Virus record (IMG/VR): IMGVR_UViG_3300014202_001519
Direction: 5' to 3' (one strand)
Length of the DNA: 64,000 bases
From: a virus
Shown: positions 1 to 64,000 of the stretch, piece by piece
Layout of the letters: every line of letters starts with the position of its first letter
How positions within the stretch are numbered: position 1 is the stretch's first letter
Translations under genes and position numbers: made by a program
Notes under the pieces: generated by a model
Seen by the model: the letters and a program-made list of their open reading frames with translations, nothing else
Databases searched by the model: none
What the model was told of the DNA's origin: nothing

Positions 1-8374: not shown

Positions 8375-10555
8375 TCAGACCGCTTCCGCCAACGGCTGCA
8401 TCTTGGCGTTATAGTTCCGATCATCAATCCCGCGAACGTATTCCGAGAAATGATTGATAAACTCACCACGCCGCGTCCGATACCATTCGACATACTGCAT
8501 GATCGGATAAGCTTCATCCAAATCTTCGGCAAGCTTATTCAATTCTTCCCCTTCACCATCCAGGGGATAAGCAGTCTTAACCGTTTCGTTCAACCGTAGG
8601 ACCGACTTCACCTTAACATCGTCAGAAGCAGCCTTAGCTTCGCGCAACTTCTCGATAAACTGGCCAAAGACGGAATACGACTCAAAAATTTCGTGGAAAA
8701 AAGGCTCATACCGATCACGATAAGAGACGTTTTCCCACTGACGGAGAAGGTTAATCTTTTCGACGGCCAGCGGAAATTCAGTCTTCAAAACCAAGTCCGC
8801 ATATTCGTCAAACTTCATCCAGCGACTCTTATACTTCTCAATCCGACCCATGTGGGCAGGACGGATACCATACAGTTTGAAATCAGGACGAAGCGCCTTC
8901 ACCGCATCAAACTTCTTCTTAATGTCAGAAGGCAAAGTCTTCAACTCGCCGTCAACAATCTGACCGTAGGAACAGACAACATAGATGCCACCCGCACGCG
9001 GGTCAACTTCCACGTCACCCCACCAATCGGTCATATAATTGCCACCGCAAGACTTATACTCTTGCAAGACGGTACGCTTGACATAGGTTTTCACGCCATT
9101 GCCATCGACCGTTTCCCGCGCCTGACGTTCAGGTTTCGGAAGAGTAGACGCCTTGATAGCAACTTCATCAAGGCCAGTCTCATTCAGAAACTCAGCGCTA
9201 ACGCCAGTGAGCATATAGGCAGACTTACCATGACTGTTCTCGCGCACGTCCTTATGGATGCGACCGAAACCACCGTGCGGAAGATCATTCAAGTAAATCT
9301 TCGTGCCGTCGCAATAGATCGTTTCTTCATCCCGACGACGATAGTGTTCCTTTTTCTTGGAAAGCACTTCGCACTTAGGATAGAGAACATTAGCACGGTC
9401 CATATCAGGATGAAGCTTCTGCACCAGCTTATGGAAATTGACATATTCAGCAATTTCCACGCCGTTGTAAACAACGGTGCCAAGAGCGCGAACCTTGCCC
9501 AAGATGCTATGCTTAATGTCATTCATCAAGCGGCGGGCCTGCCAGATGGTAGGCTGAGCCAGCACTTGCGATTCCATTTCTTCCCGAATGGACGCGATTG
9601 CTTCCTTCAATCGCTTCTTAACGCTCTCAATCGTCTTATCGGTGTAACGCAGCTTTTCACGGGAAGGCACGAAATCAACATCGCCCATATCCACGAAAAG
9701 ATCGACACCATATTCCAACACCGCACGCTCAACGTCATCAATCTTATTATAACTGAAATCGCTGGCCCGAATGGGATAAGCGACGTTACCCATAATGACG
9801 TAGGAATCTTCCTGCCGTTCCTTGCAAATGCCGTACTGGTCAGTGCTGCGGAGATATTCCCGCTTCTTAAACTCAAAATCACCCTTGCCAACGACAGTCG
9901 GCTTCAACTTGAACCAGCTAAGAACGTCAGCAGTCTTACCGTAAATCGTCTCGAAATCCTTAGCTTCGATACCAAGCTCCACCTTCAAACCATTCGGTTC
10001 ATCGGTCGGAGCCTGCCCAAGCTCTGCAAGAGACGGATTGCCTTCATCATCAGTATAGACCGCATAGGCATACTTCGTGCCGTTGTAATTGCTTTCAACG
10101 GTGAAATTATCGGTATGGGCCAACGGCGACTTGGAACCGAGTCCAAGGCAACCAGTGAAATCATCGGACGTAACCTTATCCGAGTCGCAGAAAGTGATAT
10201 AAATACCGTCTTGCCCGCAGATTTGTTCGGGAGAAAGACCAGTGCCGAAATCCTTGACATAGAAAAACGGTTCAAGATCGTTCGGCAAGTGGACTTCAAA
10301 CGGCACGTCACGCTTGCCAGCCTTGACGTGGCTATCGTGCGCGTTCGTGGACAATTCACGAATGAAAGCCTTGATAGGATCAGAATACAAATCGCCGTAG
10401 AGCAGCTTGAAAGACTGACGATTAATCTTGACGCGGAACTTGTGGACCTTAAGCCCATCCGAAAGCGTGACGTTGCCAACCTTAGTTTCAACCTTCATGT
10501 GTTTCTCCTGTAGGGAAAGTATAGTTCTATTGTTCCATTGTGTCTGCACTATCAC
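8375..10555 (-). CDS. rIIA: rIIA-like protein (GHKL/Hsp90-type ATPase N-domain); true start probably MKVETK at 10498
   Basis: LYSDPIKAFIRELSTNAHDSH, DFGTGLS, GCLGLGSKSP, MGNVAYP, PSREKLRY; rIIB nearby. Confidence 0.9.
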   Translation of the reverse strand: MIVQTQWNNRTILSLQEKHMKVETKVGNVTLSDGLKVHKFRVKINRQSFKLLYGDLYSDPIKAFIRELSTNAHDSHVKAGKRDVPFEVHLPNDLEPFFYVKDFGTGLSPEQICGQDGIYITFCDSDKVTSDDFTGCLGLGSKSPLAHTDNFTVESNYNGTKYAYAVYTDDEGNPSLAELGQAPTDEPNGLKVELGIEAKDFETIYGKTADVLSWFKLKPTVVGKGDFEFKKREYLRSTDQYGICKERQEDSYVIMGNVAYPIRASDFSYNKIDDVERAVLEYGVDLFVDMGDVDFVPSREKLRYTDKTIESVKKRLKEAIASIREEMESQVLAQPTIWQARRLMNDIKHSILGKVRALGTVVYNGVEIAEYVNFHKLVQKLHPDMDRANVLYPKCEVLSKKKEHYRRRDEETIYCDGTKIYLNDLPHGGFGRIHKDVRENSHGKSAYMLTGVSAEFLNETGLDEVAIKASTLPKPERQARETVDGNGVKTYVKRTVLQEYKSCGGNYMTDWWGDVEVDPRAGGIYVVCSYGQIVDGELKTLPSDIKKKFDAVKALRPDFKLYGIRPAHMGRIEKYKSRWMKFDEYADLVLKTEFPLAVEKINLLRQWENVSYRDRYEPFFHEIFESYSVFGQFIEKLREAKAASDDVKVKSVLRLNETVKTAYPLDGEGEELNKLAEDLDEAYPIMQYVEWYRTRRGEFINHFSEYVRGIDDRNYNAKMQPLAEAV

Positions 10556-10571
10556 TGGTACAATTGCAATT
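10556..10571 (-). promoter_or_regulatory. 16-bp motif AATTGCAATTGTACCA (copy 1, upstream of rIIA)
   Basis: exact copy; 6 copies in window. Confidence 0.75.
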
Positions 10572-10911
10572 ACGACGGCGGATACTGTGGCCAGTATTCA
10601 CTCTCTTCGTACTTATGGCCTTCCATCCAGAAATTAGTGTCATCTGGAATTGTATATCTACTCCCCTCCAAATGGGAGTCGTCTTCTTCGTGCATGTGGC
10701 AACGATAATAAGTCTCACCGTTATCAAGCATTGCTATTACGTCTTCATCCGTGATTTCTTTAGCCTGCGGTATAACCAACAGGACAGGAACTAAACAATT
10801 CATGCCACGGATGGTTTCCCAGCGGGCCAGAAGCTGCGCATATTCTTCTTGGCTTAATTTAGCCAACCAAGTCCGATACCCATACTCTTCGTCAATTAAG
10901 AGTTTAATCAT
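10570..10911 (-). CDS. hypothetical protein
   Basis: 113-aa ORF between rIIB and rIIA. Confidence 0.55.
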   Translation of the reverse strand: MIKLLIDEEYGYRTWLAKLSQEEYAQLLARWETIRGMNCLVPVLLVIPQAKEITDEDVIAMLDNGETYYRCHMHEEDDSHLEGSRYTIPDDTNFWMEGHKYEESEYWPQYPPS

Positions 10912-10918
10912 AAAGAAT

Positions 10919-10945
10919 ACGGGAGGCTAGTTTCCTAGCCTCCCG
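10919..10945. terminator. hairpin terminator after rIIB
   Basis: cgggaggctag-tttc-ctagcctcccg. Confidence 0.65.
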
Positions 10946-10956
10946 CTATTGGTTAA

Positions 10957-11880
10957 TTACGGTTCAGACATGCCGTATTCATCATCGTCATCGTCATCAT
11001 CGTCGTCATCATCGTCGTCGTCCAACTCTTCATCTTCCAAATCATTATCATCGCTATTAAAGCGAGGATAACCGTCATCGACATTGGACATAGAGCCGAC
11101 TGGTGCCGCCAATGGTTCTGGCGTTGCAGGAGCGTAGCTAGTCTGCGAAGTCTTATAGACTTGCGCCAGCAACTCACCATCCATTTCGCCCACGACAGTA
11201 TAGAAGCACACGCGGCACTTCGTAAACCGTTCTTCGGACGGAACGCAGATAACGTCGGCTGGATTCACTTCCACAATCATAACGTGACCTTCCCCACGGT
11301 GGAAGTCAGTAACGTATTCGATTGCGCCAACGTGATAACCGTTAGAACATTCCTTGCGACGGTCATCATCCACTTCGTTCCGCTCCAGGCGAATCGGAGT
11401 ATCACCTACCTGATTGCGGACGGTGCCACTATGCCAATCCATATAATCAGGCCGCACCGCCTTATAAGCCAAGAAACAACCGTTCTCGGTGATAGGCAGG
11501 TTACGATGAACGAGGAAGTTATAAAGCTCGTTCACAGCATGGAAGTTACCATTCTGCATCAAGTTCTCAAGGAACTTGAGCATAGACGCGAAGGGGAAGC
11601 GATCCGCCATCAACTTTAGGATACGCTTCGTAAGGTTATTGTGCAGCGGCTTGTTCTTATAAAGAACAACACCATGCTCAACCTTGATGTTATTGCCACT
11701 GTAGCTCTCGATAGCCTTTGGCAAGCTGGCGAGACGCACAATCTCAGCGGTATCCTTTTCGGCAATAGCCTTCTTAACCTTGTCAAGCTGCGGATAATCA
11801 GCAGCAAAGACGTGCGGCTTACCATTGACGAAAACAGTAACGATACCGCTTTCACTAATCAAACAACTGAAAGGAACCAT
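10957..11880 (-). CDS. rIIB: rIIB-like protein with acidic poly-Asp tail
   Basis: LPITENGCFLAYKAV, CSNGYHVG, VEVNPADVICVP...KCRVC motifs. Confidence 0.9.
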   Translation of the reverse strand: MVPFSCLISESGIVTVFVNGKPHVFAADYPQLDKVKKAIAEKDTAEIVRLASLPKAIESYSGNNIKVEHGVVLYKNKPLHNNLTKRILKLMADRFPFASMLKFLENLMQNGNFHAVNELYNFLVHRNLPITENGCFLAYKAVRPDYMDWHSGTVRNQVGDTPIRLERNEVDDDRRKECSNGYHVGAIEYVTDFHRGEGHVMIVEVNPADVICVPSEERFTKCRVCFYTVVGEMDGELLAQVYKTSQTSYAPATPEPLAAPVGSMSNVDDGYPRFNSDDNDLEDEELDDDDDDDDDDDDDDEYGMSEP

Positions 11881-11923
11881 GTACTCACTCCTGATTTGGA
11901 TTTGGTTAGCTCAACGCTTAGTT

Positions 11924-11939
11924 TGGTACAATTGCAATT
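11924..11939 (-). promoter_or_regulatory. 16-bp motif AATTGCAATTGTACCA (copy 2, upstream of rIIB)
   Basis: exact copy. Confidence 0.75.
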
Positions 11940-12267
11940 ACTCAGTGATCGTTTCGCCCACAGTCAAGTTTAGCTTATACTCACCGCGAGCAATGCAGGA
12001 ACCGACCCCATTGACCATAGGCCCATGATCGGTAAGCTGTAGAATGCCCGTATCAAACAAAATAGTGGCACTGTCGAACTTCGTGCCAGGAGCGTGCTTG
12101 CCAATCTGGACCTTGAGGATAGGTTCATAGTACGTCATGCACTCATGGTCGCCATCCCAGCCTTTCCAACTGAAAAGCTGAGTCTCAATCGTTCCATCTT
12201 CAACACGCTTCTCAACGTCGTCATCTTCATCAGGCATGAGTTTCACCTTGGTTGTGTCGTAAATCAT
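11938..12267 (-). CDS. hypothetical protein
   Basis: 109-aa ORF, ATG 8 nt downstream of motif copy 3. Confidence 0.6.
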   Translation of the reverse strand: MIYDTTKVKLMPDEDDDVEKRVEDGTIETQLFSWKGWDGDHECMTYYEPILKVQIGKHAPGTKFDSATILFDTGILQLTDHGPMVNGVGSCIARGEYKLNLTVGETITE

Positions 12268-12275
12268 GCTTCGGT

Positions 12276-12291
12276 TGGTACAATTGCAATT
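12276..12291 (-). promoter_or_regulatory. 16-bp motif AATTGCAATTGTACCA (copy 3)
   Basis: exact copy. Confidence 0.75.
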
Positions 12292-12367
12292 TGGTGTATA
12301 CGGCTGTTCACCGCAGCGATTGCCGCCACTCCATTACTATACCACGAATTTCGCCTTTGGAAAACAG

Positions 12368-13057
12368 TTAAAGCAGTTTCCCCATGCGATTCATCCTGCG
12401 AGCCTGTATAAGAAATTCATCTACCGTTCGGTACATATGAACTTCCTTGGTCTTATACTGGCAGTTTCTCATGAACCCACAATATTTCGGATTTATGCTA
12501 CGAGTAATCAAATAAACTGGATTGCCAACACTTATAGAAACAACACTTAAACCGCTCGGACACCCCACAAAGAAACGACATTTAGATAAAGTGTCAACGA
12601 TAAAACGAATCGGCTTTTTGTGGCCTACGTCAACTGGAATAAAACCCATTCTTCTAAGACTTCTTAATAGGTAAAGCTGCCGCTGCCACGGCAAGTTTTT
12701 CTCATTGCCTAAATGATTACCGTCAAATTGATAAGCTACAATGTTGGATGCTCTATTATATTGCCACTTCTTATGTGTCGGCACGAACTTTACTAAAAAA
12801 GGCTCACAGTACCCAAGTTGCTTTTGAAGAGGATTATGGGCAAGATGAATCTTGCCCTTAGAGCGCAAATGCGGAATTATACTACGAATGATAGCTCTGA
12901 TTTTTTCATTTCTTGTGAAGAACCGCGTCGGTCGCCCCGCTTCCTCCGACACTCGCAAAAGATAACTCGTCAATGCCCATATATCCCCAAACCCACACAT
13001 GTCCGCATAACCGTAAATCTTATCTTTTGCAGTCGAGAGCTTCCTGAATTTTAACAT
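12368..13057 (-). CDS. glycosyltransferase, GT9 (heptosyltransferase)-like GT-B fold
   Basis: GFGDI N-terminal motif, FFVGCPSGLS C-terminal motif. Confidence 0.6.
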   Translation of the reverse strand: MLKFRKLSTAKDKIYGYADMCGFGDIWALTSYLLRVSEEAGRPTRFFTRNEKIRAIIRSIIPHLRSKGKIHLAHNPLQKQLGYCEPFLVKFVPTHKKWQYNRASNIVAYQFDGNHLGNEKNLPWQRQLYLLRSLRRMGFIPVDVGHKKPIRFIVDTLSKCRFFVGCPSGLSVVSISVGNPVYLITRSINPKYCGFMRNCQYKTKEVHMYRTVDEFLIQARRMNRMGKLL

Positions 13058-13550
13058 TTACATTATGTAGCGGCGCGTTTCTGTCTTTTTCCGATAAGAT
13101 GGGCCAAGGCCACTTAATATTTAATTCAGGATCAGCATAATTCACTATTTGCTCCACTCGCGGATCATATAAACCATCCTGCGCATAAACCACCAGTGAA
13201 TCGTCTTCCATACTTAAAAAACCATGCGCACAGTGCGGCGGTATATATAAAGCGTTATTACCCGTCAACTCCAGACCATACCAGCCAAGATACGTCCGCG
13301 AATCCTTCCGCACATCAGCCACCACATCAAATATCTTCCCCTTCACACAGTAAACCAACTTGGCAAAAGGAGCAATATGTAACCCGCGAATGACATTCTT
13401 GCTAGATGATGAACAATTGATCTGTGAAACCCTGAAATCAGGCAAATGCTTGTGTGAAAACAACTCTTGAAAATAGCCCCTTTGATCGCTATACCTGCTG
13501 ACTTCACAGGTAAAGGCATCATAAACGGATTCAAGTTTTGTTATGCGCAT
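13020..13550 (-). CDS. rfbC: dTDP-4-dehydrorhamnose 3,5-epimerase
   Basis: DQRGYFQE, QINCSSS..NVIRGLH, KLVYC..G.IFDVVADVR, LYIPPHCAHGF, ILSEKD. Confidence 0.92.
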   Translation of the reverse strand: MRITKLESVYDAFTCEVSRYSDQRGYFQELFSHKHLPDFRVSQINCSSSSKNVIRGLHIAPFAKLVYCVKGKIFDVVADVRKDSRTYLGWYGLELTGNNALYIPPHCAHGFLSMEDDSLVVYAQDGLYDPRVEQIVNYADPELNIKWPWPILSEKDRNAPLHNVNVKIQEALDCKR

Positions 13551-13556
13551 AACCCC

Positions 13557-13730
13557 TTATGCCTCTTTATCTTGTGATTCCTGTACATCGTATGGAGGAA
13601 TAGGATGTGATTTTAACTTACTTTTATCTTCCTCTTCAATTACCTCTGGAATAGGTAATTCTCTGTTTTTCTTTTTTAAACCACTTCTGGTCATTTTTAA
13701 GTTACTTCTTGGTTTTCTTCCACAGCACAT
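13557..13730 (-). CDS. small basic protein beginning MCCGRK (not in ORF track)
   Basis: 57-codon ORF read by hand; TAGATAA motif 3 nt upstream. Confidence 0.5.
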   Translation of the reverse strand: MCCGRKPRSNLKMTRSGLKKKNRELPIPEVIEEEDKSKLKSHPIPPYDVQESQDKEA

Positions 13731-13737
13731 ACTTTAT

Positions 13738-14121
13738 CTATTCGCTAAATGAACAATTTGGACATTTTACCACAATCATGCCCTTATCCAACTCGAATTT
13801 GCAATTCTCTTCTTTTGCATACTCGACTTTGAACCGTTTCTTACATTTAGGACAAAGGTAATAATCCCTTCTAGCCACCTTGAAAACTGCTTTCTTGGTT
13901 TTTTCAAGGATCATTTCATCATAAGCACGATGAAAGATGCGAGCCATCGCATACCAAGCTCGTTTTCGCTTCTTAACTTTTTCCGCGTTAGCTCGAAAGA
14001 TGCACTGATTAGAAAACTCCATTAAGAGTTTGTCTAGCGTGGTAGTGCGCAGCACACCATCCAACACGCCGCTTAAACTGTTCTTCTCGATCAGTTTTCT
14101 AACTCTGCTGGATAGCTTCAT
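13738..14121 (-). CDS. hypothetical protein with C-terminal Zn ribbon (start reassigned to MKLSSR)
   Basis: CPKC...CPNC; GGGGGA RBS and sigma70-like promoter upstream of 14121. Confidence 0.6.
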   Translation of the reverse strand: MKLSSRVRKLIEKNSLSGVLDGVLRTTTLDKLLMEFSNQCIFRANAEKVKKRKRAWYAMARIFHRAYDEMILEKTKKAVFKVARRDYYLCPKCKKRFKVEYAKEENCKFELDKGMIVVKCPNCSFSE

Positions 14122-14137
14122 GGTGTCCCCCTGAACT

Positions 14138-14165
14138 ACTATACTACAAATTTGAAGATTGTAAA
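14138..14165 (-). promoter_or_regulatory. sigma70-like promoter TTTACA-N16-TATAGT
   Basis: 16-bp spacer class. Confidence 0.55.
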
Positions 14166-14191
14166 AAGGAATTTCCCACATACATAAAGGT

Positions 14192-16594
14192 ATGGCATTA
14201 TTATTTACAGAAGGCTTTGATTCATACCCAAACCCTATTCCACTTTGGTATAAATGGAATCGACAAACCACCGCTCCCCGTGTTACAGGAAGAACTGGCT
14301 TTGGTATTCAAGTTAATAGCGGCGACTTCATCGCTAGAACCGTCGAAGATACCACAACTATGATTGTAGGTTTCGCCATTAAACCTACCAATACTGGTGC
14401 CGCTAACTACAAAATCGCTAGAATATATAACAAAGAAGATCAAGCTGTAATTAATGTAGGTCTAACTGGTTTTACAACCATATATGTCGAAGACTTTAAT
14501 GCCGTTGTCGATATTTCCACATTCAATTTGCCGCTCAATCAGTGGAGCTACATAGAAATCAAAGTGAGCCAAGCTATTGATAATGCTCCCGTAGGTGCCG
14601 TTCGTGTCCGTGCCACCGTTGGTGCATTAATACATACGTTGTATACAAGCCCTGGTGGTCGAGATTTTAATAACGCAACACTAAACACTGTATGTACTTG
14701 CGTATTTAATGGTGACGGCGATCAACAATATGATGATATTTATATTGCTGATACTACTGGTCCAGCTAATAACGATTTCCTTGGCGCAATTAAAATAAAG
14801 ACATTAATGCCAACCGCCAATGGGTTTGTAACACAACTTAATCCTGTAGGCGCTGGAACCAATTATCAGGCTGTAAATAATCCAGTATTAACACCCGATA
14901 CAACCTATGTGGATTCAAGAATCATTGGTGATAAAGATTTGTATGTTGGTGGAGGTTTAGTCGTAACTCCAGGTAATTCAGTAGCCGCCGTCGTGGTTAA
15001 TGCAGTGACTAGAAAAGATAAATCTGGCTATGGTAACATTGGCCTTCCTGTAAGATTTGGGTCTACTGATAGTGACAGTTGTGCCTATTTCGTCCCATCT
15101 GGCTATCAAACTTTTCAGAGACATTTAGACTTAAATCCAGTGACTAATGCACCCTGGAATCAGCTTGATGTAAATAGTATGCAGGCTGGTGTCTCCATCG
15201 GCGGTTGTCCAGAACCACCAGAGGATGTAATGGTCATTAGAGGATTTGGTCAAATTACTATCGCTTGGAATCCACCATCCACTGGCCCAACTCCAGATTG
15301 TTATACAATTTATAGAAGTGATACAGTCGGCGGCGTAGGAACGCCTATTGCCACTTGTATTCAGGGGACAACTTATTTAGAGACAGTTACAGGTCGGAGC
15401 TACATTGATACTACCGTAGTGAATGGAACAACATACTACTATTACGTTGTTTCTGTGTTGGGTGATTGTTGCGTCAGTAATACAGGTGGTCCTGGTACTT
15501 CACCAAGCACTAGCTGGACAATTATCCCTGGTGCTATGCAGGTGTTGAAGTTGGCATTGGTCGATCAACAAATTTATTCAACATTTAATGCTGATGGTTT
15601 CTATTTGACAAGAACCTGTTATTATCCAATCCAAACTCAGATATTCGGCACTTGGATTAATGAAGGTGATGGCTTGGCTCAACAACATTTTGATATTGCT
15701 CTTAATTATGTCCAAGAAACCAGTGCTGGTAGTAATCCCCCAATGCGTGGTGTTGACATATTGAACCAGCTAGCAATCCCTTACAATTATACTACTAATC
15801 GCGGCTTTACTAGAAGATATGATTTTGATGGTACGGCTTCATATGATTCCTTAAATTACGGAAATATAGGAATAGATTCTGCCAAGAAACCAGCAACTGG
15901 CCAAGGCGGAACAATTTATGTTCTTAATGAAACTTTAGGTCAAATTCATATAGCTGAAATCAATGCCTTGACTGGAACAATGAGTCTAGTTAGAAATATT
16001 GATACGACCGTCAATAATCTTAATACAAAGCAAATGGCATTAGCGGCTCCTGCTGGTTATATCTATTTCATTGATAATGATACAATTTACAGAGTAGATG
16101 AATCCACATTGCTCCTCGTAGATCAGGAATCCGTAGACCCAGGTAAACGACTCGAAGCAATTGTTTACGATAAAGAGTCTAATGTGATTCTTACTTCCGA
16201 GTATCTGACTGGCGGCTCGCCAACTGACATTGAAATTGTCCGCTGGGATGCCACCACGTTTACAGAATTGAGCAGACAAGCATATGATGCATATTCTAAC
16301 GATCATAAGCCTGGCGCTAGAGGATTAGCTTACTGGTTAAATAAGGTTTATTTGAGACTTACTGATTCGCTAAATAATGCTGCCGATAAAATCATACAGG
16401 TGGATCATAACAGCTTGAATGTATTGCAGACTTTGGACTGTGTGTATCATCCTACTTATGGTGGAACGTTCCGTAGCTGCTCAACCTACCAAGAAATACA
16501 CATAAACCCATTAAATCTCGGATATGTCTTGGGGCAACGTGCAGAAGGACAAACTTTCCCTAATGAGAACACGCTAATGCAGTTTACATTATGA
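14192..16594 (+). CDS. virion/tail protein: MAL..EGF lectin-like domain pair, FN3 domain, C-terminal beta-propeller-like region
   Basis: paralogous N-terminus with 17097 and 18112; FN3 pattern W.PP...YTIYRS...Y.DTTV.NGTTYYY.V; TACATAA upstream. Confidence 0.7.
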   Translation: MALLFTEGFDSYPNPIPLWYKWNRQTTAPRVTGRTGFGIQVNSGDFIARTVEDTTTMIVGFAIKPTNTGAANYKIARIYNKEDQAVINVGLTGFTTIYVEDFNAVVDISTFNLPLNQWSYIEIKVSQAIDNAPVGAVRVRATVGALIHTLYTSPGGRDFNNATLNTVCTCVFNGDGDQQYDDIYIADTTGPANNDFLGAIKIKTLMPTANGFVTQLNPVGAGTNYQAVNNPVLTPDTTYVDSRIIGDKDLYVGGGLVVTPGNSVAAVVVNAVTRKDKSGYGNIGLPVRFGSTDSDSCAYFVPSGYQTFQRHLDLNPVTNAPWNQLDVNSMQAGVSIGGCPEPPEDVMVIRGFGQITIAWNPPSTGPTPDCYTIYRSDTVGGVGTPIATCIQGTTYLETVTGRSYIDTTVVNGTTYYYYVVSVLGDCCVSNTGGPGTSPSTSWTIIPGAMQVLKLALVDQQIYSTFNADGFYLTRTCYYPIQTQIFGTWINEGDGLAQQHFDIALNYVQETSAGSNPPMRGVDILNQLAIPYNYTTNRGFTRRYDFDGTASYDSLNYGNIGIDSAKKPATGQGGTIYVLNETLGQIHIAEINALTGTMSLVRNIDTTVNNLNTKQMALAAPAGYIYFIDNDTIYRVDESTLLLVDQESVDPGKRLEAIVYDKESNVILTSEYLTGGSPTDIEIVRWDATTFTELSRQAYDAYSNDHKPGARGLAYWLNKVYLRLTDSLNNAADKIIQVDHNSLNVLQTLDCVYHPTYGGTFRSCSTYQEIHINPLNLGYVLGQRAEGQTFPNENTLMQFTL

Positions 16595-17082
16595 TAAAAA
16601 TAGAAATGAAGAAAGAACTCAGCGATTACCTGGATAAAGCAATCGCTGAGTTCTCTTTCAAACCAAAACAAAATGAATACACTCCAAAACTGGAAGAGAT
16701 TGATATTCCAGCCAGCGATCTACCCTGGAATCGTGAAGGTTTTTATTATACTATTTTTTTACAGTCAAATGAAACATTATTTGCCAGTCTAATGCCAAAC
16801 AAGCAGTTTCTAGCCCAAACTGGCAAATTTTATTATCCGCCTGGCGGATACATGGGCTGGCATACTAATTCAAATCACGAAGGCTATCGAATTTACGCAA
16901 CCCGTTGCAAAGAAAGTAATAAAAGTTTCTTCCGCTATGTTCTTGATGGCGAAGTTCATACGGATTGGGAGCAAGAAGGATGGAATTGCAGACTCTTTGA
17001 AGTAAGAAAAGACAAACTATACTGGCATTGCGTCTGGTCTGACACGGATCGTTATAGTTTTGGATTTAGATTTGCTTTCTAA
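16591..17082 (+). CDS. 2OG-Fe(II) oxygenase-like (cupin/DSBH) protein
   Basis: YPPGGYMGWHTN ... WHCV...DRYSFGF (H-x-N...H, distal R-x-S). Confidence 0.65.
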   Translation: MIKIEMKKELSDYLDKAIAEFSFKPKQNEYTPKLEEIDIPASDLPWNREGFYYTIFLQSNETLFASLMPNKQFLAQTGKFYYPPGGYMGWHTNSNHEGYRIYATRCKESNKSFFRYVLDGEVHTDWEQEGWNCRLFEVRKDKLYWHCVWSDTDRYSFGFRFAF

Positions 17083-17096
17083 GTTCTAAATACTGC

Positions 17097-18083
17097 ATGA
17101 TTAAGTTTCTCGAAGGATTCGACTCATACGGCCCCGTAAGCTTCCAATCTTCATATAAATGGAATAACGCTAACGTTGTGACACTCGGCGCTGGCCGTTT
17201 TAGTGGTTTTGCAGCCTATCTCGATACGACAACCCTTAAAAAGACAATTACCCCAGCATCTGGTATGACCGCTGGATTCTCATTGATCCTTCCAGGTGAC
17301 GGTGGAGATTTCATGATATGGGTAGATGACACCGATAGCTATATCATGAACGTAGGCACCAATGCCATCAACTCCCTTGTATATGTAACATCTAATACCA
17401 CCGCATACTCAACAACCGCCATCCCACTCAATACCTGGGTTTATTTTGAAATCTCTATTAACGATTTCACGTCAACCGCCGCTGGCAACATCATCATGCG
17501 TATGAACGGCGATGTAATATTTGAGTCCCCACTTGGTTTCACCCTACAAGGTACTGGTCTTGCCAGTGGTTTTAGCATATTAGGGGCTGGAATTAATACC
17601 ATTGGTTATGACGATTTGTATATTTGTGATAATTTAGGAACATATAACACCGCATTTATTGAGGATGGTGAGATATTGACTTTGTTCCCGAATGGTCCAG
17701 GCGATGTGACAGATTTCGGGTTAGTCGGAGCAGCAACAAATTGGGAAGCGGTAAGTGAACAGCCATTTGATGGTGATACGAGCTATGTTTTCAGTGGTGT
17801 AGCTGGAGAACAGGATTTATATACTGTTGACACCATAACCCTTGGCAATACGTTTGTTATTCCAGGTATCATGGTTAATGCGGTGGCTAGATATGATAAT
17901 ATTGATCCTGCGTATTGGGTGGCACTTATAAAAAGTGGGGTTAATTTGGGGGCTGCAACAGGAATAAGCGTGACAAACGCTTACCTGAACCATCAAAGCG
18001 TATTTGAAAGGGAACCAGTAACTAATAACCCTTGGACTGAGACTATGGTAAATGCTATGCAAATTGGTTCAGAAGTTGGTTAG
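17097..18083 (+). CDS. virion/tail-associated protein (EGF[DE] family paralog 2)
   Basis: F.EGFD start, WVYFEI, YDDLYICD, EP.T..PW...VNAMQIG end. Confidence 0.7.
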   Translation: MIKFLEGFDSYGPVSFQSSYKWNNANVVTLGAGRFSGFAAYLDTTTLKKTITPASGMTAGFSLILPGDGGDFMIWVDDTDSYIMNVGTNAINSLVYVTSNTTAYSTTAIPLNTWVYFEISINDFTSTAAGNIIMRMNGDVIFESPLGFTLQGTGLASGFSILGAGINTIGYDDLYICDNLGTYNTAFIEDGEILTLFPNGPGDVTDFGLVGAATNWEAVSEQPFDGDTSYVFSGVAGEQDLYTVDTITLGNTFVIPGIMVNAVARYDNIDPAYWVALIKSGVNLGAATGISVTNAYLNHQSVFEREPVTNNPWTETMVNAMQIGSEVG

Positions 18084-18111
18084 TAAATGTATATAAAATA
18101 AAGGAATTATT

Positions 18112-19110
18112 ATGGCACTAAGATGGATTGAAGGTTTCGAAACATTTAGCACTACTCTAACAGCCAATATAGATGCTTATTTGGCTTATAAGTATCCGTC
18201 TGCTGCGTCTTGTACCCTTGTTGCTGGTCGTACAGGTGGATTTGGGATTAGAAGCAGTAATATCATTGCTTGGCCGAACTTTGCCCCATTAAGCACATGG
18301 ATTATGGGGTGTGGATATAAAAAGGAATCAAATGGTCAAGAAGGTATTATGTTTTTCATGGATGGAGGTACAAATCAAATTGAAGTTCGTGCTGGCAATG
18401 GCGGCACGATAGATATTTACCGTAATGGAACTTATTTAGGCAGTGGCACAGCAACTCTGCTTCCTAATGTTTGGTATTATATAGAAACTAGAGTTTTTAT
18501 AGACTCAACTACTGGCAGTGTTGAAGTTAGATTAAACGGAGTAACTGATGTTAATTTGACGAACGTTAATACTCAAGCATCAGCCAACAATACAGTTAAT
18601 ACGTTCAAATTCCAGGTTTATTCCCAAGCAAGTTACTATGACGACATGTATATTTGCGATACGACTGGCTCCAACAACAACACTTTCTTAGGCGATAGTC
18701 GAGTAGAAGGCATTATGCCAACCGCCGATGGCACAACCATCCAGTGGACACCACTAGCAGGTGATAATTATGCTAACGTAAATGAAATCCCACCAGACGG
18801 CGACACTTCCTATGTCTCTACTAACACAACTAATGATGTTGATACCTATGCCTTTGCTAATTTGACAGCAATTACATCTGGCGTTAAAGGCTTGCAAGTA
18901 AACATTCTAAATCGCAAAGATGATGCAGGTTCAAGGGAAATTGCCCCAATGATAAGATCGGGTGGTACTGATTACACAGGGGATACATTCTCCGTGTTAG
19001 ATAATTATGCTACCGCAGTTCAGGTCTATGAAGAAGACCCCAATACCGCAGCTTTGTGGACAGTAGGTGGTGTCAATGCAGCAGAATTTGGTCAAAAAAT
19101 GATTAGCTAA
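18112..19110 (+). CDS. virion/tail-associated protein (EGF[DE] family paralog 3)
   Basis: W.EGFE start, WYYIE, YDDMYICD, DPNT...W....VNAAEFG end. Confidence 0.7.
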   Translation: MALRWIEGFETFSTTLTANIDAYLAYKYPSAASCTLVAGRTGGFGIRSSNIIAWPNFAPLSTWIMGCGYKKESNGQEGIMFFMDGGTNQIEVRAGNGGTIDIYRNGTYLGSGTATLLPNVWYYIETRVFIDSTTGSVEVRLNGVTDVNLTNVNTQASANNTVNTFKFQVYSQASYYDDMYICDTTGSNNNTFLGDSRVEGIMPTADGTTIQWTPLAGDNYANVNEIPPDGDTSYVSTNTTNDVDTYAFANLTAITSGVKGLQVNILNRKDDAGSREIAPMIRSGGTDYTGDTFSVLDNYATAVQVYEEDPNTAALWTVGGVNAAEFGQKMIS

Positions 19111-19127
19111 GACCTGTTGAGTTCCCC

Positions 19128-21596
19128 ATGAATAAGTATAAAGGATCAATATTGGCTAGTAGCTCTGTTATCTATGGAAGTTTTCTTCGCGGAACCCCAA
19201 TTACTAAAATTGATGGGCAGAAAGTCCGTATAGAAGACATTCAACGGGGCGACCTACTGTGCGGTATCGGTCCAAATGGAGAGTCTAATACCTCTCAAGT
19301 CATGATAATCGCTAAGGATTATTGCGATAATTACCTTAGAATTACTACTGAAGATACCGAATTGAATGTAGTCGGCAAACACCGACTCTATGTTGGACCA
19401 GATGTTCCATCTGATAATGAATGTCCACATTTCGTTAAAGCCGATACACTTAAAGTCAATGACAGTCTATACTTCCGTAAAGACAATGAAGTTAAGAAGA
19501 CTAAAATTGTTGACATAATCGAAGTTAATGAAAGAACAGAAGTATTCAATCTGAAATGCGAACGACCTGGCGTTGCGGCGACTCACGATGATGAAGACTG
19601 TTGGGCAACTTTCCATGCTGCGGGTATTGCAGCCCACGAAATGGGTGCTTGTGCCCCTATTGGTATTACCCATATTATTCCTAATTGTGGACCTCCAGGC
19701 ACACTTGTAACTATTATTGCAAGAAATGATAATACCGTTCACGCTTATGAAGGATTTGATGGATTCTTTGGTGACGGTGTTTGCGGCTGTGCCACAGGTT
19801 GTAATCCTGGCTATGTAACAGGAGTTACGTTTAGCGGTAATCCTGCCACTGTTCTTGGATCAAGTAGATTTATTTGTCACGCAATTGCTCCGCAAGGATC
19901 AGGTACTGCAACTATCAGTGCAACCACTGATTGGGGAGGATTTACAACAGCCTTCGCATCAGGAACTAACCAATTTACTTACAGTGATCTATGTGGTTAT
20001 GGTTGGGGTCCGAGTTATCCACATCAGAAACATAGCACAGGACCAACAAGCAAGACTGTCCCGCATAATAAGCCAATAAACCAGTGGACAACTACCAAGG
20101 GTGTTGGTATGCGACGTAAACAGTTCGCTGTTCCACCAGCGCCACCACCTCCACCACCACCACCATTTGGTGAAGGTGGCGACTTCCACCAGCGACATGA
20201 TACTGGACAGACAACGTTCGCACTCTCTCACGATACACCATTAAATGAGTGGACAACTACCAAAGGCATTGGTATGCGTCGTAAATGGATACTATCTAGT
20301 ACAGCTTTTGCAGCAGTTCAGACGCTTACTTCCCAAAATGCAGTAGAAGTTTTCGGTGTTGGCGATCCAAGCATAAGAACTACTCAGAATGGCGTCGAAG
20401 TTCTTGGTAATTCTAATCCAGATATTAGAACTACTCAAATTGCTATTGAAGTTATTGGTAATTCTAATCCAGATATTAGAACTACACAAATTGCTATTGA
20501 AGTTATTGGTAATTCTAATCCAGATATTAGAACTACTCAAATTGCTATTGAAGTTATTGGTCCTGTTGCAGAACCCCCACCTGGACCAATATTTGGTTAT
20601 CGTGGCAATATCCATCAGCGACATGATACAGGGCAAACCAATCATTCAATATCTCATGAATTACCATTAAATCAATGGACTTCGGGTAAAGGTATTGGAC
20701 TCAACAGACAAACAATGCGTGCGGCTGCGGAATTGCCACCCCCGCCACCCAATATATCATGTTATAATACTTCTACATTAGAATTTATTGCTGAGAATGC
20801 CGAATGGATTGTGCCGCCCAATGTCTATCAAGTCAAAATAGAATGTTGGGGTGCTGGTCAGTCTGGCGGTTTTTGCACCCCTGGCGGTCAGGGTGGAAGT
20901 TATGCAACCAGTATTGTGTCTGTTTTGCCTGGTCAACTATATTACATTACTTCCAGAAATAGACATGAGACAGATACTAGCCAAGTTCAAGACTCAAGTT
21001 TTAATACCATAGTAGCTGCTGGCTCTCTCTATCCAGCAGATAGTGTTGGCGATTATATCATAGATGGATTGCCTGGAACTCCAGAATATACTGTTTATAT
21101 CCCATTTGACCGCTATCTCACTAATGGTGGTAATGGTGGACATGCAGGCAATGGTGGCGCAGGTGGGGCGGGCGGTGCGCCTGGTGCAGTTATTAATGAA
21201 GGTAACGACGGTGAGCCTGGTGAGTTTCCTGGTGGTGGTGGTGGTAGTGCGGGTTTTACAACAGAATATGTAAGCCCATTTGCTCCTCCACTTATTTTCG
21301 GTGACGAACCATCCCCTACAGGTGGCGACGGTGCTGATGGTTTGGTTAGACTAACTTTCTGTACTCCTTTTGGTTATCTTGGCAATTACCATCGTCGGCA
21401 TGATACAGGACCAACTGCCAATTCAATACCACATAATGCTCCACTTAATCAGTATACAACTACGCAGGGTATTGGTTTAAGAAGAAGGGTAATGCTTGCG
21501 GCTAGTTTTGAACCAGAGCCACCTCCGTTCGTTTTGCCGACCATGATTAACATAAGAGCATGTAATTGCGCAGAATATTTGCCTCCAGAGTCTTAA
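19128..21596 (+). CDS. Hint-domain tail/fibre protein: N-terminal Hint, IPT/TIG-like domain, 4 His-triad repeats, glycine-rich domain
   Basis: SFLRGT.I...RIEDI..GD, VFNL...F.A.GI..H Hint blocks; P.CGP.GT.VTI IPT pattern; VPPNV..VKIECWGAG Gly-rich domain. Confidence 0.75.
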   Translation: MNKYKGSILASSSVIYGSFLRGTPITKIDGQKVRIEDIQRGDLLCGIGPNGESNTSQVMIIAKDYCDNYLRITTEDTELNVVGKHRLYVGPDVPSDNECPHFVKADTLKVNDSLYFRKDNEVKKTKIVDIIEVNERTEVFNLKCERPGVAATHDDEDCWATFHAAGIAAHEMGACAPIGITHIIPNCGPPGTLVTIIARNDNTVHAYEGFDGFFGDGVCGCATGCNPGYVTGVTFSGNPATVLGSSRFICHAIAPQGSGTATISATTDWGGFTTAFASGTNQFTYSDLCGYGWGPSYPHQKHSTGPTSKTVPHNKPINQWTTTKGVGMRRKQFAVPPAPPPPPPPPFGEGGDFHQRHDTGQTTFALSHDTPLNEWTTTKGIGMRRKWILSSTAFAAVQTLTSQNAVEVFGVGDPSIRTTQNGVEVLGNSNPDIRTTQIAIEVIGNSNPDIRTTQIAIEVIGNSNPDIRTTQIAIEVIGPVAEPPPGPIFGYRGNIHQRHDTGQTNHSISHELPLNQWTSGKGIGLNRQTMRAAAELPPPPPNISCYNTSTLEFIAENAEWIVPPNVYQVKIECWGAGQSGGFCTPGGQGGSYATSIVSVLPGQLYYITSRNRHETDTSQVQDSSFNTIVAAGSLYPADSVGDYIIDGLPGTPEYTVYIPFDRYLTNGGNGGHAGNGGAGGAGGAPGAVINEGNDGEPGEFPGGGGGSAGFTTEYVSPFAPPLIFGDEPSPTGGDGADGLVRLTFCTPFGYLGNYHRRHDTGPTANSIPHNAPLNQYTTTQGIGLRRRVMLAASFEPEPPPFVLPTMINIRACNCAEYLPPES
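20409..20561 (+). repeat. 51-bp tandem repeat x3 encoding NSNPDIRTTQIAIEVIG
   Basis: near-identical units starting at 20409, 20460 and 20511. Confidence 0.95.
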
Positions 21597-21615
21597 TATA
21601 TTAAAAGGGGTTTAT

Positions 21616-22050
21616 ATGGGTTATATTCAGCAGGATTTTACAAACGATCAGACCATTACCATCACGCTCGCTAGCTTAGCGAACGGAGCTACAGCAACGT
21701 CTGACACAATAGACAACAGCACAACCAAGTATTTGCACTGCGACTTGCAAACAAAGATGCGAACAGGCAGTGATGAAACGCCTCCTAGTGGCACAGTGGT
21801 TCTTTATATTTTAAGAAGTATTGATGGTGGCGTGACATTTGACGATCTTAATTCTAACACTGACATATTGGGAGTTTTCAATGTGGCTGGCAATGATGCT
21901 GATTTTCTTTTCAGTGTTGATACATCGACTATAGGCATCTTGCCTCAATATTGGAGACTTGCCGTGCTTAATAACACTGGCGTTGCGTTTAATGGCACTG
22001 GAAGTAACTTCTCTGTTAAGTTCGTTGGTAAGAAACTAGAAACTATATAA
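21616..22050 (+). CDS. small virion protein (TITLASLA family, paralog 1)
   Basis: QTITITLASLAN.ATA.S..IDNSTT motif shared by 5 ORFs. Confidence 0.7.
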   Translation: MGYIQQDFTNDQTITITLASLANGATATSDTIDNSTTKYLHCDLQTKMRTGSDETPPSGTVVLYILRSIDGGVTFDDLNSNTDILGVFNVAGNDADFLFSVDTSTIGILPQYWRLAVLNNTGVAFNGTGSNFSVKFVGKKLETI

Positions 22051-22060
22051 TTGGAGATAG

Positions 22061-23737
22061 ATGATCGACCATTCGCTTACTGGACAGGCACTTGGAGGAT
22101 TTAAAGGCATTCTAAGTCCTATTAATCCTGCTTGCCCGTTCAGTACCAATTTCATCAATAGTAAACAAACTTGGAATCTAACTAATGATCCACGGGCACA
22201 TCCCATCGCTGGTAGTTTTACAGATCATTTTACAGTAACTCTAGCCAATGGGCAAACTCATACTTGTAATAATTGGAGAGTTTGCACCCCATATTCAATG
22301 GGTGCTTTGGTTATTCCAGGCGGCGATGAGTCTCCTGGTTATTTCTTAGAAAACGTCGCTGATGATTTTTCACTATACATACAATTAGGATTTTACGCAG
22401 GCAATTTTTATTTTCAAGTCAGTGATGGCGGTGGAACGACTACTATTCGGACGGACGAGGAGGACGGATTTTCTGGTGCTTATTATGTATCTTGCTGCTA
22501 TAGCCCACCAGACCCACCCTCTGGCAACAAGAGTGCTTACATGAACATCTATGTCAATAGTTGGTCATTTGATACAATAATAATTCAAGACTCCCCTGTT
22601 GATTTGTTCTTATCAACACCAGAGTTTTCTGAACTTTCAATGGAATCTGGTTTCGATGTGGATTACTTAGCTGGCTTTTCGGACAGTTGCAATTGCGGCA
22701 CGGCACCATCGAATCTTATATGGGCGAAAGGCAGAAGTGGTACTTTTGGACAAAAAGATAAAGTAATTAGACAGCAAAACCTGTTAAGGAGAATGCTGGC
22801 GTATATTCCTTCTCTTGCAATTAATTATAGAACAACCAGAGCTTGCAATTGTCCAGCATTTGCTCCACCCCCCGCCCCACCAATGGATTTCATGGGTAAT
22901 GAAGGTGGTGATGAAGATGTAGAATTAACTTGGACACCAAATCCACAAGCTATTTGTTACAACATTTATCGTGGGGAAACATCTGGCGGCGAAACCTTGT
23001 TAGTTTCGTGTACTACAACTCCGTATTTTGACGAGGGCATAACGTGTGGGACCACTTATTATTACTACATAACAGCGGTTACTGGTGTTGGCGAAGGTCC
23101 ACCGTCACCAGAAATAGTAGTTATAACAGCAGCGATACCAGACCCACCAGCAGATTTTGCTGCCGATCAACTTGATGAACTTAACACTGAACTTACTTGG
23201 ACTGCCGAACCTGGAGTAGCTTATTACAAAATTTACCGAGGCGACACGCCTGGTAGTGAAACTATATTGGCCGATCCAGTTTTTGGGACTACTTTCACTG
23301 ATGGAGCTTTCACTTGCGGCAACACTTATTACTATTACATAACCTCTGTTGGTTGTGCAGAGAGTGATCCATCAGCAGAAATAACAGTGCCAACGTGCTG
23401 TATATTTACAGAATGTTGTGAATGTATGCCAGCTTCACTTGACTTGGAAGTAAATGAATTATATGGCTGTCCTGTTACTGGAAGTTTAAGTTGGGGTGGT
23501 ACTCACTATGGTAGCGGCGAAAGCAACTGTCAGGGATTCATTGCTATAAATGTATATTGTTTTGAAGGATCGTGGTTTGCAGACGTTCATCAAACTGGCG
23601 AAGGTGGACCTGGACCAACTAATACTTATCCAATGTCTGGTAGTTGCGAACCATTTAGTCTAACTACTGGATCGCAACCATTTGATGGTGGTGGTTATGG
23701 TGCGAGTACAATAGAAATTAATCTTACAGAACCTTAA
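22061..23737 (+). CDS. virion/tail protein with two FN3 domains and Cys-rich C-terminus
   Basis: LTW...Y.IYRG.T.G.E...D....G.TYYYYIT twice. Confidence 0.7.
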   Translation: MIDHSLTGQALGGFKGILSPINPACPFSTNFINSKQTWNLTNDPRAHPIAGSFTDHFTVTLANGQTHTCNNWRVCTPYSMGALVIPGGDESPGYFLENVADDFSLYIQLGFYAGNFYFQVSDGGGTTTIRTDEEDGFSGAYYVSCCYSPPDPPSGNKSAYMNIYVNSWSFDTIIIQDSPVDLFLSTPEFSELSMESGFDVDYLAGFSDSCNCGTAPSNLIWAKGRSGTFGQKDKVIRQQNLLRRMLAYIPSLAINYRTTRACNCPAFAPPPAPPMDFMGNEGGDEDVELTWTPNPQAICYNIYRGETSGGETLLVSCTTTPYFDEGITCGTTYYYYITAVTGVGEGPPSPEIVVITAAIPDPPADFAADQLDELNTELTWTAEPGVAYYKIYRGDTPGSETILADPVFGTTFTDGAFTCGNTYYYYITSVGCAESDPSAEITVPTCCIFTECCECMPASLDLEVNELYGCPVTGSLSWGGTHYGSGESNCQGFIAINVYCFEGSWFADVHQTGEGGPGPTNTYPMSGSCEPFSLTTGSQPFDGGGYGASTIEINLTEP

Positions 23738-23795
23738 AATAATCTTCGGTAGAATTATATATAAGGCAAGCCAATAAAATTTAATAAGGAGAATT

Positions 23796-24224
23796 ATGGC
23801 AACGATCCAGCAGAATTTAACAAGTAATCAGACGATTACTATTACACTAGCTAGCTTGGCAGACGCAACCGCCGCTGTTTCTAGCACAATCAACAACTCC
23901 AGCACTTTGTATATTGGTGCGGACGTTCAGATTCAATGGCGAACGGGCGCAGCGGTTTCAGGTAGCGGTACGGTAGACATTTACATGCTCCGTTGCTTGG
24001 ACGGCGCTGGCACTGATTTCGATGATGCAGAGCCAACCACGGCTACTTTGATTGATAACTTCCCAGCAATCAACTCAGCTACCGATCAGATCGTTAGCAT
24101 GAGCATCGAAGTATTGCCTTCCCGTTGGAGACTTATGGTTGTCAACAACACTGGTGACGCATTTGATTCAACACCAGCTAACTTCAGCGTAATCTTTGAA
24201 GGTAAGAAGCTATCGACTGTATAA
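23796..24224 (+). CDS. small virion protein (TITLASLA family, paralog 2)
   Basis: same family motif. Confidence 0.7.
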   Translation: MATIQQNLTSNQTITITLASLADATAAVSSTINNSSTLYIGADVQIQWRTGAAVSGSGTVDIYMLRCLDGAGTDFDDAEPTTATLIDNFPAINSATDQIVSMSIEVLPSRWRLMVVNNTGDAFDSTPANFSVIFEGKKLSTV

Positions 24225-24252
24225 GCTTTATATTACAATTAATACATTTGTA

Positions 24253-24279
24253 ATTATGGAGGCGCGGAGCCTCCATAAT
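24253..24279. terminator. intergenic hairpin
   Basis: attatggaggc-gcgga-gcctccataat. Confidence 0.55.
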
Positions 24280-24307
24280 TGCCTAAAATATATAAGGCTT
24301 ATCACTT

Positions 24308-27300
24308 ATGGTACTACCTCCATGTACACAACCATCACCGAGTTATCCTGTTGGCACTGTAGGTGTTCCTTACAGCTATACTCCTCCGCATTCAGGTGAT
24401 TGTGGCGTTGATTATTTTGGGTCATGGTCGCCAAATATCCCACCTGGCTTAACGCCAGCTACTGACGGAAGTGGTACACTATCTGGAACCCCTACCGCAT
24501 CTGGAACCTTTACATGTAATATTCGTTGTGCCGCTGGCTATTTCGGCTACCCTTGCACTGGCCAAAGCACAACTCCTACTCTCACCCCAATTACAATTAA
24601 GATTTTCGCAGCCCCTTGTGCTGGTAAATCATTATACGCTTGGTATACTGGCTCTGGTCCCGATGCCGATACCAGTGGAAATTTTACAGTACCTCCTGGC
24701 ATTAATAAGATTTTTGTCGAGGCAGTTGGTGCTGGTAACATAGAAGGCGGCAACAGTAGTGGTGGCGGTGGCGGCGGTTATGCTAACGCTTGGATGGATG
24801 TTGTCCCAGGAGAAAATTTTTCTTGGGAAATTGCGGATATATCAACCACTTTTGGCGACCCAAATACAAATCTTGGCATATATGCAAGAGCGGGCGATGG
24901 TTCTCTTGGCGGCACTGATAATAGAGGACAAGTTACTAACCCTGGTCAAGATGGTGAAGCATGGGGCGGCTGGCCACCTGGAGATGGTGGTAACGGTGGA
25001 GCTAGCGGTTCTGGAGGTCTTGGCGGGCTTGGTAGCCTTAGTATGTCATTTGATGGTGGTCCAGGCTATGATTTCGGCGGTGGCGGTGGCGGCGGCTGGA
25101 ATAATGGTGAAGTAGGCAGTAATGGCGGCGTTGGTGGACGTGGCTTAGTTGCTATTTATGTCTGTAATACTTTTGGATATAATAACAATTCCCACCGATT
25201 TCATGATACAGGCCAAACAAATAACCCTATACCTCACGATCAGCCACTTAATCAATGGACTACGACAACAAGCATTGGTTTAAAAAGGCAATCCATACTA
25301 TCAACGGCACTTGCGGCTACGATACCAACGCCACCTTTGTCAATTTATGGATGTTATACATCGACTTTGGTTTATGGAACGGCTCTTGAGGACTTCTCAA
25401 CCAACGTAGAAAACACCACGTTCTTGTTGAACGATATTACAAACCCGAATACTATCCAACCGCACGATTTACTGTTGGTTACTCTTTGCCATATTGGTAA
25501 TTATGTACCTACTCTATCCATTACAACAAATACTGGCTACTGGAAGGGTACATTCAAACAAGCAGCGGCTGGCGGTGCGAACGATCATGACGTTTATATT
25601 GAAACTTGGTATTTAGATAATGCTTATGGCATCATTGGTTTAAATGATTATTTGACATTGACTTTCGACTCTGGCTCTGGACCTGGACAGACTCAATTCA
25701 TTTACCGTATTGTTCGTGGAACAGGTCAGATTGCTTGGTTCCAAGACATAGGCTCTGGTAGTTTCGGCCAAGGTCCAAGTGAACTCATAGCCGATACCGC
25801 TAACTCTAACACAAACATTGTTCCTAGAGAGTTCTATTACGCTGCTCTCAACGTATTCCATTGCAATACTTTAATGTATCCGTGGGGCGGTGGATTCCTC
25901 AATGGTGTTGAGCAATTGACGCCCACATTCTCGCAGAATACCAGCCTTAATGACGGATTTAGAGTAGTTGTAAATCCACAGGTTTATAACGCTACTAAGC
26001 CTATTGATGAGAATGACTTCGGCCCTGAATGGGGTACGACATTATCCAGCTATTATTGTAATCCATATCCTAGTTGTAGATTTAATGCAGGTTATTCATT
26101 CGTGGCTACAACCACTGGCGGCTTTGCCATCCCTAGAGGTATCTACTCCATATTTGTAGAATGCTGGGGCAGCGGTGCAGATGGTAATGTAGACGGCACT
26201 GGTGGTGGCGGTGGTGGTTTTGCCGCAGGTTTTGTTTATGTTACGCCTGGACAAGTTGTTTCATATACTATCGACGGAAGCGGATCGTATGTAGGCAGCA
26301 TTTCTGCCGCAGCGGGCAACGGTATCCTTGGCGGCACCATCAATGTAGGTGAGTATGTTGTAAGTGGTGGTAATGGTTCACCCCCAATTCCCCGTGAAGA
26401 TATTTGTGTTGGATGTTATGACGGTGGTGACGGTGGCGCAGGTGTAATTGGTGCAGGCGGTGCAGGTGGAGCAGCTTCAACAGGTAATGGCGGCGCAGGT
26501 AATGCCATCGGTGGCGGCGGTGGTGGCGCTGGTGGTAATACAGGAGAATCAGGTACAGGCGGCGCAGGTAGCCCTGGACTTATAAGGATCAGTCTCTGCG
26601 CAATTAGATTTGGTTGGCGTGGAGGCGGTGGTGGTGGCCCTGGTGGGGGTAGCATCGGCGGTAGTCCACATCGAAGTCATAATACTGGTCCAACTAACGA
26701 TCCAATTCCTCATAATGTTCCAATTAACCAGTATACATCAGGTATTGGCATTGGTCTAAGAAGAAAGTCCATACTAGCTGGAGCAATGTTGACTCCTCCT
26801 CCACCTCCACCTAATTTTGGACCATTTTGTAATAGTGCTTTCCAACAGCTAATTATTTATGATCCACTTGTAACTGATATCAGTGACTCAATTACTGTTC
26901 CGCCTGGCATGAGACGCATGATTGCCAAGGTTTGGGCAAGAGGCGGTAAAGGTGAAGATGGTGGAGGTGGCAATGGTGGTTGGGGTGCTGGTGGTGGTGG
27001 TTATGCTGGCAGTGTATTTCGTGTCGTCCCTGGCGAAATAATTGGTTACAGTATCAATGGGGGTTCGTCCAATGTCATTGGTTTATATGGTAGTGCTGAT
27101 GCTAACGCAGGTGCGGGTGAAGGCGGTACTGCTGGTGGAACTGCTTTTGGTGATGTGGCCATTACTGGACAAGACGGTAATGTAGCTGGCGAAGGCGCTG
27201 GCGGTGACGGTGGAGATGGTGCTACGGGCGGTGCTGGTGGTGAAGGCGGTTTCACTGATAACATCCCTGGTCGAGACGGTGGTTATTACGGCGGCGGCGG

Positions 27301-30300
27301 CGGCGGCGGTTTCAGCGGTGGCATCAGTGGTGATATGGTAGGTGGTTTACCTGGACCTGGCTTAATTGTTATGCAATTTTGCCCTGGCTTCGGCTTCCGT
27401 CGCAATACTCACCGAGTTCATAACACTGGCCCTACAAGTGGTCCTATACCACATAATGTACCACTTAATCAGTGGAGTACAACTACTGGTATTGGTTTTA
27501 GAAGAAAACCATTGCTAGCAGCATTGTCGTCTTCGACAACGCCTCCTCCTCCACCTCCACAGCCAAGTTGTTATCGAACTGGAACCTTAACTGTTTATGG
27601 TGTTGAAGGCGATACGGTCCTACAAAACTTCACTGTGCCTGATGGCGTTTATTCTATATTTGCTGAATGCCTTGGACATGGCGGTACTGGTGAAAATACT
27701 GCTGGTGGTGACACGTTATATGTAGGTCAAGGCGGTGGTGCAGGTGCTTACGCAGCTAGCACAATTGCCGTTACTCCAGGTGACTCATTTACCATTACTG
27801 TAAACAATGGTGGTAGTGCAGATATTGTTGGTTCTCCTGGCACCGTATCGGCAGAAGCTGCTACTGGTATTACTGGCGGAACCGCTGGTGGGTCAACTGG
27901 CGATATTACTATATCTGGCCAAGATGGATACCTTGGAGAATCACTATTTACTGATCCAGCAAATGGTAATGGTGGACAAGGTGGAAACAGCCAGTTTGGA
28001 GTTGGTGGCCTTGGTGGATTAGGATACGCTATAACTGGCCCCGCTACTGGTGGTAATGGTCAGCCAGGTACTTTCTATGGCTCAGGTGGTGGTGCGGGCG
28101 GCTATGGTGGTAGCTCAGGTGGCAACGGCGATATTGGTGCGCCTGGTTTAGCTAGAGTTACTTGGTGTTGGGGATACGCTTATGGCCCTCCAACCCCTCC
28201 ACACCAGCAACATGATACTGGACCGACTAATGATCCTATAACACATGATACCCCAATTAATGATTATACCACTACCAAGGGTATTGGTATGCGTAGGAAA
28301 TGGGTTCTCAGTGCCGCATTAAGTGCCTCTTATGATCCAATACCAGTGCCATTGCCACCAATATGCGGTGTAACCAATGAAATACTATCATTTAATGGAA
28401 CTTTACGCAATATAACATCGCTGTCATATGACGGCGATGGAACTTTCACCGTGCCAGATGGTATTACCCAAATATACGTCGAGTGTATTGGTGGCGGTGG
28501 TGGTGGTGGTAATGGTAATTCTGCCGAAGATGAAGACGGTGGTGGTGGTGGTGGTGGTGCTGCATATGCTGCATCTTTACTCAGTGTTGTCCCTGGCACT
28601 ATCATTTCATTTAACGTGGGCGTAGGCGGTGTAACTGAAGGTTTCGATGGCGGGACTACCTCATTCGATAGCCCACCAACGGTTTCTGCTGATTATGGTC
28701 GTTATGGCACAGGAGCTATTGGCGGTCAAGGTGGATTAGCGGTCAATTGCATTGGTGATGTAGCGATTAGCGGTGCTGATGGCTTTACAGGCATTTCCGC
28801 TTCGTTCCCTCCTGTCGGTGGTGCTAGTGGTGGTGCAGCAGGGGGCGGCGGTCAAGGCGGCAGTGGTGGTAATTTCAATACAGGTGGTTTGCCAGGTGAG
28901 TATCCAGGCGGTGGTGGTGGTGGTAGCGGCAGTCAAGGCGGTGCTAGTGCTGCTGGCGCTGATGGTTTAGTCAGAATTACTTATGTAAGTTACAATTATG
29001 GACTTACTGAAAATCCTAATCGTTATCCAACCGTAAGACACCAGACTCATACTACTGGACAAACTAATTGGTCTATTCCACATTGTCAGCCGTTGAATCA
29101 GTTTACAACTACTAAGGGCGTTAGCGTAAGAAATAAACCTCTTGCATCGGCATTAGCGGGTCCATATCCACCTAATCCTTATCCATTGCCATCACCACAA
29201 CCATGTGCTGTTCCTGACCTTGACCTTGCATTTAATCTTCGTCAAAGGTTCAACAGCACAACATTCTATTCTAATGAGAATTTGGAGAGTTTTGATTGGG
29301 TTGCACCTTATGGTGTGACTGAGATTATATTACAGGTGCAAGGTTCTGGCACAGGTGGTGCCCAAGGTGGTGATGACGCTGGTGGCTGCGGTGGCGCTGG
29401 TGGTCTTTGCACCTATTATATAGCTACAGTTGTTCCAGGGCAAAGTTATCCTATTGTTATTGATCCACTCACTGGTGATATGGACTTTAATAATGGGGAT
29501 ATAGTAATTACAGGAAATATTGCCCCAACAGGTGGTCCAACTTGCAGTTTATTCTTCGGTGATCCAGGTGGTCCTCCTGAATGCACCGCTGGTGGTTATG
29601 GTTATGGTGGCGCTGGTGGTCCCGATTATGGCGAGCCAGGCGAAAACGGCTTCGGCGGTGGCGGCGGCGGCGGCGGTGGTCCAGGTGCGCCAGGTGGTTA
29701 TGGTAGCGTTGGTTGGATGCGTATTTTCTACGTCAATCAATATGGTTATTATGGTGCTGGTAATGGTAATGGGATTAGTAATCATTACCCAAGCAGAAGA
29801 CACCAGACTCACCAAACTGGACAGACTAATTTCAGTATTTCGCACTGCGTACCATTAAATCAGCAGACAACGACTAAGGGTATTAGTGTTAGAAATAAGG
29901 TTTTCTTTGCTATAGACCCTCCAAACCCATCCCCTCCAGTCCCACCATCCCCTCCATTCTGTGGAAGGATGACGACATTTACGCTCGATGGTCCTGGCAG
30001 TACAAACTTTGAAGTGCCTGCTGGTGTTACTTTAATTTATGTCGAATGTATCGGCGGTGGTGCTAACGGTGCCAACGCTACTAACTTGAGCGGTGAAGGT
30101 GGTGGCGGTGGTGGTTATGGTGCTAGTTTAATAGCTGTTAATCCTGGTGATACTTATACTATTGTTGCTGGCAATATAGCACAAGACAGTAACTTTGGCG
30201 GTACTACTGTTCAAGGCATTGGTGCCACGGGTCAATCAGGCGGTACAGGCAACGTTGGTAATTTCACTCAGGATGGTCAAGACGGAGCTAATGGTGGAAT

Positions 30301-32905
30301 ATCATTAGGCTCAGGCGGTAATGGTGGTGGCAGCGGTAGCGGTGCATCAGGCGGTGCGGGCGGGGCACCTTCTGCTAATGGCTCTCCAGGTAGTAATTTC
30401 GGTGGTGGCGGCGGCGGTGCTGGTGGTACAAATACTAGCGCTACTGGTGGTGCGGGTGCTGTTGGTCAGGTTCGTATTACATGGCAGAGTGATTACGGCT
30501 ATCTTGGCGATTTCCACCAGCGACATGATACTGGACAGACTAACTACGCTTTACTACATTGCACTCCAATTAATGATTGGACGACAACCAAGGGTATTGG
30601 TATGCGTCGCAAGTATATTCTTGCGGCAGCTGCCCTTGAGCCACCTTTCGAGCCATGTGTTAGAAACTTTGGCGAAAGTGGAGACTTCCATCAGACTCAT
30701 TCAACTGGTCAAACCAATACTGCAATCAGTCATTATTGTGGACTAAATGATTGGACGACAACCAAGGGTATTGGTATGCGTAGGAAGTGGTTCGCAGCAT
30801 TTGAACCACCACCACCACCAGAACCGCCAGTACCATTTACAGCCCCATTGTATACGAAGTATACCTATTATGCGGCAGCTTTGATTGCTGGAGAATCTGT
30901 TCCGTCAGTACCTCCATCTCCTCCATTCTGTGGAAGACAGGTTCAGGCTACTTTCACCGAAACAACAAGTTGGGCAGTACCTGCTGGTGTAACTGAAATA
31001 TATGTTGAATGTGTCTCTGGTGGTGGAGGCGGTGGTGATGGTAATTCGAGTGGTGAAGATGGTGGAGGAGGCGGTGGTGCTTCTGCTTATGCGGCATCGC
31101 TATTAAATGTAACTCCAGCTACCAATTATACGCTTCAAATTGGCGTCGGCGGCAGTGGTGACGGTGCTAACGGTACGGCAACAGACTTTAATAGCGGTCA
31201 AGTTCTAGCAGATTTTGGAGTGGGTGCTACTGGTAGTGTTGGTGGTACGGGTGGACTTGCGACAAACAGCGTTGGTGATGTAACATTTGATGGTATTGAT
31301 GGGTCTAATGGCACTACAGGTTCGGTTCCACCAGTTGGTGGTGCTGTGGGTGGTTCTGCTCCAGGTGGTGGTATTGGTGGGGCAGGCGGCGCACCAAATA
31401 CGGCTGGCTCTCCAGGTGGTTATCCAGGTGCTGGCGCTGGTGGTGGTGGCAGTACATTTGGCGTAGGTGGTGGTGCGGCTGGTGCAGATGGTTTAATTAA
31501 GATTACATGGCCAAGCACTTATGGCTTGCGTGGTGATATTCACCAGACTCATTCCACTGGTCAAACCAATTATTCCATAATGCATTGCACGCCTCTTAAC
31601 CAATACACCACTACCAAGGGTATTGGTATGCGTAGGAAGTATATTCTTGATGTAAACCCTTCAGATTTAAGGGTTACGCAGGAATATGCGGAAGTGTTCA
31701 ACGTTGATCCACCAACGCCAAATATTAGAGTTACTCAATTCTACTTTGAGGTTATGGATCAACCGCCTGGACCGCAGAAGTTTACGGCGGTAAGATTTAG
31801 AAGTTATACGATCATTGCGGCTGGTTTAGCTGAGCCTAATCCACCAGTGCCGCCAGAGCCGTTTACGGCACCATTGTATCTGCGATGGGTCATAAGAGCG
31901 GCTGGCTTGGCTGCTGATTTGCCTACACCAACGCCACAACCATTTAGTTGCAAGGCTTGCATCGGCAGGTACAAGTTTAGAGTTCAGTCAACATGTATTC
32001 CTAATGTTTCATGTGATACAACGGTTACTTTGCTTGAGAGGGGATATGCCACTTGTAATTGCAATAATCGCACGCCAGTTGACAACATAGATAATCCTCT
32101 GTTCTTACCAGAAGCTTTAGAGCCGATTTATCCGCCACCGCCCCCTGAACCACCAACGGCACCAGTACCGCCGCCAGAAGACCCACCAGTTCCACCAGTG
32201 GTTCCTCCAGCGCCACCTGTGCCGCCACCAATGATTCAGCCGCCAGCATGTGGGAATATGCCGCCAGTGTTACCTATCACTAACCTTGGCATTTTCCACG
32301 TTGTAAATAATAGCAGCATATCTAATGCCGAGTTGGATGCACAAATTGCGCTAGTTCAGAGACAGGTTGACCAAGACTTCGCCCCGTATTGGGGTTTAAC
32401 TTGTACTTTACAGAGAGATTCTGGTGTGCTTGTTGGATTTAACGTCTACGTCTATGAGGGTCCGAGTGACGTTGCGGGCGCATGTGGATACCATACTGGC
32501 TTAAGAAATGGTTATGTATTCAAGAACCCAGGACAAGGTTGCGGAAGTTGGCAGGTTACGTTTAGCCATGAAGTATTAGAAATGCTTGGCAATCCAAGAC
32601 CTGCAAAGTGGCCACTTGGCAACTGGTCCAGCGAAGTGACATTTATAACTAAGACAGGCAGATTTATTCAAGAAGTCTGCGACCCTGTTGCATATCCAAC
32701 ATATGCCAATGACACGTTATCTAACTTTGTGTATCCATCGTGGTTCGTTCCAGGCAGCCCTTGCCCGTGGGATTATCTACAAATATTGAATGGTCCATTA
32801 ACATTTACCCCTTGGGGTTTGCTGATGTTCCGAGAAAGTGGATTTATTCCGACTTTCTGGAGCGCCCACATGTGCGATGGCGTACCATGCTTAGGACCAC
32901 CTTAA
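24308..32905 (+). CDS. giant (2865 aa) modular tail fibre/adhesin: Ig-like domain, 8 glycine-rich domains, 9 His-triad repeats, Pro-rich linkers, C-terminal HExxE metallopeptidase-like domain
   Basis: repeated F.VP.G...I.VEC.GGG...G.VRI.W domains; H..H.TG.T...H..P.N..TT.KGIG.RRK repeats; SHEVLEM/EVCDPV. Confidence 0.8.
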   Translation: MVLPPCTQPSPSYPVGTVGVPYSYTPPHSGDCGVDYFGSWSPNIPPGLTPATDGSGTLSGTPTASGTFTCNIRCAAGYFGYPCTGQSTTPTLTPITIKIFAAPCAGKSLYAWYTGSGPDADTSGNFTVPPGINKIFVEAVGAGNIEGGNSSGGGGGGYANAWMDVVPGENFSWEIADISTTFGDPNTNLGIYARAGDGSLGGTDNRGQVTNPGQDGEAWGGWPPGDGGNGGASGSGGLGGLGSLSMSFDGGPGYDFGGGGGGGWNNGEVGSNGGVGGRGLVAIYVCNTFGYNNNSHRFHDTGQTNNPIPHDQPLNQWTTTTSIGLKRQSILSTALAATIPTPPLSIYGCYTSTLVYGTALEDFSTNVENTTFLLNDITNPNTIQPHDLLLVTLCHIGNYVPTLSITTNTGYWKGTFKQAAAGGANDHDVYIETWYLDNAYGIIGLNDYLTLTFDSGSGPGQTQFIYRIVRGTGQIAWFQDIGSGSFGQGPSELIADTANSNTNIVPREFYYAALNVFHCNTLMYPWGGGFLNGVEQLTPTFSQNTSLNDGFRVVVNPQVYNATKPIDENDFGPEWGTTLSSYYCNPYPSCRFNAGYSFVATTTGGFAIPRGIYSIFVECWGSGADGNVDGTGGGGGGFAAGFVYVTPGQVVSYTIDGSGSYVGSISAAAGNGILGGTINVGEYVVSGGNGSPPIPREDICVGCYDGGDGGAGVIGAGGAGGAASTGNGGAGNAIGGGGGGAGGNTGESGTGGAGSPGLIRISLCAIRFGWRGGGGGGPGGGSIGGSPHRSHNTGPTNDPIPHNVPINQYTSGIGIGLRRKSILAGAMLTPPPPPPNFGPFCNSAFQQLIIYDPLVTDISDSITVPPGMRRMIAKVWARGGKGEDGGGGNGGWGAGGGGYAGSVFRVVPGEIIGYSINGGSSNVIGLYGSADANAGAGEGGTAGGTAFGDVAITGQDGNVAGEGAGGDGGDGATGGAGGEGGFTDNIPGRDGGYYGGGGGGGFSGGISGDMVGGLPGPGLIVMQFCPGFGFRRNTHRVHNTGPTSGPIPHNVPLNQWSTTTGIGFRRKPLLAALSSSTTPPPPPPQPSCYRTGTLTVYGVEGDTVLQNFTVPDGVYSIFAECLGHGGTGENTAGGDTLYVGQGGGAGAYAASTIAVTPGDSFTITVNNGGSADIVGSPGTVSAEAATGITGGTAGGSTGDITISGQDGYLGESLFTDPANGNGGQGGNSQFGVGGLGGLGYAITGPATGGNGQPGTFYGSGGGAGGYGGSSGGNGDIGAPGLARVTWCWGYAYGPPTPPHQQHDTGPTNDPITHDTPINDYTTTKGIGMRRKWVLSAALSASYDPIPVPLPPICGVTNEILSFNGTLRNITSLSYDGDGTFTVPDGITQIYVECIGGGGGGGNGNSAEDEDGGGGGGGAAYAASLLSVVPGTIISFNVGVGGVTEGFDGGTTSFDSPPTVSADYGRYGTGAIGGQGGLAVNCIGDVAISGADGFTGISASFPPVGGASGGAAGGGGQGGSGGNFNTGGLPGEYPGGGGGGSGSQGGASAAGADGLVRITYVSYNYGLTENPNRYPTVRHQTHTTGQTNWSIPHCQPLNQFTTTKGVSVRNKPLASALAGPYPPNPYPLPSPQPCAVPDLDLAFNLRQRFNSTTFYSNENLESFDWVAPYGVTEIILQVQGSGTGGAQGGDDAGGCGGAGGLCTYYIATVVPGQSYPIVIDPLTGDMDFNNGDIVITGNIAPTGGPTCSLFFGDPGGPPECTAGGYGYGGAGGPDYGEPGENGFGGGGGGGGGPGAPGGYGSVGWMRIFYVNQYGYYGAGNGNGISNHYPSRRHQTHQTGQTNFSISHCVPLNQQTTTKGISVRNKVFFAIDPPNPSPPVPPSPPFCGRMTTFTLDGPGSTNFEVPAGVTLIYVECIGGGANGANATNLSGEGGGGGGYGASLIAVNPGDTYTIVAGNIAQDSNFGGTTVQGIGATGQSGGTGNVGNFTQDGQDGANGGISLGSGGNGGGSGSGASGGAGGAPSANGSPGSNFGGGGGGAGGTNTSATGGAGAVGQVRITWQSDYGYLGDFHQRHDTGQTNYALLHCTPINDWTTTKGIGMRRKYILAAAALEPPFEPCVRNFGESGDFHQTHSTGQTNTAISHYCGLNDWTTTKGIGMRRKWFAAFEPPPPPEPPVPFTAPLYTKYTYYAAALIAGESVPSVPPSPPFCGRQVQATFTETTSWAVPAGVTEIYVECVSGGGGGGDGNSSGEDGGGGGGASAYAASLLNVTPATNYTLQIGVGGSGDGANGTATDFNSGQVLADFGVGATGSVGGTGGLATNSVGDVTFDGIDGSNGTTGSVPPVGGAVGGSAPGGGIGGAGGAPNTAGSPGGYPGAGAGGGGSTFGVGGGAAGADGLIKITWPSTYGLRGDIHQTHSTGQTNYSIMHCTPLNQYTTTKGIGMRRKYILDVNPSDLRVTQEYAEVFNVDPPTPNIRVTQFYFEVMDQPPGPQKFTAVRFRSYTIIAAGLAEPNPPVPPEPFTAPLYLRWVIRAAGLAADLPTPTPQPFSCKACIGRYKFRVQSTCIPNVSCDTTVTLLERGYATCNCNNRTPVDNIDNPLFLPEALEPIYPPPPPEPPTAPVPPPEDPPVPPVVPPAPPVPPPMIQPPACGNMPPVLPITNLGIFHVVNNSSISNAELDAQIALVQRQVDQDFAPYWGLTCTLQRDSGVLVGFNVYVYEGPSDVAGACGYHTGLRNGYVFKNPGQGCGSWQVTFSHEVLEMLGNPRPAKWPLGNWSSEVTFITKTGRFIQEVCDPVAYPTYANDTLSNFVYPSWFVPGSPCPWDYLQILNGPLTFTPWGLLMFRESGFIPTFWSAHMCDGVPCLGPP

Positions 32906-33288
32906 GCTGGAGTGATCTTGCCCATATATCTGTAATTAATAGGAAACCCCTCAAATCGCATAATTGGTTTGGGGTGTTTCTTTTTATTGGTATAGATAAA
33001 CAATTCTTTGTCGCCTATTCCTACTGTCTGATACCAGTCATACGCTTTTAGCGACTCATGTAATGCAGTCGCTGATTTTTCTATCGTTGTTTCTTCGTGT
33101 TTTGGTTCAGGTTTTTCCATTTGAATCTTCGTTACAATATCCCAATTTTCAGGGTCACGCACTTCAATGGTGCGGACAGCGGTAAGCCGTTCGCCAAAGT
33201 TTTGATGAACGATGAACGACCACTTATTGTCTTTTTTGTTCTGGATAATCTGTCCAGGTTGAAGCCGTTCAAACTCATTTTTTGTCAC
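32902..33288 (-). CDS. hypothetical protein
   Basis: 128-aa ORF convergent with the giant gene. Confidence 0.55.
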   Translation of the reverse strand: MTKNEFERLQPGQIIQNKKDNKWSFIVHQNFGERLTAVRTIEVRDPENWDIVTKIQMEKPEPKHEETTIEKSATALHESLKAYDWYQTVGIGDKELFIYTNKKKHPKPIMRFEGFPINYRYMGKITPA

Positions 33289-33901
33289 GGTGAAACTCCC
33301 TTATCTTCTCAAGCAGTCTATGAATTTCAGTTACAGTAAGCGGTCTGTTTAGAAGTAATTCTTCTGTAGTAGATTCGTACCGACCTACGCAATCATTAGA
33401 TGCGGTATCGGTATACATTACAGAATAGATATTCTGTTGGTCTGTTGGCTGTAGGGAGAAATTTCTGTCATAAAAACCCAACAAATTTAGGGTTTCTTTA
33501 CGAATTTGGTCTAAATTGAGTCCAAAATTCATGAGGATTTGGACTGCAATACTTTCTTGTTCATGGAGTAGTGCCAGCAAGATATGTTCGGTGCCTACAT
33601 AGCGGTGTCCTAATAAGGTAGCTTCTTCGATTGCTTGGGTGAACAGGTTGGTGGCTCTTGGACTGTATGGGGCGTCCTTAATAATATCGTCGCCCTTTTG
33701 CACGATCTTTTCTATTTCATCACGGATCATTTGGGCTTGGACGCCGTTGTTAGTCAATACAAAGCATCCAACACCTGACCCTTCAATCACTAGCCCTAGT
33801 AGTATGTGCTGAGTACCAACGCAATCGGAGTTATCTTTCTTGGCTTCGGATTTGCCAAGGTCGATTACTTTTTTGGCTCTGCTTGTGAAGATTTCAAACA
33901 T
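33275..33901 (-). CDS. stand-alone ClpC N-terminal (Clp_N) domain protein
   Basis: MFEIFTSRAKKV...GTQHILLGLV.EGSGV...A.EEA..LGH.YVGTEHILLALL; no AAA domains. Confidence 0.85.
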   Translation of the reverse strand: MFEIFTSRAKKVIDLGKSEAKKDNSDCVGTQHILLGLVIEGSGVGCFVLTNNGVQAQMIRDEIEKIVQKGDDIIKDAPYSPRATNLFTQAIEEATLLGHRYVGTEHILLALLHEQESIAVQILMNFGLNLDQIRKETLNLLGFYDRNFSLQPTDQQNIYSVMYTDTASNDCVGRYESTTEELLLNRPLTVTEIHRLLEKIREFHRDKK

Positions 33902-33907
33902 TTAAGC

Positions 33908-34054
33908 TCACAATGAAGGGTAAACTCGATGCACCAGTGGAACACTTATTGTTTCAAAACCTCGACCATCCCATTGCCACGGCGGGTAAGGGAGAAGTCG
34001 CATGGTTCTTAGCCATTCTAAGGCTAAAACTTTGAAAATTAACTCACTATTCAT
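33908..34054 (-). CDS. 48-aa ORF (not in ORF track) ending FETISVPLVHRVYPSL
   Basis: ATG overlaps the stop of 34051..34350 and the ORF fills the gap. Confidence 0.5.
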   Translation of the reverse strand: MNSELIFKVLALEWLRTMRLLPYPPWQWDGRGFETISVPLVHRVYPSL

Positions 34055-34350
34055 TTGTAATATCCTGGTGGCGCTATGGCCCTATAATTAGAGTCAGATT
34101 GCGCTCGTTTTAACAACTTCTCAGCTTGTGCCAGGTCGCTTAATTCTTTACGAAGTTGTTTGCGGTGTCTAGCAAGATCGGCAAGGATCAATGGAATTTC
34201 TTCGGCAAATGGGTAACGGTAGCATTCGTAACCTGTTTTGCCTTCACTATTAAATGGCCAAAAAGACTCGCAATAGGTTCCACCTATGCGGCCTTGACCG
34301 ATCATCAGAAGTTTGGGTTTAGCCATTATAGTCCTCCGCAGACATGGCAT
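34051..34350 (-). CDS. hypothetical protein
   Basis: ORF; start probably MAKPK. Confidence 0.5.
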   Translation of the reverse strand: MPCLRRTIMAKPKLLMIGQGRIGGTYCESFWPFNSEGKTGYECYRYPFAEEIPLILADLARHRKQLRKELSDLAQAEKLLKRAQSDSNYRAIAPPGYYK

Positions 34351-34589
34351 ACTTTTACAAATGGTTCATTATGTTTTTCATAGTAAACCGCCGCTTCGCA
34401 TCGACTGCACTTGCCAGCAGTTTTCTCACCTAAATGGCTTGGCCAATTCCAGGTGTCTTCCTGTCTCATGCAGAACAATATATCTTTTCTTAATCCAAGA
34501 CGATTCATCCATCTATACCACCACATAATTACTTCCCATAATAAACGTGGCACATGGACAGTATCAACACCCTGGAGCCTGAATCCCAT
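34326..34589 (-). CDS. small Zn-finger-like protein (start probably MWWYR)
   Basis: CSRC ... CHVC. Confidence 0.45.
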   Translation of the reverse strand: MGFRLQGVDTVHVPRLLWEVIMWWYRWMNRLGLRKDILFCMRQEDTWNWPSHLGEKTAGKCSRCEAAVYYEKHNEPFVKVCHVCGGL

Positions 34590-35167
34590 TCGTTAGCAAT
34601 TCGGTAGCCCGTGCCAATACTACCGTCGCCATGATCCATCCATTCGGGAGTCCGCATCTGTGCAAACTCGTCCTTTTTATCTTTAGCGGCTTGTTGCATG
34701 GCATGGGCGGCACGGTTAATCATTTGGGATTTGGTTTGGCAGTAATGATCTTCACCCTTCTTAAAACCGCAAGCCGAGTCGCTAAGGGTAGCAACCCATA
34801 GGCGAGTTGGCGGTAGTTTATCGCAATGGCTGGCTTCCTTGGCAGCTTCTTCCAAATTAAGATGTTGATTGCGGACTTGGAATTGGCTGGCACCATGATA
34901 GGTGGCACAGGGTTCAATGGTATAGCTCTTACCACCAGTTTGCAAGATGGCTCTATCCGTCCATTTGTACTCACTACCATCGCCCCAAGAGAACGATGGT
35001 TTCTTCTTCATATGAAGTTTGGTATATTCGCTATTTTGGTGACGAAACTCTATGTGGACGATGGTTTCAAGCATTCGCTCGAAATCTTCCAGCGAATCGG
35101 TTTCAAATTCAAATTGTTGGACCATATGAATCATTGTTATTCTTTCGGGGCGAGATAGGTGCAACAA
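34529..35167 (-). CDS. hypothetical protein
   Basis: 212-aa ORF ending DHGDGS..GY......HVYYGK. Confidence 0.6.
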   Translation of the reverse strand: MLHLSRPERITMIHMVQQFEFETDSLEDFERMLETIVHIEFRHQNSEYTKLHMKKKPSFSWGDGSEYKWTDRAILQTGGKSYTIEPCATYHGASQFQVRNQHLNLEEAAKEASHCDKLPPTRLWVATLSDSACGFKKGEDHYCQTKSQMINRAAHAMQQAAKDKKDEFAQMRTPEWMDHGDGSIGTGYRIANEWDSGSRVLILSMCHVYYGK

Positions 35168-35340
35168 ATAAAGCGTGGTCGATCATGGTGGTTGTCTTTA
35201 CAAAATTCAGCAATCTTTTTGTCAGCTTCTTCCCTATTGTTAGCCCTTACTGCTATGTTTGCTTCCCCAAACTCAGCTACGCGAGCATAGCATTCGTAAA
35301 TATAGAGGTGTTCCATATTGGAAAAACTTCCTACAAACAT
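35137..35340 (-). CDS. hypothetical protein
   Basis: GGAGGT RBS upstream. Confidence 0.5.
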   Translation of the reverse strand: MFVGSFSNMEHLYIYECYARVAEFGEANIAVRANNREEADKKIAEFCKDNHHDRPRFICCTYLAPKE

Positions 35341-35358
35341 AATACCTCCCTACAAAAA

Positions 35359-35390
35359 AAGGGGTGATGGAAGTAATCCATCACCCCTTA
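35359..35390. terminator. intrinsic terminator after AAA ATPase
   Basis: aaggggtgatgga-agtaa-tccatcacccctt followed on the minus strand by a T-run. Confidence 0.75.
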
Positions 35391-35405
35391 GTTGTTACAT
35401 TACCA

Positions 35406-37163
35406 TTACTCGTCGTGACTCTCGCCATTTTCGCCGTTGGCGATCATCGACGGGCAGAGGTTTTCGAGCAATTCCGTAGCAAGGTGTGCATGGCGAGTGT
35501 TCACCTTGACTTCCTTGCGCTTCGGTTCCAGCATATCGGCGTGATTCTTCATCGCTTCTGCCGCACCGAGCAAGTCTTCCGTCTTGACCTGACCCTCGAT
35601 GTTACCGCCATTGAGACGGTAAATCGCTGCGATCTTGGCCCGTTCGGTGACTTCCCGAATGAACGCTGGAATGCGACCCGCCAGATTCTTGCCGACATTG
35701 GTAAAGTCGGTATTCTGTGCGAACAGGCCACGCCCATACAGCTTGACCAGCTTGATAGCCGCTTCCGCATCGGGCGGCTTCACTTCGACCAGCGTATCAA
35801 GCCGACCCATACGGAGCAGAGCGGGATTGATATTCTCGACATGGTTAGTCGTGAACACCGTAATGATTTCCCCGCCCTTGGTATCGCAACCGTCCATGAT
35901 ATTAAGGACGGTATCCATGCTCAGGTTGCGGTCGCCTTCCAGCACACGGTCAATATCTTCCGCAAATACGATTGCGGGAGCATACTGAGCGGCCAGTTGC
36001 AGACCCTTCTTAAGATCAAGCACGCTTTCCAGATACAGGAAAGTGAAACCGTGCTTGACGCCCTTGAGCGCCGTGACTGTGGCGGTCAAGGTCTTGCCCA
36101 CGCCGTAAGGACCGTAGAGCAAGATACCACGCTTGAGCGGCACCTTGTATCGACGGCACGCAGCCGAGAACTCAATCGGTGCGAACAGCCCAATCTTCAG
36201 CGCGTTAGTGACTTCGCTGCCGAAAATCAAATCGTCTTCGGTGACGCCACCCAACGGCATGTACTTCGGGCAGTGTTCGGACGGGGAGAAGTCCCGACCT
36301 TCACGCTCCCATTCAAAGCTAATCTTCACGGCTTGCCCGCGATAGATGGAACGGGTACGGAGAAATTCCTCCGTCTTTTCGGCAATGGCCGCAACCTGAT
36401 CCTTGTTCTTCTGCTTGACCTTCCCGTTAATCACGAAACGGGGAGTCGGTTCAGCCTGGATACCAGTCTGAAGGAAACCTTCAATGCCAGGGATCATCAC
36501 GCGACCCCACGGCACTTGCATCTTTTCGGTCAGACTGATCGGCACGCCAATCATCGTCGGCGGGGTAGGCCCGAAGAAGCCAGGAGTCGGCACCAATTCG
36601 GCCCAACCGTGGATTTCGGCCAGAGCGCGATGAAACGCTACGGCACCGTCCATTGGCGAGTAATGAAATTCATAATGAATCCCAATGTCGCGCTCATCTT
36701 CTTCACGCTTGCGACGAAGCCACTCGATACCTTCGTCAAAGGTCATATCCTTTGGCAGCACGATTTGCTTGCCACTACGGACGATTTCAACGTCCTTGAC
36801 GGTCATCTTGATACCAGAGCCTGCGGGAGCGGGTGCGGTTGCCATTTCTATTTCATCCTTTGGTATTTTAGGCGACGGTAAATATGTGGGCGATGGATAC
36901 TTCGTAAATTCCTTGTAACCACCAGGGACATGTATTTTAATGTCGCTTAAGTCTGATGCTGCACCACTAATAGCACATATCTTTACATCTTCCAGTGACA
37001 GAGCATCATACTTCGCTTTAGTCTCTTTATATGTTTTTTCGCATTCCGCCATCAAAGTTTCAATTTGTGGTGGCGGCGGTCCTAATATTGCGCAGAGCAA
37101 ATCTTGCAATAATAGGGCATCTAGTTGGTTGTTTAACTTCCGTTGAAGTTCTTCTTTCGTCAT
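35406..37163 (-). CDS. AAA+ ATPase (FtsH/Cdc48/BCS1-like core); core probably starts at MATAPAP (~36845)
   Basis: GILLYGPYGVGKT Walker A, IVFAEDID Walker B, TTNH...PALLRMGRLD SRH. Confidence 0.85.
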   Translation of the reverse strand: MTKEELQRKLNNQLDALLLQDLLCAILGPPPPQIETLMAECEKTYKETKAKYDALSLEDVKICAISGAASDLSDIKIHVPGGYKEFTKYPSPTYLPSPKIPKDEIEMATAPAPAGSGIKMTVKDVEIVRSGKQIVLPKDMTFDEGIEWLRRKREEDERDIGIHYEFHYSPMDGAVAFHRALAEIHGWAELVPTPGFFGPTPPTMIGVPISLTEKMQVPWGRVMIPGIEGFLQTGIQAEPTPRFVINGKVKQKNKDQVAAIAEKTEEFLRTRSIYRGQAVKISFEWEREGRDFSPSEHCPKYMPLGGVTEDDLIFGSEVTNALKIGLFAPIEFSAACRRYKVPLKRGILLYGPYGVGKTLTATVTALKGVKHGFTFLYLESVLDLKKGLQLAAQYAPAIVFAEDIDRVLEGDRNLSMDTVLNIMDGCDTKGGEIITVFTTNHVENINPALLRMGRLDTLVEVKPPDAEAAIKLVKLYGRGLFAQNTDFTNVGKNLAGRIPAFIREVTERAKIAAIYRLNGGNIEGQVKTEDLLGAAEAMKNHADMLEPKRKEVKVNTRHAHLATELLENLCPSMIANGENGESHDE

Positions 37164-37175
37164 GCCAACTCCATT

Positions 37176-37203
37176 ATCTTACTGCCAATTTTTGCATTGT
37201 CAA
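37176..37203 (-). promoter_or_regulatory. sigma70-like promoter TTGACA-N16-TAAGAT
   Basis: 16-bp spacer class. Confidence 0.6.
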
Positions 37204-37709
37204 AAGGAATCCCACTCTTGATCTTTACTTTTTTGGAGTTCGTGCATCGCTTGGCGATAGGTGTCAATATCCTTGCCAGTAAGGACTTGCACCGCTGTAT
37301 TGCCAGGGTGAATATCACTTTCATGCGTGATCGTCCACGCCTTGATTTTCCTTACGTCATCGTCCGTAAGAGAACCCCAGCAAGCCTCGCCATCTTCCAT
37401 CACTTCACGGAAGAAAATGATATTGCCAAGGAAGCCGCAGTTGGGTTCCATACCTGGAACATACATAGCCTCCTCATTGACCATAGCCTTGACTTCGCCG
37501 CCAATCCAAACGACTTCTACATAACCTTTAACAAGGTCTTGCGCCAACTTCAACTCTTTTTCAGAGCGTTCATCTTCATCTGCGAACGAAATATTGAAAT
37601 TTCGTTCTTCGACAGGCTTGTTGGGTTCCTTAAACATCCAACGTAGGTTAATCGTCTTCATCTTCCGACCTTTCAAATGGGTGTTTAGATTTGGAAGGTG
37701 CATGAGCAT
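37200..37709 (-). CDS. DUF3846-like protein
   Basis: Q.LV.GYVE.V.....VNEE......N......GN......SLT.DD pattern. Confidence 0.55.
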   Translation of the reverse strand: MLMHLPNLNTHLKGRKMKTINLRWMFKEPNKPVEERNFNISFADEDERSEKELKLAQDLVKGYVEVVWIGGEVKAMVNEEAMYVPGMEPNCGFLGNIIFFREVMEDGEACWGSLTDDDVRKIKAWTITHESDIHPGNTAVQVLTGKDIDTYRQAMHELQKSKDQEWDSF

Positions 37710-37872
37710 AATGCTCTACCCGATTCTTAATTGCCGCTTTATGCAGTGGCTCATAACAATCGGGGCACCATGCTTTGTTTTGACAAACGCCGCCGCCAGT
37801 GGGTGAGACGTTATAGCGATTTCGCCCAACAAGTTCTTTCCCACATTCATGACAGTGCGTTGCTGTGTTCAT
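37648..37872 (-). CDS. small Zn-finger-like protein
   Basis: CHECG ... CPDC. Confidence 0.5.
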   Translation of the reverse strand: MNTATHCHECGKELVGRNRYNVSPTGGGVCQNKAWCPDCYEPLHKAAIKNRVEHYAHAPSKSKHPFERSEDEDD

Positions 37873-38246
37873 GTTAGGAATATATCCTTGAGAAGTTGTT
37901 CATCATCATCATGTGGACCCAACCGCAATGAAGTAGATGGCATCGTATGAAGATAAAACAAATTGTTCCTAAACAAAGTAAAAAACCCCGCTGACTTTGG
38001 GGTTTCATGGGGTGCTACTAGGTGTTTATGTTCTATAGGACCAGCAACAGGTGCATATCTAAACTCATTTCCAACTCTTACATATTTTATATTTGCTGGG
38101 TTCCCTTCATCTACGATTGCTTTGATTTCTTGGATAGAAAGAGCAGAACGCATCACCTCTACCTCCATGTGACCAAGATCGAACCTCCTTACTGTAGTCC
38201 AGAAAGTTTGCTTGTCAAGACACTTTCTGGAAAATAGATTATACAT
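37869..38246 (-). CDS. hypothetical protein (true start probably downstream of the promoter, ~38168)
   Basis: KYVR...H..L......SAGF pattern. Confidence 0.55.
   Translation of the reverse strand: MYNLFSRKCLDKQTFWTTVRRFDLGHMEVEVMRSALSIQEIKAIVDEGNPANIKYVRVGNEFRYAPVAGPIEHKHLVAPHETPKSAGFFTLFRNNLFYLHTMPSTSLRLGPHDDDEQLLKDIFLT
38191..38218 (-). promoter_or_regulatory. sigma70-like promoter TTGACA-N16-TACAGT
   Basis: 16-bp spacer class. Confidence 0.55.
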
Positions 38247-38251
38247 AAGAT

Positions 38252-38770
38252 ATGCACGAATCCAGTTATAATTTCATGAAAACCTTCGTTGAGCAGTATG
38301 TCAAAAAGGGTGATTCCGTTTTAGATGTAGGATCATACGACGTAAATGGTTCTTATAAACCATTGTTTGACGGCTGCCATTATTTGGGCATTGATATAGA
38401 AACAGGCCCAAACGTAGACGTTGTTCTAAGTGAAATGTATAAATATCCGTTTCCAGATAATCATTTTGATGTTGTTGTATCTGGACAATGCTTGGAGCAT
38501 ACATTCCACCCGTGGCGAGCGGTCAATGAAATTGGCCGTGTCGTAAAACACGGCGGCTTTGTTTGTTTAATAGCACCCTGGCAATGGCCGATACACCGCT
38601 ATCCAGTAGATTGCTTTAGAATACTACCAGATGGCATGGCCAATATGATGAAAGATGCTGGACTAGAAGTTCTTTCTTGCACCCATAGCACCGCTGGTAC
38701 TAGCTTTAGTCCTGTCGAGAACGATTGCTATGGAGTCGGCAGGAAACTACTCCCAATACTTACCCCATGA
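38252..38770 (+). CDS. class I SAM-dependent methyltransferase (Methyltransf_11-like, glycan-cluster type)
   Basis: VLDVGSYDVNG, FDVVVSGQCLEH, HRYPVDCFR; TACATAA upstream. Confidence 0.85.
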   Translation: MHESSYNFMKTFVEQYVKKGDSVLDVGSYDVNGSYKPLFDGCHYLGIDIETGPNVDVVLSEMYKYPFPDNHFDVVVSGQCLEHTFHPWRAVNEIGRVVKHGGFVCLIAPWQWPIHRYPVDCFRILPDGMANMMKDAGLEVLSCTHSTAGTSFSPVENDCYGVGRKLLPILTP

Positions 38771-39376
38771 TGTTCCGAAGAACTTCTGAATCTTTTTTAA
38801 GTATTCCCAGGTTTTAATCTTGGTCATCCACAGTTTATGACCTTGCCCACCCTTACAGACTACCCCTTCGTCTATTGGGTACTTTTTCTCTCGTACATCC
38901 GTGATGAAGTCTTCCGTAAGTCTGCCCTGGTAAATGACTTCGGCACTACGGACGTGTCCGAATTGAGAAACAAAGTCCAAAGGACTTACAAAGCCTCGTT
39001 TGTGTATGTTTACGTCAAATAGGACTAATTCTTTTGGGTCGTTATTATCTACCTGTAAGATTCCAGGGTCATGTAACCCAGCAAAAGAATGCGGTCCTAG
39101 ATACTCCATGAAAACGATGGCACTTTCTGCCTTTGGATAATTGTCTCGAATCGCTTTTGTCAGTGGTTCGGCGTGCGTGTTCTCAAAAATGCCGATGGCG
39201 TCCCCGAAGTGCTTGTCTGTTTTATCAAACAAGTGACCTCTGGTGCCCCACTTATACCAACCGCGTTTTTTATCCCATTCACTCCGCAGATTACTGCCGT
39301 CGTATTTGCGGAAAGCAATACAATGCTGGTTGATATATTCGTTTAGAACTTTAGGTATACTTGGATATTCTTTCAT
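38747..39376 (-). CDS. RNA ligase-like nucleotidyltransferase (Rnl2-type)
   Basis: KYDGSN (motif I), FMEY, LFDV, EGVVCK, KIKT. Confidence 0.75.
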   Translation of the reverse strand: MKEYPSIPKVLNEYINQHCIAFRKYDGSNLRSEWDKKRGWYKWGTRGHLFDKTDKHFGDAIGIFENTHAEPLTKAIRDNYPKAESAIVFMEYLGPHSFAGLHDPGILQVDNNDPKELVLFDVNIHKRGFVSPLDFVSQFGHVRSAEVIYQGRLTEDFITDVREKKYPIDEGVVCKGGQGHKLWMTKIKTWEYLKKIQKFFGTSWGKYWE

Positions 39377-40050
39377 TTCTTCTTTATTACTTCAATCTGA
39401 CCCTTCTTAGGACCAGTACAGTAAACCCTTTCGCAAGCTTCCATCCCGCCAGGAGGACTTTCAAGGATATTGACTCTGAGAACAACCTTGTCGATACAGC
39501 CTTTGAAACACAGGTGCGGGATAAGTTGGGACCGCAGTGAATCGAAGGTGACTTTGGGCGCTGGAGATACATCGAACGCTCTGACGAACCTACCGATATT
39601 GAAGTTAAATCCAGGGAACACTACTTCCCCGTCAGCTTTACCGCCGTAAATTTCCCTTAATGCAGGGAAGAAAAGAACCTCAAAAGACCCGTTACTAAGT
39701 TCGCTTATCTTGCAGCCAACGCTACCCAAACTGTCCCAACTCTTGTTGACTGCCGCAGTAAGCTTGTCAAAGAATGGGGGCGGTGTAGATTTGGACGAAT
39801 TTAAGAAACGGTAGTTTTTCTTGTCCTTCATGCGATGACTCCGATTAGTGGTTTCTGCGCGCTGGACACCAAAATATACAACAAAGTTGGACTTTGGTAA
39901 ATCAAAGGGGTTCGTAGATAAGAACCTTCGTATCTTCGGGCAAATCCTCAGCAAAATTCTCAATATGAGTCTTAACCACTCCCCACGGCAATCCACCCAG
40001 GCCACAACCAAGCGCGGGAATAGCAATGGATTTAATACCCCGCGACTCAA
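39373..40050 (-). CDS. hypothetical protein (true start probably MKDKKN, ~39831)
   Basis: promoter-like TTTACC-N17-TATATT lies inside the annotated 5' extension. Confidence 0.55.
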   Translation of the reverse strand: MSRGVLNPLLFPRLVVAWVDCRGEWLRLILRILLRICPKIRRFLSTNPFDLPKSNFVVYFGVQRAETTNRSHRMKDKKNYRFLNSSKSTPPPFFDKLTAAVNKSWDSLGSVGCKISELSNGSFEVLFFPALREIYGGKADGEVVFPGFNFNIGRFVRAFDVSPAPKVTFDSLRSQLIPHLCFKGCIDKVVLRVNILESPPGGMEACERVYCTGPKKGQIEVIKKK

Positions 40051-40429
40051 CTACATGCTTCAATTTATCCAAACCATCCGTGACATATTCCAATTTGGAT
40101 GGAGATAGATCATCTTTAGTAGGAAAATTGATAATGTATTTCGGGTCGCCTTCTGGATTAGTCCAAATGTGCATTAAACCAGGCCGCAAAGCCTTAGCCT
40201 TGCAAATCCTGATATAATCCTTATTCATTTTAGGGAATTTCTTCCTGAACGCCGCAGCCAGTCCAGCACCCATAACGCCTATACAATTGACCGTGTTTAC
40301 CAGTGCTTCGCAACCTGACTCAAACAAATCGCCCTTGCGATATTCATACATATCAACGTAGCGAATACAGCATACACAGCCTGCATTATCGCATACATCG
40401 CAATATGGTTTCATTCTAATCGTTTTCAT
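39902..40429 (-). CDS. macrodomain ADP-ribosylhydrolase (DarG/TARG1-like)
   Basis: GDLF...ALVNTVNC.GVMGAG.A..F...IINFPTK...SIAIPALGCGLGGL.W. Confidence 0.9.
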   Translation of the reverse strand: MKTIRMKPYCDVCDNAGCVCCIRYVDMYEYRKGDLFESGCEALVNTVNCIGVMGAGLAAAFRKKFPKMNKDYIRICKAKALRPGLMHIWTNPEGDPKYIINFPTKDDLSPSKLEYVTDGLDKLKHVVESRGIKSIAIPALGCGLGGLPWGVVKTHIENFAEDLPEDTKVLIYEPL

Positions 40430-41168
40430 AGTATTCTTTCCTTATTTGTTCATTAAGAAGATTGTGCGACTTCTCAATGTATGGCCAAGCCAAATCTGAA
40501 ATCCTTTTTAATTCTGGATCGTGTTTCCAATTACCGCCAGGATGTAGTTTTATAATGTATTCCGCTTTCTCGTCCTGACCATAGAACGCCACTTCACCAA
40601 AAGCGTTTTCAAGATAGTTCTCAAACTTCTCAACAGGAAAGGCTGCTTCGCCAATCACAATTTCATCTTCTAATTTACCGACATGACAATATACATCCTT
40701 GCCATTAGGATCAATGAAATTGATCTTTAGTGGATGCCAGGACGTGCGTTCCCTGCCATTGTGAACATCAGGGAAATCCAAATGCGGGCCATCCCACCAG
40801 TAACGATGCCTGACAGTTAATGGGAATACAGCTGCGTTATGATGCTCGCAAATTTCTAATGCTTTGTGGTAGTCAGCCAATTGCTTGTATGTTTCATCTT
40901 CCTTATTAGGCACGTTTTCTAATAGGACTTTAGATTCTTGGAGCATGGCATAAAATATATGAATGTATATAACAGGATAATGCACATCGGGGTCAAATGG
41001 CTCATTGATGACCCTAACGATGTTTTCAGCGCGTTCCCGTGCTGCAAGGTGCAAAATCCCATCATGCCCAAATATTTTAATTGCCTCTTCCAGATTCATT
41101 TCATCACCGTGCAAGAGTGTTTGTAATGAAATAGATGCAATAAGCCACTGCTGGAAATATGACGACAC
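40416..41168 (-). CDS. hypothetical protein (start probably MNLEEA)
   Basis: long ORF in the run. Confidence 0.55.
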   Translation of the reverse strand: MSSYFQQWLIASISLQTLLHGDEMNLEEAIKIFGHDGILHLAARERAENIVRVINEPFDPDVHYPVIYIHIFYAMLQESKVLLENVPNKEDETYKQLADYHKALEICEHHNAAVFPLTVRHRYWWDGPHLDFPDVHNGRERTSWHPLKINFIDPNGKDVYCHVGKLEDEIVIGEAAFPVEKFENYLENAFGEVAFYGQDEKAEYIIKLHPGGNWKHDPELKRISDLAWPYIEKSHNLLNEQIRKEYYEND

Positions 41169-41418
41169 CTAGATAAAGTCTTCCCCTAAGATTGCCAAGA
41201 GCCGCCCAAATGGTAAAGAAGGCAGCTACACCCCTGGCAATCCATGTTGCAGTTTCAACAGGAATGCCGACAATCTTTGCTGGAACGAAGACTACCCATA
41301 GGAATATGAAGTAAAACATAACCAGGGCGATTGCCATTGCAGGAGCATTAAGGCCAGTACCCTGACTGTTTTTCAAATAATCAAAGCGGTTAGGATTGTG
41401 CGTATTCCCAAAATACAT
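41104..41418 (-). CDS. membrane protein (3 TM)
   Basis: three hydrophobic segments; AGGAG RBS. Confidence 0.6.
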   Translation of the reverse strand: MYFGNTHNPNRFDYLKNSQGTGLNAPAMAIALVMFYFIFLWVVFVPAKIVGIPVETATWIARGVAAFFTIWAALGNLRGRLYLGVVIFPAVAYCIYFITNTLAR

Positions 41419-41426
41419 GATAGCTC

Positions 41427-41714
41427 CTACTTAGGTTGTTTCTTTTCACGTCTGCGTTTTCTTTCTTCTCTTGCCCAAATGCTTATGTAATGGTATTTGT
41501 CCATTACAACAGGAGAAATCCAGGTTTTGTGTCCAGGTGGCGTCCATGAGCAGGCGATATTCTTCCATTTTGGGTCTTTTTCTTTCTTATTGACCCAGCG
41601 GATTAGGTGTCCACCTTGATCGTATGCCCAATGCGGTCCTGCATGTCCAGGGACACCCTGGCACTGAACGTCTTTAAGAGTGTCCTTCGACCGACACTGT
41701 TTCGGGTCTTTCAT
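41427..41714 (-). CDS. hypothetical protein (C...C....H.G.H motif)
   Basis: 95-aa ORF. Confidence 0.5.
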   Translation of the reverse strand: MKDPKQCRSKDTLKDVQCQGVPGHAGPHWAYDQGGHLIRWVNKKEKDPKWKNIACSWTPPGHKTWISPVVMDKYHYISIWAREERKRRREKKQPK

Positions 41715-41934
41715 TATTTATCTCCACTATGCTGTAGCCCCCCTCATTATCAAACTTTATGTCTTTCATACAGGATGGATACCCAACTACTAACTTAGCT
41801 AAACTTAAATCGTTTTCAAGTTTTTTAACTTTACGTTGAAGGATTATTTTCCTATCAACTAAACGTAAAATCACCCTGATAAGAATTACAATGACAAGTG
41901 TTAAGAATCCAGTCATAAACATGAAGAAGTTCAT
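41674..41934 (-). CDS. small membrane-anchored protein
   Basis: N-terminal TM plus short coiled coil. Confidence 0.5.
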   Translation of the reverse strand: MNFFMFMTGFLTLVIVILIRVILRLVDRKIILQRKVKKLENDLSLAKLVVGYPSCMKDIKFDNEGGYSIVEINNERPETVSVEGHS

Positions 41935-42112
41935 GATTAGTCCTAGTATAAAATCACTTCAAGGCACCACTTCCAGAAAATTCTAGCCTTATGCTTAAAA
42001 GGCGTGTATTTATTCCTGAAAAGTTGCTGGTCAAGTGTAAGACCGCACTTGTCGCATTGATCCAAGGATTCAATATAGCTTGAATCGCAATGAATACAGA
42101 CTGTCAATGCCA

Positions 42113-42343
42113 TTATAGCTCCCCCACGTCCTCACGGGTATGGAATTTTACGATTTTAACCTTTTGTTTGGTGACAACGGAAATTTGATGGGCGAAGGGC
42201 CGCAGAGACTTCAACCGTTCTTCGTCGGCACAAATCATTGGCACCCATTGGTTTGTGCGCGGATCATTGAAACCGCAGATGCCCTCATTGCCACTATCGT
42301 CTTGGGAAATATACGCCCAAACTTCATTAATTTTAAATGCCAT
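42113..42343 (-). CDS. hypothetical protein
   Basis: 76-aa ORF downstream of ardC. Confidence 0.55.
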   Translation of the reverse strand: MAFKINEVWAYISQDDSGNEGICGFNDPRTNQWVPMICADEERLKSLRPFAHQISVVTKQKVKIVKFHTREDVGEL

Positions 42344-43257
42344 TATGCTACACTTTCATCAATTTGATTGAATCTGGACTCACTAGACCCCAAGATATAG
42401 TCTACGGCATTAGACGCCGAAGCACATACCTGAAAAATAAGGTTTTCGTCTTGTCGCATCAGTTGAATCCATTGCATATACCACTTGTTAAAGTTGGAGA
42501 AGGAAATACTATGGGGAACCCCAAGTTCCTCTACAAGCATTGCCGCCCCAATATCCGCTCGCAATTCACGGATTGCTTCATCGGAGTTAGTATCATACCC
42601 AAGTCTAGGTTCGCTCCAGTGAATCAATTCATGAGCGAGAGCTTCATAATAACTAGGCATTCCACCCAAGCCATCTTCTTCAAAACATGCCTTAGTCGGC
42701 AGTGTAATACAATCTTTCGGCGGGTAGAAATACCATGCCTCGCCAGTGGTATTGTGTTCAATCTTTGCTTTAGTAGAGTGTAGAACCTTCTCTGCTAAAT
42801 CATATACTGGCATAAGCTTAGGGCGGGATTTATAACCTTCCAAAATTGAAGTCAATTGGTCGGCATTATAGACGATTGAAGATGCGGTCAGCAGCTTGTT
42901 CACTTCTGTCTTATAGAGGATGGTTTCCGTAGACCAACTACCGAGAGGAACGCTTTCTGGCCGACTTTTAATCCCTGATCCAAGCTCCGCAAATTGGGCG
43001 ACGGTGCCCCACCAGTTACTAATGAAGCCATGCTCCCTTGCTGACATTTGTAGCAAAAGGAAGTTGATACCAAAGAACTTCTTCTTGGTTTTGGCGTCAC
43101 GCGGGTAGCCAACACCTTCCCCGCAACCTTCCCACGGCTTTTGCCAGGGAACATAACGGTTTTCTAACGCCCGAACAATACGATTGTTAATGCCCTTGCG
43201 AAGCAAAATGCTAAAGTCTTCCTTAGTTCGCTTCGGGGAAAGTGTCGCCAAACTCAT
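42343..43257 (-). CDS. ardC: ArdC-like antirestriction protein (ssDNA-binding domain + zincin-like domain)
   Basis: PWQKPW, GINFLLL, WGT..Q, HELIHW, ELRADIGA. Confidence 0.85.
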   Translation of the reverse strand: MSLATLSPKRTKEDFSILLRKGINNRIVRALENRYVPWQKPWEGCGEGVGYPRDAKTKKKFFGINFLLLQMSAREHGFISNWWGTVAQFAELGSGIKSRPESVPLGSWSTETILYKTEVNKLLTASSIVYNADQLTSILEGYKSRPKLMPVYDLAEKVLHSTKAKIEHNTTGEAWYFYPPKDCITLPTKACFEEDGLGGMPSYYEALAHELIHWSEPRLGYDTNSDEAIRELRADIGAAMLVEELGVPHSISFSNFNKWYMQWIQLMRQDENLIFQVCASASNAVDYILGSSESRFNQIDESVA

Positions 43258-43597
43258 CGTCCACCTCTACATCTTTCTTTCTGTTTTTGCCGTAAATGGC
43301 TTCTCCTGTTTCAAGATCATATGCAATCGCACCATCCTCAGCGAAAGGGTTCCAATCCGCTAGGAACACATAATGCTCTGGATGATGCTCATTGTCTTCG
43401 CTGCTACGAGTTTTCTGGCATTCCTCGCCCGTCTCCGCACCGCTCACGAAATGTTCAATGGTATGGAAGCTGATGACAGGACAAAGCGGCACGTCCTTAT
43501 CACCATCAGCCTGCGACATGAAAACCTGTGCAGGTTGATCCAACTGTGCATCCGTCATGCCATCCAGAATCATCTTAATATCGCGGTAGCTCAGCAT
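43223..43597 (-). CDS. hypothetical protein
   Basis: 124-aa ORF. Confidence 0.55.
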   Translation of the reverse strand: MLSYRDIKMILDGMTDAQLDQPAQVFMSQADGDKDVPLCPVISFHTIEHFVSGAETGEECQKTRSSEDNEHHPEHYVFLADWNPFAEDGAIAYDLETGEAIYGKNRKKDVEVDDEFGDTFPEAN

Positions 43598-43599
43598 AT

Positions 43600-43815
43600 T
43601 TAACCTTTTGTTTTAACAAACATCCCTGTGTTCGTGCATTGTATATATAGCTGTCCTTTACCTTCACCCAGGCCAACGCCATGAGCCAAGGCACAGAAAG
43701 GACACATAAATGCCCACGGACCTTGTTTGACTTTGCCATCGACAAATTTATCTTCAATTTCTGTCAGGCATAAATCGCAGTTTGTAGGCGGGTCGCCAGT
43801 CCATGTAGTATTCAT
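43600..43815 (-). CDS. small Cys-containing phage protein (CD.C...DG....GPWA.MC..C...G.G.G.GQ.Y)
   Basis: pattern I recognise from phage hypotheticals. Confidence 0.6.
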   Translation of the reverse strand: MNTTWTGDPPTNCDLCLTEIEDKFVDGKVKQGPWAFMCPFCALAHGVGLGEGKGQLYIQCTNTGMFVKTKG

Positions 43816-43830
43816 ATAAAAAACAAGGCG

Positions 43831-44910
43831 CTATGCTGCCATAGCGCCTTTGCCCTCGTTTGGAAGTTTACGAATATCAAGTTCCTTCAATCCAGCTTCG
43901 GTGATGGAATAACCCTTGCACGAAACTGTAACCAAAGGTTCCTGATCGTCAGTCGCCGCCAACAGCCAAGGAAGAATGAACTTCTCCAATTCCTCAGACT
44001 TGCAACCAGCAACGATTGGCAGACGCTTTTCAGCGACAGGCCCGCGCCCCAACGCCTTGAGAATCGACAACCGCTGGTAGCTCATGCCGAGAGGATCAAT
44101 TTCATTATCTTCCGCAACCGCACGGGCGACATTACCCCAGCTTTCAAGCGGATTCATGTTACGTTCTAGCTGCATTTCCCGTGCGAACGCCAACGCTTCG
44201 CGGGGAACCCGTCCGCAGAAATATGCAACCAGATTGCACACACGAATATCCCATGAAGGATTGTTGACCTTAACAATCTTTGCCACTTCATCCTTAGTGT
44301 AAAGATTAAGGACACATTTCGTAAACCGAGTATCGAAAGCGTCGAACAACTTGCCACGATCCGTAGTGGCAATCATCCAGTGAACATTCTTGCAATTAAC
44401 CGTGACGCCCTTTTCCGTCACCAAGATACCGTCATTGTGTTCCGTAGCCTTGAGCAAACCGTCTACAACAGGTGCAGACAAGGCATGAACTTCGTCAATA
44501 AAGATATTAAGCGGCGGCGGAACGTAATTGTCTTCGCGGTTCAGTGGCACCAACGGCAAGCCAGCTTCGGTAAGAACCCTAGACATAATCTTAAAAATGT
44601 CATGGGTAGTCTTAACCGACTTAGGCGAAATCTCCACCAGCGGGAGCTTATTAGCCTTAGCATGACGACGCGCTAGTTCAGTCTTGCCACAACCAGCCTG
44701 CCCAATGAAGGCGATGTTAAGATCATTGCAGACATGGTTATGACGACCAAGCGCCTCAAAGTCAATGCGAATAAGCCTATCGACCGCCCGACGATTCCCA
44801 ATGAAGCCGAAGTAAGGCGAAACAGGATTGGACGGGTCCAGGTAAGCCCGACGTGCCTCAACAGAAGGGGCAGGATTACCGTTGAAAAATTCCAAGTAAA
44901 GCTGATTCAT
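43831..44910 (-). CDS. ruvB: RuvB-like Holliday-junction branch migration AAA+ helicase
   Basis: FIGN, GQAGCGKT, IFIDEVH, ATT..GKL...F..RF, G.VPREA, EE..LP.L...GY.IT..G. Confidence 0.8.
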   Translation of the reverse strand: MNQLYLEFFNGNPAPSVEARRAYLDPSNPVSPYFGFIGNRRAVDRLIRIDFEALGRHNHVCNDLNIAFIGQAGCGKTELARRHAKANKLPLVEISPKSVKTTHDIFKIMSRVLTEAGLPLVPLNREDNYVPPPLNIFIDEVHALSAPVVDGLLKATEHNDGILVTEKGVTVNCKNVHWMIATTDRGKLFDAFDTRFTKCVLNLYTKDEVAKIVKVNNPSWDIRVCNLVAYFCGRVPREALAFAREMQLERNMNPLESWGNVARAVAEDNEIDPLGMSYQRLSILKALGRGPVAEKRLPIVAGCKSEELEKFILPWLLAATDDQEPLVTVSCKGYSITEAGLKELDIRKLPNEGKGAMAA

Positions 44911-44941
44911 AGTTCACTCCAGTTTTTGTCTACACCAGCTT

Positions 44942-44957
44942 TGGTACAATTGCAATT
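44942..44957 (-). promoter_or_regulatory. 16-bp motif AATTGCAATTGTACCA (copy 4, upstream of ruvB-like)
   Basis: exact copy. Confidence 0.75.
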
Positions 44958-44959
44958 GT

Positions 44960-45286
44960 CTATTCTAGCCTAAGACTAGCTTCCGTAGCTTTGGCTAAAC
45001 TGGAGCCGATTTTCTCAAATAAATCATCTGGACTGTAGCCAGGATAAGATAAACCCGTCGCATGGTACTGTTCAGCCTTCCAGTGGCAGTTGTTTTGGTC
45101 AATCCCAGCGCATAATGTAATGCCGTTCTCCAAAACGTAACCGCCATTGGGCATCAGGTGTCGATCTTGTATATGGTGAGCATCCAGCTTACATTCCCGC
45201 TTACCGCACATCACGCACTGATTCCCGTCACGGTCATAGACCGCATCGCGGAAGTCGTCCCTGACCTGTTTCTTTTTATTTTTCAT
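44960..45286 (-). CDS. HNH endonuclease
   Basis: VYDRDG..CVMCG...LDAHHI...NGITLC...CH. Confidence 0.85.
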   Translation of the reverse strand: MKNKKKQVRDDFRDAVYDRDGNQCVMCGKRECKLDAHHIQDRHLMPNGGYVLENGITLCAGIDQNNCHWKAEQYHATGLSYPGYSPDDLFEKIGSSLAKATEASLRLE

Positions 45287-45665
45287 CAGGTATATCCGAC
45301 GTAGCCTTATAGAACCTTTTCAAGATAGTAGCGAAGCCATCTGCGATGTTATTAATTATTTCATCTTGCATACGGGTAATAATGTCTACGCACGGCCCGA
45401 AACTATCTTCACCTGGCTTTTGATTCAGAGAACCAAAGAAGACTTCAAACCATCGTTCATCGTGCAATCCAGCACCCGCCCAACCGTGGTCTGGATGTGA
45501 CCGTTTGAATGGGAAAGATGGCTTCCCTGGAAACTTGACAAACCAACATGCCTTCTGATAGTCTATCGTGGCCCCAATGTCGCCAAGGTAGTCTTCAAGA
45601 ATTAACTTCAATTGTTCCAGAGTCGGCTTTTCATGGTGAAATATAACAAAACGGTCAAGTCCCAT
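45276..45665 (-). CDS. hypothetical protein
   Basis: 129-aa ORF. Confidence 0.55.
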   Translation of the reverse strand: MGLDRFVIFHHEKPTLEQLKLILEDYLGDIGATIDYQKACWFVKFPGKPSFPFKRSHPDHGWAGAGLHDERWFEVFFGSLNQKPGEDSFGPCVDIITRMQDEIINNIADGFATILKRFYKATSDIPDEK

Positions 45666-45870
45666 CGCGTTTTTCCTTGTATGCTTTTGTTTTATTGTAG
45701 ACTTCCCTGGCTATACTTCCAGCGGTAAACTGATAGCTAGGAATGTTGTGTAATTCCTTGATGGTTTCCAACGCACAAACACCGCAAACATTTCTGTAAG
45801 CACCATTTACGCACAGCGGTTGTACCAGATCGTCAGGGAGTTTTTCCTCGCATTTACTGCACAGGAGCAT
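45655..45870 (-). CDS. small Zn-finger-like protein
   Basis: CSKC ... CGVC. Confidence 0.5.
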   Translation of the reverse strand: MLLCSKCEEKLPDDLVQPLCVNGAYRNVCGVCALETIKELHNIPSYQFTAGSIAREVYNKTKAYKEKRDGT

Positions 45871-46060
45871 TTGATTCCATATCCTTTAAAAGTTGTTGTA
45901 GAACTTCCTTTGGAATATGAACTTCCAACCACCATGCTAGATTTTTCTTATCGTCCAGGCGCAGCGTTACGCCGTCTTCATGGACGTTAAAATCGGATAC
46001 GATGTTCTCGGAGTCAAACCGAGCTTCCCCAAGGTGCCGACCGTTGACGTGCAGTTTCAT
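45854..46060 (-). CDS. hypothetical protein
   Basis: ATGA-coupled to the SpoU gene. Confidence 0.5.
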   Translation of the reverse strand: MKLHVNGRHLGEARFDSENIVSDFNVHEDGVTLRLDDKKNLAWWLEVHIPKEVLQQLLKDMESNAPVQ

Positions 46061-46650
46061 TGGAAAATGTCCTCATATTCTGATTCGATAAAGCCACGCT
46101 GTTCCTTGAGAATTTCGTCCATTGGACGATTAGGCTCTAAGCCATCAGCGATTCTCTTGGAGAAACGGTCATATAGAATCAAGTATACAGCCGCTGACAA
46201 ATTGACGCAGTGTGCAGTTGGAATTACTACAAACCGATGGCAATGCCGTAGCATTACTTGCTCAATGGAACCATCTTCTGGCCCAAAGACATAGAGTGGA
46301 TTTTCAGGGTGGATAAAGTTTGGAAGTTGTTCCGCATTTTGTCTTAATTCCACCGCAACAGGGGTAACGTCACGGTCGAATTGCTCAAAGAAATAGTCGA
46401 AATTTCTTAGCTCAACTTCGCTGTAACCCTTCATGCGTTCTTCGCGGGGAAGGCGATAACCCTTTGCCTTATCAGCCTTTAGAGGGACGCGGTTGCCGCT
46501 GAACCATAGCTGTTTAATACCAAAGCATGAACAGGCCCGTAGTGCCGCCCCGACATTATGGGGATACTTTGGATTGCATAGGGCAACAGCAGGAGCTACA
46601 CCTTCTTTGGTTTTATTTTTGCCCCATATAGCGGTTTCAATTTGACTCAT
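46057..46650 (-). CDS. SpoU/TrmH (TrmL-like) SPOUT RNA methyltransferase (start reassigned to MSQIET)
   Basis: P.NVGAALRAC..FG, YVFGPEDGS, IP...C.NLS.AV...LYD. Confidence 0.85.
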   Translation of the reverse strand: MSQIETAIWGKNKTKEGVAPAVALCNPKYPHNVGAALRACSCFGIKQLWFSGNRVPLKADKAKGYRLPREERMKGYSEVELRNFDYFFEQFDRDVTPVAVELRQNAEQLPNFIHPENPLYVFGPEDGSIEQVMLRHCHRFVVIPTAHCVNLSAAVYLILYDRFSKRIADGLEPNRPMDEILKEQRGFIESEYEDIFQ

Positions 46651-46831
46651 GATGTTTCTTCTTATAAAAGTGGACAATATAATCTGGCGAATCACCAGCA
46701 TAATAGCATCCACTTGTATCAATTTCAAGTTCAAAATGCGTAGCACCAGCAGGAATTTCGCTATTAGAGTCCCTGTCAAGCGTGATGCTGGCTACCTTTT
46801 CATATTCTTTGTCCATAAGTCTCCATTATAA

Positions 46832-46857
46832 AAGGGGGCTATTTCTAGCCCCCTTTT
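46832..46857. terminator. hairpin terminator after sigma-like gene
   Basis: aaagggggcta-tttc-tagccccctttt. Confidence 0.65.
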
Positions 46858-46861
46858 AGGG

Positions 46862-47926
46862 TTACTTGCGCTGATCTTCATTGACGGCGTGTTCAGCGCT
46901 CCATTCATCGAAGAACTTATCCACCGCTGGATTTTCTACAGGCGGGTCCGAAGGATCAAGGAATGCTTCCTTAATCTTGTTCTTAGCACGCTCCAGCGTG
47001 TATTGAACATTTTGCCGTGTGAAGCGTTCGCCAGTACGAGGGTTGACATGCTTGCTGGCAATATCTTCCTTCCAACCATGATAAGGGAAGATTTCACCGA
47101 ACACACACGCCATCTCGAAAGCGTTCAGGTTAGCATCCTTCATCGCTTGCCGTGCTTCCGTGCGGATAAAGAATGTTTCCTTGAAGTCCCTATCAACGCC
47201 ACGGCGATTGGAAGTATAATCGTCAGCATGAGTCTCTTGACGAGACGGAACGCCAGCGATTATCCCGCCACCAGAGGACCACTGTTCATTAATCACCTTA
47301 GTAGCGGAGCGGAAGAACACTTCGCTTTCTTCGCTGCTGAACCCCAGCACTTCCACCGCTTGTTCATCGGAGATTTCAGCATCCTTATTCTGAACCTCCT
47401 TGACACGACGAATGAGGTCAATCGCCTCATTCGTCAGCGGGCAGAGCGGATTAAGACGGTTCACCGCGTCGAAGATACGACGCCGAATGCACTGCCAAAT
47501 ATAGGTGAACAGCTTAATCTTAGTGTCGGTGTAGCCATAGATGCCATCCAAGACGGCAATATCGCCTTCCTGAATGAACTCTTCTTTGGCATTAGCTGAA
47601 TCATAGTTGTTGCGTGCAGCCAGCCATGCTTGCTGGGCAATCAGTCGAGTGAAATTGCCGCGCACAGCAGCTTCGCACTTATCACGAACGGCGAAGATTA
47701 GTGGCTTAGCAGCTTCCAACTTAGCAAGCTGTTCGGCGGATAGACCACTAAGGTCCAGCCGATTGTTAAAGAGCTTGCCACGAAATTCACGTTGGTTAAG
47801 GCCCATCATTTCCGCGCATTCCTTTAGTGCGGTATTGCCGATGGACATAATCTGACAGACTTCCTCCATTTGAGTCTTATTCAGACGGGTTCCCTTTTGG
47901 ACAGTGTGGAAACGATTGCCAGGCAT
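46862..47926 (-). CDS. phage sigma-70 family RNA polymerase sigma factor
   Basis: region 2-like EEFIQEG.IA...Y....K..TY....IRR.I; region 4-like TRQNVQ..LERA..KIK. Confidence 0.7.
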   Translation of the reverse strand: MPGNRFHTVQKGTRLNKTQMEEVCQIMSIGNTALKECAEMMGLNQREFRGKLFNNRLDLSGLSAEQLAKLEAAKPLIFAVRDKCEAAVRGNFTRLIAQQAWLAARNNYDSANAKEEFIQEGDIAVLDGIYGYTDTKIKLFTYIWQCIRRRIFDAVNRLNPLCPLTNEAIDLIRRVKEVQNKDAEISDEQAVEVLGFSSEESEVFFRSATKVINEQWSSGGGIIAGVPSRQETHADDYTSNRRGVDRDFKETFFIRTEARQAMKDANLNAFEMACVFGEIFPYHGWKEDIASKHVNPRTGERFTRQNVQYTLERAKNKIKEAFLDPSDPPVENPAVDKFFDEWSAEHAVNEDQRK

Positions 47927-47974
47927 TGAGTCCTACCTTCTTGGTTTTTGGTTTTGGGTTGGGTTTGATCTACT

Positions 47975-47990
47975 TGGTACAATTGCAATT
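47975..47990 (-). promoter_or_regulatory. 16-bp motif AATTGCAATTGTACCA (copy 5, upstream of sigma-like gene)
   Basis: exact copy. Confidence 0.75.
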
Positions 47991-48002
47991 CCCTGACACC
48001 AC

Positions 48003-48410
48003 TTAACGTGGCAGGTTCGGTTGCGTCCGCTTTTGAAGCCACTCATTGACTTCTTCGGCGGTTAATTGCCAAGTAGACCCTTTTTCTTTAGGCAAACCAG
48101 CGATCACTGAGTTTTTGAAGTCTTGATATAGACGCTCAGCGGTCACTTCGTCAGTCACTTCCAGCAGAATCCCCAGCGCAAGTTGCGCAGGGCCAGAACC
48201 ACAGTAGCCCCAGGCAAAGCCATCTGGTGAGTGATTCCGAATTTTCAAAGAGCGTGCAGGGGAAAAGGTTTCCCCGTCCACCCAAGTCTGATACCAGTTG
48301 TCTGAGTCAAACTGGCCCGAAAAGACCATCTTCATCCTCCTTAACCTACTACTGAAACACGTTTTGTCAAAGGAATACGCTACAACCAGCGATTTTTTCA
48401 CCGATTTCAC
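48003..48410 (-). CDS. DUF6166-like protein (start probably ~48335)
   Basis: RNHSPDGFAWGY.GSGPAQLAL.IL...YQDFK..VIA.LP. Confidence 0.75.
   Translation of the reverse strand: MKSVKKSLVVAYSFDKTCFSSRLRRMKMVFSGQFDSDNWYQTWVDGETFSPARSLKIRNHSPDGFAWGYCGSGPAQLALGILLEVTDEVTAERLYQDFKNSVIAGLPKEKGSTWQLTAEEVNEWLQKRTQPNLPR
48343..48370 (-). promoter_or_regulatory. sigma70-like promoter TTGACA-N16-TAGGTT
   Basis: 16-bp spacer class, followed by AAGGAGG RBS. Confidence 0.55.
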
Positions 48411-48418
48411 TTTTTCAC

Positions 48419-48434
48419 TGGTACAATCGCAATT
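48419..48434 (-). promoter_or_regulatory. 16-bp motif variant AATTGCGATTGTACCA (copy 6)
   Basis: one mismatch; at the head of a long minus-strand gene block. Confidence 0.65.
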
Positions 48435-48486
48435 CTTTATCTTGGCTAAGCTATAAATTTTAACCGTTTGAAGATATATAAATTTA

Positions 48487-48975
48487 ATGGCACTTACAGC
48501 AAAATGGATTTACACGGCTAATCAGGCGGCAACTATTACCATAGCTAGTTTAGCTAATTTTGGATTAGCTATATCGAATGCTATTGATAATTCGACAACT
48601 GGATACATGGCGTTAGACCTTCAAATACAAGTTAGAACAGGTGGCACAGTCGCCGCAGGTGGCCTATACGATAGTGCGGGAGTTGGGGTTTACCTATTAA
48701 GAACCACCGATGGTAGCACTACTGGAGTCTTTGACACAGTGTTAGGCCCAGGACAGTCAATTGTAAGTGCCGCTACTATAAAAGCCAACAATCCTGAATT
48801 ACTGGCTATAATTTATACTCCCGCCACAGCCACAACTTATAGAGGAAGTGCTAGGATTGAGAATATCCCAGCGGTATTTAAGTTAATGTTATATAATGCA
48901 ACGGGCGGCGCATTAGATTCCACAGGCAGCAATCATTACATTAAGTATGCTAGCAAACATTTACAAGTAGTTTAA
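48487..48975 (+). CDS. small virion protein (TITLASLA family, paralog 3)
   Basis: TITIASLAN...SNAIDNSTT; TATATAA upstream. Confidence 0.7.
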   Translation: MALTAKWIYTANQAATITIASLANFGLAISNAIDNSTTGYMALDLQIQVRTGGTVAAGGLYDSAGVGVYLLRTTDGSTTGVFDTVLGPGQSIVSAATIKANNPELLAIIYTPATATTYRGSARIENIPAVFKLMLYNATGGALDSTGSNHYIKYASKHLQVV

Positions 48976-48983
48976 GGAGAAGT

Positions 48984-49409
48984 ATGCCAACAGGTAAGCA
49001 AGTTTATACAGCTAATCAAACCGTCACAATCACACTAGCGAGTTTGGCTAATGGTGGCACAGCGGTTTCTAACGCTATAGATAATTCAACCGATGGTTTT
49101 TTATCGGCAGAGTTTCAAATAAGAGTAAGGACTGGAACTGTAGCTGGTACTCCGACTGTATCTGTTTATCTTCTAAGATCAGTTGACGGCGGCACCGATT
49201 ACGATGACTCCACCAATGTTAATAATCCAGAATTAATGAGACAGATAAGTACGCCAGTTGCCACAACTACTTATACCAGTAGTGTAAGGGTTGAGTCTCT
49301 GCCACAATATTTCAAGATCATGGTTGTTAATAACACAGGTGGAACATTAGATTCCACAGGCAGTAATCATTATATCAAGTATTGTGCTAAAACCATCCAA
49401 ATCGCATAA
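48984..49409 (+). CDS. small virion protein (TITLASLA family, paralog 4)
   Basis: TITLASLANG..SNAIDNST; shares LDSTGSNHYIKY with paralog 3. Confidence 0.7.
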   Translation: MPTGKQVYTANQTVTITLASLANGGTAVSNAIDNSTDGFLSAEFQIRVRTGTVAGTPTVSVYLLRSVDGGTDYDDSTNVNNPELMRQISTPVATTTYTSSVRVESLPQYFKIMVVNNTGGTLDSTGSNHYIKYCAKTIQIA

Positions 49410-49418
49410 AGGGGAATC

Positions 49419-51629
49419 GTGGCTGTCACAGGAATACAAAGTTTTACATCCAATATTGATTTGAGTATCAACCTAAATGGTTTGGCTAATCTAGCTACCG
49501 CTGTATCCGATGCTTATGATAATACTACCACAGGTTTTATGACAATGGAGGTGCAGTTCTCTGTAACTATTCCTTTAACTGGCGGTGTGGCAACAAGCCG
49601 AACTCCATATATTTATCTATACCTATTGAAAAGTGTTGACGGCGGCACAACTTATGATGACGCCGACATTAACAATGCCGAATTATTGAGAGTTCAGTGG
49701 ACAAGAGCAGCAAGTACAAATGCCTCAAACCAATATTTCGGAAGTGTGTTGGTAGACTCGGTTCCACAGTTTTTCAAGTTCATGATTTATAATGCAACTG
49801 GAGATGTAATATGTATAGCTCGCCCCAAAGCTATCACAAGTGGTCCCGATGGTAATTTGTGGGTCAATGACGGTTATGAACAAAGATTATGGAAGGTTAC
49901 AACAGCAGGGGCTATCAGTTGGCATAACAGCCAGGATGCCGTGACTTTTGGAATAACGATCCCGCCAAGTGCATCAACCAATGTAACCTTGGGGGATATA
50001 ACAGTTGGTTCGGATGGTAATTTATGGGTTTCAGACTTCTACAGTTTTAGGTTGTGGGAAGTCACAACCACTCCAGCTTTTACAGGCTATGCACCTATTG
50101 CATCACACCCGATTAGCGTCTGTGACGGTACAGCCATAGACGGCAATGTTTGGACATGTGATGAACTTGGATATGTTTGGAAGGTAACTACCGCTGGCGC
50201 AGCTACCCCTTATTTATTATCACTAGCCGCACCACTTTCAGGTATTTGCACTGGTTCCGATGGTAATTTTTGGGTCTGTGCTAGAGATGGTTATGTCTGG
50301 CAAGTAACTCCTGCTGGCACCGCAACCGCATATTTAATAGGCGGAATTTTAACAGGAATTTGTGATGGCTGGGACGGTAATTTATGGGCGGCTGATGCTA
50401 CTGGTTTTATATGGAGTATCACAACGGGTGGCTCTGGAACATCATACGCATTAACTGGTGGTACTCCTACAGGTATTTGCCGTGGTTCAGACTTTAATCA
50501 TTGGCTTTCCGATCCCGCCGCGAGTGGTCAAGTGTGGCAAGTCACAACTGGTGGAGTTGCAACCGCATTTTCATTAGGCTCTCTTGCAATACCAACAGGC
50601 ATCACAAACGGCCCTGATGCTAATTTGTGGGTTTCTGACATAATTGGCAAAGTATGGAAAGTCACAACAGCGGGAACTCCAACATCATATACGTTGGCAG
50701 TGTCAAATTGTGAACCAATGGGTATTTGTGAAGGCCCAATTGATGGCCATGTTTGGGTAGCAGATGCAGGTGGAGCTTCATTGGGCAAAGTATGGAAAGT
50801 AGATATGTCAGGTGTGCCAACGGTATATTTCCTTGGATCAGCACCATATGGTTATGGCACTCCGCGATCAGTTACACGTTGTTTGGGCGATTTTAAGATG
50901 TATGTTGCTGATTATGCAAACCATATAATGCAAGTCACAACCGCTGGGGCAGTGACACAATTCAATCTTATACCATTTGTGAATCCTAAAACGTTATGTG
51001 AAACATCCGACAGTAATCTGTGGTTGGCTGATGGCATTGGAGATTATATTTGGAAGATTGACATAACGACTGGTTTACCAATATGGTATCTCCAATTACC
51101 TAGTGCTATTATATGGGACATTTGCCTTGGTCCAGATGGCAATTTATGGGTTGCTGATGGTAATAGTCAAGTGTGGCAAGTCACAAATGCTGGTGTCGCT
51201 ACTGCATACTCACTACCATTTTCAACACCTTATGGCATTTGTAGTGGACCTGATGGTAATTTGTGGGTCGCTGACGGTGTGAGTGCGGTTTGGAAAGTCA
51301 CAACTGGTGGCTCTGGAACATCATATGCAGCGGGAGGTTTATTCCCTCGCGCTATTTGTGAAGGACCAGATGGACTTTTGTGGGTCACTGATGCTACTGA
51401 TAAAGTATTCAAGATAACCACTGGAGGGTCAATATCAGCAACTTATACTTTAACAGGAGCAAACTTGAACGACACAACAAACATTTGTGAAGGACCAGAT
51501 GGGAATTTGTGGGTTAATGATTATAATGGCAAGGTATGGAAGCTTACGACAAGTGGGGTAGGAACCCCTTACACATTGATTGTTGATACCGTTATAACTG
51601 TATCGGGGAAATATGATACTTATTCGTAA
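49419..51629 (+). CDS. TITLASLA-family domain containing a Vgb (virginiamycin B lyase)-like double beta-propeller
   Basis: N-terminal LNGLANLATAVSDAYDNTTT; about 14 repeats of GI..GPDGNLWV.D..G.VWKVTT.G. Confidence 0.8.
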   Translation: MAVTGIQSFTSNIDLSINLNGLANLATAVSDAYDNTTTGFMTMEVQFSVTIPLTGGVATSRTPYIYLYLLKSVDGGTTYDDADINNAELLRVQWTRAASTNASNQYFGSVLVDSVPQFFKFMIYNATGDVICIARPKAITSGPDGNLWVNDGYEQRLWKVTTAGAISWHNSQDAVTFGITIPPSASTNVTLGDITVGSDGNLWVSDFYSFRLWEVTTTPAFTGYAPIASHPISVCDGTAIDGNVWTCDELGYVWKVTTAGAATPYLLSLAAPLSGICTGSDGNFWVCARDGYVWQVTPAGTATAYLIGGILTGICDGWDGNLWAADATGFIWSITTGGSGTSYALTGGTPTGICRGSDFNHWLSDPAASGQVWQVTTGGVATAFSLGSLAIPTGITNGPDANLWVSDIIGKVWKVTTAGTPTSYTLAVSNCEPMGICEGPIDGHVWVADAGGASLGKVWKVDMSGVPTVYFLGSAPYGYGTPRSVTRCLGDFKMYVADYANHIMQVTTAGAVTQFNLIPFVNPKTLCETSDSNLWLADGIGDYIWKIDITTGLPIWYLQLPSAIIWDICLGPDGNLWVADGNSQVWQVTNAGVATAYSLPFSTPYGICSGPDGNLWVADGVSAVWKVTTGGSGTSYAAGGLFPRAICEGPDGLLWVTDATDKVFKITTGGSISATYTLTGANLNDTTNICEGPDGNLWVNDYNGKVWKLTTSGVGTPYTLIVDTVITVSGKYDTYS

Positions 51630-51637
51630 GGAGGAAA

Positions 51638-53551
51638 ATGCCGTTAATTCGTGGTGCTAATGTAACATTCACATCTGGCAACGATAGATGTTTAGATTTC
51701 GTGACAGACGGAACTTATATCTATAATAGCAGTGCGCCTCCAGCAGCAGCAGGAAGAGTCGTCAAAACAACAATCTCCCCTTTTGCACAGACCGCCGTTG
51801 CTACCTTAAGTGTAGACAATGCGGTTGGTTGCACCGTTTTGGGCGGCTATGCCTTTACTACTCATTCTGACTTAGCTATAGCAGAATCTAATTCAGGATG
51901 GGTTCTTAAAGTTGATACCGCAACAATGACCGAAGTTGATAGCATACAATTGTGGTCGCCTGGAGCTTCTAGTAAAAGGCAATCAGTTGCGATCTATAAT
52001 GATGGTACTTTTCTTTATGTTGGAAGTTCAGCATACAGCCCAGCAGGGCCAGCTTATCTTTTCACTCAAATAACCCAAATGGATACCAGTTTTGGGTCAC
52101 TCACAGACGTATCATTGCCAATAAAAGGCACCACATTAGTCCCACACGTCGTAGATGGTGATGGTAGCCATGTTTATTTTGGTGTCGATGGTGCTGATGG
52201 TGTTATTGATGCTGGAAACAACATCGTTAAATTAAGCACAAGTCCGTTTGCCTACGTCAGCAAGTGGGAGATGCCATATACGATAGGAACATGGACCAGT
52301 TTGTGTTGCATACCGCCTAAACTATATGTAGGTGTATTGCCAGCAAACCCTGATGATCCTGGTTTAATTTACCGCATCAACACAGATGATATGACTTCCG
52401 ATGGAGTGGTTATTAAGCAGCAAAGTGGTGTGGGCGGAATTATATCCGCTAATGGTCTTTTATATGTTTCTAGTATATCAGGCGGAATTTTATGCTCATA
52501 TGATTTAAACACATATGATAGAGTTGGTACTATACAGTTTACTGGTGCCGCTGGCGGCGGTGGCAGTGAAGGTACTGTTGGAATATTCGGACCTAATACA
52601 AATGGCACAGTTTTGTATTGGGGACTATACGGCACAAGTCCTGGTGGTGTTCAACAAATAAAAAATGTTTACACAGGAGCCGCATCTTCTACTTACCCAC
52701 AGACAGAACAGCCGACTGTTGGGGGTGGCGGTATCAGAGGAACAAACTCCCCTAATATTCCTACAACCAGAAAGAATATTTCAATAAGAACAGGACAGAG
52801 TGGTGGTGGTGGTAGTAACACTGGTGGTAACAACCTTCCAGGCAGTAGTTCCATTGGCATTACTTCCACCAATGCGTTTTTACAAGCATCGGCAATGGGC
52901 GATCCACACTTCTATGGTTTTGAAGGAGAAAATTGGTTCTTCAATGGTGAAGTAGGAGGTTATTACAACCTGTTCTCTGATGATGGGATTCAAATTAATT
53001 CTTTGTTCAGGTATTGGGAAACAAGTTATGCACAGAACTTCACAGCAATGGAAGAAATTGGCATCACAGTTATAATTGACAAAATACCTACCGTAAAGAG
53101 TTCTAAAAGAAATCTAACAAAGAAGTGCAAAAGCGATTCTGTTAAAATTAGAATCACAGCAAATCATGGAGTGCTAGTCAATAATGAACAGGTTTGTGAT
53201 TCTTTAGACCCAATACTTGAGTTTGTAAATGATATAAAAGAGTATTTTACTGAAAGCGAGATAGAAAAGTTTAAGCAAACAGAAGGATATGGAGAGTTTA
53301 TGCAGGCTCACATTATTCGTTTCTGGCCTTATAACTTCATTATTACCAAATCCACAGATCGCGTAAATGCTCCATATCTTAACATAATTGCAAGATTGGA
53401 TGGAACATCAGCAAATAGACCACACGGTATTGTTGGGCAAACCGCTGACTTCGATGGAAAGCCTAAAGAAAAATTAGATGGGGAAGAATCTGATTATAAG
53501 GTAAGCGATTTGTGGGCAAGTGATTTTAAATTCAATAAATTTAGGGGATAA
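51638..53551 (+). CDS. virion protein: beta-propeller-like N-region + C-terminal VWD-like domain starting GDPH
   Basis: MGDPHFYGF.G..W.F.G....YYNL.SD ... PHGIVGQT. Confidence 0.7.
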   Translation: MPLIRGANVTFTSGNDRCLDFVTDGTYIYNSSAPPAAAGRVVKTTISPFAQTAVATLSVDNAVGCTVLGGYAFTTHSDLAIAESNSGWVLKVDTATMTEVDSIQLWSPGASSKRQSVAIYNDGTFLYVGSSAYSPAGPAYLFTQITQMDTSFGSLTDVSLPIKGTTLVPHVVDGDGSHVYFGVDGADGVIDAGNNIVKLSTSPFAYVSKWEMPYTIGTWTSLCCIPPKLYVGVLPANPDDPGLIYRINTDDMTSDGVVIKQQSGVGGIISANGLLYVSSISGGILCSYDLNTYDRVGTIQFTGAAGGGGSEGTVGIFGPNTNGTVLYWGLYGTSPGGVQQIKNVYTGAASSTYPQTEQPTVGGGGIRGTNSPNIPTTRKNISIRTGQSGGGGSNTGGNNLPGSSSIGITSTNAFLQASAMGDPHFYGFEGENWFFNGEVGGYYNLFSDDGIQINSLFRYWETSYAQNFTAMEEIGITVIIDKIPTVKSSKRNLTKKCKSDSVKIRITANHGVLVNNEQVCDSLDPILEFVNDIKEYFTESEIEKFKQTEGYGEFMQAHIIRFWPYNFIITKSTDRVNAPYLNIIARLDGTSANRPHGIVGQTADFDGKPKEKLDGEESDYKVSDLWASDFKFNKFRG

Positions 53552-53837
53552 AATGGCAGCACCAATATTTAACAATTCGCCCACAAACGGATATGTAGGA
53601 GTCCCCTATTCATTCACTTGGGATATTTCCGATGCGGCAACTGTCCAGTTAATGAGTGGGGGCACATTGCCGTCTGGATTAACCCTATCCAATAATGTTA
53701 TTTCAGGAACCCCTGAAACCCCTGGACAATATCATTTGGTAGCTTATGTCACCACAGATGAAATCGCTACCCAAGAGTTTACTATTACAATCAAACAACG
53801 CATCTTCAGGGGCACTTATCTCCAAGAAGGTTCTTAG
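53520..53837 (+). CDS. single Ig-like (He_PIG-type) domain protein (start probably MAAPIF, 53553)
   Basis: G.VGVPYS, GTLPSGLTLS...ISGTP..PG.Y, FTITI. Confidence 0.75.
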   Translation: MILNSINLGDKMAAPIFNNSPTNGYVGVPYSFTWDISDAATVQLMSGGTLPSGLTLSNNVISGTPETPGQYHLVAYVTTDEIATQEFTITIKQRIFRGTYLQEGS

Positions 53838-54531
53838 TCAGCTTGCGTTCATCCCAACGGCAACCCTGAATGAAATCGTGTCGCACCCACTTAAATCTGT
53901 GAAGCACTTGTTGGTCATCACAAACTTTAATGTAAAGCCCTTCCCGCTTATCCAATGTGGAAAATAGGCTTTTTTCTTCCATGAACTTTTCCAAAAACTC
54001 ATAGCTTGGCACAGCGCCAGTATGCAGTAATGGCGTAATGATGAACCCAGCTTCCGTTAGTAACTGACGTGCTAACTTCGTGTTCACAAAGCGACTCTTC
54101 TCCCAATCATATAGATCGTAAGCCATGAAATAGCCTGGAAGTGCATTATATTCAATGCCGTGCAAGGCATAGAGCCATTCACCGTAAACACTTGGCTCAT
54201 AACCACATAGGTCACGAAGCTTCTCGAACTTTTCACGATTTTCGTAGAACCAATTCCAGATTGGAGCGAATTGGAGTTTGGCGGGTGTACGAAGGTGTCC
54301 AGATTTGCCTTTTTGAAGAATATTGCTGCGATTGCGGATCACAGGATTATCTTCATAGAAGGAAATTCCGCAATTTGCCCCGTCTACCTTCTCTTCGACG
54401 GTAGTATTCTCATTGCTGAGAATCACAGCACATTCTTTAGCCTCTGCGATTAAGTCCAGACGCTGAGCGTTTGGCTTATAGCATAGATGCCTAGTGCGTG
54501 GGTATTCAGGAAGTAGTTTTGTTGGGTTCAT
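53806..54531 (-). CDS. RNA ligase family protein
   Basis: YPRT.HL, EEKVDGAN, YGEW, F.AYDL, REG.YIK, KWVR. Confidence 0.8.
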   Translation of the reverse strand: MNPTKLLPEYPRTRHLCYKPNAQRLDLIAEAKECAVILSNENTTVEEKVDGANCGISFYEDNPVIRNRSNILQKGKSGHLRTPAKLQFAPIWNWFYENREKFEKLRDLCGYEPSVYGEWLYALHGIEYNALPGYFMAYDLYDWEKSRFVNTKLARQLLTEAGFIITPLLHTGAVPSYEFLEKFMEEKSLFSTLDKREGLYIKVCDDQQVLHRFKWVRHDFIQGCRWDERKLTKNLLGDKCP

Positions 54532-54537
54532 GTAGTT

Positions 54538-54565
54538 ACCATACTACAAAAACCTGAGTTGTCAA
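54538..54565 (-). promoter_or_regulatory. sigma70-like promoter TTGACA-N16-TATGGT (leaderless-type spacing to ATG)
   Basis: 16-bp spacer class; ATG 7 nt downstream. Confidence 0.55.
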
Positions 54566-54578
54566 ACTAGGGATTTTA

Positions 54579-55109
54579 CTATTTTACCACGTTTGGAATA
54601 GCCTCTGCTCCAGCTATAGTTATTTTAGGATCAGCCTCAATTATTGTGGTTGTATCCCAACGAACATCAGCCACGTCTCCTCTAGTTGTTTTAGAGTTAA
54701 CCTCTGCTGTTTTAGAGGTCAACTCATTGGTTATGGAATTGCCCCAATCTACGAATTGTTTAATATAAGCAGCACGATTGTCTTGTTCATCCTTATAAGA
54801 TTCCGCTAACATTGATGACAAAATTGACATTTGTGATGCAAAATATCTGTCTTCTACAATTCTAGATGCAGTATAATTGAACTCATTAATTTTGGCTTGT
54901 TTTTCAGCAACAATTAATACGGCATCTACCGCATCTTTTTCAGATTGATCCATCTCCGAGACAGTATCTCCAGTAATTTTCCAATATTCAACAGGGACGC
55001 CTGCAACCGTAGTTAAATCAGGGTTGATTAACCAATCTGATTTTGGGAAGTCAGGAGTGTTTACAGATAGAAAATACTGCTTTGTAGTTCTGTTTAATAC
55101 TGATGCCAT
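54579..55109 (-). CDS. tail fibre assembly/chaperone-like protein
   Basis: SVNTPDF...WLINPDL..V..VP..YWKI.GD.V.EM...EK.AVD; follows LamG gene. Confidence 0.5.
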   Translation of the reverse strand: MASVLNRTTKQYFLSVNTPDFPKSDWLINPDLTTVAGVPVEYWKITGDTVSEMDQSEKDAVDAVLIVAEKQAKINEFNYTASRIVEDRYFASQMSILSSMLAESYKDEQDNRAAYIKQFVDWGNSITNELTSKTAEVNSKTTRGDVADVRWDTTTIIEADPKITIAGAEAIPNVVK

Positions 55110-55858
55110 TATATGTGTTTCCTTCTTTTACTTGCTGGACTACCAAAATACAGAGGGTCACTGGTGACAACTGACGTTGGCCACTGTGAAGGACTTATAT
55201 CTCTTACACTCCCCGCAACAGCAGCCGTACTTTCACCAAGTTCGTTATATGCCCAACGGCCTACTAATCCATTTACTATACCATCATGCCCTCTTGTATT
55301 ATAAACAGTTAGGATTTCATTGGCACTTAACAACCTTTGGTAAACCCGCAAATCCCATATTTCGTTATTTGACTCACTATCTGGCCAAAGATTACCATGC
55401 GCAATATCCCAATTAGTACCTGTGTGGGGCAATATAGCAGCACCAGCAAGAGAGAAGTTATTGGCTGCGGCATTATCTTGCACGCCGTTTAAATAACAAT
55501 TCCAACTTCCTCTGAATGTGCCCACATTGGTAGAAAGAAAAGTTCCTGTGAAGTGATAAACCGTGCTTAAAGATAGTGCAGTAGCACCTGATGCTCCGAC
55601 AGCTACAGCATCAGTATCGTGACAAAAAATAAGACGACGAGTACCACTTACTAAAGTATAACATAAAGTGGGAGAGCGATTAGTGCCAATAAATCTAGTA
55701 GTGAAGACGACGCCGCCATTTGTGTTAGGAGCGGCAGCGAATGTTGTGGCGTTAAAAGCCAAAATACGGACCCATGCCATTATGGTCAAATCACCACTAC
55801 CAAGGTCCATTGTCGGCGTGTTATCTAGTACATCTGATACTCCATCAAATCTTAGCAT
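55109..55858 (-). CDS. LamG/concanavalin A-like lectin domain virion protein
   Basis: FDG..D, TIMAWV, YLNGV, I.DLRVY.R.LSA.EI, GLVGRW. Confidence 0.85.
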   Translation of the reverse strand: MLRFDGVSDVLDNTPTMDLGSGDLTIMAWVRILAFNATTFAAAPNTNGGVVFTTRFIGTNRSPTLCYTLVSGTRRLIFCHDTDAVAVGASGATALSLSTVYHFTGTFLSTNVGTFRGSWNCYLNGVQDNAAANNFSLAGAAILPHTGTNWDIAHGNLWPDSESNNEIWDLRVYQRLLSANEILTVYNTRGHDGIVNGLVGRWAYNELGESTAAVAGSVRDISPSQWPTSVVTSDPLYFGSPASKRRKHI

Positions 55859-55867
55859 TTACCTCCC

Positions 55868-56374
55868 TTAAAACTCAACCGATAGTTCAGCTAAGTGCCA
55901 GTCGCCAACCAATCCAGCCGCAACATCATCCCTTGTTAATTCAAATTGAACCAGGGTGCCAGGCGTAATGCTCAAAGTAGAAAGCTGGATTGTTTGAGTA
56001 TCATATTGGAAAAACACATTAGTAGGAATGCTAATTGGCGTCAAAGCCAACCCTGCTGACCATGCTCCTACAGCAGCGTTATCAGGAATTGTTCTTACAT
56101 ATAAGTTTGTTTGAACTGTGCTGATGACGCCAGGAGCGGTTCTAGCTTTTGACTTAAATCCTAGTGTAATTCCACAAGCACAAGTCGGTATTGTTAATAT
56201 GAACCCAACTCCTTCTTCGGCTGTGTCATCAAATGCCCTTACAGTAATAGCGGAATTAGTATTATCGGCGGTAGCTGGAGCCAAGGCATTTACAGCCCAA
56301 TCCGCACTCACTGGATTATCTAATTGATCGGCATAAAACAGAAATTTAGTTGGTTTTCCTTGTGTTAATCCCAT
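55868..56374 (-). CDS. virion structural protein (jelly-roll-like)
   Basis: AFDDT.EEGVGF, R.......GDW.L pattern; in the late cluster. Confidence 0.55.
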   Translation of the reverse strand: MGLTQGKPTKFLFYADQLDNPVSADWAVNALAPATADNTNSAITVRAFDDTAEEGVGFILTIPTCACGITLGFKSKARTAPGVISTVQTNLYVRTIPDNAAVGAWSAGLALTPISIPTNVFFQYDTQTIQLSTLSITPGTLVQFELTRDDVAAGLVGDWHLAELSVEF

Positions 56375-56377
56375 TTA

Positions 56378-56728
56378 TTACCCTTCTTTTGCTACAAATT
56401 TAGCACCAGTTGTAGGACCAATAATATTAATGCTATCTGTACTACTAAAAAATCCTTCCATTACGAAGTTACTTCCAGGGCATAATTTAATGGAAGGTTG
56501 ATCTTGTACAGCAGCTACGCCGAAATTAACCCACAAAACGTCCGTGGATATATTTTGCACAAAGAAATAACTTCTAGTAGCATTAGCAGGTGCTAAAGTC
56601 TGTGATGCACCACCAGTGGTGATTGTTCCTGACCTGTCAGCAACTGCCCCGCGAACAGGACTAATTGCCACAGGATCACCACCAGACCCTACAGGATTAA
56701 TTACATATACATGTTGTATTCGTTCCAT
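56378..56728 (-). CDS. small virion structural protein
   Basis: SGTITTGG.SQ....N..R....VQN.S...LWVNFG; TATATAA upstream. Confidence 0.6.
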   Translation of the reverse strand: MERIQHVYVINPVGSGGDPVAISPVRGAVADRSGTITTGGASQTLAPANATRSYFFVQNISTDVLWVNFGVAAVQDQPSIKLCPGSNFVMEGFFSSTDSINIIGPTTGAKFVAKEG

Positions 56729-56761
56729 AACACAATTATATAGTAATCTTCCACTTGTTTT

Positions 56762-56977
56762 CTAACCAATTAGTGGGTTGCATTCGTGCCTTTCTAGCAA
56801 TTCAACCCTCGCTAATAGTTCTTCAATCTTTTGGTCTGCTGTTAAAGCGTTCCAGCGGTCTTTTTCTTTAACCTTTGCGGCTGTATTGCCATTACAGTCG
56901 TCACAGTAACTTGAGCCGTGACAAGCGGAAGTCATAAACTCTTTACCACAACCCCAGCAGGGCATTAATAATGCCAT
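56762..56977 (-). CDS. small Zn-finger-like protein
   Basis: CWGCG ... CDDC. Confidence 0.5.
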   Translation of the reverse strand: MALLMPCWGCGKEFMTSACHGSSYCDDCNGNTAAKVKEKDRWNALTADQKIEELLARVELLERHECNPLIG

Positions 56978-56999
56978 ATATAACTCCTATATAAAAATA

Positions 57000-57671
57000 A
57001 TGAATCCGTTTAATGTAGTGCAAATGTTCGAGGAAGAATTAGCTCGTTACACAGGAGCTAAGTATGCCGTCACAGTGTCAAGTTGTACTGATGCCTTATT
57101 TTTATCCTGCATCTATCACAACGTCAAGGGGAAAGAAGTAACAATCCCCAAAAGAACCTACCTGTCCGTGCCACAATCTATCATTCATGCGGGCGGGATT
57201 ATTAAATTTAATGATTATGACTGGCAAACACACTTGTATAGCCGATATCAATTAAAGCCATTCCCTATATGGGATGCCGCCAAAGAGTTGCAACCAGGCA
57301 TGTATCGACCATCACACTCTATATGCCTATCCTTTCATATAAAGAAACCTTTAGGCATAGGCAAAGGTGGATGTATACTCACAGATGATTTAGAAATGGT
57401 AACGTGGCTTAAGAAGGCAAGATATGAAGGACGATCTGAAAAGTCTTATCATGAAGATGATATAACTTTTCTAGGATGGAATATGTATATGACTCCAGAA
57501 CAAGCAGCTAGAGGATTGGTATTGTTGCAACAAATGCCAAAAAACGGTATCGTTCAATATGAACGATACCGAGACTTAACCGAGTTCACCGTCTTTAAGG
57601 ACGTTGAAGTGTTAGTCTCCACCCCCGCCACAACCACCGCCACCACAAGAACTTCCACCCCCACAACTTGA
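57000..57671 (+). CDS. DegT/DnrJ/EryC1/StrS sugar aminotransferase (short form)
   Basis: FEE.LA.Y.GAKYAV.VSSCT.AL, DAA, SFH..K.L..GKGG.ILTDD, G.N.YM...QAA.G. Confidence 0.85.
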   Translation: MNPFNVVQMFEEELARYTGAKYAVTVSSCTDALFLSCIYHNVKGKEVTIPKRTYLSVPQSIIHAGGIIKFNDYDWQTHLYSRYQLKPFPIWDAAKELQPGMYRPSHSICLSFHIKKPLGIGKGGCILTDDLEMVTWLKKARYEGRSEKSYHEDDITFLGWNMYMTPEQAARGLVLLQQMPKNGIVQYERYRDLTEFTVFKDVEVLVSTPATTTATTRTSTPTT

Positions 57672-58322
57672 ACCGCCACCACAAGAACTTCCACCGCTAT
57701 CACTATGGCTACTATGACTTCCACTGTCATGATGACTGCCGCTATCGTGATGATGGCTCCCACTGTCATGATGGGAAACATCTGCCGCTTTGTGACTTAT
57801 GCTTTCGCCGCCGCCACAGAAAACTGGCACAAAACTACTGGAAGAATCACTACTTGGTTGTGATTTAGCCTTTTCGCTATAAGTTTCCTTATACATTTCC
57901 TTTGTCTTGCTGTAGGCTTTTACCTGCCCTGCACTTCCTTTAGGCAGGTTCGGGTTGTGATGGAACATTTTGCCAAAGATGGCCATGCAGTCCTTCTCAT
58001 ATCTGGCGGTATCCAAGATATGTTCGTGCCACAGGTCATCCAAATCTTGTGTCCACGGCACAATTACTTCCGTTGGGTTGACCACCGCCAAGTAGAGAAA
58101 CTGCTTATATTCAGTCTCAATCTTGTCTACGTCATTCTTCCAACGCCACCAAACACCCTTCTTAGCCTTGAACTTTTCCTTAACCCCTGTCAGGTCCAGA
58201 GCTTGGATCAAATCCCACTTAGCCTTTTCCTGCGCCTTCAACTCTTCTGATTTTTCATTACTCATATTATTTTTCCTTTTACAACATCTGCTACTACGAC
58301 ACTTTCCGATATTAAGAATCAC
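57612..58322 (-). CDS. glycine-rich-domain-containing (GRDP-like) protein with His-rich linker and SSCGGG tail (start ~58268)
   Basis: EYK.FL.L...VP....D..WH.HILDT..Y...C...FG..FHH.P. Confidence 0.75.
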   Translation of the reverse strand: MILNIGKCRSSRCCKRKNNMSNEKSEELKAQEKAKWDLIQALDLTGVKEKFKAKKGVWWRWKNDVDKIETEYKQFLYLAVVNPTEVIVPWTQDLDDLWHEHILDTARYEKDCMAIFGKMFHHNPNLPKGSAGQVKAYSKTKEMYKETYSEKAKSQPSSDSSSSFVPVFCGGGESISHKAADVSHHDSGSHHHDSGSHHDSGSHSSHSDSGGSSCGGGSSCGGGSSCGGGGCGGGGD

Positions 58323-58383
58323 AAGATTCTCGTTCTCGGTAGAGTCGTGTTACCGTAGCTCCGTATCACAACTCTCTACTATA

Positions 58384-58411
58384 ATCATAGTCTCGATTAA
58401 CAAATTGTCAA
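58384..58411 (-). promoter_or_regulatory. sigma70-like promoter TTGACA-N16-TATGAT
   Basis: 16-bp spacer class. Confidence 0.6.
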
Positions 58412-58444
58412 GTTCAAGTTACGGTTTTCACATGTTCTTCATTA

Positions 58445-58882
58445 TTAACTGGCATCACACTTAGGACAGGCACATCGCCAATTTTCTTTTGTGTGATGGA
58501 ACTCAAAGATGTGCTTGCATTTATAGCATTCACACTTTAACGTGAAAGTCTCTTTGTGTTTATTATTCTCATCATATGGACTTCCTTCCAAGACCGTGTG
58601 ACCGCTATACATTGAAAGTCCTTGAGCTTTCAGGGCTTCCATTTTCTGAAAGAACCCAGCCATTGCTTGACCATATGAGCTTCTAACTGGAATTTTAAAA
58701 TCCTTTTCTTTTCCGCAAGCCTCGCACTTGGTCATAATCAGGTCAATCATTGCCTTATCATCTTCGGAATAGCACAATGCCTGACCATTAGGCTGAAATG
58801 CACCGCCACACTCACAAGGTACGCCCTTGATGTATGAGTATTCCTTGCGGACACTTTCCTTGATCTTATTCCAATCTGTCAT
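58445..58882 (-). CDS. Zn-finger-containing hypothetical protein
   Basis: EY.YI...CECGG, CEACG, CYKC, CPKC. Confidence 0.6.
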   Translation of the reverse strand: MTDWNKIKESVRKEYSYIKGVPCECGGAFQPNGQALCYSEDDKAMIDLIMTKCEACGKEKDFKIPVRSSYGQAMAGFFQKMEALKAQGLSMYSGHTVLEGSPYDENNKHKETFTLKCECYKCKHIFEFHHTKENWRCACPKCDAS

Positions 58883-58922
58883 AACTTATTCCAATCTGTC
58901 ATAACTTATTCCAATCTGTCAT
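58865..58922. repeat. 20-bp direct tandem repeat x~2.9
   Basis: cttattccaatctgtcataa repeated with no spacers. Confidence 0.95.
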
Positions 58923-60598
58923 GGCTTTTTCATAGTCATAGAATAGATGGCATTTTCTTTAGTAAACATGACCGCCGCCCCCTTATGATACAGCAACATG
59001 TCCTGATTAATAACATCATCCGTCACAACCTTGGCGTTTTTCAATTTGCTGAAGATTTCAATGTTTTCGTCTTCATCAATGTGAACGCACATGCCGTTGT
59101 CAAGAACGGTAAAGTTCAAGCCCGTATAAGTGACATTCTTCTTCTCTGCTACTTCATAAGTCTTGAAATCGTCCTTGAAGGCAAACGTGAACCTGTTGTA
59201 GTGGCCTTTCTTATCAACCGCCACAACCATCATGATCTTGTTGTCATATTTGGCGTCAATCACACGCAGACCATCCAATTCCCTGAGCGCAACCTGTTGG
59301 CACCGCTTGCTTTCTGGAAAAATGGATGCATAATAAGCGTCGAATAGATTCTGGACAATTACGCCGCTAAAGAAGCGGGTGCTTTGTTCTAGGACATTGG
59401 CCACGATATGTGGCGAAGCCAGAATCCTATTGCCCATTTCCGTAAACTGAATTTCGATGATATTCATGCCGTTCTGGACATATAGACGGCCATTATACTC
59501 CATCATCTTGCTGCCAGAGCATGTAAACGGAATGTCTTTATCGTTAATCACATCCTTGAGCTTAACGTCACCGTTGTCAATCCAGGCAGCAATAGGCTGA
59601 TTAGCCTTTGTGAACCCAACATTGATTTTGTCATAGGGCTTATTATAATCTCGCTTATCCACGAAGACGTTCTTGGAAGTCACAAATACTTCACGGCCAG
59701 ACGAGTAATAATAGCCCATGATTGGGTGCGGGAACTCATGTAGCTTGTCAATAGCCAAGCTCTTACCTCCCACAACCTTGACTGTAGGTACGATTACGAC
59801 ATGCACAACTGCATTCAGGTCGCTAGGCGGCGGCACACGTTCGCCCTTATCAAAGATTGCTTTATACCACTGTAAATACGCATCAGGTATCACAGTGAAT
59901 GGCTGACATGCAGCCGTTGGATAACCAACAGCCTTATCGAACACAGAAATATTGTTCTGCATTCTAGCATCCAAGTCTGTATACTTTGGATGCCTGCCCT
60001 TATAAGGGTGGATGCCAATAAACAACTGGAACGTAATAATGCCGAACGAGAACCAGTCTGTGAGTTTATTGAATTTGGTGTTATGTCGATCCCGAATGCT
60101 ATCCATGATAGCCATTGCAGGATAGTGTGGCGTCTGATAGCTGTTTACGTCGATAAAGAACACGTCCTTGAACTTATCATCGACTAGGAAGTTAAATTCG
60201 TTCATATCCACAATCAAAATATCGTGGCTATGGACGTGTTGGACCGTCTTCTGCATCTGCTTCACAAGATCAAGCATAGTTTCTGGCTTGATATTGTTTC
60301 TGAGACGGAAAGCCTTTGTGAAAAGCTGGCATAGTGTATAAGTATCCTTGAAATACTTCATGCTATAGCCAACATCCACATTCCGATCATTAACCAGGAT
60401 TTGTTCTGGTTTAACGATATGGGAATCCGTCAGTACCGATAGTTCTGTGAACTTGCCTTCGGGAATCATTTTCCCAGGCTCACAGATTTTATATACGGTA
60501 TCACCTTTAACGTAAATTTTACCCTCGCCGCCTTGAGCAAGGAAATCGCCGTTATTAAGTTCGATTGGCTTATTTTTGCCCTTAATGAAGACTTTCAT
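58919..60598 (-). CDS. Ser/Thr protein kinase-like protein (YegI/TerY-P-associated type)
   Basis: GGEGKIY, YKI, IVDMN..NFLV, FIDVNSYQ, DWFSFGI, GIHPYKG. Confidence 0.8.
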   Translation of the reverse strand: MKVFIKGKNKPIELNNGDFLAQGGEGKIYVKGDTVYKICEPGKMIPEGKFTELSVLTDSHIVKPEQILVNDRNVDVGYSMKYFKDTYTLCQLFTKAFRLRNNIKPETMLDLVKQMQKTVQHVHSHDILIVDMNEFNFLVDDKFKDVFFIDVNSYQTPHYPAMAIMDSIRDRHNTKFNKLTDWFSFGIITFQLFIGIHPYKGRHPKYTDLDARMQNNISVFDKAVGYPTAACQPFTVIPDAYLQWYKAIFDKGERVPPPSDLNAVVHVVIVPTVKVVGGKSLAIDKLHEFPHPIMGYYYSSGREVFVTSKNVFVDKRDYNKPYDKINVGFTKANQPIAAWIDNGDVKLKDVINDKDIPFTCSGSKMMEYNGRLYVQNGMNIIEIQFTEMGNRILASPHIVANVLEQSTRFFSGVIVQNLFDAYYASIFPESKRCQQVALRELDGLRVIDAKYDNKIMMVVAVDKKGHYNRFTFAFKDDFKTYEVAEKKNVTYTGLNFTVLDNGMCVHIDEDENIEIFSKLKNAKVVTDDVINQDMLLYHKGAAVMFTKENAIYSMTMKKP

Positions 60599-60630
60599 AA
60601 AAATTCTCGTTTTGTTCCTATTGATAATAC

Positions 60631-61200
60631 ATGAAACTAACGGAATTGTTAAGTGTTGTCGAAGGCCAAATCATGGTAACAGGCCCACAACGATCAGGCA
60701 CCACCATAGCCGCATTAATTCTTGCTCAAGAATTAGGGTATCCGTGTTATCTTGAAGAACACTATGGTATACATGACCTTAAAAGATTCTTTGGCATTTA
60801 TTCCGCTACGAAATTCGTTGTTCAGGCTCCAGCCTTATCTGCATATGCTAATTTAATTCCTGGCTCCGTAGTTTTTATGATGCGTCCTATCAATGAGATT
60901 GTCCGCTCGCAAAGACGAATCGGTTGGGGAGAAGAGAACATAGAAAAAGCCAAATACTTTTCAGACAATCTTTTACCCATCGCCGCCTTTAAATACAAAA
61001 TGTGGGACCAATATCAAAAGCACCTTCCCAACAGGTTTGAACTTGAATATCATTCACTTGAAGGTCATCCATTGTGGGTTGATGAAACTTTAAGAGTTAA
61101 CTTCCAGGTTCGACAAACCCATTGCACTGCATCGGATATTCCATTGCCACCCATGCCTTCAGAGCCATTGCCAAAACCCATTGTAAGAGGACGAATTTAA
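60631..61200 (+). CDS. sulfotransferase-like P-loop protein
   Basis: VTGPQRSGTT (5'-PSB-like), FMMRP...IV.S (3'-PB-like), LEY..L. Confidence 0.6.
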   Translation: MKLTELLSVVEGQIMVTGPQRSGTTIAALILAQELGYPCYLEEHYGIHDLKRFFGIYSATKFVVQAPALSAYANLIPGSVVFMMRPINEIVRSQRRIGWGEENIEKAKYFSDNLLPIAAFKYKMWDQYQKHLPNRFELEYHSLEGHPLWVDETLRVNFQVRQTHCTASDIPLPPMPSEPLPKPIVRGRI

Positions 61201-61865
61201 CCTATGTAGCTGAAGTATGTATTCCCCCATCTGTTTTCAAATGTCTTTGGGGAACTAGGCTCAATAACATTTACCTTAATCGCCAGTTTGTTCAAAACAT
61301 ACATCAAGGCTACTTGATCCCTGGACGAAAACCTACAGTATTCAGACCACCAATAGTTATTAACCATTTCTGTTATGGCGTTGTGTCGTCTTACGAATAC
61401 GCCAGCCTCACAAAGCCCTTGGACTTCAGGATATCCACTAGCCCTATAGATAGCACCTTGTTCTTCAAGTGCTGCAATCTCGCCTTCTTTGTTTATGCTC
61501 TTGCAAATATCTATAGCCTTGTAAATGCAGTCCCTTTCTGGATGCCTGAACATGGCTATATCGTGGTGTTTTAACCACTCATCTACTACTTGCTCCGCTG
61601 GAACATTCATCCTTACACTACTGTCCATCCAAATTGAATATTCAGATGATATAAACTGGTGTATCAGAATCTTATGAATGCGAGAGTTTCTACGCGGTGA
61701 CTTAAACCTATTGTAAGCTGGTCGATGAGTCCAAGGTTTTGACTCAACCGCACAATCCGTGAATGCAACAAAGCTAACATCTGGATTGATGTTTTCATGT
61801 TCTATTAGTTGTTTAGAGCCACCAGTGAACGCTGTTACTACTGATATTTTAGACATGCAACACAC
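61197..61865 (-). CDS. DUF616 (TOD1/MUCI70-like) glycosyltransferase
   Basis: V.TA..G, FTD, KIL.H, YSIWMD, HP.RDCIY, RDQ..L. Confidence 0.85.
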   Translation of the reverse strand: MCCMSKISVVTAFTGGSKQLIEHENINPDVSFVAFTDCAVESKPWTHRPAYNRFKSPRRNSRIHKILIHQFISSEYSIWMDSSVRMNVPAEQVVDEWLKHHDIAMFRHPERDCIYKAIDICKSINKEGEIAALEEQGAIYRASGYPEVQGLCEAGVFVRRHNAITEMVNNYWWSEYCRFSSRDQVALMYVLNKLAIKVNVIEPSSPKTFENRWGNTYFSYIG

Positions 61866-62667
61866 CCAACGAGAAATCGTCCGTATGCTTGATACCCTGT
61901 GCTGTATAGTCTCTTAGAAACTTCTGACAGCGGCGATGTGCAAACTGCCCTTCAACGGTTTTGAAGTTGAATAGGTCTTTTACCACTTGACGGTCATGCA
62001 CACCCTTATTCGTGATGGAAGTGCCGCCCTTTACCTGTTGCACAAAGGATTTCAAGCCATCGGAGGAGATTCCAACAAGATCATATTCATCCGTTGAGAA
62101 TGCATATTCGATTGGTTTGAAGTTATAGGCTCTGACTATGCAGGTAAATTCGTCATGGGTAATAACTTCCCCATTCTCAAGAACGGTAGTTTCGACAATC
62201 ATCTTACCGTGGCCAAAGTGGGCAAGATAACCTTCCTTGAGTTCGTTGCTAAGAGTGTAATAAGGATACCAAGGTGCGCCAGTATCAAACATATGGGAAA
62301 TTATTTTCAGCTTGCCGTCTTTGCTTCTAGCCACAATGTAGCCGTCACCAACGATGAAGGCGTTGATGATGCCTTTATTAACATAAGCACCAAGGAGGGT
62401 TGCACAGAGACAATCGGGATGCAACTCTAGCTTATCAACATAGCTTTTGGCACCCTGTACAACATTGTCAATAAACTTGGGAATGTACTCAGGCTTAGTC
62501 AGCTTGAGGATGTTGTAGGCAGATTTGGTCAGGAAACGAGCGCCCCAATCGGAGTCCTTAGCACCTGAACAGCCGTCAGAAAGGACAACAAAATCGCCAT
62601 CAGCAATCGCATGGTCCTGGCAGACCTGATGGGTCGATCCGATGGCAAAATAGCTATCAGCGCTCAT
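61849..62667 (-). CDS. PP2C-family protein phosphatase (PphC/YegK-like)
   Basis: G.TH..CQD, LSDGCSG, ATLL, VGDG, SSDG, H.DD.S. Confidence 0.85.
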   Translation of the reverse strand: MSADSYFAIGSTHQVCQDHAIADGDFVVLSDGCSGAKDSDWGARFLTKSAYNILKLTKPEYIPKFIDNVVQGAKSYVDKLELHPDCLCATLLGAYVNKGIINAFIVGDGYIVARSKDGKLKIISHMFDTGAPWYPYYTLSNELKEGYLAHFGHGKMIVETTVLENGEVITHDEFTCIVRAYNFKPIEYAFSTDEYDLVGISSDGLKSFVQQVKGGTSITNKGVHDRQVVKDLFNFKTVEGQFAHRRCQKFLRDYTAQGIKHTDDFSLGVLHV

Positions 62668-62971
62668 TTTTGGCTTTCTTTTTCTTTGGTGTTTCAGGCT
62701 TCACTTTTTCTAAAGTGTCGGGTTTATGCCAATTAGCAACTTCTATGACTGCACCGCCTAGCTCACCCATAGGATGTGGCGGCTTGTATTTAACAAGTGT
62801 TTGTAAAGCGGGCGTCAGCATATTCACTGGTGAACCGCCCATGACTACTGTTTCACCCCTTAGTGAAACAAGGTCCAGTGGTTCATCGGTTATAAGCACA
62901 ATGCCGATAAGGTACTTATAACCTTGTTCTATTTTGTCATGTCCGAATATTACGCCTTTAACAGCTTCCAT
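62657..62971 (-). CDS. hypothetical protein
   Basis: 104-aa ORF. Confidence 0.5.
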   Translation of the reverse strand: MEAVKGVIFGHDKIEQGYKYLIGIVLITDEPLDLVSLRGETVVMGGSPVNMLTPALQTLVKYKPPHPMGELGGAVIEVANWHKPDTLEKVKPETPKKKKAKNER

Positions 62972-63477
62972 TATTTGATCCCCAATGCTTTTCTTTCTTC
63001 TTTACTCAGCTTGGAAGCAGCCTGTGTAATTAAAGTCTTTTTTTCTTGCTCCCGCTTCTGTTTGTTTTCTTTGTCTTTAGCTTTTTTCTGTTCTTCTTTT
63101 TCTTTATAGGCTTTTATACCATTTGTAAATTCTTCTTCAAAATCTTCATAGAGCCAACGGGTGGGAACACCGTCTGACAATCCCCACTCATCACCGTCTC
63201 TATCAAGGAAGATTATCTCTCGTTTAATATTCCATTCGGCACGAATGGAAAGTGTATCCTTGTCATAAGACTCCATGAAATCGCCGCTGGACTGGTCTTC
63301 ATAATCACCGTCGCTGTTCCAGTCCCACCAGTCTAATTTACCACCAGCAAGTTCAAGACACCGCCGAATGATGTAATTCATTCGGGCGGTGATGTTTACC
63401 ATCGCAGCAGCATAGAGTTTATGCGCGTCAATGGCTGCGGTAATATCAGACTCAGCGATTTTTTCAATCTTATCCAT
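62971..63477 (-). CDS. hypothetical protein ending A.SKLSKEERKALG
   Basis: C-terminal KL..EE..ALG tail typical of phage hypotheticals. Confidence 0.6.
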   Translation of the reverse strand: MDKIEKIAESDITAAIDAHKLYAAAMVNITARMNYIIRRCLELAGGKLDWWDWNSDGDYEDQSSGDFMESYDKDTLSIRAEWNIKREIIFLDRDGDEWGLSDGVPTRWLYEDFEEEFTNGIKAYKEKEEQKKAKDKENKQKREQEKKTLITQAASKLSKEERKALGIK

Positions 63478-63500
63478 TTAATAAGTCTTTATACTTGTAG

Positions 63501-63818
63501 ATGTTTAGCAGGATGCTATCATGGTTTTTTGGGAAGGAACCCGAACCTAAAAAGAATCGTCCAACAGATGCTGAAATACACCAAATGGTTATTGCAGCAT
63601 TTCATTCCGTTGCCCAAAAACATATCAATACCATTCCATCCCACTACACCTTAATTGATATAACAAATGACATAATGAAGACGCTCATGAGTAATAACCC
63701 TCATGTTATGAGCAAGGGTGATTTAGTCAAAACGACTAAATTATGCCGTAAGTATGCTGAGCAAGTTATACGCGGCAAATTAATTCAAATTCTAATTGCT
63801 TTGTTCCTAATACTATAA
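63501..63818 (+). CDS. hypothetical protein with hydrophobic C-terminus
   Basis: 105-aa ORF ending at a bidirectional hairpin. Confidence 0.45.
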   Translation: MFSRMLSWFFGKEPEPKKNRPTDAEIHQMVIAAFHSVAQKHINTIPSHYTLIDITNDIMKTLMSNNPHVMSKGDLVKTTKLCRKYAEQVIRGKLIQILIALFLIL

Positions 63819-63862
63819 AACAATCCCTTAGCAGTGGTTGGCTACACTGCTAAGGGATTGTT
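63819..63862. terminator. bidirectional hairpin terminator
   Basis: aacaatcccttagcagtg ... cactgctaagggattgtt. Confidence 0.75.
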
Positions 63863-63864
63863 AT

Positions 63865-64000
63865 TTAGAACGTCAAGGATGCCGAAGGACCACCAGTACC
63901 TAGCGCCTGGCTCTGGCTGGAAATGCTCTTGGAAACGAATGCTGCCAGCTTTGCAAGCGTCTTTTCCGAAGCATCCTTCAATTCCACAAACTGTGTAAAT
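63865..64000 (-). CDS. 3' end of a probable vWA (TerY-like) protein, truncated by the window edge
   Basis: ...FTQFVELKDASEKTLAKLAAFVSKSISSQSQALGTGGPSASLTF*, resembling the C-terminal helix of TerY-like vWA proteins; PP2C and kinase lie downstream. Confidence 0.5.
   Translation of the reverse strand, partial: FTQFVELKDASEKTLAKLAAFVSKSISSQSQALGTGGPSASLTF

Follow-up and report, generated by a model that had tools for sequence, protein, structure and literature searches.

Two tail-fibre-like genes, P0001 and P0002, in a 64,000-nucleotide stretch of viral DNA (the window) encode nine receptor-binding heads, all different, and behind each of them lies a copy of the same short histidine motif. We tentatively read this motif as a small autonomous clasp-and-connector that would fold back onto the base of its own head and act as the standard joint between modules, an interpretation that we consider quite possible but short of probable. 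New here is a rule for the cysteines at the borders of these units, of which there are either none or exactly two at three defined positions.

Organisation of the two genes

P0001 opens with a Hint-like N-terminus, a Cys-rich beta domain, motif 1, a poly-Pro stretch and motif 2, and continues with four 17-aa repeats, motif 3, poly-Pro, a glycine-rich head, motif 4 and a short tail running to IRACNC (Table 1). Besides its heads and motifs, P0002 contains a domain of ~250 residues without assignment, short VTQ and FTA..AAGLA repeats, a hairpin domain rich in Cys, a long run of poly-Pro and, at the C-terminus, a HEVLE domain. The initial annotation had counted eight glycine-rich domains in P0002 and one in P0001, and the same numbers were recovered; glycine makes up 27–34% of each head, with the exception of the P0001 head (19%). 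The order of parts supports its description of a modular, multi-headed fibre-like protein with the motif at the module borders, and the regular succession that it proposed is also seen: head, FG[YLF] linker, motif, hydrophobic or Ala stretch, Pro-rich stretch, Cys and next head. The phage from which the two genes come is uncultured and has a genome of about 620 kb.

Table 1. Positions in the window of the genes, glycine-rich heads and motif copies. Motif copies are numbered through both genes.
Feature	Position	Strand	Remarks
Gene P0001	19128..21596	+	822 aa
P0001 head	20760..21365	+	glycine-rich (TNF-like); span from entry Cys to last strand
Gene P0003	21616..22050	+	small protein, 144 aa; paralogue of P0004; not motif-specific
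Gene P0004	23796..24224	+	small protein, 142 aa; 84% identity to L001 counterpart
Gene P0002	24308..32905	+	2865 aa; eight glycine-rich heads, nine motif copies
P0002 head 1	24617..25168	+	glycine-rich
P0002 head 2	26075..26644	+	glycine-rich
P0002 head 3	26828..27385	+	glycine-rich
P0002 head 4	27569..28177	+	glycine-rich
P0002 head 5	28364..29014	+	best Pfam PF21722 stretch, residues 1377–1559
P0002 head 6	29204..29776	+	glycine-rich
P0002 head 7	29960..30490	+	AlphaFold pLDDT 70–87; best structural match Pam3 fibre
P0002 head 8	30929..31516	+	within conserved core common to all relatives
Motif copy 1	20022..20120	+	His1 to RRK; after Cys-rich beta domain of P0001
Motif copy 2	20187..20285	+	headless; poly-Pro before; no Cys in or before motif
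Motif copy 3	20613..20711	+	headless; after 17-aa repeats; no Cys in or before motif
Motif copy 4	21390..21488	+	after P0001 head (last-strand Cys); Asn after His3
Motif copy 5	25193..25291	+	after head 1 of P0002
Motif copy 6	26669..26767	+	after head 2 of P0002
Motif copy 7	27410..27508	+	after head 3 of P0002
Motif copy 8	28202..28300	+	after head 4 of P0002
Motif copy 9	29039..29137	+	after head 5 of P0002; Cys adjoins His3 on C-terminal side
Motif copy 10	29801..29899	+	after head 6 of P0002; Cys adjoins His3 on C-terminal side
Motif copy 11	30515..30613	+	after head 7 of P0002; Cys adjoins His3 on C-terminal side
Motif copy 12	30689..30787	+	headless tandem copy; Cys at His1−11 and His3+2
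Motif copy 13	31541..31639	+	after head 8 of P0002; 45/45 residues identical to L001 orthologue

The histidine motif

A regular-expression scan of the six frames of the window for the core H-x2-H-x-T-G-x-T gave 13 matches, all in frame in the two genes (four in 19128–21596 and nine in 24308–32905), against about 0.025 predicted by chance from the window composition. Translation and scan thereby return the 13 copies, four plus nine, of the initial annotation, and all 13 His1 codons lie at most 4 nt from where it had placed them. Together with its flanks the motif covers ~45 residues and reads FG-x-x-G-[DN]-h, then His1 to RRK, then h-I-L-x-A-A-x-L, where h is hydrophobic. In the alignment of the 13 copies (45 columns) H9, H12, T14, G15, T17, H23 and N28 are invariant. 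The three histidines and TGxT, earlier called invariant, are so within the window but not among homologues, where His2 gives way to I or R in five copies and His3 to N in two, and where in a few the Gly of TG has become T or Q; there are no replacements of His1. Every copy keeps the H-x2-H spacing. The motif falls into TGPT and TGQT subclasses, and the relatives carry between two and nine copies per protein.

A profile search with the motif, as the initial annotation had suggested, was run on 1.84 billion representative proteins and found about 20 relatives (clusters), whose contigs measure up to about 620 kb. Taken one at a time, the 13 copies matched no Pfam family at E up to 1, a profile of the 13 copies matched no chain among the PDB sequences at E up to 10, and NCBIfam and PHROGs gave no match to the motif, in keeping with the earlier view of it as an unnamed family. 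With P0001 and P0002 as a whole, the Pfam matches were limited to a sub-cut-off Hint and PF21722, and the PHROG matches lay within the heads. GenBank phages gave no match to 19128–32905 in a near-identity DNA search, nor to P0001, one motif copy or P0004 in tblastn; a pattern scan of GTDB genomes gave no relative, a search of the ESM Atlas with a tandem-motif segment gave no usable match, and the metagenome contigs searched yielded two short loci only. These sequence comparisons support the view that the motif is a real sequence family, so far undescribed.

Some weak assignments were set aside. CBM53 for a tandem-motif segment scored 22.1 bits, below the cut-off of 27.6, and no single copy reproduced the match. 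Kinship with DUF285/BspA-like proteins, suggested by weak profile matches of P0034 and P0035, was limited to one repeat unit and taken as chance; the likeness concerns the P-L-N-x-W-T-T-x-K-G half of the motif. A Sec, Tat or lipoprotein signal peptide formed by M-R-R-K and the hydrophobic stretch was rejected, as the element is internal and the Met before RRK is found in 46 of 81 distinct copies. The hydrophobic run after RRK is 7–11 residues long and followed by Pro, and the residues before the Cys are unlike a lipobox.

Selection on the motif

Purifying selection is stronger on the motif than on the heads. Between the window and its orthologue in locus L001 the motif shows nine synonymous and no non-synonymous changes in 45 codons, as compared with 76 and 49, respectively, in the 200 codons of the head. 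Among the 13 window copies the mean synonymous difference is 0.70 and the non-synonymous 0.28, and the invariant residues are encoded by different codons, so selection acts on the protein.

This variation in codons also speaks against the motif being mainly a DNA-level element, either a stretch of homology at which recombination would shuffle heads or a set of internal translation starts (AAGGGT, separated by 7 nt from the ATG of the Met that precedes RRK), a proposal that we regard as very improbable. Exact runs of 21–36 nt around ACCAAGGGTATTGGTATGCGT are common to some copies, the number of modules varies widely (two to nine motifs per protein) and synonymous change is lower in the motif (9/45 codons) than at conserved head residues (76/151), all of which would suit such an element. 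The copies are, however, only 60–79% identical at the DNA level, with synonymous differences near-saturated overall. Internal starts were rejected, as 6/13 window copies have no possible start at the position of this Met, which is present in about 57% of distinct copies.

The heads resemble the Pam3 fibre

The cargo contains a match to Pfam PF21722 (Gly_rich_2) with an E-value of 4.2e-20 and 73.2 bits (cut-off 24.3). The best Foldseek match of a modelled head is the Pam3 fibre, 7ypx_A (E 3e-4, probability 1.00), with a TM-score that is low (0.31–0.42) because the head model is of moderate quality. A profile of the whole unit aligns to the Pam3 fibre chains 7yfw/7ypx with an E-value of 3e-5, and since this alignment reaches the final residues of the chains, the motif begins where Pam3 gp24 stops. 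The TNF-like/glycine-rich domain of Pam3 gp24 serves in host recognition (PMC9608196), and with the Pam3 fibre as the best match in both structure and profile the proposal that the cargo is an adhesin or receptor-binding domain is supported. Pam3 gp24 (PDB 7YPX/7YFW) has a TNF-like plus glycine-rich domain of the same type as the nine heads here, but it carries a single head behind an N-terminal helical docking domain and its chain ends right after the head. The proteins described here, in contrast, have up to eight heads per chain, each with the His motif behind it, for which Pam3 has no counterpart.

Cysteine coupling between head and motif

The cysteines were compared at three border positions, namely the head entry, the last strand and the position next to His3, and 51/52 units have none or exactly two. 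An entry Cys is present in 33 of the 37 distinct head-plus-motif units, and all 33 have exactly one second Cys, on the last strand in seven and at His3+1 or His3+2 in 26. For the 37 units the 2×2 table [[0,8],[27,2]] gives a Fisher p of 1e-6, a statistic that ignores relatedness, the independent events being well below 37 and the pattern partly tracking the TGPT and TGQT subclasses. Headless copies behave in the same manner: those without an upstream Cys also have no motif Cys (10/10), and those of the C-x-R-x-FGE type have both (6/6). Where genes are split, a Cys is contributed by a short cap at the end of the upstream protein. Parity of all cysteines per unit was uninformative (32/75 units even) because most heads hold further Cys in the VEC strand.

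The rule, holding in 51 of 52 units, would thus put the motif at the base of the head before it. The motif subtype, moreover, tracks the type of the preceding head and not that of the following one, and this, with the cysteine pairing, favours a clasp within the same chain. Between RRK and the entry Cys that follows, the linker spans 13–23 residues in 29/30 cases.

A proposed clasp and connector

In the arrangement that we propose, the repeat unit would consist of a Pro-rich rod, the entry Cys, the TNF-like/glycine-rich head, the motif and a hydrophobic 8-mer, and the next unit would begin with its own Pro-rich rod. Behind the last strand of its head the motif would fold back, so that the residue next to His3 comes to lie near both the entry Cys and this strand, where the Cys pair would close the unit, either through a disulfide or as ligands of one metal. 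The three histidines, together with the Cys, Asp, Glu or Asn after His3, probably make up a putative metal site stabilising the small fold. Such an interchangeable joint could string very different heads and other cargo at near-constant spacing on one polypeptide, and the product would be an intact multi-headed adhesin. As the joint would be constant, genes could be fused, split and shuffled there. The replacement of His2 and His3 in a few copies counts against this clasp and its metal site, as does the H-x2-H spacing, which differs from the H-x-H of known fibre metal sites (PMC11705849), and disulfides are not expected in the host cytoplasm.

Single-chain AlphaFold2 models of a motif–head–motif–motif segment and of the conserved core gave heads of moderate confidence and no confident monomer fold for any motif copy. 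The motif has a pLDDT of 25–52 in the two models, for which the alignments were shallow (20 and 12 sequences), and this is taken as evidence neither way; the fold-back accordingly has the covariation as its sole basis. Low confidence of this kind, the Pro-rich neighbours, the Thr-rich stretches and the N-x-S found in many copies would be expected of a flexible linker without a fold of its own in which a modifying enzyme (glycosylation, hydroxylation) would find its recognition signal. Cysteine coupling over ~27 residues argues instead for a defined fold and the N-x-S is not conserved, making a mere linker hardly credible. The adjacent ORF (16591–17082) had been proposed as a 2OG oxygenase (prolyl hydroxylase), an assignment not borne out by searches of Pfam, NCBIfam and PDB sequences.

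Gene splits and possible docking or processing

Genes are split just before His1 in at least four independent proteins, which start 3–10 residues ahead of it (the P0006/15/39/41 group, P0042, P0012 and P0026), and at L002 the end of the upstream gene coincides exactly with the start of the motif in the gene that follows. Motif copies that are headless or N-terminal have no preceding head, so the clasping of heads cannot be the sole role of the motif.

These copies would suit a docking or oligomerisation node between chains, in which the motif would bind other motif copies (in a three-chain node held by metal, for instance), a protein of the baseplate or scaffold, or an assembly factor, and would act like a dockerin-type tag fixing each module to the virion. 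The extreme N-terminus, where several proteins carry the motif, is the usual docking end of fibres, and the gene end at L002 looks as if the two products reassociate. The node would also suit the conservation of the motif far above that of the heads and the 17-aa repeats in the same proteins, which resemble fibre shaft repeats, while the absent monomer fold is expected if folding occurs only in a complex. Against this, no partner was identified, no association was seen among the three motif copies of one modelled chain, and the cysteine coupling is within the unit and not between units. The small proteins encoded next to the motif genes were considered as motif-specific partners and rejected, as distant homologues of the 142-aa proteins occur in five viral contigs that show no motif over the surrounding 10 kb; those of P0004 lie in the virion structural modules of smaller phage contigs lacking the motif. 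An in-line three-fold fibre with its heads on the axis would probably be awkward in geometry, because both ends of a Pam3-type head are basal and the linkers are short. A node seems somewhat unlikely to us, yet it could coexist with the clasp and may be a further function of the motif. A new metal-dependent mini-domain (His3 plus Cys or Asp) that would do both, clasping heads and joining chains, is in our estimate unlikely.

Splits at the motif border could also be taken as a sign of processing, in which a polyprotein would be cut at or near each motif into single-headed fibres, either by self-cleavage through an acyl shift of the H-x-T type or at the conserved basic RRK by a phage protease. 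Cis-autoproteolytic sites are known from GPS/GAIN (HL/T), glycosylasparaginase (HDT), SEA and Nup98, and H-[DNSTQ]-T within the motif resembles the first two; in addition, a diverged motif stands immediately ahead of a GDPH element in P0036, a distant homologue. The natural splits, however, precede His1 and lie neither at the H-x/T bond nor after RRK, and H-x-T, present in 13/13 window copies, loses its His to I or R in five homologous copies. The 33–45 conserved residues go far beyond the needs of a cleavage site. The element has no enclosing autoproteolytic fold and no family match in Pfam, and its ~45 residues can stand by themselves between poly-Pro stretches. After the last motif of each protein comes a conserved tail and no further product. 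The initial annotation had listed three potential processing modules in the same late genes, and none of them could be tied to the motif: the Hint match of P0001 (residues 17–135) is far from any motif copy and at 20.5–22.5 bits falls below the Pfam cut-off of 29.7, the supposed HExxE peptidase domain (HEVLE, at the P0002 C-terminus) has no family match, and the GDPH is in another gene ~20 kb away. We regard cleavage at the motif as improbable.

Comparison with known systems

Eight different Pam3-type heads on a protein of 2865 residues suggest adsorption to many receptors or a broad host range, which bears on host recognition by very large uncultured phages (genomes about 600 kb). A self-contained connector stabilised by metal or disulfide, if this is what the motif is, would account for the gain, loss and exchange of heads in such fibres and could be reused for stringing binding domains together. 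Were it both a clasp and an inter-chain mini-domain, the result would be a polyvalent array with up to eight adhesins of different specificity per chain, and more through docked chains, which would represent a new architectural principle of phage host recognition and provide a portable connector for multi-specific fibres. With about 20 clusters in the 1.84 billion representative proteins the family is very small, and its general importance is limited unless the principle is wider.

Large phages with several receptor-binding proteins include CBA120 (tailspikes TSP1–4), G7C (gp63.1/gp66) and Klebsiella phage K64-1, and in these branched systems separate proteins are held together through T4 gp10-like or XD docking domains. 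They share with the present proteins the use of different receptor-binding modules on one virion with conserved attachment modules, but here the heads are mostly fused in one chain through a short motif that is unrelated to those docking domains. In cellulosomes, dockerins on Pro/Thr-rich linkers are likewise short conserved modules with diverse cargo and a possible dependence on metal. The likeness is in logic only, as there is no sequence relation, the copies here are internal and serial, and no cohesin-like partner is known.

Recurrent, conserved short His motifs in a phage fibre protein are also a feature of the T4 gp37 type. At the tip of the T4 long tail fibre (gp37) the H-x-H 'His boxes' bind metal (iron) on the three-fold axis (PMC11705849). 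The H-x2-H-x10-H of the present motif is unlike these metal sites, its own metal role is putative, and gp37-type proteins have no sequence or profile similarity to it. Tetart et al. reportedly found in 1998 that the T4 His boxes also flank segments exchanged by recombination. Whereas the His sites of gp37 lie within a continuous needle, the motif here is a unit of 33–45 residues situated at domain borders.

Occurrence and rarity of the His motif

The core H-x2-H-x-T-G-x-T of the His motif, an element of about 45 residues, is found 13 times in a six-frame scan of the window, every time in frame within the ORF of P0001 (four copies) or P0002 (nine copies), where composition predicts 0.025 chance matches. 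All 13 positions given in the initial annotation are reproduced to within 4 nt, and its regular order of cargo domain, linker, motif, hydrophobic stretch and poly-Pro is correct; it also counted the glycine-rich domains correctly (eight in P0002, one in P0001). The alignment of the 13 copies has seven invariant columns out of 45, including the three His (His1, His2 and His3), T-G-x-T and the Asn of P-L-N. The three His and T-G-x-T had been called invariant, which is true of the copies in the window but not of homologues: in about 80 distinct copies there is no replacement of His1, whereas I or R stands at His2 in five, N at His3 in two, and T or Q in place of the Gly in a few. Conservation in the second half of the motif, P-[LI]-N-x-[WY]-T-T-T-K-G-I-G-M-R-R-K, is no lower than in the His part.

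The mean synonymous value for the 13 copies is 0.70, near saturation, against 0.28 for non-synonymous change, and the invariant residues are encoded by several different codons. When the last unit of the window is compared with its orthologue in L001, another viral locus with the motif, the 45 codons of the motif show 9 synonymous and no non-synonymous codon differences, and the 200 codons of the adjacent head 76 synonymous and 49 non-synonymous ones. Judged by these codon comparisons, selection on the motif acts on the protein. The copies share just 60-79% DNA identity, with exact shared runs (21-36 nt) limited to the T-K-G-I-G-M-R region. The stretch ACCAAGGGTATTGGTATGCGT has almost invariant synonymous positions in six copies; it resembles a Shine-Dalgarno-like AAGGG, 7 nt and ATG, and in another six copies that site holds no start codon.

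As initially supposed, the motif does not correspond to a named family. It was matched by no Pfam, PHROG or NCBIfam model, by no PDB sequence at E up to 10 and by no GenBank phage record or GTDB genome, and a protein atlas gave nothing usable for it. The wider profile search proposed at the same time, against 1.84 billion representative proteins, did recover a family, and a small one (28 hits, about 20 of them real), while a search of a 5.8-billion-cluster collection gave 22 proteins, of which all but one, a partial protein in a metagenome bin labelled Nitrospira, are unnamed. On the sequence evidence the motif represents a strongly constrained family that is very rare and has not been described before.

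The heads and their cysteines

P0002 matches the Pfam glycine-rich domain PF21722 well over the cut-off, and the PHROG tail-fibre families match it through these same regions. In an AlphaFold model of one unit the head has a pLDDT of 70-87, and with this head the top Foldseek match is the fibre of cyanophage Pam3, with the Bxb1 tail tip in second place. The Pam3 fibre chains are also matched by a profile built from 20 units, with an E of 3e-5 and an alignment that reaches within a few residues of the chain end. Together these matches indicate that each module bears a head of the Pam3 type and, from the extent of the profile match, that the His motif starts exactly where the Pam3 fibre stops. 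[quoted passage not shown] The motif proteins belong with the known modular phage receptor-binding fibres, the motif itself being undescribed.

Cysteines were scored at three border positions: the entry position right after the Pro-rich linker, a site 10-12 residues ahead of His1 in the head's last strand, and one or two residues after His3. An entry Cys is present in 33 of the 37 distinct units of head and motif, and in these the second Cys is in the motif in 26 and in the last strand in seven, never in both and never in neither. Two of three N-terminal heads with no entry Cys have neither of the others. Headless copies after poly-Pro alone lack Cys (10/10) and mostly have Asp or Glu after His3; those of the C-x-R-x-F-G-E type have an upstream and a motif Cys (6/6). 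Where the gene ends right after the head, as for the homologues P0007, P0025 and P0042, a short cap, [FY]-G-L-K-x-P-..-C, provides a Cys. Zero or exactly two border Cys are thus seen in 51 of 52 units. The Fisher p of 1e-6 exaggerates the number of independent events, given the relatedness of the units and a pattern that in part tracks the motif subclass. One and the same entry Cys can be partnered from either of two sites that lie about 27 residues apart in the sequence. This is most simply read as a fold-back of the motif, which would bring the region of His3 up against the base of the head, next to its first and last strands. The paired Cys could form a disulfide or share in the ligation of a metal.

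The motif as a proposed joint between heads

Motif subtype goes with the kind of head that comes before the motif, not with the kind that comes after it. The linker joining R-R-K to the entry Cys of the next unit is made up of a hydrophobic 8-mer and a Pro-rich run; its length, 13-23 residues in all but one of 30 cases, points to a fixed spacing of units and not to a loose tether. Proteins of at least four independent groups begin 3-10 residues before His1, and in L002, a further locus with the motif, the stop of the upstream gene falls exactly at the point just before His1, so that the N-terminal boundary of the element is well defined; going by these gene ends, this border is a preferred site of gene fusion or fission. 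In the best-supported mechanism, which we put forward tentatively, the motif would be a mini-domain acting as clasp and connector: it would close off each head unit and supply a uniform joint within an intact multi-headed adhesin.

The main rival, a less probable one, is that the motif docks or oligomerises between chains, which may also be an added function. Metal binding by the three His and the residue after His3, of ligand type (C, D, N or E) in nearly all copies, is plausible; the iron sites of T4-type fibres are H-x-H (PMC11705849), a spacing different from the H-x2-H here. The low pLDDT of the motif copies, about 45-52 in a first model run and 25-30 in a second, is not evidence for disorder, as these were single chains with shallow alignments.

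That the motif is a processing site seems unlikely. Hint, HExxE peptidase and GDPH modules had been named as candidates for processing, and no result ties them to the motif. The Hint-like N-terminus of P0001 scores 20.5-22.5 bits against a Pfam cut-off of 29.7 and recurs in the relatives P0013 and P0030. The H-E-V-L-E domain of P0002, conserved in P0014, P0040 and P0043 as D-H-E-V-L-E-M-L-G-D-P, matches no Pfam or NCBIfam family. In P0036, a distant homologue outside the window, a diverged motif and Ala stretch lie immediately ahead of G-D-P-H-F. The GDPH protein of the window has an N-terminal part, possibly of propeller type as judged by eye, then a Gly/Ser linker and GDPH, with a faint motif remnant at most.

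All relatives have a C-terminal core of motif, helical F-T-A-P-L-Y, Pro-rich linker, head, motif, V-T-Q repeats, F-T-A..A-A-G-L-A helices and Cys-rich hairpin, beyond which some also have a poly-Pro stretch and the H-E-V-L-E domain. The N-terminal side is variable (nothing, one unrelated domain, a propeller or, in this window, seven more heads), a polarity opposite to that of classical tail fibres. The 17-aa repeats of P0001 (I-R-T-T-Q-I-A-I-E-V-I-G-N-S-N-P-D, 51-nt period) match phrog_13560 and are related to the V-T-Q-x-Y-x-E-V pair that follows the last motif in P0002 and all its relatives; both may be fibre-shaft repeats. The F-T-A-x-x-Y-x-x-x-h-h-x-A-A-[GA]-L-A elements (h, hydrophobic) are helices in the AlphaFold model, and their A-A-x-L end is similar to the hydrophobic stretch after each motif. 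The Cys-rich small domain (C-x2-C ... C-x-C), at or near the C-terminus in all P0002-type relatives, is modelled as a long beta-hairpin with a pLDDT of about 60, and P0001-type proteins end in a short I-R-x-C-N-C tail with no such hairpin there.

Coordinates of the motif genes, their elements and neighbouring genes (in the window unless a locus is named)
Feature	Coordinates	Strand	Length
P0001 ORF	19128-21596	+	822 aa
Hint-like N-terminus, P0001	19179-19640		
17-aa repeats, P0001	20328-20531		
P0002 ORF	24308-32905	+	2865 aa
F-T-A elements	~30800-30870, 31790-31960		
V-T-Q-x-Y-x-E-V pair, P0002	~31650-31760		
Cys-rich small domain	~31960-32100		
H-E-V-L-E domain	32295-32905		
ACCAAGGGTATTGGTATGCGT stretch	20095-20115, 28275-28295, 30588-30608, 30762-30782, 31614-31634		
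phrog_2448 paralogues	14192-16594 (N-terminal part), 17097-18083, 18112-19110; L001 227-3211		
Small protein family	21616-22050, 23796-24224; L001 5106-5534; L002 6115-6543; L004 390-815; L007 10001-10438		142-145 aa
ORF, proposed 2OG-Fe(II) oxygenase	16591-17082		
P0005	22061-23737		558 aa
Propeller protein	49419-51629		736 aa
GDPH protein	51638-53551		637 aa

Genome setting and neighbouring genes

The window carries rIIA and rIIB homologues and further phage genes; no tRNA was found in it. The phage genome is taken to be about 600 kb, since the exact P0001 sequence is recorded on a 623-kb contig and P0009, the closest relative of P0002, lies on a 597-kb contig. The gene order is repeated in the IMG/VR loci L001 (373-kb contig) and L002 (159.5-kb contig), where the phrog_2448 protein is 68% and the small protein 84% identical. 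Three or four tandem phrog_2448 paralogues, of unknown function, are always upstream of the motif genes. Their best GenBank match is the 595-kb uncultured phage LR756511 (42% identity), and with homologues in many Salmonella, Proteus, Caulobacter and Brevundimonas phages they are an unnamed structural family. The ORF proposed as a 2OG-Fe(II) oxygenase found no support as such in Pfam, NCBIfam or PDB sequence searches.

The small proteins, all-beta by their look, have no Pfam, PHROG, NCBIfam or PDB match. The duplicates in the window (142-144 aa) lie one upstream of P0005 and one upstream of P0002. They were rejected as motif-specific, as distant homologues (29-41% identity) occur in smaller viral contigs, five of which have no motif within 10 kb; in L007 the homologue is among head and virion structural genes, directly after those for the portal and major head protein. 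P0005, between the two motif genes, is Cys-rich with two fibronectin type III domains and no motif copy. The propeller protein, which adjoins the GDPH protein and has a strong Vgb_lyase/NHL match (E 1e-81), may be another fibre-like component.
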